A DNA stretch of 53,067 nt, the filler included, from Jimgerdemannia flammicorona (taxonomy: Eukaryota): the NCBI GenBank assembly GCA_003990765.1. It is 3 parts of 3 records of this genome, joined end to end, with 100 filler letters (N's around TTAATTAATTAA, not from the genome) between each part and the next. Parts side by side here need not be neighbours in the genome. Positions count along the whole stretch, not along the records: positions 35,454 to 53,067 come from RBNJ01002469.1; 2 more parts are not named here. One strand, written 5' to 3'. Both the position numbers and the translations under genes were made by a program. The notes below the pieces were generated by a model. That model was not told the DNA's origin. It searched no databases and saw nothing but the letters and a program-made list of their open reading frames with translations. Shown here piece after piece: positions 1 to 53,067 of this stretch; within the stretch, counting starts at the first letter, position 1; each line of letters begins with the position of its first letter.

Positions 1-554
1 CAATCACCTGGCCCGATCGTCACTGCCATCTTGAATCACACCATCCTGCATCTACCAATCACTAGTCGCCATCACCACATGTGTCGAGATCACCTCATCC
101 ACCTTAGCCAATCATCAGCTGCACCTTTCGAAATCCTCCGAGCCCCTTCTGAAATCCCCTGGTACACCTCTACGCCTTGAGGATGCAGTGAAAGTCCCCC
201 CCTGAGTAAAGAAAGCCTAAGGGCCTGACCCACGTCCCCCAGCCCGCCAGAGCATGCCAGTGAATCGGATGCTCACCACGAAGCTGGCCACGTTGCCGGA
301 TGTAGGACTCCACATCTCCTTGAGTGCTTGCCAGTGACTCCCAGAGCCTGCCTCGCACCATCTGGCCCATGAAATGATGAAACCCCTGAATTCTTGAAAA
401 CTGTAGCCTTGAGGTTGGGGCAACTTAACACCATTGGACTCCTCTTCTCTCACCGCTTCTGGCACACCCAACCTCGGGGCACTGATGGCCCCCCTTCCCC
501 TGCACTGTAGGGATCCAATTTCCACCCGGACCTTTTGACCAGTATGGTTTGAGA

Positions 555-1980
555 GAAAGAAGTCCTTATTGTGAAGTTGACAATATGTCTAGTATTATGA
601 TAATGAAAGTATAGTATTTATCAGCATTTGGATTGATGATATAATTATTATTACTAGTAAGAATAGGCTTAATGAGGTTAAAGAAGCTCTATACTAAGAA
701 TTTAAGATAACTAATATAGATAATATGTTCTTTTTTTTTTTAGAGATACATATCTATATATATAATAGAAATATACATATATATTATATATATATATCTC
801 ACAAGTGACATATACTCAAACAATTCTCAAACATTTCAATATAAGTAAATTTAAGTCTATTAATACTCTAATAAATACTTCTGTAAAGTTAAAAAAGCTA
901 AATACTATATTTAAGAATGATGATAATATACTTACCAAAAATAGTACTAAAGACAATAATAATAAAAATATTCCTTATTAGTAAGTGGTTGATTCCCTTA
1001 TATATCTTATACTAGAAATGAGATCTAACATATTATATACTATAAATAAGATAGTATAGTATTCTTTCTATTATAATAACTTATATTAGAGTGCTATTAG
1101 TACTTCTAAATAAATTGAATTGGGGTTTTTTCAATTTAAATCAAGTTTGAATTGAATTGAGGATTCAATTTCAATACTATTTTTTAAATATAATAACTTA
1201 ATGAAAATATGTCTAAAATTAATAATCTTTAGCTTATTATATTTCTCTTATATAGAGGAATCTAACAAGCTAAAGATCATTAAATTTAGACATGTTTTTA
1301 TTGAGTTATTATATTTTGAAAATTGTTTTCAAATCAAATCTCAAATCAAATTGGACCTTTAATTCAATCAAATTGAATCAAATTTGAGTCAAATTCAATT
1401 TGATTTAATTTATTAGGAGCACTAAGTGCTGTTAAGAGAATTTTCTGATACTTAAAGAGATTAGTATACTATATACTTATATTAGATAGTAGTAATAATA
1501 TCTGACTATCTAATATATAATACTAATTGGACAGGTGATTTAGATAACTACTAATCTATGACTAAATATCTCTTCAATATTAATAAAAGTAATGACAAAA
1601 GAGTTATTTCATAGCAAATACACAAGTAATTATCTATAATAATATTATCAATATAGGCAGAATACCAAGTATTATTATTAGTGATAAAGGAAGCTATTTG
1701 GCTTTATGAGCTATTAAGCAAACTTAGATTTGCTCAAAAATAGAGTACTATACTATACTAGAATAATCAACCAATAATAACACTTATTAAAAATCTAGTA
1801 TATTATAGTAGAATAAAATATATATTAATATATAGTATTATTTTATATAGAAATATATAGAAAACAGTACTATATACTTAGAATATATTTCCATAAAGTA
1901 TATGATTACCAATTCACTTACAAAAGCTCTTCTAAAGTCAAAGTTTGAGTAATACATTAAAGAAATGACTCTTATAAGTA
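555..1980 (+). mobile_element. Heavily degenerate Ty1/Copia RT-RNase H relic, interrupted by a MITE
   Basis: Translation gives ISIWIDDIII (~592-620, YVDD-type motif), eroded DADWAGDLD (~1520-1545), AEYQ..KEAIWL (~1657-1705) and NQ..IALxKNxV.H.R.KHI.I.YHF.-like text (~1762-1850), typical of Copia RNase H. Extremely TpA-rich with many stops. Ends approximate. Confidence 0.8.
1098..1424. mobile_element. Palindromic hAT-type MITE, copy 1
   Basis: Ends TAGTACTTCT...GGAGCACTA. 8-bp TSD agtgctat (1090-1097) / agtgctgt (1425-1432). Internal fold-back. Homologous to 16996-17359 and 31004-31324. Confidence 0.9.
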
Positions 1981-2197
1981 GTATGTATACTAATATTCAG
2001 TTGATTCTGAGATATTCTCTAGGCTATAAAAAGTCTTTCTTACCATATTACATATATATTTTATATCTATATTAGTTATATTCCTCATCTATAAGTGAAT
2101 TATATAAATATTTAAGATATTATGAGTATTTCAGAATATTTCTCAATCTATGAAAATTTCTTAGATATAGAATTTTATAATAGTAATTTTGAGTTAT

Positions 2198-2651
2198 TAT
2201 AACATAGTGGATACTAAGATGGGCAAGTACGTTAGATTTCTTTATCTTGAATTCTTGTCTTCTTGACTTCCAGAGTCAATAGTTCCTTGAGGCTAAATGT
2301 GTTTAAGAAGTAATCCCAAAAGTCCCTTTATTGGTATATTTGTTCTTTTTCTAATACTTTCGATCTGAGGTTTATTCACTTGAAGATACTGGGTTATTTA
2401 TACAAGTTTGCTAGCTATGAGATGGCTACTGAGTTATGTGGCTAAGTTATGAGTCATTTAGACAATGTCTAGAAATTTAGATAATATCGAAATGCTATAC
2501 TAAATTGGGGTGTTTGATTTGGACAATGTCTAGAAATTTAGACAATGTCGAAATAAGCAACTGCTAACTATAAAACTATACTACTTTGGGAATGGTGCGA
2601 TCAAGTGTCTATTCCCTATTTCCTTCTTCCTAATTCGGCTATACTGTCACA
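2198..2651 (-). repeat. 3' LTR of the Gypsy element
   Basis: Near-identical to 8406-8859. Starts TGTGAC on the minus strand. TATAAATA (~2395-2402) followed by AATAAA (2371-2376) on minus. Duplicated ~37-bp motif containing the palindrome-like GACAATGTC (~2457, ~2518). Confidence 0.95.
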
Positions 2652-3150
2652 ACTTCCTCCTGAATAGATGGTCTTGTCTCTGAGACATCTATTCAAACTC
2701 CTATGCTTCAACTGTCTGTATGGTTTTGTACTGTTCAATTTGTTGCATGACTGTCTCCCAATGATGTCTCCTTATTTTATCAAAGTCAGTAGGGGTTACT
2801 CCTCGCAGGTGGACTAATGCTGATTCATCTTCTCAAAATAGCTTGTGGATCCTTTTGGCAATGGTGATCTATAAGTAGGAGAGTTGGCACTTTACGATCC
2901 AGTCTTCTTTGGTCTTTACTGGATCCTGGTTGAGCACCTGTCTGAGCTTGAAGTACTCTTGGAACTCTGCCTGATATTGGTAGGTACTAAAATGTGAGAT
3001 CTGAGAGAGATGAGTCTGCACAATACTCTGAATATCCTCATAGTATGCCTCTATGGTCGGAGGCTCAGTGGTGTGCCATTGTCTTTCAATAGCCCTTTGT
3101 GCAGTACTAGTGATCTTGAGTGCTGCTGCAGTGCTCTGGTTATTGGCCAT
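2647..3150 (-). pseudogene. Gypsy accessory ORF3 (~167 aa) of unknown function
   Basis: ATG at 3150. One frame MANNQST...FQEYFKLRQVL...IAKRIHKLF*EDESALVHLRGVT...HLFRRKL* runs through the PPT and ends at TGA 2649-2647 inside the LTR. The four internal stops are TAG/TGA, each revertible to CAG/CGA. Homologues elsewhere in the window. Confidence 0.8.
2652..2664 (-). promoter_or_regulatory. Polypurine tract
   Basis: Minus strand CAGGAGGAAGT immediately before the 3' LTR. Confidence 0.75.
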
Positions 3151-3239
3151 GGTACTTCTTGAGTCAGTTTCAGTGAATGGTGGTGGGGATTATTGTGTCT
3201 GAGGGCTTTCATAGTCGGAAAGTGGTCCCTTTTATATCT

Positions 3240-6200
3240 TACACCAGGTAAGGTCCTTCCTATTTAGGCTCCATTTTTTGTGACTAAGAGACTTCTACCA
3301 TATTCCAATATACTAGGACTTTATCTCCTATCTTGATAATCTTCAGGGGCTTGTGGGTTTTTTCTGCATTGCTCCATTGTAGTACCTACACCTTGATTAT
3401 ATAATCTTCTGCCTTTTTCCTAATTTGATGTAATCTCCATATCTCTGTATCCACATGCTTCCAGATTGCATCATTACCTACTGACAAACTTCTACCAGAA
3501 CCTTCTTCACTGAATAGTATTTCTCGTAGTGTAAAATAGGTACTTTGTGATCATATATCCCACAGAGTAAATAATGCTATTAGTAGATAGTGGTCCCAGT
3601 TTCCATATTCGTCACAGATCTTGGCAATGATGTTCTTGAGAGTCTTGTTGGTTCTTTCTGCTTATCCATTTCCTTATGGGTGATAGGCTGTGGTTTTGAT
3701 GTGCTGGATCTTGTACTTCTTATAAAGAACCTCATGGAACTGGTTGATGAATTCTGTTCCTCTGTCTGTAGTAACTTGCTTTGGAGTCTTGAATCAGCAG
3801 ATGATTTCTCTATGAAAGAAATCAGCAATTGACTGTGCATTGGCTTCCTTGAGGGGTCCAGCCTCTACCCATTTTGTAAATAGATCCACTATTACAATGA
3901 CATATTAGTTGCCAGTCAATGTCAGGGGTAGAGGGCCAATTACATCCATTGTAATATGGGCAAATGGTATTGGTTTGATATCTGCTGATCCAGGGGCTTG
4001 ATCCCATCAGTCTTATTTCTATTTCTAGCATTTGTTACAGGTTCTGACAAATTGTCTGATATCTTCTTCCATTCCGGGCCACCACATGGTTCTTTTTGCT
4101 TTGTCATACATATTTGTTCCTTCTACATGACTCTGTTCATATACTTCTTTCATCACTTGATTCTTCTGGTGCTCAGGAATGACTAATTGTTGTTCTTTCT
4201 TGAGTGTTTCTCCATCAGTTTCAAATTGTTTCCATGTCTGATTAATAATTGTTTTTGTCCATTCTTCCAGATGCAGGGGCATCTTTTGCTGCCCCAGATA
4301 GCTGATGATTCCATAATACAGCTCTCTATTCATGGTGATTTTGTAGGGGTGGGGTCCTTCAGAGTGTCTGTGAGAGGGCATCAGCATTGGCATTGGTTTT
4401 TTCAGGGCGGTGAGTGATCATGACATCGTATGCTTGCAGCTTCATGATTCATTGAGTATAGATTCCTTTGGGCTCACTGGTAGTGAGCAATCAGGTGAGT
4501 GCCAAATGATCTGTCTAGATGGTGAAATGTCTGCCAGCCAGATAGTAGTGGAACTTCTCCACAGCCCAGATGACTGCAAGGCATTCCAACTTGTATGATT
4601 TATAGGACTGCTCAGCTCCTCAGGTACCTTGGCTGAGATAAGCTACCATGTATTTGGCACCATTCTTCTTTTGTACAAGGACAGCTCCAAGTCCCATTGC
4701 ACTGGTATCCATCTGCAGAATAAACTCTTGAGTCCAGTCAGGTCTTCTCAGGATTGGGGCCTGGGTCAATCTGGTCTTAAGCTCGTCAAAGGCTAGTTGC
4801 TGCTGCTGAGTCCACTGAAACTTGACCTCTTTTCTGAACAGATCATAGATAGGACTGGCAATGTGGGAGAACCTTCTGATAAATCTTCTGTAGTAGGATG
4901 CAAGTTCCATGAAGGCTCAGGCTTCAGTGGTACTGGTAGGTACTGGGTATGCTGCTATTGCCTTGATCTTTGTAGGGTCTGTATGTATTCCTTCATGGTT
5001 GATGATATATCTAAGGTATGCGATTTCTTCTTCTCCAAACTTGCATTTCTTGGGCTTAATATAGAGGCCATGTTTGTGAAGCCTTCTGAGGATTTCCTCA
5101 ATGTGGTCCAAGTATTCTTTGACTGTTCGGCTGAAGATGATCATATCATCTATGTATACCATCATTCATTTCTCCATAACATCTCTGAAGATACTGTTCA
5201 TCATTCACTGAAAGCTTGCTGGTGCATTACACATTCTAAAGGGCATGCAGAGATAGACATAAGTTCCATCTGGGGTGATGAAGGCTGACTTTTTGCTGAC
5301 TTCAGGTGTAAGGCCAATTTGGTAGAATCCAGAGAACAGATCAAGAGTAGTGTAGAATTGTGCTTCATTCCCCAGCATGATAAGAATGTTGCCAATGTTG
5401 GGCAATAGTTGTCTGTCCTTTTCTGTGACCTCGTTGAGTCTTCTATAATCTATATAGAGTCTTGGTGCAAATTCTCCTGGTCGGCTTCCTTTCTTTGATA
5501 CAAGAATGATGGGGGAGGACTAAGGGCTGCTGGCTTCTTCAATAATACCAGATTCCTCCATTTCCTTGATCTCTGTCTTGAGCCATTCTCTGTATGCTGG
5601 TGGAATGGGGTGGGCCTTCTGATAGATTGGCTTTGCATCTCCAGTATTGACATCATGATAATACAAGAGTTTCTTGGTCTTGATATCCTTGAAATCCATG
5701 GCCAGTACATCCTCAAATATATGCAAGAGGCTCTGCAATTCTTCCCTAAGAGGAAAGTTTCTTCTGATTGTATAGGTGTGTTTGTCTTGGCTTTCCTCCT
5801 TCTTGTGCTCCAATTCAGTGATCTTAGTTGCTGTGAGGACTCCTCTTCCTGTAGAGCCGAATCCAGCTCTTCCTCATTGAGTTTGTCTGATGTTTGTGAC
5901 CTCCTTGATTCTTGGATTAAGGACAGGTAGGATGAGCATTTGCACCAGCCGATCCTTCTTCCTTACTTTGAATGAGATTGTTGGGTTGTGGTTCCTGATG
6001 AGGAGAAGGATTTCTCCAGTATAATCCAAATCAATGACTCCTCCTTTTATAGATATTTCACTCTTTGCCAAGCTACTCCTTGTCTTGAGGATTCTGACAT
6101 GATTTGGTGGGATGGTTACTTCAATTTCTGTTCCTAGAATGGTAGTGGTCTGCAGTTCAAGTATTGTGTATATTGTGGTAGATAAGTCCATTCCTGCTGT

Positions 6201-6930
6201 ATTCTCTGATTTGTATTGTGGCATGACTGCATCAGGGTGGATTCTTCGTATCTTGACTATGATGTCTTCTTCATCATTACTGTCATCCAATAGTTCTGGT
6301 GGTCTATCTTCTGATTCCTCCTGGTTCTTCTTTGGCTTATTAGTGATCTTCTTTATCTCAATGATCCAAGAGTAGCAGTGATCTAAGTACTGGGTACAGT
6401 ACATTCTTTCATCATGGGGGCACCTTCCTAGTGAGGCATATCTGTCTGCAATTCTTGTATACCATTCTTCCTCTGTCAATTGCTTGCCTTTTCCTTTCTT
6501 CATAGTAACCATATAGGCTTCTTCTTCTTGGTCTTCCTCCATCTCGGGGCAGACTCCTTTGTAGACATTGATGGGAATTCTGATCTTCTTTCCCCAGTAG
6601 ATGATCTGCATCTTCTGTGCACTGAGGTCAATCATGGCCTTGGCTTTGTGAAGCCACTGGTTGCCGATGAGGATATCATAGTTGGTTGCATTAGTGACAA
6701 TGACATCCACAGGAATAGTGGCTTCACCAAACTTGATTGGTACATCCTGGATTTTTCCCAAGAGTGTTGCTTGTATTCCATCAGCTGTGACAAATATCAG
6801 TTTGGTGGCTTCTTCTATCTCCCAGCCTAGGCGGTCTACTGCTTTCTTGGTAATGAGACATCCTCCTGCTCCCATATCAATAATGGCTTCGAAGACTTGA
6901 TCCTCGATCTGGCAGGTAGCATAGGCTGAT
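3240..6930 (-). pseudogene. pol: Gypsy pol polyprotein (aspartic protease, dUTPase, RT, RNase H, integrase)
   Basis: AIIDMGAG (DTG eroded to DMG, ~6880); TLDLFSGFYQI, MPF, VYIDD (RT); FILQMDTS..GLGAVL (RH); H..WWPGM..CNKC (IN zinc domain); MDVIGPLP, TDRGTEF, AYHP*GNG*AER (IN core, ~3960-3640). Confidence 0.93.
5850..6263 (-). pseudogene. dut: Trimeric dUTPase domain between protease and RT
   Basis: All five motifs are readable: AGMDL, TRSS, GVIDLDYTG, DRLVQM and *GRAGFGST, where the Arg codon CGA has become TGA. Confidence 0.9.
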
Positions 6931-6959
6931 GTTTTCCAATTATCTTCACTCTCTTCATC

Positions 6960-8306
6960 TGAATCTTCTTATGCATTATTGGCTTTGATTATTTTCCAAC
7001 CTTGGTCTTTGCCGATGTCTGAGATTCCTGTCCTCATTTGTTATCTGAATGTTGGGATTTCAGCCAGCTGGCCAAAGGTTGCATTGACCTTTTAGTCCTT
7101 GAGGTCCTTGAAGATGTCATACTTGAAGGTCTTGCTCTTGCGCAGTTTTTGCTCCTTCTTCCCTTCACTTGATGGAGTAGTATTTCGAATAATATCTTCT
7201 ACTGCTCACTCTAGCTCAGCATCTTGTTCTAGCTCCATTTCTTGATCAGCTTCACTCTGCTGGATCTCATTTCCAATGACAACTTCCAGTTACTTTGTTT
7301 GTATCTGGGTCTTCTTAGGAGGTCTGCCTGGAGATCTTTTGTAGAGACTGGATCAGACATCCTTCTTGCTTGAGGTAGTAGGGTAAGCTTCCCATTCCTC
7401 CCTCTCTTCCTCAGATTCTCCAATCTCCTCAAAGGTGATAGTGTTTGCCTGCTCATGGTTCCTGGTTGCATTGTTTGGATTGGCCTTTTGCTTGGTTTCT
7501 GTCATGCATTCGGAGGCATAGTGGCCTTCTTCTCCGCAGTTGTAGCATATTATGGATCATCTTGCATTTGTAGTGGCAAACTTCTATACTGGCTTCTTCT
7601 TGAACTCTTTGACTATGTCACTGAGGTGTGCAGTCATTTCTGCGAACTGTTTGGCCAGTTCCTCTATTGGGTCAACCCTTCTCTGTTCTTGTGATTGCGG
7701 TTGTGTATTCTGGTTAACTATGGTAGCCAGGATTGTATTGGTGACTCTTGGTGCTTGTTTGATTTTTACTCCAGTTATCCTTTCCATTGTATGGCCTTGA
7801 GGGTGTCTGACAGTCCAGTATCTTTGGGCATAGGTAACCTTCTGTCCCAGGTCCAGTGGTATTGGGGTAGATTGAATGGCTAAAGCAATTTCTTGGTGAA
7901 TACCTTTCATGAAGGTATTCTCAGCCACTTGGTCTTGAACTGTATCGGGATAGTCAGCGAGGACTATTTGGTGTCAGATTCTTGTGTAGAATGTATTTGG
8001 GTCTTCTGACATTCCTTGGCAGATAGTATTCAGTTGATCTTTGAGTGCCTGTTTGATTTCATCTGTGTAGTAGGTTATCTAGAGCCAGGCCTTGAAGGCC
8101 AGGATTCTTGCTGGATCGTCAGCTTCTTGTACATTAGCTGTGGTAAACGTAGTTCTTACTGGGCCTCAGAGGCTCACAGAGAGTAGGACTACTTGTTGTA
8201 CTGCCAATAAGGTTCTTATAGCAGCATACTGCTCGAAATCATCAATGAAGGTGATGATTGATTCATCAGAGGTATATCCATGGAATACAGGTGGTCTCAT
8301 ATCCAT
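6960..8306 (-). pseudogene. gag: Gypsy gag
   Basis: MDMRPPVFHGY...FIDDFEQYA capsid-like start. CCHC knuckle CYNCGEEGHYASEC at ~7506-7547. Multiple stops. Confidence 0.85.
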
Positions 8307-8386
8307 TCTGTCTGGTTGTGTTGTGTGGGTTCTGGTTGCAGTTGTTCATTGTTCAGCTTGAAAGTGAGGGATTCATCTTGAATCAC

Positions 8387-8402
8387 TAGCCAATGGGCAC
8401 CA
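8387..8402 (-). promoter_or_regulatory. Primer-binding site
   Basis: Minus strand TGGTGCCCATTGGCTA starts 3 nt after the 5' LTR; TGG is complementary to tRNA CCA. Primer tRNA not assigned. Confidence 0.7.
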
Positions 8403-8405
8403 AGT

Positions 8406-8859
8406 TATAACGTAGTGGATGCTAAGATGGGCAAGTATGTCAGATTTCTTTATCTTGAATTCTTATCTTCTTGACTCTCAGAGTCAGTAGTTTCTTGAGG
8501 CCAAATATGTTTAAGAGGTAATCCCGAAAGTCCCTTTATTAGTATACTTGTTCTTTTTCTAATACTTTCAATCTGAGATTTATTCACTTGAAGATACTGG
8601 GTTATTTATACAAGTTTGCTAGCTATGAGATGGCTACTGAGTTATGCAGCTAAGTTATGAGTCATTTAGACAATGTTTAGAAATTTAGACAATGTCGAAA
8701 TGCTATACTAAATCAGGGTGTTCGATTTGGACAATGTCTAGAAATTTAGACAATGTCAAAATCGGCAACTGCTAACTATAAAACTATACTACTTTGGGAA
8801 TGGTGCAATTAAGTGTCTATTCCCTATTTCCTTCTTCCTAATTCGGCTATACTGTCACA
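8406..8859 (-). repeat. 5' LTR of the Gypsy element
   Basis: 454-bp direct repeat of 2198-2651, differing mostly by transitions. Confidence 0.95.
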
Positions 8860-9715
8860 TTATATATAGTTTTAGTTTTTACATATATTGTATTGTTTTT
8901 TTACTCTAGTTTATATTATTTTTTTAGGTTATATATTTTGTTGAGTAAGAGTATTGGGATAGTAACTCAATATATCAGTATATTACTTATATCACTTTAT
9001 TAGTTTTATATTTTTCATCAATAATATATAAAATATATGATCTATATAACTTTAATAAAATTGTCTCTTTATAATATAATATGATATATACTCTAAGCTT
9101 TCTATTTTAAACCAATAGTAATAGTTAAAAATATTATAACTTATTTGTCTAAATCTTAAATATTAAATAAGAGCTATTAATTTTACTTTTAATTATTTAT
9201 TAATATTTAGTTCTTCTAATTTTTTTTTTTAATACTTTTAATTTTATCTTGAAAATTATAATTAATATCTTCATTAGATAAATATTCAACTTTATCTTCA
9301 TTCTTAATATTTTTATTTTTATCTTTAGTATTTATATATTTATAATAATTTGTAATTTTAGCAAAACATATATCTACTTCTTTATTTTATTTTTTATATC
9401 TTTATATGATATATTCTGAATTATCAGATCTATACATTATAATTAATAAATCTGTTAACTTTTAACTTTCATTAAGAGTATTTAATAAAATTTTCTATTA
9501 TTATTAATAAAAAGATAAATTTTCTTTATTTTTTTTTTCTATTTTTTCATCACTATTACTTTTTATTTCAATATAATAAGATTTATAAGCATTTATAATT
9601 TCTTCTTAAATATTTTCAATATTTTAAGATATATCATCTTCAATATCTATTACAGTAGAATATATTTTTTAATAGTATAAGCTATTTAAAAATAAATAAT
9701 TTTTTTTTTAATTTA

Positions 9716-9855
9716 TTAAGATAAAATAATAATTGAAATAATAATTGAGATAATGATTGAGATAGAATGACAATTAAGACAATAATTGAGATAGAATGAT
9801 AGTTGAGACAATAATTGAGATAAAATAATAATTGAATAATAATTGATAATTGATA
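9716..9855. repeat. Degenerate short tandem repeat (ATAATTGAGAT-like units)
   Basis: Repeated ataattgagata/acaataattgaga motifs. Similar motifs recur at ~16853-16890. Confidence 0.6.
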
Positions 9856-10063
9856 TCTCTTTCTCTACTACTATATTAGTTATAAGGTAATTGTCAGTCC
9901 TTTCACCAGTAACATTCAGGTAACACAAGACTCAGACAATACTTTTTACAATATTTTTAGTAATAGATGACTATTGACATAGATGGCAATAATTGCACTG
10001 GTGAGCATACTGGCTAGGGGGGCAGTGGTGCCTTTGACTGGCAGCAAGTGAGGAGGAGGGGAG

Positions 10064-11733
10064 ATGGTTTGGGGATATCAGGGGCTGCTATGACTGGACA
10101 AGATACTGGTGGTAAAAAGAGGGGCAGCCTGAGGCAATGAGAAGGGAAGAGGTCAACCTTTGCTAATAAGGTCAAGATGAGGAGAATGACCTCTAGTCTA
10201 GATAGTTGGCTGGGCCTGAGGAAGTCATCAACAGCTACTGTAGAGGGACAGAGAGAGGTGTCTAGGGGAGTACCTGGTGGCAGGAGAGGGGGGGGAGTAG
10301 GGGCTAAAGATGTGACTGTTGATAGAGCTATGACTGGGGATTAGGAAAAAAATCCAGATGTGATGACAGTTGATGGTTCAGGATAGGGGGTGGGCATAAG
10401 GCCCAGGGACCTGGTGGATGGAGTGACAGGTATGGTATCAGTACCATTACTTAAGAAATCAAGGTCAGAATTCACCATTACATTGTGTTTCAGGGGCTTA
10501 GCAGTAACTGTGAGAATGATCTTAGGGCTAGTAGTACAGGAGATGAAGGGGGCAGCCTCAGTGAAGTTTTTGAAGGAGAAAGAAGGGATCGAGATAGAGT
10601 TTGAGGAGGAGGAAGCATTGTTGGCTGCCATGGAGAAGAGGGTTATGGTGGGAGGGATAGTAGTCCCTATGGCTCAGTATATATACTGGAACCCCTGGGT
10701 GGTGCAGTTGACAGTGTTGGATCTTCTTATGGTGTCAAGAGAGAAGACCAGAGAGTTGATTGTGGGGGCAGTCAAGGAGTATAGGGAGATTGTAGATATC
10801 AGGTTCAAGGTCTGGGAGAGTATAGAGCTCTGGACTAATGATGTCAACATCTAGGTGAGGCTGGCTAAAAAAAAGAATACAGGAAAGATGAGAGATTGGC
10901 CAGCAACTCTGAAGTGGAGATCAGTGGAGTGCAAGGTCATGTGGATAAAGGGGATACAGGAGGAGGAGGAAGATTTGCTTGAGGCTCTGGAGGATCTGGT
11001 GGGGGCAGTCAAGAGGAGGCAATTAGCATGGAAGGAATATGAAACTAAGACAGTGTTGGAGGTAGTTGATGAGAAGAGGACCAGGATGGATCAGGTGACC
11101 TGAGAGAAGATACAAGGGAGGAGAATCCAGAAAGAGCTGCTGGAGAAGTTGGATGGTAGTGAGACTAGTAGCAGTACAGAGGCTGGGAGAGCAGGATTGC
11201 ATGAGAGTATCTGGGCAGAGGAAAGTGGGATGGCCCAAGGGGGGGCTCAGGATGGATCAAGGGAGGAGAGGCAGAGCAGTATTGAGGTAGATGTGGAAAT
11301 GAGCAAAGGAGTACACCCTCAGTATAGTGTTCTGGGTGGGGCAGGGGGTGAGGAGGAATTACTGGATGTACCAGATGAGGAGTGGGATGAGTTGGTGAGA
11401 AGGAGTGCTTTGGTGGACCCAGAGGTGAGGGGAGAGCAGGTTGCTCAGAGTATGGCAGAGGTAGTAGATGAGGAGAAGTGGCTGTAAAAGACTCTGAAAG
11501 GGGTGGCAGCCAAGGAGCTGGGGGGAGAGGACTTCTGGGTTATGGAAGAAAGACACTGGGAGGAAATTCTGCATAGAGAGGAGCTCCTGAGGAAGGTTAG
11601 AAATGAGATCTTAGTGGTACTCTTGGAATCTATTGAATATCAGATCAACGATCAGAGGGAGGAGGAACTCAGGGGAATTGTGAATGACTGGGCAGCATAC
11701 TTGTGGGGATTGAGGAAGAGATTAGAGAAGTAG
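10064..11733 (+). pseudogene. LINE ORF1
   Basis: Collinear ORF fragments 10390-11733 upstream of ORF2. Clear homologue at 20760-22240 (FADKVK, LKWRSVECKV, EEDLLE.LEDL). Start approximate. Confidence 0.7.
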
Positions 11734-11926
11734 AGGGTGGTTTGCACAGACTATAGGGCAGAGATGGAAGTAGTGGATGGGGTGGAATGTCAAGAGATCT
11801 TGGAGGCATTGGATACTCAGGTTGTAGTAGAGAGTGACTTGGAAGCAGAGTGGTGCTTGGATCTGGCTGGGGATGGGATGAGCATGGAATTTTAGGTTGG
11901 GGTCTCAAAAAAAAACATTATTCAAT

Positions 11927-14900
11927 ATGAATAGTATAACTAGAATTTTCTCTTTGAATATAAATGGATTGCAGGGGGCAGCTAGGCAGAAGTATATATT
12001 TGGATGGCTAAAAGGACTGGATGCAGATCTCTTCTTATTGCAGGATGTCTGTTATGAGGTGAATATGGACTTATAGAATTGAACTAAGGAATGGGGGGGG
12101 GGCAGCAGTGTGGATGGGAAGGGTGGATATCCTAGTTTGAAAAGAGATGGGAGATATTGAGGACATTGGACATTGGGGGAATTGGTTGATGTGGGGAGTG
12201 TGGAAGAGGCCAGGATAGAGTTCTTTGATAGTTGGGTTATGTTACTGCCCAGCAGAGCAGGGAGAATGGGTGGATTGGATTCAAAGTTTGAAGGAGGCTG
12301 GAGTCTTGGGGGAGGTAGGAATTGACTGCCTGGGGGGAGATTTCAATATGGTATAAGATATAGGGATAGACAGGACTGATGGCAGGAGAGGAATGAGAAG
12401 TAGGAGTGGAGGATTAGATGATTGGTTGGAGATGGAGAGGCTGAGTTCTTTGATGGATTCAGAGAGACAGTTTTGGGGAGATTATCAAATTTATACTCAC
12501 TGGGCAGCAGGACTGGGCATAAGGATTGATTAGATATTGACAGCAGAATACTGGGGTGCAGATGTCTGGGTGATAATAGAGGTGGTTTGGTGTCTGTGGT
12601 CAGATTACTGGGGTCTGTTAGGAGGGGGGAGGTTTGGGGGAGATGAGGATGGGCCTGGACATTGGTAGCTAAATTCTTCTTTGTTGGAGAATGGGGGTTT
12701 ATGGGTGACCTGGGAGAGGGAGGTTATGGGGAAGATTGGTTGGTGGCAGAAACAGGGTCTGGGGATTGGGGACCATTGGAGGAGGCTGAAAGTGAGTGAT
12801 CAGGGGTACTGGAGGGAGGCAGGGAAAGGAAGAAGTGCTCAGTGGTAGCAGAGGGTACTATGGGCCTTGTGGTGATTGGCAGTACTCCTAGGGAGATGGA
12901 GAGAGATACTAGGGGACTGGGAGGTGGCTGACTGGTATATTGTGAGGACTCAGAGGGAAGTTGAGGAGCTTAAGGAAGTGTTAAGAAGAGAGGAGGAGAC
13001 TAGGCTAAGAGGAATAGTGGCATGGCTATAGTGGTAAGAACTAGAGAAGGAAGAGAGACCTATTAGATTTTTATCATGGATATTACAAGTGTAAAGAACT
13101 AAGCAGCAGTGAGATGGACTCTTGAATGAGGATGGAGAGATAGTGATAGGGACTCTGACAATTCTGAGATTGCTGAAAACCTAGTAAAAGAATTTGTGGA
13201 GTGAGGAGGAAAGGGGGGTGGATGTCTCAATTGTTGAGAGACAACTAGAGGAGTGGCATCTGAACCCAGTATTGGGTCTGTGGACTCTGGGGGAGCTGGT
13301 GAAGGGAGAGGAAATTTGCAAGGTCTTAGCTATGACAAGTAAAGGGATGGCTCTGAGAGAGAATAGACTTCTCTGGGATTTTTGGAAAAAGATGGCTGGG
13401 TGGCAGTGATATTAGAGGAAATGACAGAAATGTATGGTGAGGTCCTTCAGTCTGGAACTTGGATTAGGGGCCAGTGACTAGGGCTGGTCTACTTGCTCTA
13501 TAAGGATAAAAGGAGATAGGAGAATTGGAAGAACTGATGACCAATCATACTACTTGACATGGACTGCAAACTGATGACAAAAATATTGGTATCTAGGCTG
13601 CAGGGAATTGCTCAACAGGTACTTGGCATAGAGCAGCAAGGATTTGTCAGTGACCAGTTGATCTGAGATGGGACAGCCTGGGTATATGGTGTGATTGAAG
13701 GGACTTGGGCTACAGGGGTAGATGGGAGATTAGTCTTTTTGGATCAGGAGAAGGTATATAATAGAGTGAGGAGGGTCTGGCTGAAAGGAGTACTGAAAAG
13801 AGTCAGTGTTCCTCAAGAGTGCAGGAGGTCATTGATCAGTCTTTTGGAAAACAGTCAGGCAGCATTGGTCATTAATGGCCACAGGGATATAACCTTCCCT
13901 CTGGGTCATGGAGTGCTACAAGGGGATCTGTTGTCACCCATCTTATATGCCCTTTCCCTGGAGCCCCTACTGGACAGAATCTGGCATTGAGTTGGGGGTT
14001 TGAATATCTTAGAGATAAACTGGAAGGTGGGGGCCTTTGCAGATAATATGGTGGTTAGACTGGACTCACTGGTAGATGTAGGTGAATTAAGGAGATCTGT
14101 GGAATAGTATGAGAGAGACTCTGGTGCTAAACTCAACTGATACAAATATAAGACTTTGGTGCTAGGTGGTGAAATCATTAGTAGTGATGTGATTGGAATG
14201 GTGGTGCTAACTGGTAAACCAGTTTACTACCTGAGAATCCACTTTTTGGTATATGGGTCCCTTCTGCCCTATACTTGGTAGGAATAGTGACTCCTGTTAT
14301 AGGGGAATGTGCTTTTATAGTGGGGGGGTCAGCATATATCCTTGATAAGAAGGGTGATAGTACTGAATGTGTATTAGCTGCCAAAGCTATGATATGTAGG
14401 ATATTATCTGGACTTCTCAGCTTGAGTGGTTAAGAGACTATTGAAGATAGTGAGATCATAGATCTGGGCAGGGCAGCAGAGTCAGATAGAATGAGAGGTT
14501 TTAATCCTACCAGTGAAAAGAGATGGGCTGGGCTTGGTGGACTTTACCAAATGTCTTCTTTGCTTGAGGGCATGGTGGCAAGCAAGTTGAGGGGCCAGGA
14601 GTGGGTGCCACTCATAAGGAGAGTGTGAGAGACCAGATATTCTCCCCATGATGCTTCTGGTGACCTGCTAGCAATGGTGGCCATGGATGGGAGTAGGAGG
14701 ATGTGGTATAAGGGCTTCTGGTGGGGGGTGGTTGATAGTGCCAGGAGGATAGGACTTCAGTAGCAAGGTGATGAGAGAGAGGAGGATTGGGGTCTGCAGA
14801 TGTAGAGATGAGATCAGCTACTGCTGGGTGGTGTTTTGGTTGAGGACTTTCAGCTTGGCAATGAGATGAAGTGTCTACAGGGTCTAGGGGGGGACCTTTG

Positions 14901-15579
14901 GTCTGTGGCCTGGCAGAGGGTTGAGATTGGTGAGAAGTAGGACTGACATGATCTTTGGCTCTGGAGCAAGTAGGTGATGTAGTGGCTACCTCTCAAGTTT
15001 TGGGTGATATGGTGGTGGGTTCTATAGCAGAATGTGATGTTGAACTATTGGTCTGGGTACTTGGTGGCAGATGGCATGTTTGAGTGTAAGAAATGTTGGA
15101 ATGTTGGGCAGGAGGGGGGTGTGGTACAAATGTCTGAACATTGGCTAGATGAGTGTAACATCTTAGGAGAATTCTGATGCTGTATTGCAGACCAGTTAGG
15201 ACTATGAGCCCTGGTGGGAGGGGAAGGGGGGAGATGGGGTGAGCTTTGCCAAAGACTTGTGGGAGGGATTGGGGATGAATGGCTGATACTTGGTTGGGCT
15301 CTGGCTATATGTGTTAAGCTGGCTGGGCATTGGTTTCATATATTTGAAGAGGGCCAGTGGGTTGGGGTTGGAGATAAAATGATGTATTGAGAATGGCTAT
15401 TACTGGACATTTTAGATGGCTGGTGAAGAGGATGGAGGCTGGGTGGGGGGAGCCACTGGAGTTTGGTACTTTGTATTTCACAAAAAAGTGGAGGGAAGAT
15501 TTGGGTAGTAGAGGACTGGGTTACCCTCTGGCAAGGAGGTGTGGAGGATGATGAGGAGGATCCAAGAGGTATTAGTTGA
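11927..15579 (+). pseudogene. LINE ORF2: APE endonuclease, RT and C-terminal Cys/His motif
   Basis: MNSITRIFSLNINGL...LLQD, GGDFN, RID, SDY (APE); PIILLDMDCKL, QQGFV, LDQEKVYNRV, GVLQGDLLSP, AFADN (RT); CKKC..EH...C near 15085-15160. Many stops and frameshifts. Confidence 0.9.
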
Positions 15580-16995
15580 GGGGGTGGGGTGATATTGTAT
15601 TATTATTATAGATGACCATAATAAAGGGGAGTTCAAGTGACTATAAAAAAAAAAAAAAAAAAAAAAAAAATATATATATATAAGGTTATTGTCTGAATTT
15701 CTTTTCTCCTAACTTTATACTCTCTACTTTAGTATAGTTTACTATATATATTTTGAAGTAATGGGAAGAAGACAATGGTGATAAGCTATCTCTTTATCAG
15801 TATCAAATCAGTACTTTCTCTACTTTTCATAGTTTCTGATATCTCTGGCTATATATATCTAAAGTATACTTGTTTTAGTATAGTACCTTTTTTCTTTTAC
15901 TATTATTAATAAGATTATGTATATTTTAATATATTATAGACTATATAGAGAGTTAGTTAACCTTAGATATCAGGTACTAGTATAAGTTATCTCTAGATTA
16001 TCAGTACTTATAGTGAGGTCCTCTGAGCTTTAGTGAGCTTTCTAGTGAGTATAGTTCTGATATAGATAACTGTTTTTTGGATAGAGTTGGAATAGAAGAG
16101 AAAATAGTCATTATAGATAAGAAGAAGCATAATTATAGTGAACCAGTCAAATATTAGACTAGAGATAGTCATCAGGGTTAGTATAGACACTACATTAGTG
16201 AGGTCTTCTAATTAATATTAGATAATTAGATAGTAGGTATTACTCTCAGTAGCTCTCAGTAATATATATATAAGGTTAAGCTCTAGTTATTTAAAGTTAT
16301 TAGAGAGTTTGAGACTATCTGAGTTAGATATTTAAACTGTACTCAACTGAAACTAAGAACTAATATAGTAATATAATTGAGATTTATAGGCTTAAGTAGT
16401 GAGATATTAGGAGTCTTCTTTTACTCTATATATAAGTTCTTCACTTATCTCATTAAAGAGAACTAGGTCTTATCTACTATTTGGTATCTTTTAGAGAATT
16501 TTTTCTTTATCTATCACTTTATTTAGAGTGGTAGGGACTTTGTTATTCTGCTCTAATATAGTCTTATATATATATTAGAGTTCAGATATATATCTTCAAT
16601 TATAGATATATAATTATTGTCACTCTAATAATAGAGAGAATATAGTATGCAAAATGAAATATAGGCTAAAGTAAGCTCTATTGTATCTAGTATAGTAGAG
16701 CTACTAGATAAGTAGCTAATCTAAGTTATAAGGATATAGTATTTAGAGTTGGAGTAGAGAAGGGTTTTAGTCTATATAGTCTAGATTTCCTTTTAATAAA
16801 AATTTATAAAACATAAATTTATTAAAAAAAATAAAATAAAATAAAATAAAATAATAATTGAGATGATAATTGAGATAATAGAACAATAATTAAAATAGAG
16901 AGTTTTTAAAGGATATCTCAAATGAGATAATATAAAATAAAAAGTCAGTTAGCTTTCTCTTCAGAATTTTTAACTTAATTATAATAACTTAAGAA

Positions 16996-17359
16996 TAGTG
17001 CTCCCAAATAAATTGAATCAAATTGAGGGTCATTCAAATTGTATTGAATTGGGGATTTTTCAATTTGAATTAAGTTTGAATTGAATCAAATTCAAATTGA
17101 ATTGAGGGTCTGATTTGAAACCTATTTTTAGAAATATAATAACTCGACAAATATACATCCAAATTCAATGATCGTTAGCTTGTTAGATTCCCTTATATAA
17201 GAGGAATCTAACAAGCTAAAGATCATTAAATTTAGATGTGTATTCATTGAGTTATTTAATTTCTAAAAATAGAGTTTGAATTGGACCTCAATTCAAATTG
17301 ATTTGAATTGAATTGAATTTGGGTCCAATTCGATTTAATTTGATTCATTGGGAGCACTA
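16996..17359. mobile_element. Palindromic hAT-type MITE, copy 2
   Basis: TIR TAGTGCTCCCAA...TTGGGAGCACTA. 8-bp TSD cttaagaa / cttgagaa. Confidence 0.92.
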
Positions 17360-17480
17360 CTTGAGAACTATCAACTTTAGTTTTAAAATATAAATTCTGA
17401 TATAATTAAATCTTTTCTCTAAGAAATATGAAACTATATAAATCCAAAACTCAGTTAAAGTATATTTAAAATATATATAT

Positions 17481-17633
17481 TGTGACGGTACAGCCGAATT
17501 TGGAAGAAGGAAATAGGGAATAGACACTTGATCGCACCCATTCCCAAAGTAGTATAGCCTTATAGTTAGCAGTCCTCGATTTCGACATTGTCTAATTTCT
17601 TAGACATTGTCTAAATTTTAGACATTATCCAAA
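17481..17633 (+). repeat. Start of another LTR of the 2198-8859 family, cut by the contig end
   Basis: TGTGACGGTACAGCCGAATTTGGAAGAAGG... matches the reverse complement of the LTR end at 2651/8859, and keeps cytosines and guanines that those copies have lost. Confidence 0.9.
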
Positions 17634-17733
17634 NNNNNNNNNNNNNNNNNNNNNNNNNNNNNNNNNNNNNNNNNNNNTTAATTAATTAANNNNNNNNNNN
17701 NNNNNNNNNNNNNNNNNNNNNNNNNNNNNNNNN
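17634..17733. other. Artificial contig-joining linker
   Basis: 44 N + TTAATTAATTAA (stops in all six frames) + 44 N. Identical to 35354-35453. Confidence 0.98.
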
Positions 17734-20330
17734 AAAAAAGAGCCACTCAGAATGGCAGAGCAGGTGATGACCTGGCCATGAGTGTAGAATATCATACCAC
17801 CACTGTAAGTCAGTGGCTAGTTGAGGAGGTGGAAAATGCTGCCCCGCATAGGGTGGTTTCCAAGAGGAAGCAAAGCGAATGATGCCATCGCAAAACACCT
17901 TCCCATCTGGAAGTATTTGAACAATATGCATAAGATGGCCCGAGAGTGATTGAGCTTCATGGTGTGAATACGGACATAGATGGTATGATCGAGTCTGCTG
18001 AGCTGGTGTAAGCCATGATGCTAGTAAGGTGAGAATGCATGTGTGTTTCTCCATTGGGAGACTAATCGTCATTGTTGGAGTGTTGAGAATGAAGCCAACA
18101 TACTCTATAGTTGGAGTAGGAGGAATATCTTTGGAGGGTTTGAGTGGGAGGCCAAATCAAGATGTGGTAGCATGAAATTGATTATAGGAGGAGAATGCGC
18201 TGGACAGAGGTGCGATATAGATAAAGTCATCAACGAAATGGCCCAAGTTAGGAAGTTCATATAGTTGAATACAGATCCAGATAAAGAGGTCCATGGGAGA
18301 TGTGAAGATAAAGGGAGCAGAGTGAAGACCAAAGGGGAGGAACATGTCAAGGAAGAAAAGACCAAGCCAGCAGATATCCTGCATAGCCCAATCGGAGTGG
18401 TATACTGGGATGGTGTGGAAGGCGTCAGCCACATCGGCCTTCCAGAAGAGCACAGTAGAGCCAACTGAGAGGATAAGGAGAATGACAGCTTGAATGGACT
18501 GGTACTGGATTGAGAACTCCTCAGGATCGATTCCATCATTGACTGAACTCCCATAGGGAAAGGATAGATGTTGTATAGTATGAAATTTGGACGAGTGCTT
18601 CTTAGGAATGGTACTAAGGGGTGCATTGCGAAAGGGGTGGAATTCTGGTGGTATGGAGGAGAGAGATGAAAATGGGCCAAGATAGCGACCCGCAGCTAGC
18701 TTGGTGAGAATGTTGGTGGAGAGAACTTCTTGGTGCTAGTAAGCGAAGGTAAGGTTGTCGGATATGAGGTCGATGTGAAGCTCAGGGTGAGAGTGATTTC
18801 CATACTGATAACCATGGTAGAGACCTGTTAGGTGGTACTGAATGAGTGATTGGTTTGGATGTGAATGCAGTATCCTTTTCCACTCCTTAATATAGTACGG
18901 GGTGGTTGGGTGACTAGAAGTGGGGGGAATCGAGAGATTAGCCATAGCGAGCAGAGCAAGCTAGAGCTGTGTGAGGTCCATAGCAGAAGAGGCATATGTG
19001 CACTCGACCGTAGTTTCGATAGGAGTAACCAGAGCTGTTAAAGTTATGACAGACTGAGCTTGCTGCACCATCTGGATAGATAGAATCGTCTGGCTTGGAT
19101 GGGAAAGTAGGATGCTGGAGTGGGATTTGGGTGCAGGAGCTAATAGCATGTCCCTGCACCCTACATTGAAAGCACAAGAGGTTGGTGGATGAGACCAGTT
19201 TTGGGCCACTAGCTGGGTGGGCAGTTGATGAACTTCCCACCACATGAGATCCAGCATAGGAGAACGTAGAGCAACATTGATATGCTAAGGGTGCTGAGGA
19301 AGGTTGGCCGAGGATTGTCTCGAATGTATGGTGAACCATGTCTGGATTGCCAATGTCCAAGTCAGGGAAGGAGGCCTTGAGTGTACGAACTTGACAGTTG
19401 AAGTGTTGAAGTGCCACCCAGTTATAATGATCATTTATCGCTTTAATGATAAAGATTGCATGGGCAAGAAGTTGAGGAGCATGGGATGCATGCGAGGTCG
19501 ATTAGGTGGTACCCAGAGCCAGTAGAGCACCTCAGATGTTAAAGATGGCTTCGAGCCACAGTGGTAGATCTAGGTCATGGTTGGGCATGTGTATATCTGC
19601 TTTATTGCGACTGCTTGATTGTGAAATGAGAGCACTGCCGGTCCATTTGGATAGAATCTGATAGTCGCCCGCATCTAGTGATGCCAGCAAGTCGGGCGGT
19701 ACCCAATTCCATCAAAGTATGGCATCCGAAATAAGAGACGAGGAAGACTCACCACTTTGCAGATTTGGCAGCGATTGCGACGTCAACCTTGTCATGAGAG
19801 GTGGTGGCATAAAGGGGGCCATGGCTGAGGGAGGAGTAGTGGCCGGTAGAGGAATTGCCTGTAACAAGCCCACTGGTAGCCCTGATACTGGCAGAGTAAT
19901 TAAGTTGGGGCCTGTCGGTATGATGGATGGATGTGTTGCAAGGCACCCAACTAAAGTGGGGATTAAGTATTCAATAAGGGCATCTTCAGCTTGCTCTCCA
20001 ATAATTGGCTGAGGTGGAGGGTCAGGACTTAGATGGTGCGAGTTGAGACATGTAACTAGTGCAGCTTTTTGACCTTCAACTGGCAGATGATGTTCGTGAC
20101 ACAGTGCGACTAGCTGTTCTTTGCGACAAGTGCATAGGCCAGATAGATTGGGAATGGGGGAGGGGTGAGATTCATGTAAGGGGGCTAGGGGGGCAACCGG
20201 TCTTGGGGCTATAGCTGGTTCCAAAGGACCATGAGACCAAGTGCGAATTGGGGGCATTGTGAATGTGGTACACGAACTGATTGTAAATACTAGCAACTAA
20301 TTGCAACTTGGCATAGTATACATCTGACTA
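17734..20330 (-). mobile_element. DIRS/Ngaro-type retrotransposon, 5' part (gag + RT), truncated by the contig end
   Basis: Gag 20257 to 18938 has CFQCRVQGHAISSC and a C-terminal VCHNFN...HICLFCYGPH..AC. Overlapping ORF2 from 18945 has GRYLGPF, WKADVADAF, LPFGLHSAP, HFVDDF and DLQWW, typical of DIRS/Ngaro RT. The tyrosine recombinase is not in the window. Confidence 0.85.
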
Positions 20331-20559
20331 GCTGAGATGTGACGAATACTCAGTCGCTGGACTGATTACATTGTTACTAACTCACATTAATGGTTGGTGT
20401 ATTTTTAAAACACCACTAGCTAAGTTATCTTTGGTGTAGAAAGGGACAAGAAACTGCATGAAATGAGCTAAACTAAGTCCACCAAGGGGAAATTGTATGA
20501 TTGTTCTGCATAATGTTAAGCGGCTCTTGGCCACTTTGCTGAAGTTTGAATTGCATTCA

Positions 20560-20679
20560 TAACTATATAATATAACTGCTATTTATAAGGCTATACTATA
20601 TTTGGGAATCAGATTCAGGTGCCATAATCAAATGTCTATTCCTCTGATTTATGTTCCTAATTTGGATCAACTATTATAA
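20560..20679 (-). repeat. Diverged remnant of a Gypsy LTR related to 2198-2651
   Basis: aactgct..tataa..ctatacta..tttgggaat...atcaaatgtctattcc...ttcctaatt aligns by eye with 2559-2651. Confidence 0.65.
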
Positions 20680-20759
20680 TATATATACTAATTACTTTAT
20701 ACAATATATAGACCTCTTTAATATAGTTTATATCTCTTATCTTTTATAGTATTATTGAT

Positions 20760-22240
20760 ATCTAGGGTCACCTTCTGCCCCCCCACCCCCTGACCTCTCT
20801 CAGCATTTGTCCTTACTGCTTATCCCAGTCCTCCTGCAGTACATCAGTTCTCTCTCCTCTTGTAGACATATCATACTACACTTGGGCCTCCTCTACCATT
20901 ACCTCATTCTCAGCTACTGTACTCTGCCTAAAACCTTCACTCTCTCTCAGAGTTACTGTAGGAGCCACTCTCTTCTCCTCTGCCCAAGTACTAGCTCTTG
21001 ATCTAACTTCTTCAGCAGTATTCTCTCTCTCTGCCCTCTCTCTCAAATTTACCAACAAATCTTCCAAATTCTGCCCCCCTTGTACTCTCTCTCAGATAGT
21101 CTAATCTAGTTATACCTTCTTACCATTTACAATCTCTACCACTGTCTTTGCCTTGAACTCCTTCCAGACTAACTGTCTCTTTTTTACTACTCTAGTCAGA
21201 TCTTCTAACACCTCTAGCAAGTCCTCCTCTTTCTCTGATGTCTTCTTCACTCTCAAGACCTTACACTCTACTGATCTCCACTTAAGTGCCACCAGCTAAT
21301 TTCTTCCTTTTCCTGTATTATTCTTGTCTGTCAGCCTTATTTTAATATTCACATTCTTAGTTCTGAACTCTATATCTTCTCAGACCTAGAATCCAATATC
21401 TACCATATCTCTATACTCCTTAATAATATCAACAATCAGCTCTCTGACCACCTCCTTCTTTACTATAGATATATTTGCTACTATTAGCTATACTACCTAA
21501 GTCTTAGCATAAGTACTGAGCCTTAGGGATCACTACTCCTCCTACTATCACTCTTTTCTCCAATACTCTCAACATCAAATCCTTCTCCTTGAAGCCCATC
21601 TCTACTCCTTCTAATCTCTTTAAGAACTTTACCAAGATCATTTCTTTTATTTTCTAGGCCAGAAGTACTAACTATTTTTACCATAACTACTAAGCCCTAG
21701 GAGTACAATGTGACAGCAAATTTGGATATCAATTTCTTGAGTAATAATGCAGCCACCAGAACTATTATACTATTAACCAGATCTCCAGGCCTCATTTTTC
21801 CCCTCTGCTTAGCCCTACTATCAGCTCTCATATCTGAATTTTTTTCCAAATTAGTAATCTCCCCTCCATCAGTAGTTCTCCTTTCCCCTCTGGCTGCTAC
21901 TCTCTCAGTTCCACTACTACTACTATCTAAAGCTATCTCTCCAGGCCCAGCTACTCTCTCCTTCTTCTTATCTCTCTGCAGCCAATCCTCCAGGCTCATT
22001 AATGGATGCCCAGCCTTAACCTTATCAGCAAAGCTCACCTTCTCTATATCTTATCCATTAGTATTAATATTTTCTCCTCAATATTTACCTACTATCAGTC
22101 AAATAAACTAGAGCCACCCTACCCAATATATACCTCAGAATGATCATTGGTTTCTATGTTACTATTACCTTTTCTCCCAAATTTATGTCAAAAGTATTGT
22201 CAGAAGTTTGTATAATCTAAGTAGTACTAAAGAAAGGTGA
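20760..22240 (-). mobile_element. 5' UTR + ORF1 fragment of a LINE related to 9896-15678
   Basis: SFADKVK, RPGDLV, LKWRSVECKV and KRQLVWKE match ORF1 of the first LINE. The 5' end shares gacaatactttt. ORF2 is absent. Confidence 0.85.
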
Positions 22241-22259
22241 TGCTCTCCGTAACTCAGAA

Positions 22260-22945
22260 GAAAGTAAAGCTTTCTATCAATATTGAAGAAGAATTGACTT
22301 CTCAGTAATAGCAGTAACTAGTAGAATACATTTAAATATTAGGATATCTTTATTACAGACAATAGTAATCTGCTATATATTCATTATACTACTATGATAT
22401 GAATATAAAAAATTCAACATCTATTTGATAGAAATAATTTCAATATCTATTCAGCAAATTTCAAAAAATATCTGCACTATCTAAAGAATTCTTCCAGCTC
22501 ATCTGCAATAACCACCTGAGGCTCAATACTAAGAAATACTACTTTAGAAAACAGAAACTCAAATTGCTTAAATTTATTATTTTTAAAAAAGAAATCTATA
22601 CAAACTCAAAAAAAAGCTAAAAATATCAACAACTGGTATCTAAAACTCTGAAGGAAATACTATCATTCCTAATACTAGTATTTTAGTATAGAAGATTTAT
22701 TAAAAACTTCACCCAAATTGTTGCCTCAATTCAAACTCTTCTTAAGAAAGAAGTACTATACAAATAGATAGAACAACAAGAACTAGCCTTCAGAGAACTC
22801 AAGTACTGAATCACTATAGTACCAGTCCTTATATAACCCAATCTGCAGAGACTATTCATCTTATATACAGATACCTCTAAAAATAGTCTTAGAGCAGTCT
22901 TGGCCCAAAAATGACCAGATTAATAGTACTATATAATAGCTTATA
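22260..22945 (+). mobile_element. Degenerate Gypsy RT/RNase H fragment
   Basis: YRRFIKNFTQI and FILYTDTS...LRAVLAQK readable. TpA-rich and internally deleted. Confidence 0.8.
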
Positions 22946-23252
22946 ATAAAATAGAAAATATTTCAATCTAGATTAAATTCAAATTAAATTGAGATCTGAT
23001 TTATTTTTATTCATATTTAATTCAATTTAAGGTTGAAAGTCAAAATTTAAAATATAATAACTCAACAAAAATATGTTCAAATTTGATGATCTTTATTATG
23101 CTAAATTTTCTAAATTGGGCTGAAATTTGGACATATTTTTATTTAGTTATTAAATTTCAAAAATTTATATTTGAATCCAAATCAGAATTGAATTGAATGG
23201 AATATTTCGAATCCAATCAAATTCAATTCAATTCGATTTGTTGGGAGAACTA
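22945..23252. mobile_element. Related palindromic MITE (sister subfamily, left end lost)
   Basis: Right end TTGGGAGAACTA. Shares AATTGAATT-type subterminal repeats and the ATAACTCAACAAAAATATG inverted arm, but has a different centre. Confidence 0.7.
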
Positions 23253-26200
23253 CATAGTATACTTCTTATCATAGTTGTATAGCTTGTATCCTTGTAGCTG
23301 ATAGACATAAAGTTCAGTATCTATGTCACTATTCAGGAATGTATCTTTACATCCATCTGCTGTTCAAATTTTTTGTCCCCACAATACTTCAAACCGTGAG
23401 CGTAGAAGTCGCGGCGGCTGGGTCTCTGCTGTATGCAACCTGCCCATCCTCTTCCCGAAACGGGTTGAGCTGTACGAAGCAAGCATGATTAAAAAGTTAG
23501 GCCCGTCATGCCCTCCCGCTCCATCACTTGTGGGTCAGAGGTGCGTGAACAGAAAATTCACATCTACAAGTGAAGAACAAATGCTGTGTAGAGCGAGTAC
23601 TGGGCATGGGCTTGCCGTTGATGGTCAACAATGTGAAGTAAATACCTGATCGTATATTCAAACAAGTTTTCCATCAAGGCAATATATTCGGGTGTATCAC
23701 ATTGAGTGAGTACTGGACAAAGAGACCACCCCAAGCCAAGGCTATGCTATGATTACCAAACCAATTATCAAAGCATTCCACCGGTGCAAAAATCCTTAAT
23801 ATCGATGCCAATGAGCGAGTACTGGGTAAAGAGACCACTCTACGTCCCGGCCCCGTTCGCCGGTCGCTGCCATATGCCAAGGAACAGAGCACTGCCTACT
23901 ACTACCTTCTAATTGCCACCATCGCCAAATACCTGGCTGGTAAGTATCCGCTGATTTGTAGATTTTGGTGATGTGCTGTCGGATCGGCTGGGTCCTAAAT
24001 GGCTTTAATTACTTCTCCTTTTCCTTCCCCCCTTTACACAGGCATCGGCGTTATGTACATTCACATTTTCGAGCAGCGCAAGAGGTACCTCGGTGCGGCG
24101 AGCAAGGGAAGGCGGTCAGGGCAGAGTAAAGTACGGGTGCTGGGCGGTGTGTGGTAGACATACCCGTAGATGGGATCTTTTAGATATTGGAAACGATGAT
24201 ACCAGAGAGTTTGGCGATAGGTGATCATATTCGGATCCTCCAGATACATAATAAACGTCTACTTTTGAATAGTTTTAAGCTCGACAGTCATCTGTTTTGG
24301 CAGTGGTTTCGTTGTGGTCGACGTACGACGATGTGTTATAGTATTTTTTTTTTTCTTTTTCTTAAAAGTTCGTTGGTCGAAAGAAAAGAGTTTGGTTGGT
24401 TATACTTATGATGAAGACTCAAGCTCAACAAACGTTTGGTACGAATTGACATGTCCAACCCAAGGACTTTGACCTTGTTTCACGCGTGGGCGCGATATTC
24501 ATCAATATCTGCCCCACATGAAGGCGGAACCTCTTATCCGCTTGATTTTCCCTCGGCGTTCAGCTTTCTTGTCCTACTCCTTCATCCCCTATTTACGGCT
24601 TGATAATTTTAGTAATTACGGGGAAAATCCTGACTCAAGCACAGCCCCACCCCCCACCCCCCCCCCAAGGTACTCCATCGATAAGAGGGGTACATTGACA
24701 ACAGGTGGTCACTTGTGATTGAAAGCACGTCAAGATTCTCCTCTTCCTTCATTTGTCTAACCCCATGTCCCATTCCCACTCTTCCCCACCAACAGAAAAT
24801 AGAAGGATCTCATCAATTTCTTCTTTCATTGGTGTAATAAGTGGATAGCCAGTGAAATTTTGCAGGAATAATGTCCAGGTTAGAGGCATGGAGTTGCATT
24901 GTATTTATGAGAGCCAATGAAAATAAACAAAATTTAATGACCCAAAGGTTGGCCTGTACGCCTGTACTCCTCCTCGATATGGCCATGCTGACCTTTTGTA
25001 AAAGAAATCCCAAAAAAGGTGTCAAAGGACTGGAATCGTTGGAAGCCACCATTGTTGTTGGTATTTACTACGGTGATAATTTTGTGATTCTTCTTGCATA
25101 GCCGTTTCAAACATATCGCCCCAATTGCACGAGAAAGCATCAGAAGCTTCGTTTCCAGGAATCATATAGAGCTTTAAGAAGTAAAAGGAGAATTGGATTC
25201 CGAAGAACAAATTGTGTGCTCAATCACTAACTGGAGCATTCAGAGTCGTTTGGCGAGTTATTGTGAGTGCGGAGATTTACGAATTCGAATTTTGGGAGAG
25301 TCCAAAATCTCAAAATTTTGTTCCACCAATCAGTGTCATTGGTTCAAGGGCGGGCACGGCTGTGGGGAGTTAAATAAATTCGGACCGGGTAAAGCCTGTC
25401 CTTCGGGCCTTCTTCTTTTCTCTTTCTGGGAATATGTAGGCACCTCCATCGATATCAGGAACAACAATGACAGTAGGATATACAAAGTTGCCTGCTTCAA
25501 GAAGAATGGCAGGTGAGTTAATTCATCTTGAAAATCCGGTCTCTTATGCTCGAAAGCACGTCAAAATGTCCTTTTCTATCGCCATGGCCCATCCCCACTC
25601 TATCCGCAAACAGCAAATACAAGGATCTCGAATTTTTTCGCTTTTATAGGCATAATAAGTGAAATATAGGGTTCGCTTTATTATAGTTAAAGTTCGGGAT
25701 AGATGTATGAATGCAGATTTATTATTCAGAACTTGAGGTATTGTGACCCAGAGCCCAGCCTATGTTCTCTCTTGCAAGTACTACTATGGCAACGTTGACC
25801 TTCCGACCAGTTGAATGGGCTGTTCGCTAATTGTCCACTGCCGCCATTTCTGACGGAGAAGACGAAAGAAGAAACACAAAAAAACTAATTCAAAGGACAG
25901 GAATCGTTGAAAGTTGCCGTCGATATCTGGCATCTACTTTTTTCATAATGTTGTGATCTTCTTTGCATTGCTGCTGTATCGACTCAAAAACAGAATCGCT
26001 CAATTCCAACAATATTGCGCGAGAAAGAACCGAAGCTTCGCTTCCGAAATACACGTACAATAAATATGAAAAAGGAAAGGATCTATATGAATTAAAAGGA
26101 GAATTGGGTTCCCAAGAGGAAATAATGTATATGCTTCTGGTATCACTGGAGCATTCAGCGGTTGTTCAGCGAGTATTTGGAGAATGAGGGTGTTTATATT

Positions 26201-26399
26201 TTCGATTTTAGGTAGCGCTCAAAGTTTTTTTTTACTCGGAAGGTGATGGTCAAGACATTCCTGCAGTGGCCGATAGTCGTTACAAAACAGGAATTGTTGG
26301 GCTCACTTCGTTGGATTTGAATTTCGATAAATGGCTTTCCCAAATTAAGTAAAAATCATTTGTGTGAACTGAACCTCACTATGTCGTTGTGCCTGGGAA

Positions 26400-27205
26400 G
26401 ATATTCAAAGTCAACATATATGACAGGACTGACCAATTTCGACACTGTTATCGTTGGAGATCTTACCAAGCCAGAAGTTGAAATGTTCGTCTACGACCAT
26501 ATCCTTGGGTCTCCATGTAGGTTGCATGCGTATCGTTTTATTCGATGATGCTACTTTTTGCGGATTTTTACCTCTACTATTTTGACAATCTTTCTTTTGT
26601 CTCTGGGTGTAGAATATAACAACATCAGGTTCAATTTCGAAGAGGTGTACGATATGACTGGCGGTCGCATGATTTACATCGTTGAGTATGTTATCAATTA
26701 CAGGGCCACCAAATGGGCTGGAGAAGGCTTCAATGGTATCCATGGGTTGTTTTGGCCGGAGCACGCATTATTTGCGGTCTGTCGGATGTTACACGTCGTT
26801 TTAATTGTAGCTCCGCGTAATTTAATCCCCAAAATTTCCGTCATTTAGAAAAATTACTCTCGCAGTACAGACAGGTGTCAAGAGAGCATTGGATACAAAG
26901 AGGCTTTCTAAAACAATCGAGACAATGAAGTCAGCAGCCAAATTCACAGAAGTGGAGGTCCTCAAGGTTATGGTTATGAAGATGTTTGTTGAATCTCAGG
27001 ATGGTTAGCTTTTGGTAGACGACGTCATCCTCTCCATCGGTTCAGCGGCTACTACGAGTCTAGTGGAGTGCAATATTATCCACCAGAGACCCAAGTGCAC
27101 CCGCGATTTCGCCTTCGATATACTTAACACCCCTGACTAACATGAGTCGTCCGCAGTTTCGTCCAATGGGAATAGTGTTGGAAAGAATCGGATGTTGATG
27201 CATAG
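26400..27205 (+). pseudogene. Fragments resembling the C-terminal region of a fungal P-loop (AAA/ATPase_2-like) protein
   Basis: TVIVGDLTKPEVEMFV, FEEVYDMTGGRMIYIVEYV and SLVECNIIHQRP resemble that family from memory. Stops present and no Walker A seen. Confidence 0.4.
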
Positions 27206-28264
27206 TCAGTTTTCTGACATTTAGCTATTATTAATTTTTTTCAAATAAGCGTCTTGTCCCTTTTTTCCAAACATTCTCTTTAGCTTGCCGAAGAAAGAAG
27301 AATTACGTAGGGAAAGGAACAGTGTGAATGTTTAGATTCTAGATTTTTATTTTGCGAGCCAGGAGACGGTTTGTGCGTTCCATAGTTCAGGACAGATTTT
27401 GTCCTTTCAAACATTCAATTAGAATTTTATTTTCCTCTACTTGAGCTTTGTTCCGAGTCACAAGACCTATAAATTCGGCCTAGAATCAATGGCACGTAAT
27501 CCGTCAATCTTTCCTTGTGCATCCATCTATTAGAGGTTGTTTCGAAATGCCCTTGCTAAACATCCACCTGTTGAGACGGAATTTCTCATTAATCTTGCAA
27601 AAAATCGACTCTTAAATCGGCATTGTACCAATTTCTTGCCCGATGTGGCCTGGAACAATGCAACGCGATTTATTGCGTGCACATGCCAATTGACGACTGC
27701 TGTCTATTCACCTTTTTGATCCGTCGCAAGCCTTTGTAATTAGAAAGCGAGCTGGTCAAACTTTTGCCTCTTTTTATCTGCTTCCGTGTATGTACAATAC
27801 CACTCTGTTTAATCTATAAAAGACATTGTGCTCTGGTATTAAAATATTCGGAGTGCTGCGCAATATAGTTTGATGGAGAATTAATTACATAAAAGTCCCA
27901 AATATCATGCCACACTAAAGCAGTTGGATATACCATGTAGTTGGTAGCCGCGAAAGCCAAAGTGCTTTTTTTTTATATCTTAGTCGTGTGACGAGGGATA
28001 TGAACCAGGAGATCATGGATGGGGAATCGTTTCCTCTGTTCTAAAATACCACCTCCGGTAATTTTATTCATATCACAGACCAAATTATAAAAAAAAAAAA
28101 AAAAAAAGTAATCCAAATCCCTATTCTACTGAAAAATGTAAACTTAAATGAGCACATTGTTACTCTCCAGAAGAATTAAATACATACAATTCATAAAATA
28201 TGTATCACGAAGACCAAAAAATAACAACGAGCTTTTATCCTATATTTGGCTGGACTGCACAAAA

Positions 28265-28578
28265 TCACGGCAGGGTACACGTTGTCCAGAAGGTCGGTCC
28301 AGGCAATCTCATGGTTAATCCCATGGATAGAGCACAAGTGTTATTGCTGCTATCCTGTTGACAAGTTACATACACCATTATGAGGTTGTAGAAATAGTTG
28401 GGATGGAGACGTGGGTTGTTATCATCTGGGTTGGAGGGCTTCGACACTCTAGGTAGGTTTCTACCTGTAATGCAAAATGTTCAATGGATAATGCTTATCG
28501 GCATGTAAACCTTATGGTATAATACATATAATACATCTGACCGGAGCTTCCGGTGCTTATGTTGCTGTTCCCGGGCAT
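28265..28578 (-). CDS. Possible small spliced ORF, hypothetical
   Basis: ATG at 28578. A GT..CAG intron (~28541-28466) joins in frame to give MPGNSNISTGSSGRNLPRVSKPSNPDDNNPRLHPNYFY... No recognised homology. Confidence 0.25.
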
Positions 28579-28823
28579 ACTGAATGAGACAAAACCTTTT
28601 TCGCCTTGTTCTCTCTTGACCTAAACAAGTCATCTCAATATAGATCACTTGTAGATATTGACTGAATTCTTTTTTATTTGTTTTATATTTTTTATAGTAA
28701 ACTATTTGTTGTGGAACACTTGGAAGATGGAGAGGAGGATGGAAAGAACAGGGCGTTGTTTATTGATGCTAACTTATGCGCTTTTACGCGTATTGATGAC
28801 GTTTCATGATAACGTAGTCAGGT

Positions 28824-31800
28824 CAGGCTATGTCGAGTTCAATCCTGGATTGAGGATTAATTGATAAAGAGCTATCAATCAATTTAATTCTCTACTACTT
28901 CAATCTTCAATCAAGTTAATTTAAAGAGATCAATCTGCTTAAATAGATTGATAGATTGATATATATAGATATACTCAGATAGAAAAAACTTACTATATGT
29001 AAAATGTAAGTACAAACTGATATAGATAAGTATTTACTATATATAATAATATAGATATATCTAAATACATATGTCTCTATCTTTTTAAACTATAAATATG
29101 AGCACTCAGCTGATGCAGCATATGGATCCAGTGGTAGATGATCTTGTATTGAATCTAGGAAGTATATATGGAGTTGAGGATTCCAGTTTCAAGAGCCAAA
29201 GCACAATTCCTGATGCCAACAAAGATGATGTATATAAGGACATCAACTGGTTATGTCTATCTAACTATCAACAGCCATTTAGACCCCTGAAAGGAAAGAA
29301 AAAGAGCTGGGTATAAGAGCATAGATATATGGTTTAAGAAAGAGATACAAATAAAGACAAGAAAAAGATCTTCTGAGTCTGCAAATACTGTCACCAGGCA
29401 TGCTATTGTAATGAGCATATATACATCTGTGACCTCTCTACTAGCAGTGCTATCAAGTATCTTATATGCTCTGATATCAAAGATCATACTATTAGTAAAG
29501 ACATGTCTCTCCAGATAAGCTAGAAGCAGAAGTATACTATACTCAAGCAGCTTCAAGAATGCTACTACATTTCTCAGAGTGTAGCAAATACACTTCTATC
29601 AACTTATATACCACAGATTTTCAAGCAGAAGATACTTAAATAGATTACTGCCAGAAACCACTCTCTTTGAGAAGTCAAGACTCTAGAATTTCTAGAGATG
29701 ATCACTATAGTAAATCAAGATATGGTTAATGATATATCTACCAAACCATCCATAATTATATCTTATAGAAATATAAAAGTTATGAGGGAGTTTTGACAGA
29801 GGTATTTGCCTCTACAGAGTTGAAGATTTATATTTTATTTAACAACTGGTCAATATATAGCCAGTAATATACTATCACTGACATCTGCATCTATTTCCTT
29901 ATAGATACTGGGAAGATGATCAACTTCCTTATCTCAATGCCAAAGCTCCTTGGTTGATATTCAGAGTATAATAACTCTGAACTTATCTCTATCACAATTA
30001 TAAAATACAATATTGTAGACTGACATAGCTATAGTATCTCTGATAATTATAAAGTAAATAATATATATATCTGGCATCTTACAGAAGAATTTGAATTCAG
30101 TCTAAAGGAATACTATATTCACTATATTGTTTATATCATCAACCTTATAGTACAGGTACTACTATTTGGTATAGATAAAGACTCCTTTAAAAATGAGACA
30201 GAGAATATTTCAGAAGAATAAAAGTTCCTAAAGGAGTGGCAGCAAATATTTAGGAATATTGATTGACCTCATTGACCATTATAATACTCTACAGCATCAT
30301 CAGCTATTAGTGCAGTTCTAAGAGGAGGGGAATACAGCTCATTTATCCTTAAACTTCAAGGTTTGGGAGCTATTTAGGCCAATCAAAACTAGATGGAATA
30401 GCTATCTTGATGTATTTCATTATATACTACAGCTATATAGTCCATTGGATGCATATGCATAGTACTGGATCAATGGGTACTATTGCAAAATTATCACATA
30501 GAAGAGGTTAAAGAAAAAGAGAAAGAAAGTAGAGATCTTAAAGCCACCACACTTTATTAATGCTAGAGGCCTTAGCTTATGACTGAGGTGTCATCTACAG
30601 CTATGTGAAGCTTCTGCAGCCTTTGAAAGAAGCTACAAAATGCATTGAGGCTTGAGATGGACTATCTATTGAAGATATTTGAGGATACAAAGGAGCATAT
30701 CACAGAAGCTACTCAGAAGGAGTTCCCAGACCAGCTACCCATAGAGAACTATAATAAAATCAATATTAACAGAGCATAGAGTAAGCTGAACCACTACTAC
30801 ACACTGCTCAATGACTTACCAGCATACTATGCAGTAGTAGTACTATATTCAGCTCTTAAAAGATACTGTACCAATATATGGAAAGATCAACCAGAATAGC
30901 TTATCAGTAGTGAGACTACATTCAAGAGGCTTTGGTTTACATATAAATCTCAGCTACTAAATTAAAGCCTGCTGCACTGCATGCAGCAGCCAGCACCCAG
31001 AATTAGTGCTCCCAATGAATCAAATTGAATTAAATTGGACCTAAATTCGATTTAATTTGAAAACTTCAAATTGAATTGAGGCCCAATTTGATTCAAAGTC
31101 TAATTCAAACCCTATTTTTAGAATTTTAATAACTCGACGAATATACATCCAAAGTCAATGATCTTTAGCTTGTTATATTCCTCATATATAGAGGAATCTA
31201 ACAAGCTAATGATCATTGAATTTGGATGGGTATTCGTCGAGTTATTACATTTCTAAAAATAGGGTTCAAATCAGACCTACAATTCAATTTGATTTGAATT
31301 GATTCAATTCATTTTGGAGCACTACCCAGAATGATGTCAGCTTTTACTGTTCATTTACCAGCGACAATACTGAGGCATATGATGATGAGATCAATGAATA
31401 TGAGTAGTAGAAGGTGAGGTATTCAGTTTCTATAGACAATGAGAGTATAAATGACTTTATTCAGTAGTGGTGGTTCCAGCATGCTGAATTTCCACATCTT
31501 TGCCATATGGCAATGGATATTCTTACTATCCTAGCTGCTAGTACTGATGTGGAAAGAGCTTTTAGCAAGACTGGTGACTTGCTAGAGCTCTGCTGCTTAT
31601 AGCTTGAGTTGGAAATACTTGGTATACTATAGTGTTTAAGAAACTGGAGTTGAGCTGAAATAGTAGACTAGTAATAGTAGCAGTAGCAGTAGTAGTAGTA
31701 GTAGCAGAAGTGGGAGGACTATGTAGTATATATAGTTATGAATACAATTCAAACTGTAGCAAAGTGGCTGATACTACTTATTGTACACAATGTATATATC

Positions 31801-32478
31801 ATTTATGCAATCATTTCTCTTAGTTAGATTAGTTTCTGGAAGAACATTTATGCAATAATTCTGTATGCCAGTTTCATGCAACAGTTTACTGTCATTTCTC
31901 TTACCATTCACTCTAGTATATAGTCTAGTAATTTGTATTTTATATTTCATATCTTCAATTTGCATATCCCTCTCTCTCTTTCTCTCTGGTTATTATTTAA
32001 TAAATGACTCCTTTGCATATATATGTGAAAGACAGGCCAGGGAAGTATATGCTTCCATATTGCCAAACCCATGCCTTGTCTCAGTTTCTGGTTCCTTTCT
32101 TTCTCATATTGGTCTACCATTCTCCTTATAATATAGTTTAGCTTATAGTTGTTTTTTCTCATCACTTTTACCACTATTTGGCAATATGATACTTTGATAA
32201 TTAGAAAGTGAAAAAGATGTACTTTTCTATCATCTACTCTGATCCAATCTTATCTGTAATTTAAGCTGAAGAGGCATATGTCCATTGTTCACCCAATCTC
32301 ATCTGTGATTTAAGCTGAAGTGGCATAAGTCCATCATACTCCTTATCCTATCAATCTAATTAAGTCAAGTCCAATCCTAAGGGTTTGATTCTCAATCAAT
32401 CAATCCTTAACTTGGAAAATTTCAATCAATTCAATCTCTGACTATCAGATTGGATTGACTTGATTGATAGTAAGTCTG
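28824..32478 (+). mobile_element. hAT DNA transposon with degenerate transposase (~29098-31653)
   Basis: BED-like SWV..CKYCH, KTRWNSYL (~30386), AYYAVVVL and a C-terminal dimerisation domain WWFQHAEFPHL..MAMDILTI.AASTDVERAFS. TCAATC/GATTGA subterminal repeats at both ends. Weak TIR CAGGCTA / TAAGTCTG; no TSD match, so boundaries are approximate. Confidence 0.88.
31004..31324. mobile_element. Palindromic hAT-type MITE, copy 3, inserted in the hAT transposase
   Basis: TAGTGCTCC...GGAGCACTA with a perfect 8-bp TSD CCCAGAAT (30996-31003 / 31325-31332). Confidence 0.95.
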
Positions 32479-35353
32479 CTCCTAAGTATTACAATTCTTT
32501 CTAGATCAAGTAGCTCTTAGCAGGCATATCTCTCAAAGTATAGTAAACAGACTTAACTTTTGCTTTTTGGTTTCAATTTCCGACTGAGGTTTATTTATAT
32601 AAATCTTCAGAATAATTTATACAGTTATAGTTGCTATCTAATTGCTACATATATAGCTAACTATAGATTGTTATTTTAGTAATATTTCACTGTTTCTAAT
32701 AGGAATATAAATCTCAAATTCTAATATAGTGTATTAGCTAGGAATACTAATCTCAAATTCTGGTATAGTATACTAACTAGAAATACTTAGTGCTCTTATT
32801 TAGCTATCTTGATTATTTATATAAGTTGATACAGTAGGACAGACTTAGTTACTTAGTATACTTAATATAGTATATATCTAAATTATAGTAACTAATTTAG
32901 ATAATGACTTGATATATTTTTCTACTAACTTATTATATCAGCCCCTACTGAAGGATAGTCTATTTCAAGCTGTTCTTTAGTCATTACTCTAATATAAGTG
33001 GGCATCTTCTACATTAACTTCTGTCTATCATTTTCTTCAGTTGTAGAGTAACTCTATTCTAAGGACTTCTTTTCTTCTTTAGAAAATAGTACCTCAACAT
33101 GATGAATAATACTTAGATAGACAGCAGGAGTTATTCTTTAGATATCTCTAAGGTGAAATTAGACTTAAGTTAATGCTCCTGCATTTTACTTATAGATGGT
33201 ATATAGTCTGTCTACTGTGATAATATTCCTTTGAATGAGACCTATGAGATATCTGGTATAGATATACTCAGATGTTAAGAGGTCTTGTAGTTGTTCTTCA
33301 ATGACATAGTATGTCTATAGCTAGTGGATTTCTAGGAGTTACTGAGCTATAGTGAGATTCTCTTGATAAACCTGGATCAATTGGGAGCAGTTGTCAACAG
33401 TTGCTATAAACTTAGATAGAAGAATTTATAGAGCTTAAAGAGAACTAAAGATAAGGATCTGAAGGTACTGATTAATTCTCTGAGTCATTGTATAGAGGGT
33501 GGATATATATATCTTAAGGTGATTGATATATACTAGAGTCTTCGGAGTATATCTATCTATACTTCTTATATAGACAAATATTTCTCTGATATTGTATATG
33601 AGATAAAGTCCTTTCTATTTGGACTCCAGTTTGGTAGCAAAGTTTATTTTGATTATATTTCTTCAGACTAGTATCTGATCTCTGATCTTAATCTTCTAAT
33701 CCTTCTACTTCTTATTATAGTACTTCTTTTATCTTTTCTAAGCTTTAATTATCTGAGCTTAAACTTGATTATATAATTGTTCTATCATTTTGAGAAGGTT
33801 CTTATGATCAGCAGATCTCGTTTTCTTAGTAAATATTATCTCAAATGACTTTTATTCAGTAAGGGTGATGAGAGTATTCTAAATTTCACTTAGAATCTCA
33901 GATAAGTAAATGTTTCAGTTAGTAGAATTAACTTAAATAAGTTCTTTCTTAATGGTCTGATTCATTTGTTCTATTATATCATTGGTTTGAGGATAGTATG
34001 ATATAGTTCATTTGAGATAGATCTTGTGAATTCAGGTATAACTTATAATTATATTATTTATAAATTCTGTTCCTCAGTTAGAAATAAGTTCTTCTAGAGA
34101 TCTATATCTGAGTGAGAGACTATAGAGGAGGCCAACAATAGTTAAGACATTAGTAATTTCTATTGAAAAAGCTTCAGGCTATTTAGTTAGATATTTTACA
34201 AATACTCGAATATATATATTTGTCTTTTTTTTAGTATAACTAGCAGATATCTAATAAAATCTACTCTCTATCTCTGAAAGATATTGTCTGGGTATAATTG
34301 GTTGAAGTAGTATCTAGTAGTTCTTCTTTCTTTAGTATTTCTAACAGATCTCATATTTTATAAGTATATCTCTGACTTATATTCTGAGATTGAGCCAATA
34401 TTGATATATTGTTCATAGCTTTTCTTTTATATATATTTACTTATCCTTGGTGGACTTTCTAGTATTCTTTTCAAATAAGATCTTCTTCTACTTTAATAGT
34501 CATGAGAGCTTTCTTTAGAGTGTGATTCTTTGGTAAACTCTTTGTTTAATTTATTAGAGTAGATGAGAAAGTACATCAATATTATTGTTGGCTTTCTCAA
34601 CTTTGTAAATGATAGTAATTTTGTAATTCTATAAGATAAGAATCTAGCAAGCAAGAATTCTAGTAGATTTCTTATAGTTGAATTATTATTTGAGAGTAAT
34701 ATAGTTAATTATCAGAGGGAATCCTTTTCTGATAAGATAGTGCTTGAACAGAATAACTGTCTATATAACTGTAAGGTATTCTAGTTTGGTGCTACTATAA
34801 TTGGTTTGCTGCTGATTGATAGCTCAGCTTATATAAGCTATTATAAAGTACTATTAGTCAGGTTCTTCTGGGGCTAAAATTGCTCTAAGACCATCTTTGA
34901 AGGCATCTATATATAAGATTAATAGCTTCTATAGGTTGGATTATATATATGAGAATTAATACCTTAGTCATATAGCACTTTACTTCTCTGAAAGCTAGTT
35001 ATTGTAGTTTTCTCTATTTATATAGTATTTCTTTCTTGAGAAGGGTTTAAATTAGGGCAACAATTTGGATAAAGTCCTTGATAAATGTTCTGTATTAGGA
35101 TAATAATATCAGTATTTCTTTCTGGGTCTTAGATACTAGCTAGTTGTTGATCTTCTCAATTTTCTTTATATCTGTATAGATTCTTTTTTTAGAAATAATG
35201 AATCTATGAAATTCAAGTTCTGTTTTCCAAGTAATATTTTTTAGCATTGAATCTCAGATAGTTCTTGAGAGTAAGCTGGAAGAATTCTTCTAGTTGGTAT
35301 AGATATTCTTCAAAATTTGCTGAATAGATATTAGAATTGTCAATTTTTTTTTT
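32479..35353 (-). mobile_element. Strongly eroded Gypsy 3' half (RT-RH-IN-ORF3-PPT-3' LTR), second family
   Basis: Eroded RT/RH/IN motifs. ORF3-like frame from ATG 33488. PPT AGTAGGGGC, then an LTR starting TGATATAATA at 32940. Homologous to 51560-52530. Confidence 0.82.
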
Positions 35354-35453
35354 NNNNNNNNNNNNNNNNNNNNNNNNNNNNNNNNNNNNNNNNNNNNTTA
35401 ATTAATTAANNNNNNNNNNNNNNNNNNNNNNNNNNNNNNNNNNNNNNNNNNNN
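35354..35453. other. Artificial contig-joining linker
   Basis: 44 N + TTAATTAATTAA + 44 N. Confidence 0.98.
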
Positions 35454-36920
35454 CCGAGAGTGTCACCTACCACCTAACCGCGCCGCACCAATCAAAAGGC
35501 CCCACCGAAGCAGCACCTGCCCCAGCCCCGATGACCGCCCCCAGCCTGGCACCCTACTGGTTCACCGTAATCGCCCTTCCGCCTATCTGTGATGGCCACC
35601 TCCCCTCCCATCCCGACAACACCCGAAAAACAGTCACCTACGCCAGAACCGCGCTCGCCGGGAAGCTCGCCAAAGCCAGAGGGCCCCACCACAGGTACCG
35701 AGGACCTGCAGGTAACCTATACTGAGCACTTGACGCCCAAGGTCGGCCGACTCCCTACGTAGCCCGAGACATACCGAGACAACTCCTTGTTGGCGACGGC
35801 AAAAGGAAGAAGGCGCCACACCAAAATGGGTACACCCCAGACGCAGCTGAAGGCACCAGAATCTGCGAAAAAGTGGAGGAAGCACCGATCCGACACCGAT
35901 AAAAGGGCAACTCATCACCATTGCCCTCCTCCCACCATGCCCCTACAGGTACAGCAAACCAACCCGAGGTAGAGGGGGTAATATTAGGGGAAAGGGAACT
36001 CGGAAGGTCGCCTACCAAACCTTGTGACCGGTAAGGTAGCGGAGAAAGGAGCTGTCCGAAGGGCAAAGAAAAACCCTCATCAAAGTACAATACAGTGGGT
36101 AGGGCCTGGTTCTCCCAGTTGAGATGAGTAAAGAACTTACACATGAGGTAGGAGGAGACCCCCAATACCCCACTACTCAAGCCTGTAGGCCTCGATCACA
36201 TTGCTGTATCAGCTCCCAGTTCCAGTTGAGTGCAGCCAAGATGCCTGAAATGGATAGCCTCAGGCCTCCTGACCCCCCCTGATGACTGGGGCCCAACCCC
36301 GCTGACTGCCAAAAGAAGCTGATAGTGACACCTATCACCTAACCATGCTACACCAATCAAAAGGCCCCACCGAAGCAGTACCTGCCCCAGCCCCAATGAC
36401 CGCCCCCAGCCTAGCACCCTACTGGTCCACTGTTATCGCCCTTCCTCCTATCTATGATGGCCATCTCCCCTCCCATCCCGACAATACCTGAAAAGCAGTC
36501 ACCTACACCAGAACCATGCTCGCCAGGAAGCTCGCCAAAGCCAGAGGGCTCCACCACAGGCACCGAGGACCTGCAGGTAACCTACACTGAGCACTTGACA
36601 TCCAAGGTCAGCTGACTCCCTATGTAGCCCGAGACATACCGAGACAACACCTTGTTGGTGATAGCAAAAGGAAGAAGACACCGCACCAAAACAGATACAC
36701 TCCAGATGCAGCCAAAGGCACCAGAAACTGCGAAAAAGTGGAGAAAGCACTGATCCGACACTGATAAAGGGGCAACTCATCACTATTGCCCTCCTCCCAC
36801 TATGCCCCTACAGGCACAGCAAACCAACCCGAGGTAGAGGGGGTAATAATAGGGGAAAGGGGACTTGGAAGGTTGCCTACCAAACCTTATGACTGATAAG
36901 GTAGCAGAGAAAGGAGCTGT
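35454..36920. repeat. GC-rich direct repeat, period 865 bp (35454-36055 vs 36319-36920)
   Basis: About 602 bp align at offset 865 at both ends. Differences are mostly transitions. Confidence 0.92.
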
Positions 36921-37340
36921 GCGTGAATGTCTCTGATACTTATTTAATAAGTATGGAAGTCCTGATAAATGATCTCCATTGGCTAATGTGTGCGTCCTTA
37001 TGGGTCATTCATGTGGCCCTTTTCTTTCTCTACTCCTTTTTTTTGTTTGGCATCGTACATTCTTCCATGTCCCTTGGTCTTGAATACAAAAACTCTGGGA
37101 AATGTTCCACATCGGCTGGGTGTGCGTGGCGAGCGGGCTAACAGTGAGCAATGAGCGAGTAGTGCGGTTGATGGACTGGTGGTGTGGGGTGAGCGGCAAG
37201 CGATGGTTGAAGCTGATGTACTAACAGACGATGCTGTTGAAGGATCTTCCTCCGGGTTATCTCTTTGGGTCTTAAGCACACCAATTGGGCATATGGTGAT
37301 TTCAAGGCAGTGATGTCTAGTAATTATCAATGCTATCTAT

Positions 37341-38836
37341 TGTAACGGTGACCCCAGAATGATGACATCAGCACAGGAGACAGCCTTTCTTTACAAGCCA
37401 CCAGATCAGAGTACAAGAAGATCATATGGCATGTGAGATGAGCAACGATGACCAACTGTGAGTCATTGTGACTACAGCACAAGCATTCTGAAGAATATAA
37501 AAGAAGGATCAAGGAACCGCAGTAGCAGCAACCAACAAGAACCCCAATCTCAAAATAGCTCAAAGACTTACCACAAACAAAATGCCTGCTGCCCGCCAAA
37601 CCTCAAGGTCAAGGAATCATCAAGGTATCTCGGTCGAGGAAAGGATGTTTCAAGACATCAGAAGAGCCATGAGGACCCGCTCAAGAAGGACTCCTAGCAT
37701 CAACCTGGGTACTGCAGACCCTTATCACTTTATCCTCTACCGCCGTGAAATGGAAACAAGGATCACCATTGCCACCGAATGCCTCCAAATGTGGCAGGAG
37801 TACGAAATAGGAAACCTCCTCTGCTGGGAGTTCCCACAGGCCAGCCCTCAAGAGCTACAAGATGCCACCCCCATAGACCTACGTGAGGCAAGGATAGCAA
37901 AGAAGATCCATCAGATCTTCAGGCATGCACCATGGTCGATCCCCAACTTGGAGTCTCAGACTTCAGAGACCTGTCATCCCGCCGCATCAATGCACTAGAA
38001 GCCAGGGTAGCTACAGAAGCCCAGTCCGCCATCACCCTCAACAGCGAAGAAGTAGAAGACTTCTGGCACCCTATCCTTCAGGACAACCCAGACCAATTTC
38101 TGCAAGGGTTGATCTCAGTATTCCAAGGCCCAAGCATCCAGGTCAGACCTCCCCAGGACCCCACATTTGTCCCTTACTTTGTGGAAGAGAACCTCATAGA
38201 CTGGAGAGCTCCAGATTTTGTCCCCGATTTCCCCGCCGAACGTGATGACGTCATCGGCGATGACGTCATCCCGCGCGACATACACGAAGTACGCGAAACA
38301 CGCGACCTGCATGAAGAGTTCGCGGATCTCATCTCCTTCAGTGATGATGATGATGAAGCTCCCATGATCCTGAACTTTCTGCTCTAAAAAGTTCTTTGTT
38401 ACACTGGATAATGCCAGCACCAGTATTCTCATGTAACACTGGATAATGCCAGCACCGGTATTCTGAGGTGACACGAAATTGTTCCAGCATCGGCATTTTG
38501 ATGTGATACTAAATAATGCCAGCCTTGGAACTTAGTAGTTTTAGTTATTGGAATTTATATTTAGCTTTATATCTTAGCAACTATTGAATTATATTTTGTA
38601 TAAATACCTCTCTTATTTCCTCTGAAATAAAGTCAGTTCTATCCGGTTCACTTACACACTTCCTTGCAAGCAATCTAAGAGATAACAAGACAGTTAAAGA
38701 TAAGAAGTTTGAGGACTATAAGACCTTGGGAAGGCACTCTAATAAGAACTTGCTTATAACAACTTGAATTAGTCTAAGAGATACACCTTGAAGAGAATCT
38801 GGCATATTTGAAGGACTCAGCGACCACTACGTGACA
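37341..38836 (+). mobile_element. 1.5-kb solo LTR (Gypsy-type) with an ORF in U3
   Basis: TGTAACG...CCACTACGTGACA ends; the 3' end resembles CCACTACGTTATA of the 454-bp LTR. 4-bp TSD CTAT. TATAAATA 38599-38606 then AATAAA 38626-38631. ~35-bp duplicated motif at ~38398-38465. Confidence 0.85.
37582..38387 (+). pseudogene. U3-encoded ORF3-family protein, one frameshift near 37950
   Basis: WQEYEIGNLL...IAKKIHQIFRHAPWSIPNL / GVSDF...PILQDNPDQFLQGLISVFQGP...NLIDW. Aligns with 49060-50079 and 2647-3150. Confidence 0.8.
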
Positions 38837-39284
38837 CTATCTAAGCCAACCCATAATACAATTTCCTTCTCAACTACTCGCAAGAGCCATCCTACCTCCG
38901 ATATGGTAACATGTTTATTCGCCATTATGTACATAGGACACGCCACAGGAAATCGCAACCAGAAGTTTGTCACCTTCCAGCCCGCAATCTCATCAATAAA
39001 CAACTTGTGCATCAGGGCTCCAATCGAGCCGCCGAGCAGGCCGCATACATATGCCGATACGTCTTTCACCTACCACACGCAATAATAATATCATTATTAT
39101 TAATTTCATAACCATTAACAGCAGATGAAGCAAGAAACAAGTACATGTATATACACATCGAACCAAGCAAAACATATCCCCACCGCACTAACCTGAGTCA
39201 CGCTCTCTCTCTACTTCCCATATCCCCTCCCCTTTCTGCCTCCAGCATCCTTTCTGATATACTCCTCCTCTGATACCACCTACA

Positions 39285-39548
39285 ATACCACCTCACCAAC
39301 ACCACCTCACCAACACTACCTCACCAACACCATCTCACCAATACCACCTCACCAACACCATCTTACCAACACTACCTCATTAATACCACCTCACCAACAC
39401 CACCTCATCAATACTGTCTCACCAATATTACCTCCTCACCAATGCCACCTCACCAACACCACCTCACCAATATCATCTCACCAACACTGCCTCATTAATA
39501 CCACCTCACCAACACCACCTCACCAATACTGCCTTACCAACACCACTC
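39285..39548. repeat. 14-bp minisatellite (ACCACCTCACCAAC)n, about 19 units
   Basis: Direct reading; unit variants are mainly C-to-T. Confidence 0.9.
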
Positions 39549-39579
39549 TCAATTTAAGAGTAATAACCCCTATGCTCCA

Positions 39580-40860
39580 TCACGACGCGTCCCTCTGCTC
39601 TTCTGAACTTTCACCTTCGCTCCCAAAGAACTCATCCATTAATGCTCTACAACTCCACAATGCGTAGACACAGTTCACGTGCCTCGCCGCGACGGTATGC
39701 GGGCCCCATCCGAAGAGGGTGAGTGCGGAGGCCGTGGCACGGATGCGCGGATCGACGATAGTGGGGTCGGCGATCGTGATGATGTCGAGTTGATCGGCAA
39801 TCTGCCGAGAAATAAGAGGAGCAGATTGAAGCTGATTAAATCTGGAACCACGGTACGACCAAGGCGAGATGCAGAACATGGACGCGCGGGGTTTACCAGT
39901 GGATGTGTGGTGACCGGTAGCTGGTCACCGATCTTGAAGCGGGGCCGACGTTGGGAAATGTGTAAATTGAGGCTGAGTGGTTTAGTGGATGAATTCATAA
40001 AAAAATAAAAAATAAAAATAAAAGATTGTTAATGAAATCATATTCGAAATTAAACGCTGAATTCCAACCCAACCGTGACCATGAAATTCCAAATCTATTC
40101 CGATTTACCATAAACATTCTTTAACCCCTCCTCAATCATTAATTCTTCCACTTTACTTCTCTTCCCAACCATCGAAAAGAAGCTCCCAAACAGCCCAGCC
40201 CCTTACTCACCATCGCAAGGATAGTCTCGCCACGAACACGGCTGTTCACGCGATGTGCTCAGCTCCACCTTACACTTGGCCGTCAATTCTTCGCCTACCG
40301 CAACCAAAAGACAATAACCGTTCCCCACCCATGACCAAGTAATCCACTCAAATATCCAAGCTAAACGTGGACGCCTATTCACGCCTCTCCCCTCCGCCTC
40401 GTCTAGATATGCGGAAATCCGCTGGCGGAGCAGAGTGCGCACCGCAAACGCTCAGACGCGACGTTGATCCAGCCGTAGCGCGTGCAGTCGACGGGTGTAA
40501 TAGGCCTATCGAACCAGGTCTATCCGTGGGCAGAACGGTCAAGGACGGATGTCGTGTTGGATATAGGAAAGAGAGACGAATGTGTGCGCAAAATAAATAG
40601 AGGAATGCGAATTTTGTCGATGCTTTATAGGTCACCAAACGCGCCATAAAATAGCTCCGATCCCATTGCCGGTACCGGTTCAGCGGGTGGACGGGAGGAC
40701 AAGACTCCTGTGAGGACGTATATATATATATCAAGCAGTAAATGATTCGATCGCTTTGCACTGACAAACACGACAAGATAAAGCTGTGAGACCTACTTTG
40801 GACCTCCGGCAGAACTGCCCCGCTCGTGATATCGAGTTTCCGTTTCGTGACCCATTGGTC
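39580..40860 (-). pseudogene. zf-C3HC / Rsm1 (Pml39, NIPA/ZC3HC1-like) pseudogene with introns
   Basis: Ordered exon remnants TKRKLD; YRQWDRSYFMARLVTY; TWFDRPITPVDCTRYGWINVASERLRCALC; EELTAKCKVELSTSREQPCSWRDYPCD followed by a GTGAGT donor; ASALTLFGW. Premature TAG at ~40404, a missing donor and His-to-Arg at a zinc ligand. Confidence 0.82.
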
Positions 40861-41920
40861 ACGTGCCTTGTTCCCTCGAGCTATGGTGATGGTTACAAAA
40901 GCCTTGTTTAGGTGTTGTAGTGCTAGTGGATTAGTTTGTTTGAAAACACGTGTGTGCCCATCACAAACGCCCTAATCTGGTCGACGGTATCAATGTGCGC
41001 CTCGCAGCCAGCATGGGCCGGTAGCAGGGAATTGAGAAAAATTGAGGATGTCGATTATTTCCCTTGATTCGCAATAAAAATAACCGTGGTATGTCTAGCC
41101 AACTCCGGATAGGTCACACAACGGGTCCTCAGATTTCTTTGACATGACTTTATCAGGAATCGGCACAACTCTTGGAAGCACGTGGCATCGCATCGCTACT
41201 AATAGGAGTGGGATTCGTTCCTAAGAGGAGCATACGACGAGACTTCAAATGGTGGGTCGCCGACGCACATATCGTATCAATACTATTTCTAGTCGGTGGT
41301 TGAACCGTCCTGATTCCATCACCACAATCAAATGGACGGGACCTGAAACTATAGCGCCGCTTGATAAAGTTGTTTTTATAGAGGCGTAAACACTGTGTGG
41401 CGCTGAGGACATGAAGGCATGCGCAGGCCCGCATGCGTTCCATGACGCTGAGAAAACACGAGCTTGAATAAACCGTGAACGGTGGATGCCTAAATAAATA
41501 ATAGCGAGTATTTTTACAGCGGGATTGTGGAATGTTAACCCAGAACATTATGTCAATCGATAGGGGCCCGACAGCGTTATCGACGACGTTATGTATTATA
41601 ATCGAATTTGGTAATTCAAGGTCCGAGTGGAACAAGCAATATTGGCCGGACGGGTGATGGGTGTAGGTAGCTTGGGGTTTATTATGAATTTTTATGGATA
41701 TACGTTTTATAAGCGTACTTGCGTACTGGTACTGGTTAATCATAAACATATACCTATGTTAAGGAATTCGAGTTCGCACCCTGATGTCGTCAACACAATA
41801 AAGTGCCGATTGTTTGAATAACCAAACTGGAACGAATAACAGTCAATCGCGCCGAGATGGTCCCTTTGAAATAGTCCAAGGAGACGCTTTCCGCGAGCAA
41901 GACGGTCACTTATACGATCG

Positions 41921-43083
41921 TCACCCCGCGCCAAAAAATGAATTTGACGAATATAGTTTTGACTTCGTTAGCTCGAACGTCGACCCTCCTTCGTCTGGCA
42001 CCGAGTTTGGCCGCGCCTCGACGTCGTGGTTCGCAGCCACCTCGTGACTCGTCAACGAGTCTGGTAAGCCGTCGGGGGTTGTGTCGCGCGGGTTTCGGAG
42101 AAAGCGACGGCGGATAGTAATGACGACGTAGTCAGGGGGTGGGAAAGAGTAAAAATCTAGGAAGATCATCCTGTGGGGCGTGGAGGATGTGGAGGTGATT
42201 TAAATGTGATGGTGAGGAGTCGTTTGTAATTACTACGCTGTCAAGTAAACGGACCTACCTGAGGAAAACAACGGTGGTGCCTATGTTCATGTCTACAGAC
42301 TTGTAAGTATGGCGAGGGTATATAGTAGATATTACGTTGGATAGGATGCTCACAATTCCGAGGATGATAATTCCAGACAAATACCTAAAATTAAGTTTAA
42401 GATATAGCAAAGTTATGGGTGTGAGTGACCGAAACATATTTTGTGGTGAATGACGGAACCGTCTGATACAAAATCGGACGAAGGTCAGAGCTCGTACAAA
42501 TGCCTTACCAAATTCCCACAGCAACCGTTTTCGAGGGCATTTTATCCACGCCCGTTTTGATCTTCGTTACCGGGTATAATGCGTATATTACCACCACACT
42601 CATGGTTGAAAGAGCTACAAATATCGACGCCGTATAAATGGAATCGCCCGCAGCGTGAAAATGAAACACCTGGCCCACGATGAGACTCACGGCGCCCAAA
42701 ACATTCATTAGCACAGCAAGGGCGAGTGACAGTTTCGAAAGCCTGTTGACCGGCCCATCTTCCCATTCGTACAGCTTTCTCCCGAGATTGAATATCATGA
42801 CGAACAAGAGGTCCATAAACACCACCATTAGCACGCTCTTCACCACGAAGAAGTTATCCTCTGAGATATCAGACTGGAGCCGAAAGATATTGATTGTCGC
42901 CATGCCGACGCCCGTAAGAACACCCACCGCGAAGCAGCTGACTCGGAGGTGGCAGTAGTCTATAATGGCCTTGCGCCCAATGACCACGCAGCTGAGCACG
43001 CTGAAGACGAGAGAAGCCCATATACTGGCGACGGTGGAGACGTCAAACGGGACGGAGTCCAGAGGTGTGGTGGTAGAGTTCAT
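41921..43083 (-). CDS. Predicted 316-aa seven-transmembrane (GPCR-like) protein, 3 exons
   Basis: Exons 43083-42509, 42384-42259 and 42170-41921 with GTAAGG/TAG and GTAGGT/CAG introns splice in frame (951 nt). Seven hydrophobic segments and a hydrophilic C-tail. TTTATAAG ~45 nt upstream. Confidence 0.82.
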
Positions 43084-45032
43084 TGGGAGAGCGCGTGCGC
43101 AGCTGCGTGTCCCGCTGGGTTTGACTTATAAAATGGTGAGTAGAGACGACCCGATCGCAGCTTGTGGCTTTGGTTATCGATAGATCGCAATGTCGGGAAT
43201 TTAAACCAATAGTAGAATACTGTTCTCGACAAACGGCATTTCCGAGCAAAAAAAAAAAAAAACCCCCCGATCGGAGACCAGAGCAAAATGAGATTGACGC
43301 ATGGAGATAGTATAGAACGCATAGAATACTCCGTCAATCCATAGAGTCGTGCGAAAGTGCCATGGTGATCTAACACAACCCGGGATAGGTGATTGAGTCA
43401 TAGTTACTAGGTTATGTCAAGAAGATATGTTCATTGGAGGTTGGGGTTCCGCATTTCTTAGCTAAGCCACCATGGTCCCGAGCCATCTGGACACAATCTC
43501 GCCGGTGACTACTAGGTCAGAAATAGTCACTGGTAAACGAACTACGAAAGATTTAACTTCTCACAGAACGACGAGCAATGCGTTTCTTTGCAGGCAATAG
43601 GAGTTCAACTTCCAAGGGTCATCGTTCACAGGCACTCATATGGCGGTCGTAAATATATGAATCAACAATTGTGGCGCAAATTCACATATCGTCCCTGGAA
43701 ACGAGCAATTCCACGGATTTACGATTGTATCGCTTGTAAATATGTTACCTACGTACCTACGTGACAGAGGAATCCGACTGTGAAACATACAACACATGGC
43801 TGTAATGCCGCACGCGTTTGCCAAATGCAGATCAGATTTAACCGGCAAGAATTTCAATATAAATAGGGCAAGCGTATGACCAATTATTCGGTATTCCATT
43901 AATCCAAATTTGCTGCCGTTGCTTTTCTGCGCCACTTTTATAAGGCGTATAAACTTTCCTTAAACATGAAACGAGACAAATTTCACGTGAGATAAATGCT
44001 TAAGAGTGTTTACTGATCATGTTGTGTGAAATTGTGCACTTGGACGCCAAGCTTATTAGAAATCGTTTTTCCAAACGCGGGCTAGGAACAAAATGGCGGG
44101 GAGCGAATCAGGACAATGATGCGGAAGATGTGGAGAGCGGGCGGGGCTTCGGGCTTCTCAGAAGGATCTCATAACCTCACAACCTGATGACAAACAATGC
44201 GCTCGGAGCAGCCTTTTGGATTTTATAATTAGATAACTACAGTTTTGACCATTGTTATATAGTGTTAGTTTTAGTTAACCAGTTCAGTTCATCCGTGGCC
44301 AGAGTCGTATAACAATGTCTTAATGTATCCCATTAATTATCCGACGAACGGTAAGTCCGCTGGGTAAAAGGATACTTCAGGCTCCTATCGTTAAGCTTCC
44401 ATCTATTAGTCTCTGCTCCGCATCCCTGAGCCCAGAGTTTTTCTCCTCGTGGTTCGATGTATATACTGAATTTTTCATCACCCTGTAATCCTTGGTGCTT
44501 GTAATATTTTGCTGAAGAGTTGAAATTTATTAAGATATAATTGAGGGGTATTTATACATTATTTCAAAATCCAAATGGTGGAGGGGGTGCATGGATAGGC
44601 AGTGTTAGATGTTATTATAGAGTGTGGAGATTGCAAGGCCAAAACACGGAATATTGTGCGTTGCCAAAAACACAAAAGCGATTGCACGACGCCAAATAAG
44701 CAAAGGAACATTTGTAGCTCCAAACAAGCAAAAGAGAAGAAAAAATAACAGACAGCAAAAATTACCACAAGGACGTGCCAATAGACCATCGATAGCCAAT
44801 AGAGATTGTTAGGCTGTGAATTTATTTATTGATGCGTCATGAAAGAAATTTTAAATGTTATTATACACGGATATAAATATTAGAATCCTCTCCAACAACG
44901 TCGAGCATTGTTATTGATATTTCAGAAGCAGGAGAATGGATAATGATACGACTATGTCCAAGCGCAAAATTCGTTGAAGTTGTATCTTTCCCGGTATTAT
45001 GCCATAAACATGGTTCAGTTTCCACCGCAACA

Positions 45033-46150
45033 CTATTGGTGACTCTTGGAAATCAACACCGCCATGACATCTTAAATTAACTCAGGCGCGGCTGTTTTCA
45101 GCAACCCCTTGAACGCTTCTGTTTTCCTTACATCGTCAAAATTTTTTCTGAGATATATACTCGATCAAGCCGTCCTTCAGGGTGGAGGAAACGTGACTGT
45201 GCGTCGCAAGCAGCTGGCACACGAGACGGGGGTTGAGTCTGCCGAGAATCTTGGGCTCGGTGATGTCCACAACAAGAGGGACACGGTACTTGACAGCAAG
45301 GAGGGATAGATCTGCCGGATTAATATCGTCGTCGAACTCGGTTTGGTCGTAGTAGATGTATTTGAGTAGTGCCTCGAATGCCAGATATCCGACATCAGGC
45401 ACCTCAATCACGGTGCGGGGGTCTGAGTCGAACATATCAGCAAAGTATTTGGAGCGAGTGGACAACATCCCGCGGTGCGCGTAGAGTGGACTAGCCCCCG
45501 GCCCGACACGGAATTCGACGTCAGCAGTGCGCACGTTATTGAATTGGGTGGAGAGACCAGCGAGAAGCGTGCGAGGCAGGAAAAATCTTCGGTCGCGAGA
45601 GGAGAGGATACGACAACTAATGAAGAGCTTGTCATCGGGGAAACCTTCGTTTTCAAAGGGCCGCTTCGCGGCCTCGTGTGTTCCTTTAATATTCAAAATG
45701 ACAAACATTAACTATTTAACGGTAGTGGTTGGGGTATTCAACGACCATGTGTTGACAAGTACACCAAAAATACGTATATACCATGGCGTTGCGGATTATC
45801 ACCCGGGCAGAACTCGAAAGTAAAAGTATTAAAATAGAGTTCCTCCTTCGTCGTCCTTATGTGGAGCTCGAAGTTCAAGGTGACACAAACTTTCGTTGGT
45901 TTTATCGCCCAAAGTTAAAGGGCTATGTTGACGTTCGGAACTACAAAGCGAGAGAAAAACCCAAATCATCTGCGACCCCAACCTTTTGTGCACATCAAAA
46001 GCTTTCGTGTATTTACCGGGCAGAGTTGCAGACGCCATGAGTGGGTATCAGTAGTCGGAAAGGCGGGCAGGAAAAGTTCGTAGTCAGCGTGGAGAACCTT
46101 TCCACAGCCCATTCGTAAAACCCCTCCGGGTCGGAAACGCTGGCATCCAT
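45033..46150 (-). pseudogene. MATH-BTB (SPOP-like) protein, probably a pseudogene
   Basis: BTB: ADVEFRVG..LYAHRGMLSTRSKYFADMF..IEVPDV...FEALLKYIY. MATH-like FYEWAVERFSTL, WRLQLCP and DDKLFISCRI. Frameshifts near 46080 and 45140, plus a stop in exon 2. Confidence 0.8.
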
Positions 46151-48853
46151 GGTAAAAGCAACGCACCTTTGAAACTGAAAAAATGAATTTAAATACAAAG
46201 CCGACGTTGTGATTCCACGTGCTGACATCGCTTATGGTACCAAGACAACCTCCTGTTATTCAATAATCAATAATCTGCCAAAAAGCACAAATGCACAGAC
46301 CCGAAAAGGCAGCTGGTCAGATGGCTTCTACATATATGAATTCCAATACTAGTCGGAAGAAATACACAAAAAATTAAAAAATAAAAAATCAATCGGTTCT
46401 TTTGATCCCGATAAGCGAAGTCCTCAGCGGTTCCTTTTCATTTCCATCGGAGCTACCCAAAGGCCGTTGACTTGACAGTCGAGGGCGCATGTCGAGGCAA
46501 ACTCTGTCCCGGAGGCTAGGGCAAGCAAGTCACTAATGAGGAGATAATGCTAAAAGTTGGCTTAGTGTCATTAAGCAAAGAATAGTATGAAACACGCGAC
46601 GGGTATCATACACCTTGGGTGTAGTTACGGGTGTGTGCAGTAGTCCTGGTGTGCGTTTGCGCGGCTCCTTTAAGCCAACGGAATGTTGCCAACACATCGA
46701 AAATCGCCTAAGCCTATCCATAGCCTTGAATGGCGGTTCCATTTGGGTTCGTATTGCAGTAACTTCAGTGCTAACCTTTCCATGCGTTAAGAAAATGGCA
46801 GAATTCAGGAACTGTTCCACAAATAGAAAAAACCATACGGAACGATCAAATATAAACCTCGAACTTAACTGTAACGCCACACACAGTTTTAAGTCCTTAC
46901 GCATTCAGACTCAGTGGCGTTGTGCAAGCGACCTTTGTTTTGGACCTCGCCGACCAAGTGTATCACGTGTCATATAGATACGAACAACGTTACTAGCGCT
47001 AGTGTTGTCCCCTACAATCATGACAATGTCATGAGATTCGTCAACACCCTATCGTTCCACGTCACTGAACAGCGAGCAACTACATTTAATGTAGGCGACA
47101 ACGTAAACGTCACTTCGTGAGTATGGTTTTATGTGAAAAAAGACCGAGTGTCAGCGCACTTATCGTACTCTTCTCTTCCAGCGACTTAATAGATTTAATT
47201 GTACCTCATGACTGACGAGGCCTTTATTAAAAGCACAGGAATTTCGCTGTTGGCAAGTCAGTCGTTCATGCTTTCTAGACAAGATTGACCATTATCCTTT
47301 TTAAGTTCTTGTCTAAGTGTATATGTCAAGTTCTACTGTTTATTGTACCCCGTAATGGAAGTAGGGCCCGGTTCGGACTTTACTTTGATACTTCCCTACG
47401 GGATTATCATATTGTCAACACTAATGCGGAAACAAATTTCAGCATAGAAGCGACCTTTGTTTTTGGGCCTGACTGATCTGGTGCATCATATGTCAAGTAA
47501 ACAAAAACCACGTTACCAGCAGCCACTGTCGCGAACTATTTGACCAATTCTCACCTTCTCCATGAAATTTGCTATGAAATTCATAAGTTTCGTCATCACC
47601 CTATCGTTCCTCGCCTCTTCTTTGATCATGTCCTTCTTCTTGTTTAGTAATTGTCTCAACTTGAAATACTCTTGAAACTTGGCACAATTCTGATAGACTC
47701 TAAAGTGTGAAATACATGATAGGTAGATCTGTATGATATTTTGAATACTATCAAAGGAATCCTCCATAGCTGGTAGCTTAGTAGAACACCATTATTTTTC
47801 TATAGCTGCTGGGCAGCACTTGGGATCTTGAGGGCCAGAGCAGTATTTTATTAGTTAGCTCTAATACTTCTTGAGTCAGTTTCAGTAGATAGTAGTGAGA
47901 GTGATTATGTCTGATAGTTTTCATAGCCAAAGGTAGTTTCTTTTATATTTTGTATAAGGTAAGGTTCTTCTCATTTAGGCTTCAGTTTTTATGACCATAA
48001 AGCTTCTACTATATTTTGATATATTAGAACTTTATCTTCTATCTTAATAATCTCTGAGAGCTTGTAGATCTTCTCTATATTATTTTATTATAATTTCTAT
48101 ATCTTAATTATATAATTATCAGCCTTTTTTCTTATTTGGTACAATCTCTATATCTTGGCATCTATGTATTTCTATACTATATCTTTATTAGATAATAGCA
48201 TTTCTTTAGAACTTTCTTCTCTGAACAGCAATTTCTGAGAGATAAAATGGGTACTTTGTGATTATATATTCTGGAGAGTAGATAATACTATTGGCAGATA
48301 GTAGTCTCAATTTTTATAGTTATTACAGATCTTAGCAATAATATTCTTGAGAGTCTTGTTAATTCTTTCTATCTGTCTACTTCTTTAAAGATAATAAGCT
48401 ATGGTTTAAATGTACTAAATCTTGTACTTCTTATAAAGAATCTCAAAGAGCTAATTCATAAATTCTATCTCTCTATCTATCATTACTTGCTTTGAAGTCT
48501 TGAATTAGCAGATGATTTCTCTGTAAAAGAAATCAGCAATTGACTATATATTGACTTCTTTAAGAGATTCTACTTCTATTCATTTTATAAAAAGATCTAT
48601 AATAATAATAATATATTAGTTATCAGTCAATATTAGTAATAGGGAACTAATTATGTTTATTGAAATATGGGCAAATAGTACTAATTCTATATCTACTGAT
48701 TCTGGTATCTAATTTTATTAATCTTACTTCTGTTTCTAGTATTTGACATAGGTCTTGACAAATTATCTGATATCTTTCCCTATTTTAGATCACTATATTG
48801 TTCTTTTTATCTTGTTATATATATTTATTTCTTCTAGATAGCTAAGTTCATAT

Positions 48854-51255
48854 TGTGACGTACACAATTGACAATGGAGTACTGGTGACTGCTAAGGTCA
48901 GACGACATAATGGCGTAACAATCAAATAGACAGCCTGACCCATTAGGTGATCATCCCAAAGAAGACAAGATGATCCGAGCCAAAATGAAGACCACGTTAT
49001 TTAAGGAACCATACCCCACTTCAGGGATCGGCACCAAAGAACCAAGTACCCACCACACAATGCCTCCCACTCGCTGAACCAACCAGACCTCCCGCTGCTC
49101 TACCCCTCTGCCTGGCCCAAAGACCCTGATCTTTGAAGCTATCAAGAAGGCCATTTGGCACCCAGATACTTCCGAACACTTGAACTTCTACACCGAGGAC
49201 CTTGGACACTTCATTAACTACTGGTATATAATGACCCAACAGCTCAAAGACACTACCGAACGAATGACCCTCTGGCATGACTATGAAATCGGACACTGCC
49301 TTCGCAATGAGACTCAAGAAGATGACCGGGAAGGCCTCATTACCGAATTGATAACCACTAGCCGGCTAATCAAGAGAGCCCTCCGTGTCCACCAAATCTT
49401 CCACCATATTCCCTGGGCCATAGCACACTTATAAGGAGTAACGACTGGCAGCCTTTCTCGCCTTTCAACTGAAGATGCTGACTGGATAGAATCTGAAGTA
49501 GCCAACTCTATTGGCAGCAACCATGTCGCTGTAGGAAGTCAACAAACCGAACCTACTCAACCAGGTTTCCATACCACCCCACTCCGAGACAACCATCAAG
49601 GTCACCTAATGAGCCTTATGGAGATGTTTGAAGGACCACCCATTACTATAGAAGCACCTGTTGGAGCTACCCCTACCACCCACCACCCTGTCAGCTACAA
49701 TTCACATCTCATCATTTGGGAACCGAATCAAGAAGAAGCCCAAGAGGTCCCTGTCTTTAAAGAGGAAGCCCAAGAACTCCAAGACCCTGCCCCTGAAGAA
49801 ACCCCCTCTGACACCGAAACTGACAAGCCTTCAGAAGAAGAAGAGGAGCAACAGAGAGTCTACTAGTCCTCTGTCCGCATTCAAGCTGTTCAAGGGTTGG
49901 AGAATGTTGTTGAAGATGACTGGCCACTTTTCTACCCCCTCACCTCTTGGCCGGCACTTCCCCCTTTTGAGGAGAGGTATGATGAAGAAGAAATCTTAAC
50001 CCAGCAAGATTTGCCTGCCGCAGACAAAGGGTACTATTTCCTCTAGAACCACCACCTGTCAGCCATGAGAATTGTGTAGCCTTCATGTCAGCAAGTCTGA
50101 ATCCAGCATTACCACCCACAACATCCATATCCAGCACTAGCACTCATCTTATTCCTATTCGGCGCAAACAATTGTCACACCCATTTCCAGCGTTGCTATC
50201 CAGTGCCACCGTTTTCAGCGTTTTGTCAGTAAGTCCGAATCCAGCGTTACCACCCACAACATCCATATCCAGCACTGCTATCCCCTACAACCCAATCCGT
50301 AGTAAACAATAGCCTGCACCTCGCATCATGCAAACCAATAGCATAAGTTCGCCACAACGTAGTATACTTTAACCTTAGCTGCACCCATAGCTAGCAAACT
50401 TGTATAAATAACCCATATTCTTAGAGTGAATAAACCTCAGTCAACTGGTTTTGAGAAATAACCACTGCCTCCAAGAGACCAGATAAATTCTGAGAACAAG
50501 ATAACTAGAGCAATGATCGCTTGAGGTTTGAGTTAAAGAATTTTCTCTTGCTACGGAAAGAAAGAAAACATTACCCGACCACCGCCATTCGACCACCGCC
50601 ATTCGAGACCCAAGTTACCCAGCCAAGGATTCAAGACCACGGACCGCCCGCCAATTTTGCTGCCATGAAAAGGATTCAAGACCACAGACTGCCCGCAATT
50701 CAGTCAGTTTGTGTTTAAAGAAAACGTTACCCGACTGCCACCATTCAGACCGCTATTCGGACCGTGCAATTCGACCGCCATTCGAGGTTCAAGACCCGGA
50801 AACCCAAGGATACCCAGCCAAAGGATACAAGACAGCTGCCAAAGACCCGAATGACTGCCAGGAACCTAACAAGTTAAGACGGACGAGCAAGCCGTCAACC
50901 TCCGTTTTTCCAAGCTACTGCGCCACGAACCGCTTAAAGTCAAGACCATCGCCCACTTTAATTGACCGCATAACGAGCAAGCCCGTCGTCGCCGAGTTTG
51001 CCGCCAAGTTAATCACTGCCAGGAAACTTAGCCAGCACAATCAAACGACCTCATCCACTAAACAATTGAGCCACCATCGTTGAACAATGGAAGTCCTGCT
51101 ATTCTATTATCAATTGCCGCATGAATCGAACGACCTGTCACGTGACCATCGACCTGCGAACGTCACCAACGCACTCAGTTATACATCGCGTGCTTCACCA
51201 AGTGGCATACATTGAGCCGTGCAGTCAAAGTTCATTATACATAACCAATGCCACA
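48854..51255 (+). mobile_element. 2.4-kb solo LTR (Gypsy-type) with an ORF in U3
   Basis: TGTGACG...TGCCACA ends with 4-bp TSD ATAT. Core GCAAACTTGTATAAATAACCC...GTGAATAAACCTCAG (~50394-50440) is nearly identical to the TATA/poly(A) core of the 454-bp LTR. ~52-bp duplication at ~50087/~50226. Confidence 0.88.
49060..50079 (+). pseudogene. U3-encoded ORF3-family protein with acidic C-terminus
   Basis: Single frame from ATG 49060: WHDYEIGHCL...RALRVHQIFHHIPWAIAHL*GVT...PLRDNHQGHLMSLMEMFEGPP...HLIIWEP. Stops are revertible C-to-T changes. True end uncertain (49866, 50046 or 50079). Confidence 0.8.
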
Positions 51256-51559
51256 ATATACTGACTTCATTGTATATTCCTTCTTATACTCTGATATAAC
51301 TGGTTGTTTTTCTTTTTTTAGTATTTCTCTATAAGTTTTAAATTGTTTTCAGGTTCTGTTGATAATTATTTATATCTATTCTTCTAGATATTGAGGCATC
51401 TTTCACTATCTCAGATAGATAATAATTCTATAGTAAAGTTCTTTATTTATTTTAGTTTTACTGATTATAAGTTCTTTAAGATATCTGTAAGAGTATATCT
51501 ATATTTGTATTGGTTCTTTCTGAGTAGTACATAATGGTTATTTTATAAACTTGTAGCTT

Positions 51560-52530
51560 TATGATCTATCTAACAAATATTTCTTTAATGTTACTTATAG
51601 TTAACAACTAGATGAGAGCTGCTAATTTCTCTATCTTAGTTTAGAGAAACTATCAGTAACTACTCTCAATTAATCCAGATTTATCAAGAAAACCTCACTA
51701 TAGCCCATTGACTCCTAGAAATCTACTAGCTATAGATATATTATACTATTAGAAAATAACTATATGTAAGATCTCTCAATCTCTGAGTATATCTATATCA
51801 GATACATATCTCACAGATCTCATCTGAAGAAATACTATTACAGTAGATAGACTCTATATATATTATCTATAAGTGAAATGTAGAAGTATTAATCTAGGTC
51901 TAATTTTACTTTAGAGATATCTCTATTATCTATCTGAGTATTATCTATTATATTGAGATACTATTCTCTAAAGAAGAAAAGAAGTCTTTAGAATAGAGTA
52001 GCTCTAAAACCAAAAAAGATAATAAAATAGAAGCTAATGTAGAATATGTTTACTCATATTAGAATAATGACTAAAGGATAGTCTGGAATAGACTACTCTT
52101 TAGTAGGGGCTGATATAATAAGCTAGCAGAGTAATATACCAAGTTATCATCCAAATTAGTTACTATAATTTAGTTATATACTATATCAGATGTACTAGAT
52201 AACCAAGGCTGCTCTACTGTACCAATCTGTATAAATAACTCAGATAGCCAAATAAGAGCACAAAGTATTTCTAGCTGATATGCTATATCAGAATTTGAGA
52301 TTTATATGTATTCCCAAAAGAAATAGCTAAATATTATCAGAAATAGCAATCTATAGTTAGCTATATAATAATTAGATAGTAATTACAACTATATAAAATA
52401 CCCCAGAGATAAAGGTGAATAAACCTCAGTCTAAAAAGTTTAAAAGCAAAAGTCAATTATCTGATATACTTAGGAGAAATATTTGCTAAAAGTCACTTGA
52501 TTCAGAAAGAATTATAATACTTAAGAGATA
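51560..52530 (+). mobile_element. Eroded ORF3 + PPT + 3' LTR (LTR from 52111) of the 32479-35353 family
   Basis: Reverse-complement homology to ~32479-33430. AGTAGGGGC|TGATATAATA junction and GAATAAACCTCAG core. Confidence 0.82.
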
Positions 52531-52885
52531 TATCTACTAATGAGCTATTGCCAAGAAGTTGTAAGCTTTGCCTTATTCCCACTCTGGTCCACTTTTCAAT
52601 ATAAAGAAGTTCTCCATTTTCAAGTAACCAGGAAAGCTGCCATTTTTAAGAGAAGTTTGCTAATTCAAAAAGGTTCTGTATTACCTACCATCCTAGGAAG
52701 ATTTCTGCACTACTCAGAAAATTGCCACCAAATAAGAAAATCACTAAAATCATCCATTATGCAAACAAGAGAATTTACTCAAGAATCCAGTGTTGTCTTT
52801 ATATCACTAAACACCAACAAGGATACCAGAAACCATTGAACATTTTGTTGCTTTTTGACAAAGTAACTGGGGGCTCAAGCCAATT

Positions 52886-52990
52886 TACATAGCAGCCCCA
52901 ACCTTGTAATCTGCCTCCATTGAGCTGGCACATTATACTACATAGCAGCCCCAACCTTATGATTTGCCTTCATTAATCTGGCATGTTACA
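52886..52990. repeat. 53-bp tandem duplication
   Basis: tacatagcagccccaacctt at 52886 and 52939. Confidence 0.75.
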
Positions 52991-53067
52991 ACATGCTCAT
53001 TTCACCCCACAGATGACTCGAAGTTACTGTTTAGCATCTTCGAATCCAAAAAAAAAAAAAAAAAAAA

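Follow-up and report, generated by a model that had tools for sequence, protein, structure and literature searches.

The long terminal repeats (LTRs) found in retrotransposons are usually regarded as control regions without coding content, and a solo LTR is seen as a relic that is inert or at most regulatory. Genes located in or reaching into the U3 region are known from retroviruses. The sag gene of mouse mammary tumor virus (MMTV), a superantigen ORF, lies in the U3 of the LTR and is found in both LTRs as well as in endogenous copies. The accessory genes tas/bet of foamy viruses and nef of lentiviruses are located at the 3′ end and extend into U3; an internal promoter is used by foamy viruses, whose Tas protein binds DNA as an activator and has an acidic activation domain.

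Extra genes have also been described in LTR retrotransposons. According to the available excerpt of PMC8365987, Boty-like Gypsy elements of Botrytis cinerea carry brtn, an additional antisense gene in the internal region (Zhao et al. 2011, cited therein). LTR retrotransposons of bdelloid rotifers acquired a third ORF, described as internal in the accessible part of PMC5408684, where a search for five phrases did not find any ORF placed inside an LTR or overlapping one. In our literature search, with most subscription journals lying outside it, MMTV was the sole case of an ORF in U3 or an LTR; the search also returned the antisense brtn of Botrytis Boty, and no report of a Gypsy retrotransposon, fungal or other, with a sense-strand ORF within its LTR.

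Here, we analyzed a window of 53,067 nt from Jimgerdemannia flammicorona (assembly GCA_003990765.1), the whole stretch of DNA under study, joined from three parts. Three of its elements are referred to below as unit 1 (37341–38836), unit 2 (48854–51255) and the full Gypsy element (2198–8859); their features are collected in Table 1. Unit 1 is probably, with a likelihood of about 0.8, a solo LTR of a Ty3/Gypsy family that holds a complete small gene in its U3.

Table 1 Features of unit 1, unit 2 and the full Gypsy element, with positions along the window.
Feature	Position	Strand	Remarks
Unit 1, solo LTR of a Ty3/Gypsy family	37341–38836	+	1496 bp, TGTAAC...GTGACA, TG...CA ends
Left 4-bp target-site duplication of unit 1, CTAT	37337–37340		repeated at 38837–38840
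Right target-site duplication of unit 1, CTAT	38837–38840		read from the sequence
Candidate promoter box of the LTR-borne gene, TATAAAAG	37496–37503	+	86 nt 5′ of the ATG of the ORF
ORF, first part, MPAAR...IPNL, helical N-terminal domain	37582–37950	+	123 codons
Break point	37950–37954	+	10 bases missing compared with other copies, frame −1
ORF, second part, GVSDF...LNFLL*, conserved middle region and acidic tail	37950–38387	+	145 codons plus stop at 38385–38387
Tandem 35-bp U3 repeats	38398–38523	+	between the ORF and the LTR promoter
Putative LTR promoter box for genomic RNA, TATAAATA	38599–38606	+	from homology and position
Putative AATAAA polyadenylation signal	38626–38631	+	27 nt past the TATA box; from the motif
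Unit 2, ORF-bearing solo LTR of another family	48854–51255	+	2402 bp, TGTGAC...CCACA
Homologous ORF in unit 2	49060–49866	+	two in-frame stops: TGA 49075–49077, TAA 49432–49434
Full Gypsy element	2198–8859	−	PR-dUTPase-RT-RNaseH-INT gene order
Full element, primer-binding site with leader	8376–8405	−	directly after the 5′ LTR
Polypurine tract of the full element, TTCAGGAGGAAGT	2652–2664	−	directly before the 3′ LTR; same motif before unit-1-type LTRs in X1 and X2
ORF3 of the full element, short homologue	2686–3150	−	N-terminal domain only, two stops

With MMTV sag, unit 1 shares the location of a whole protein-coding ORF inside U3. MMTV is, however, a vertebrate betaretrovirus whereas unit 1 belongs to a Gypsy retrotransposon, and Pfam profiles revealed no sequence relation for 23 family members. 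Whereas Sag acts on host T cells as a membrane glycoprotein, our protein lacks such features and has an acidic tail, and its gene differs from sag also in having its own conserved TATA box. What is shared with tas/bet and nef is that an accessory gene occupies the element's 3′ end, on or across the border of U3, with a separate upstream promoter that is putative here. These genes overlap the U3 border, whereas U3 contains the whole of the present ORF in units 1 and 2 and none of it in the full element. The architecture of Tas is the one we propose for the present protein, although there is no sequence similarity or clear fold similarity between them. As far as the excerpt describes it, brtn likewise is an extra fungal Gypsy gene of unknown function that is missing from the gene annotation of its genome, but it is antisense and internal, while our gene reads in sense and is part of the LTR (PMC8365987). 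The rotifer elements acquired an extra ORF as well; in the part of the source available, theirs is internal, in contrast to the LTR-borne gene here (PMC5408684).

The sequence-only reading had described a unit of 1496 bp with TG...CA ends and a CTAT target-site duplication, and both ends and both CTAT copies can indeed be read directly. The termini form short inverted ends and resemble those of the paired LTRs of the full element, with CCACTACGTGACA versus CCACTACGTTATA and TGTAAC versus TGTGAC. Duplications of 4 bp occur throughout, namely CTAT for unit 1, ATAA for the full element and ATAT for unit 2. The window holds no second DNA copy of unit 1, and related copies were sought in Logan contigs of four public runs from four studies (X1, X2, X3 and X7). 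In X1, X2 and X3, depth was zero in the bins flanking unit 1 and started or stopped in the bins containing 37341 and 38836. The high depth over unit 1 in X7, a run that may be RNA although none of the listed runs is recorded as such, was not counted toward expression. In X1, X2 and X3, the loose ends that precede 37341 terminate in AGGAGGAAGA or AGGAGAAAGA. They consist of the polypurine tract ...TTATTCAGGAGGAAGA in three contigs each of X1 and X2, and of a related purine-rich variant in two contigs of X3. Behind 38836, the loose ends continue into a primer-binding site (PBS) and leader, ACTTGGTGCCCATTGG... (nine contigs in X1, one each in X2 and X3). The leader 3′ of the unit-1-type LTR in X2 matches the corresponding segment of the full element at 30/30 positions, with 0 such matches expected by chance. 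The junction contigs are short (~100–250 nt), each spanning only the outer 120–140 nt of unit 1. Unit-1-type copies thus occur both as 3′ LTRs, preceded by the polypurine tract, and as 5′ LTRs, followed by the PBS, and within the reach of these short contigs their junctions match a Gypsy element of the PR-dUTPase-RT-RNaseH-INT type. At the locus itself neither the polypurine tract nor the PBS adjoins unit 1, only the duplication, and it is therefore a solo LTR. Judging from its ends and these junctions, unit 1 is an LTR, and the ORF lies entirely within it.

The suggested ORF of ~270 codons in U3 (37582–38387) was found as claimed, with the TATA box (38599) and the AATAAA motif (38626) both located 3′ of it. 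An in-frame stop upstream (37498–37500) confines the ORF to the LTR. The U3 repeats that follow the ORF comprise three overlapping 56-nt copies at 35-nt spacing, and each 35-bp repeat starts like the 5′ end of the LTR itself (GTAACAC / GTGACAC). A block containing the downstream TATA and AATAAA motifs, TGTATAAATA...GTGAATAAACCTCAG, is common to unit 1, the paired LTRs of the full element, unit 2 (52/56 positions identical, z 26) and L001, a contig with a related ORF. Apart from the collinear terminal motif, overall DNA similarity between the post-ORF part of unit 1 and the 454-bp LTR of the full element is weak (z 2.6). A derivation of the first 240 bp of unit 1 from the 3′ end of the integrase gene was considered and is not supported (z 1.7). 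Another TATA-type box lies upstream of the gene, 86 nt before the ATG in unit 1, 65 nt in L001, 62 nt in unit 2 (TATTTAAG) and 86 nt before ORF3 of the full element, where it occupies 3236–3229 on the minus strand in the end of the integrase region. Counting LTR and element families together, the gene is known from at least three, each with such a box 62–86 nt upstream.

Unit 2 is flanked by ATAT at 48850–48853 and 51256–51259. It sits within a decayed Gypsy copy, and a homology between 47616–48853 and 2903–4142 ends at its left edge. The proposed alignment of the unit 1 protein with the ORF of this 2.4-kb solo LTR was confirmed. A tblastn search of the window with the unit 1 ORF matched 49129–49722 at 31% identity over 107 amino acids (E 3e-11) and 24% over 95 amino acids (E 0.008), and the family profile scored 214.6 bits on the unit 2 ORF. 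One homologue, P0008, is 78% identical to the unit 2 ORF and has Q in place of the TAA stop. The full element has 454-bp LTRs at 2198–2651 and 8406–8859, which are ~93% identical, and an ATAA duplication at 2194–2197 and 8860–8863. Its ORF3 is located between integrase and polypurine tract, hence outside the LTR. The homology claimed for ORF3 held at the profile level, where a 15-member family profile scored 22–24 bits over profile positions 7–139, compared with at most 4.9 in ten residue shuffles and 0.1 on reversed sequences, but not by BLAST alone, where the match was at chance level (E 7.1, 9 amino acids). From these alignments and profile scores, the same gene is also present in the U3 of the LTR family of unit 2, and ORF3, located upstream of the polypurine tract, is a shorter form of it. 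The window also contains an ORF with a BTB domain (45139–45711), for which a search recovered no protein other than the one in the window itself, and no tRNA genes.

The single frameshift noted earlier in the unit 1 ORF corresponds to a 10-base deletion at 37950, from where the frame is shifted by −1. The ORF shows a 10-column gap against L001, the X7 contigs have a 10-base insertion behind 37950 relative to unit 1 (depth 753.5/835), and loose ends accumulate at 37954 (12 in X1, 3 in X2 and 4 in X3). Homologues read through the break point without a frameshift. As read from these alignments, the unit 1 copy is disabled by the deletion, and the full protein cannot be made from it. Reading frames are intact in the relatives P0001, P0017, P0018, P0020, P0009 and others, and L001 carries an intact ORF of 323 codons with the same upstream and downstream TATA boxes. 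P0001 is 91% identical to the unit 1 ORF over 99% of its second part, and the first part is 92–93% identical to P0001 and P0017. Another contig, L002 (44% over 41 amino acids), is ORF-dense and bacteria-like and was set aside as a chance or unrelated match.

Differences among the copies point to selection on the protein. Among the 31 ORF sites within the best-supported 40 of 214 differences, 22 were synonymous versus 9.9 expected (p ~9e-6), and the differences are in excess at third positions, too. A Nei-Gojobori comparison with L001 over 266 codons yielded pN 0.27, pS 0.68 and a dN/dS of 0.19, or 0.14 over the first 205 codons; these ratios, although rough since dS is near saturation, are well below the value of about 1 named earlier as a refutation. 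The ORFs of unit 1 and L001 align with each other, whereas the non-coding parts after the stop do not, and the protein is conserved across families that are no longer alignable as DNA. By these substitution patterns, the ORF is under purifying selection.

The encoded protein had not been recognized from the sequence, and database searches bear this out. At E ≤ 1e-3, the family has 12 representatives among 1.84 billion proteins, the longest with 342 amino acids, and a separate protein search gave six matches including P0001. All homologues found derive from unannotated metagenome contigs. Pfam returned no family for the two ORF parts of unit 1 at E ≤ 0.01 and, for 23 family members at E ≤ 1, only six unrelated single matches (best E 0.044), with no gag, env, MMTV Sag or host domain among the profiles matched. 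The search of PDB with a sequence profile gave a single, non-significant match (E 1.6). In the ESM Atlas, the ORF scored 0.86 at best, to unnamed clusters only, and the PR-dUTPase ORF led to no useful taxon; a scan of viral contigs matched 55 stretches, none of which was confirmed. The searches found no similarity to a known silencing suppressor or any other family. In terms of sequence comparison, this is a new, previously undescribed protein family.

An AlphaFold2 model of the N-terminal domain reached a pLDDT of 85–94 over residues 51–120. Its four best structural matches, at residues ~68–123, are ParB-type helix-turn-helix (HTH) domains bound to DNA, namely VirB (3vwb), P1 ParB (1zx4) and SopB twice (3mkw/3mky), with Z 5.3–5.4 and an rmsd of 2.2–2.8 over 43–53 residues. 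These scores lie below the trust level of the tool (Z 8), and according to its guidance such values, which hold for all our fold matches, may reflect a mere common helical arrangement. Identity to the ParB-type domains is 12–14% and only the three-helix core aligns; we speak of a fold resemblance and not of membership. Many further structural matches are HTH regulators or sigma region 4, all with Z < 8, and the whole-protein model retrieved the same ParB-type entries at Z 3.5–3.7. Foldseek gave no match at E ≤ 0.001, either against PDB with the whole-protein model or against BFVD with the N-terminal model. The last 30% of the protein has a net charge of −12 to −24 in 8/8 family members examined, while the N-terminal half is not basic (−9 to +2).

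Two other origins of unit 1 and its ORF were weighed against a gene-bearing LTR. Unit 1 could merely look like an LTR and be a non-autonomous element in its own right, or a chimera that joins a short LTR to an ORF3 region. Such an origin would fit the part after the ORF, which at 449 bp has about the size of the 454-bp LTR and opens with repeats resembling an LTR 5′ end, as well as the position of the homologous ORF outside the LTR of the full element; moreover, paired copies on one contig were not seen among the short public contigs. It is nevertheless very improbable. The CTAT duplication brackets the whole 1496 bp, depth in three runs begins at 37341 and not at 38398, and it is 37341 that the polypurine tract adjoins in other copies. 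The inner repeats have no cluster of loose ends, save two contigs at 38387, unit 1 contains no internal direct repeat able to serve as two LTRs, and unit 2 has the same layout independently. It is just as hard to credit that the ORF is a captured host-gene fragment or a chance frame without a function of its own, kept only as regulatory DNA of U3. The lack of annotated homologues and of a known domain would agree with this, as would the broken state of both solo-LTR copies in the window, but the synonymous excess, the low dN/dS and the conservation of the protein between families without DNA alignment all speak against it, as do the recurrence of the gene with its upstream TATA box and the failure to find, among the family matches, any longer host protein with this domain.

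What the product of an LTR-borne gene does is a separate question. We lean toward an LTR-encoded transactivator as the preferred, though unproven, reading of the weakly HTH-like fold and the acidic tail. The protein would then be a DNA-binding regulator in which a conserved middle region lies between an HTH-like N-terminal domain and an acidic C-terminal tail, and it would act on the element's own LTR in the manner of retroviral transactivators; based on the structural models, this is a tentative assignment. A product that is not a transcription factor has a somewhat better chance, though still short of even. It might counter a host defense, such as RNA silencing or C-to-T hypermutation of repeats, or aid retrotransposition at another step, for instance in nuclear import, in the assembly of particles or in the choice of target. 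The low fold scores (Z ≤ 5.4) and the non-basic N-terminal half are in line with this, and retroviral accessory genes at the 3′ end often have such roles. Decay of the neighboring copies is directional, too. Compared with a better-kept copy, their changes are mostly G>A (109) and C>T (104), versus 27 and 35 in the reverse direction, with a preference for C before A or C, whereas classical RIP indices are equivocal. This bias fits a host that mutates repeats heavily, so that a counter-measure would pay. On the other hand, the protein resembles no known silencing suppressor, and its sequence has no pointer to any particular alternative activity.

In the main reading, whatever the product does, the gene consists of its own TATA box (37496), the ORF of ~270 codons (37582–38387) and the polyadenylation signal of the LTR further downstream. 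An mRNA of ~1.1 kb would start at the gene's own promoter and end at the LTR poly(A) signal, and each LTR would then be a self-contained expression unit. From the way in which reverse transcription generates LTRs, it follows that two copies of the gene come with each new insertion and that recombination between the LTRs leaves one of them in the solo LTR. In the transactivator reading, the protein may target the LTR of its own element, perhaps through the family-specific U3 repeats. It is possible, but far from assured, that in a family of Gypsy retrotransposons the LTR has in this way become a self-contained gene cassette of promoter, ORF, target repeats and shared poly(A) signal that encodes a DNA-binding activator or counter-defense factor of a new family. 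Every LTR, including solo LTRs, would then supply the factor in trans to all members of the family, and the gene would have moved across the border between polypurine tract and LTR, so that one lineage has it as ORF3 and others have it in U3.

A conserved and selected U3 gene would mean that an element can double the dose of an accessory gene with each insertion, and thousands of solo LTRs could stay protein-coding. Genes of this kind would escape annotation because repeats are masked. It would place in a Metaviridae-type element a parallel to the genes that complex retroviruses carry in U3. That one gene can stand inside the LTR or beyond its border is relevant to how accessory genes are acquired and shifted by retroelements, and the new protein family may offer a handle on how these elements deal with host transcription or genome defense.

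The 1496-bp TG...CA unit that the sequence-only reading had taken for a solo LTR was confirmed at both ends together with its CTAT target site duplication, and the TATA box and AATAAA indeed lie 3′ of its ORF. An in-frame stop at 37498–37500 keeps this ORF off the left edge, so that it lies wholly within the unit (in the following called unit 1), of which the window holds no second DNA copy.

Principal sequence features of unit 1
Feature	Position	Strand	Remark
Left end, TGTAACGG	starts at 37341	+	CTAT directly before
Right end, CGTGACA	last base 38836	+	CTAT directly after
TATAAAAG box	37496–37503	+	read in sequence
ORF part 1, 123 codons from ATG	37582–37950	+	open frame
ORF part 2, same protein, −1 frame	37950 to stop at 38385–38387	+	open frame
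35-bp tandem repeats	38398–38523	+	inside unit 1, after the ORF
TATAAATA (LTR TATA)	38599–38606	+	read in sequence
AATAAA	38626–38631	+	read in sequence

Unit 1 was identified as an LTR from other copies, using Logan contigs from four public runs, each belonging to a different study (X1, X2, X3 and X7; X1 and X3 are soil metagenomes) placed on positions 37141–39036. In X1, X2 and X3, depth was zero in the flanking bins, started in the bin with 37341 and stopped in the bin with 38836. Contig overhangs beyond 37341 read ...TTATTCAGGAGGAAGA (three contigs each in X1 and X2) or a related purine-rich version of it (two contigs in X3), and those beyond 38836 read ACTTGGTGCCCATTGG... (nine contigs in X1, one each in X2 and X3). 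Within the full Gypsy element of the window (2198–8859, minus strand), TTCAGGAGGAAGT abuts the 3′ LTR on its 5′ side and ACTTGGTGCCCATTGG... lies directly 3′ of the 5′ LTR; a 30-base overhang from X2 matched 8376–8405 of this element exactly, with no such match expected by chance. With a polypurine tract before it and a primer-binding site after it, unit 1 thus occurs in both the 3′-LTR and the 5′-LTR place, as read from short junction contigs that each span just its outer 120–140 nt. Neither signal adjoins the locus in the window, and the CTAT duplication alone is the remnant expected of LTR-LTR recombination.

Judging by these junctions, the element bearing unit 1-type LTRs appears closely related to the full Gypsy element. 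The LTRs of the latter measure 454 bp, are ~93% identical to each other and are flanked by an ATAA target duplication; Pfam domains follow in the order protease-dUTPase, reverse transcriptase, RNase H and integrase zinc-binding domain. Its dUTPase domain (Pfam E 2e-19) is fused after the aspartic protease, the protease families matching within the same 364-aa open frame (5877–6968, minus strand).

The ORF, previously described as ~270 codons with one frameshift, is interrupted by a deletion: 10 bases are missing relative to L001, a 1345-bp metagenome contig with an intact 323-codon ORF. These bases are present in other copies (X7, depth 753.5/835), and loose contig ends were found at 37954 (12 in X1, 3 in X2 and 4 in X3). 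The closest database homologue, P0001 (247 aa, 91% identical), reads through the break uninterrupted; the window copy was disabled recently. Searching with ORF part 2 yielded 6 proteins out of 24 candidates. When a profile was run against 1.84 billion representatives, just 12 proteins came up at E ≤ 1e-3 (5 at ≤ 1e-30), the longest of 342 aa and none with a gag or pol fusion. Ten clusters were looked up, and their 23 listed members all came from metagenome-type sources, on contigs of 540–4848 bp. L001 also carries TATAAAAG 65 nt upstream of the ATG and a TGTATAAATA...GTGAATAAA block downstream of the ORF.

To count selection, only the best-supported 40 of 214 differences among the copies were used. 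Inside the ORF lay 31 of these 40, and 22 of the 31 were synonymous, where the mutation types and available codons predict 9.9 (binomial p ~9e-6). Between unit 1 and L001 (Nei-Gojobori), pN was 0.27 and pS 0.68, giving a dN/dS well below 1 (~0.19 across 266 codons, 0.14 across the first 205), with dS near saturation. The two sequences align over the ORF and not 3′ of the stop codon. The synonymous excess, the low dN/dS and the ORF-limited alignment together indicate that the ORF evolves as a protein-coding gene.

The window holds two relatives of this gene, both proposed earlier from protein alignments. Unit 2 (48854–51255), a 2402-bp TG...CA solo LTR with ATAT at both sides, lies within decayed Gypsy sequence that is AT-rich, with the homology to 2903–4142 ending exactly at the left edge of the unit. 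Its ORF (49060–49866) scored 214.6 bits against the family profile, which bears out the alignment, and has two in-frame stops, at the second of which the 78% identical homologue P0008 has Q. The TATA/AATAAA blocks of unit 2 and of the full element's paired LTRs are identical at 52 of 56 positions (z 26). ORF3, between integrase and polypurine tract of the full element, was not a significant match by BLAST alone (E 7.1); a 15-member profile recovered it at 3150–2686 on the minus strand (22–24 bits, profile positions 7–139), against ≤4.9 in 10 shuffles and 0.1 on the reversed sequence. It retains only the N-terminal domain, with two stops, and its start is preceded by a TATAAAAG box at 86 nt, as in unit 1. 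ORF3 stops just short of the polypurine tract, which places the gene outside the LTR in the full element. Related elements thus carry the same gene on one or the other side of the border between polypurine tract and LTR. The 35-bp repeats 3′ of the unit 1 ORF start like the LTR 5′ end; a duplication of the border would fit, as a conjecture.

Several further features were recorded. In unit 2, ~825 bp follow the AATAAA, versus ~205 bp in unit 1; this stretch (50440–51255), with many internal direct repeats and a 183-aa open frame (50532–51080) without Pfam match, is either an additional insert or a U5 of unusual length. Just upstream of unit 1, two 603-bp direct repeats (35456–36923; 90% identical, starts 865 bp apart) may be either a tandem duplication or the two LTRs of a very small element; ~400 bp downstream of it, a 14-bp tandem array with 17 copies in register (39235–39588) sits inside a 156-aa, H/T/P/N-rich open frame (39197–39667). 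The same Gypsy region at 2903–4142 and 47616–48853 differs mainly by changes in one direction, 109 G>A and 104 C>T, with C before A or C favored; in the better-kept copy CpG is nearly missing, at 5 of the 248 dinucleotides that start with C. Positions 10000–21600 are probably old, strand-asymmetrically mutated retroelement debris: GC skew is very strong there (up to +0.63 per kb), and reverse transcriptase is weakly matched on the plus (13667–13987) and the minus strand (18160–18735). Four copies, in both orientations, of an AT-rich, MITE-like repeat that is ~300 bp long and has internal inverted symmetry lie at 1107–1425, 16992–17362, 22974–23253 and 31001–31311. A BTB/POZ-domain open frame (45139–45711, minus strand; Pfam E 9e-16) had no homologue of similar length other than its own record in a 5.8-billion-protein collection.

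Reverse transcription copies U3 to both element ends, so that a gene in U3 is present twice per insertion and once in each solo LTR. The TATA box 62–86 nt before the ATG, conserved in four independent contexts, suggests that the gene has its own promoter, and the sole poly(A) signal downstream of the ORF is the AATAAA of the LTR. Transcription from this TATA box would yield a predicted mRNA of ~1.1 kb, ending at the LTR poly(A) signal and contained in one LTR. The AATAAA follows the LTR TATA box at a distance of just 27 nt; genomic RNA from the 5′ LTR would therefore begin at or past the signal and escape cleavage there.

The sequence-only reading had not recognized the protein family. Pfam had no match for the unit 1 ORF parts and only six unrelated weak single hits among 23 members, a profile had a single hit among PDB sequences (E 1.6), and the Atlas returned low-scoring unnamed clusters only. 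From the family alignment, AlphaFold2 modelled the N-terminal region confidently as helical and the tail as disordered (mean pLDDT 66.8); for the N-terminal part of the unit 1 protein, pLDDT was 85–94 at residues 51–120. Foldseek found nothing at E ≤ 0.001. The top four matches of an exhaustive structural aligner were DNA-bound ParB-type helix-turn-helix domains (VirB, P1 ParB and SopB twice; rmsd 2.2–2.8 over 43–53 residues) at Z 5.3–5.4, under the tool's advised trust level, and ~17–19 of its 50 rows, likewise under that level, were by title helix-turn-helix regulators or sigma-factor region 4. Charge is uneven along the protein: in all eight members examined the C-terminal 30% is strongly acidic (net −12 to −24) and the first 55% roughly neutral (net −9 to +2). 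Our preferred reading, to which we give roughly a three-in-ten chance, is that the protein may bind DNA and regulate its own LTR, with the acidic tail as effector. At least as open is a role in counter-defence or otherwise in replication: the heavy directional C>T/G>A decay of neighboring repeat copies indicates that the host mutates repeats. This hypermutation, and the many copies in soil metagenomes, make a fungal host, as named in the sequence-only reading, plausible.

In complex retroviruses, MMTV sag lies inside U3, nef and the foamy-virus bel genes extend into it, and foamy viruses have an internal promoter. These U3 genes are the closest functional parallels to the unit 1 gene, without sequence relation to its ORF. 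Among fungal Gypsy elements, the extra gene brtn of Boty is described as antisense and internal (PMC8365987), unlike the unit 1 gene, which is sense and within the LTR. In the literature searched, whose coverage was incomplete, no Gypsy retrotransposon was reported to have a sense ORF within its LTR. The element represented by unit 1 is of Metaviridae type, and its accessory gene, carried in U3, encodes a protein of a new family.

Follow-up and report, generated by a model that had tools for sequence, protein, structure and literature searches.

In the excerpts of the literature on which our comparison draws, LTRs are ordinarily non-coding, and the closest layout to the one reported here is that of MMTV sag, which lies mostly in U3, where a promoter has also been described (PMC4667437). 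As in the Ty3/gypsy family that we call A, a complete gene is situated mostly inside U3 and is hence present in both LTRs; sag differs in that it encodes a membrane protein of a retrovirus, with T cells as its target, whereas family A has no env, its U3 gene encodes a predicted small helical protein with no detected similarity, and its relatives hold the gene internally. In foamy viruses, a second promoter drives the accessory ORFs Tas and Bet, which occupy the 3' end and one of which reaches into the LTR; Tas is an activator of the LTR promoter (PMC3185757). Tas lies outside the LTR, unlike the family A gene, and provides the model for the circuit proposed below by a likeness of layout rather than of sequence or fold. 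Additional ORFs between pol and the 3' LTR are reported for Athila and Bagy2 (env-like), Grande (gene23), RIRE2, Retand (TRP28) and Boty, and as ORF3s in rotifer elements (PMC7264820, PMC11963269, PMC5408684). Like the gene family studied here, which we also call ORF3, they are conserved at the 3' end across distant RT lineages, and some are nuclear, have their own promoter and are suspected regulators; those of the Athila, Grande and Retand type are described in these excerpts as internal, whereas ORF3 lies inside the LTR in two families here, and no Pfam family is common to ORF3 and those additional ORFs. The fungal Ty3/gypsy elements PosPlaTy3-5, Tmt1 and those of Phanerochaete carry a dUTPase between protease and RT, and some are drawn with an extra ORF (PMC2864245). 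Family A shares the place of the dUTPase with them, a likeness taken from the main-text description, ORF position aside, and departs from the PosPlaTy3-5/Tmt1 group, as far as that description goes, by its coding LTRs of 2.3-2.55 kb and its 4-bp target-site duplication (TSD) with ATAT preference. Long LTRs are known from Ogre (PMC6431247), and in C. elegans the Ty3/gypsy element Cer1 has an accessory protein, CERV, by which its expression is controlled (PMC10309623); as excerpted, CERV differs from our proposal for ORF3 in being the product of a spliced mRNA and in acting on RNA export. Our literature searches, whose limited coverage did not extend to supplements or Repbase-type records, turned up no non-retroviral element holding an entire gene in U3.

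The window analysed here, a stretch of 53,067 nucleotides from the Jimgerdemannia flammicorona assembly GCA_003990765.1, contains such a gene in a solo LTR: a Ty3/gypsy element had inserted in an older integrase, and recombination between the element's LTRs left this one behind. The features of this insertion are the following.

48854..51255, plus strand: Ty3/gypsy solo LTR of 2402 bp with TG...CA termini, family A, recognised from its ends, flanks and genomic copies
48850..48853, plus strand: target-site duplication ATAT, left copy, 4 bp
51256..51259, plus strand: target-site duplication ATAT, right copy
47616..48853, minus strand: decayed older element that hosts the insertion, left-hand part, covering integrase and the beginning of ORF3 (71% identity to 2903-4142)
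51256..51400, minus strand: host integrase, right of the insertion (75% identity to 4163-4283)
50086..50276, plus strand: U3 repeats lying past the ORF and ahead of the main TATA box, namely a 53-bp direct repeat and several CCAGC motifs
50386..50440, plus strand: 55-bp TATA/poly(A) core, TATAAATA at 50403 and AATAAA at 50429 (about 90% identity to the LTRs of element 2198-8859)
50441..51255, plus strand: R/U5 region, repeat-rich, CpG not depleted, between-copy variability well above that of U3

The LTR starts with TGTGAC, finishes with GCCACA and has ATAT at either side. Since family A prefers ATAT targets (17 of 28 flanks, for a chance match probability of about 0.42), the ATAT match alone is weak evidence, and it is collinearity that carries the insertion argument: the left flank follows element 2198-8859 to 4142 and the right flank restarts at about 4139, an overlap indicating that the host integrase was interrupted with a 4-bp duplication. 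The flanks are joined without insert, in the empty-site form, on one contig of run X1, which consists of contigs of uncertain type. The two 454-bp LTRs of element 2198-8859 match the 55-bp core at 91% and 89% identity (E 1e-15), and the presence of this core on many run X1 contigs with unlike flanks or LTR ends indicates that it is common to several LTR families. From the positions of TATAAATA and AATAAA, U3 would measure about 1.55 kb, the U3/R border in family A being placed by these motifs. The first-pass annotation, which had described a solo LTR with an ATAT duplication inside an older integrase, a core almost the same as that of the 454-bp LTR and a U3 of about 1.5 kb, is borne out on these points; its assignment of the LTR to the same system as element 2198-8859 goes too far, RT-RNase H being only 45% identical and the core common to many unlike LTR ends in run X1. 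Between copies of family A (window 50441-51255; L002-L030), R/U5 is 77-81% identical against 94-97% for the leader, ORF and promoter core. A 183-codon frame at 50532-51083 was rejected as an LTR gene, being listed among family A loci for the window copy only. Elsewhere in the window, a 300-bp palindromic AT-rich MITE-like repeat occurs in four copies (1104-1424, 17033-17359, 22974-23252 and 31001-31311), two GC-rich 603-bp direct repeats (35456-36058 and 36321-36923; 90% identical) lie beside a scaffold gap, and 39235-39588 is an array of a 14-bp unit (CACCTCACCAA core) in about 17 or more copies.

Family A is a high-copy Ty3/gypsy retrotransposon family, and full-length elements bearing this LTR were recovered. 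The search of its own genome gave 1390 candidate copies, of which 40 were scored and 30 fetched; the latter comprise ten 5' LTRs with a primer-binding site (PBS), nine 3' LTRs behind a polypurine tract (PPT), nine solo LTRs and two incomplete copies. The primer site TTTTGGGGGCTCAACTGGG, complementary to the 3' end of the genome's tRNA-Pro(AGG), directly follows the 5' LTRs (10/30 copies), the purine tract GCAAGGGGCAGA directly precedes the 3' LTRs (9/30), and an exact 4-bp duplication surrounds eight of the nine solo copies; over families A and B together, target duplications are of 4 bp with a strong (A/C)TA(T/G) preference (L001-L030, L041-L065). At G000:C409, a full 13-kb element is bounded by two 2553-bp direct repeats at 92.2% identity, 195 of their 199 differences being transitions, and its target duplication agrees at three of four bases. 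The order of the interior is gag, protease, dUTPase, RT, RNase H, integrase: on family A loci, Pfam matches to RT, RNase H and dUTPase are above cut-off and those to gag and protease weak (E 0.04-0.05), and the integrase match was obtained on a family B locus. Long unannotated inserts with Cys/His clusters lie between protease, dUTPase and RT in the family A pol (G000:C409; L031, L032), and its gag has a long N-terminal extension (G000:C409).

The whole ORF of interest is inside the family A U3, between the LTR start and the TATA/poly(A) core.

48970..50046, plus strand: ORF3-family ORF in U3, counting 358 codons if read from ATG 48970, the first, and 329 from ATG 49060, with three in-frame stops in the window copy
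49243..49515, plus strand: conserved core predicted to be helical, with a long helix, a two-helix HTH-like unit and three short helices (alignment; AlphaFold model)
49564..49725, plus strand: second conserved block, common to families A, B and E and missing in the 153-aa form of family C
49726..50043, plus strand: acidic C-terminal region, net charge about -10 per 40 residues

ATG 49060 aligns with the start codons of the B and E ORFs, and the N-terminus of the protein is basic. The U3 had been credited with an ORF3-family gene with an acidic tail; the homology and the acidic region stand, but the ORF extends beyond the acidic run to a terminal stop at 50044-50046, and the window copy is dead, as it is broken by stops at 49075, 49432 and 49864. 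Stop-free U3 ORFs are present in 27 of the 114 scored copies of family A.

ORF3 is an accessory gene family that the retrotransposons of this genome share across four families or more. Two further members lie in the window.

37341..38836, plus strand: family B solo LTR of 1496 bp (TSD CTAT), its U3 ORF (37582-38387) frameshifted in the window copy
2692..3150, minus strand: internal ORF3 of element 2198-8859 (family C), 153 codons, ending about 40 nt before the 3' LTR

The family B sequence is a true LTR, for which PBS-flanked and PPT-flanked copies were found. Family E was reached via the homologue P0007 (118 scored matches); its element is 9.2 kb long with 807-bp LTRs, a 5-bp target duplication (one element checked) and a chromodomain-type integrase end, and its ORF3 is internal and of the long form with acidic tail, the stop codon abutting the PPT. 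The gene thus lies in U3 in A and B, and internally, just before the PPT, in C and E. In family C (window 3150, 4333, minus strand), the end of the integrase frame and the start codon of ORF3 overlap; the integrase frame in turn looks like a separate one that opens after RNase H. The 3' part of the family B ORF contains two TGACGTCA palindromes (window 38246-38268), which we take to be CRE-like, and decayed motifs similar to them occur in the family E U3.

The DNA of the coding LTRs of A and B gave no blastn match, the best local match being 17 nt, and synonymous sites are saturated between the two ORFs, yet the proteins of stop-free copies align at 29% identity over 231 aa with z=26 by shuffling and 98% by HHalign, in agreement with the first-pass view of proteins alignable beyond their DNA; the window's broken A and B copies give z=20 and 7.6. 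For the other pairs, z is 32 (A-E), 65 (B-E), 8 (B-C), 6 (C-E) and 2.6 (A-C), and with the A+B+E profile none of 2000 shuffles scores as high as the internal ORF3 of 2198-8859 (E 1e-4). Judged by these alignments, the homology of the family A U3 ORF to that internal ORF3 is real but distant. In public metagenomic data, 22 diverse representatives match the ORF3 family, and the ten homologues looked up are all unnamed or hypothetical, in clusters of 1-6. The A and B proteins match no Pfam family at E<=1, sag included; Pfam, PHROGs and PDB sequence searches with the ORF3 protein gave no significant match; no longer fused forms (600-2000 aa) appear among 4049 candidates, which is weak evidence; and the 16 loci inspected from own-genome searches with P0040 and P0017, two distant homologues, all belonged to B or C. 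Purifying selection on the ORF3 genes, and hence the proposed selection at protein level, is supported by a dN/dS of 0.17 between family B subfamilies and 0.15 between family C subfamilies. The constraint is weaker in family A (median 0.46 over 351 pairs), where singletons are near neutral and shared changes are constrained (p=0.02).

In the 5' LTR, U3 lies upstream of the main promoter, and it is otherwise at the far end of the genomic RNA, a placement which implies that a U3 gene would need its own message. A candidate promoter is found in the leader of the ORF.

48998..49004, plus strand: TATA-like box TATTTAA, 62 nt before ATG 49060, candidate for the U3 gene's promoter; TATAAATA of family E and TATAAAA of family B occupy the corresponding position

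TATTTAA is present before ATG 49060 in 30/30 family A copies, TATAAAA upstream of the family B ATG in 29/29 loci with the anchor found (of 33 tried), and TATAAAT upstream of the family E ORF3 in 22/22. Because such invariance within a family is expected under C-to-T decay, the argument is drawn from the shared position and from the box being the sole pure A/T stretch of the family A leader. With this box upstream and the AATAAA of the LTR downstream, each LTR, solo LTRs included, could be a complete transcription unit.

As judged from the trees, the history of ORF3 differs from that of RT. RT-RNase H identities are 64% for B-C, 44% for A-B, 45% for A-C and 37-40% for E against the others, and those of ORF3 are 42% for B-E, 35% for A-E and 29% for A-B. 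The ORF3 tree, which has several long branches, groups B with E and the RT tree groups B with C, each rejecting the grouping of the other (AU p=0.0004 and 0.001). The non-coding DNA is a mosaic too: the promoter core of A is about 90% identical to that of C, and the TATA/poly(A) core of B resembles that of E (0/200 shuffles). The PPT of B with about 60 nt upstream resembles the PPT and ORF3 stop of C (score 35; 100 shuffles, mean 24, best 32), and B also matches the spacer of A at another place nearly as well (score 34, best shuffle 34). Between integrase and PPT, the spacer of A is 78.6% identical over 257 nt to the spacer before ORF3 in E. The A, B and E spacers contain GTTCGAACC (oriented positions about 1342 in L028, 768 in L107 and 1284 in L065; absent from one C locus checked), which we take to resemble a polymerase III B box or tRNA T loop; a tRNA around it was considered and rejected, none being called in three loci.

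In the model we propose, a 3' module composed of the spacer, ORF3 with its own TATA box and the U3 promoter would be swapped between distant families by template switching, and wherever the ORF3 promoter came to lie downstream of the junction or of a new PPT, the gene would be copied into both LTRs. The conflict of the ORF3 and RT trees, together with the seeming homology of the PPT of B to that of C, is fitted better by module swapping than by a simple PPT shift, and family B is consistent with a C-like body that retained its PPT and acquired an E-like 3' module through template switching. The alternative is a pure relocation of the PPT within one lineage, in which a new upstream purine tract would prime the plus strand and lengthen U3 by 1.2 kb with no exchange between families. 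The identical order of spacer, ORF3 and promoter in A and E speaks for it and makes a relocated PPT upstream of the gene possible for family A; so do the end of the A-E spacer match, some 40-90 nt before the PPT of A, and the ORF stop that abuts the PPT in family E. Against it, similarity to E beyond the spacer and PPT of A is marginal (12/500 shuffles; 197/500 within the LTR), no relic PPT was found behind the U3 ORFs of A and B, the PPT of B resembles that of C, and the RT and ORF3 trees conflict; collinearity of the A U3 leader with the E internal leader is not significant. We regard this pure relocation as rather unlikely, and the earlier proposal of a movement of ORF3 by a shift of the PPT/U3 boundary survives in that both sides of the PPT are occupied, but not as a plain shift. 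An ancient duplication with differential loss may also be the origin of the ORF3 distribution.

The AlphaFold model of the ORF3 helical core (pLDDT 81.9) has a helix order similar to that of ParB-type/DUF3102 HTH proteins; the structural and language-model matches are weak, and ORF3 is devoid of the ParB N-terminal domain. Foldseek searches of PDB and viral models gave no match at E<=0.001, although the lack of a match is no proof of a novel fold, and the leads from Atlas and fold comparison, weak and converging, point to DNA-binding HTH families. CCAGC motifs number 5, 4 and 1 in A, B and E, respectively, and are not compelling as a common binding motif. An env-like nature was rejected: the predicted core is soluble and helical with an acidic tail, no long hydrophobic stretch is seen by eye, and Pfam gives no match. 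We propose that the ORF3 protein would be a homodimer combining a long dimerisation helix, a ParB/DUF3102-like HTH and, in A, B and E, an acidic tail; the dimer would bind repeats in the element's own U3 and switch on the main LTR promoter, in a circuit like that of foamy virus Tas with its internal promoter. The transcriptional activator put forward as speculation in the first-pass annotation would thereby gain indirect support, from the HTH-like leads, the predicted dimer and the gene's own TATA-like box. On the identification of ORF3 as a dimeric HTH protein with acidic tail, probably a self-regulator, which the weak, converging leads suggest, our judgement is evenly divided. The account taken whole, from solo LTR through 3'-module swap to homodimeric HTH self-activator, stands in our estimate midway between acceptance and rejection.

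Other functions have to be weighed against this self-activator. ParB-type HTH domains are also used in non-transcriptional DNA binding, and ORF3 might be a repressor controlling copy number, or an integration cofactor tethering the integration complex to TA-rich targets. Such 4-bp targets are common to A, B and C, but family E, whose ORF3 is closest to that of B, has a 5-bp duplication and a chromodomain-type integrase end, so that target choice follows the integrase and not ORF3; this role appears quite improbable. A small helical accessory protein with a basic N-terminus would suit a post-transcriptional factor which binds the element RNA and promotes its nuclear export, like retroviral Rev or CERV of Cer1, the latter a precedent in a Ty3/gypsy element as excerpted (PMC10309623); the fold and Atlas leads favour DNA-binding HTH families instead, the acidic tail suits transcription better, and we consider an export factor improbable. 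The protein could also act against silencing by binding element repeats and keeping them unmethylated, in the manner of VANC of VANDAL transposons, which is named in the excerpt of PMC13547354. Decay almost purely by transitions in the twin LTRs (195/199), the CpG observed/expected ratio of about 0.7-1.1 in R/U5 against 0.2-0.45 in the ORF, and the fast divergence of the R/U5 repeats are in line with it, but the CpG content of R/U5 may be its starting composition, and we accord this function a low probability. The stops in 87/114 scored copies and the neutral look of singletons could mean that the ORF is carried along without a function and has stayed open through recent amplification. This reading is largely refuted by the dN/dS of 0.15-0.17 between subfamilies, and conservation across saturated synonymous sites and in 22 diverse public homologues also opposes it; we hold it to be highly improbable.

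With the self-activator as the preferred reading, a wider claim may be formulated, which we put forward as doubtful: that these retrotransposons encode their own dimeric HTH transcription factor of an otherwise prokaryotic or phage type, that it is encoded in a cassette, complete with promoter, which spreads between distant RT lineages and enters U3, and that solo LTRs are free-standing regulator genes activating or unsilencing their family in trans. LTRs are usually regarded as non-coding, with MMTV sag as the standard exception, and solo-LTR formation as the genome's way to delete element genes. Here, a selected gene sits in the U3 of non-retroviral elements of two separate RT lineages and is internal in their relatives, and this series of U3 and internal forms offers natural material on the movement of the U3 boundary and the swapping of 3' modules. 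If ORF3 is a DNA-binding self-activator, it would constitute a Tas-like control circuit in a retrotransposon and give a testable role to the additional ORFs. If the wider claim is true, hundreds of solo LTRs would stay coding, and solo-LTR formation would no longer strip an element of its coding capacity.
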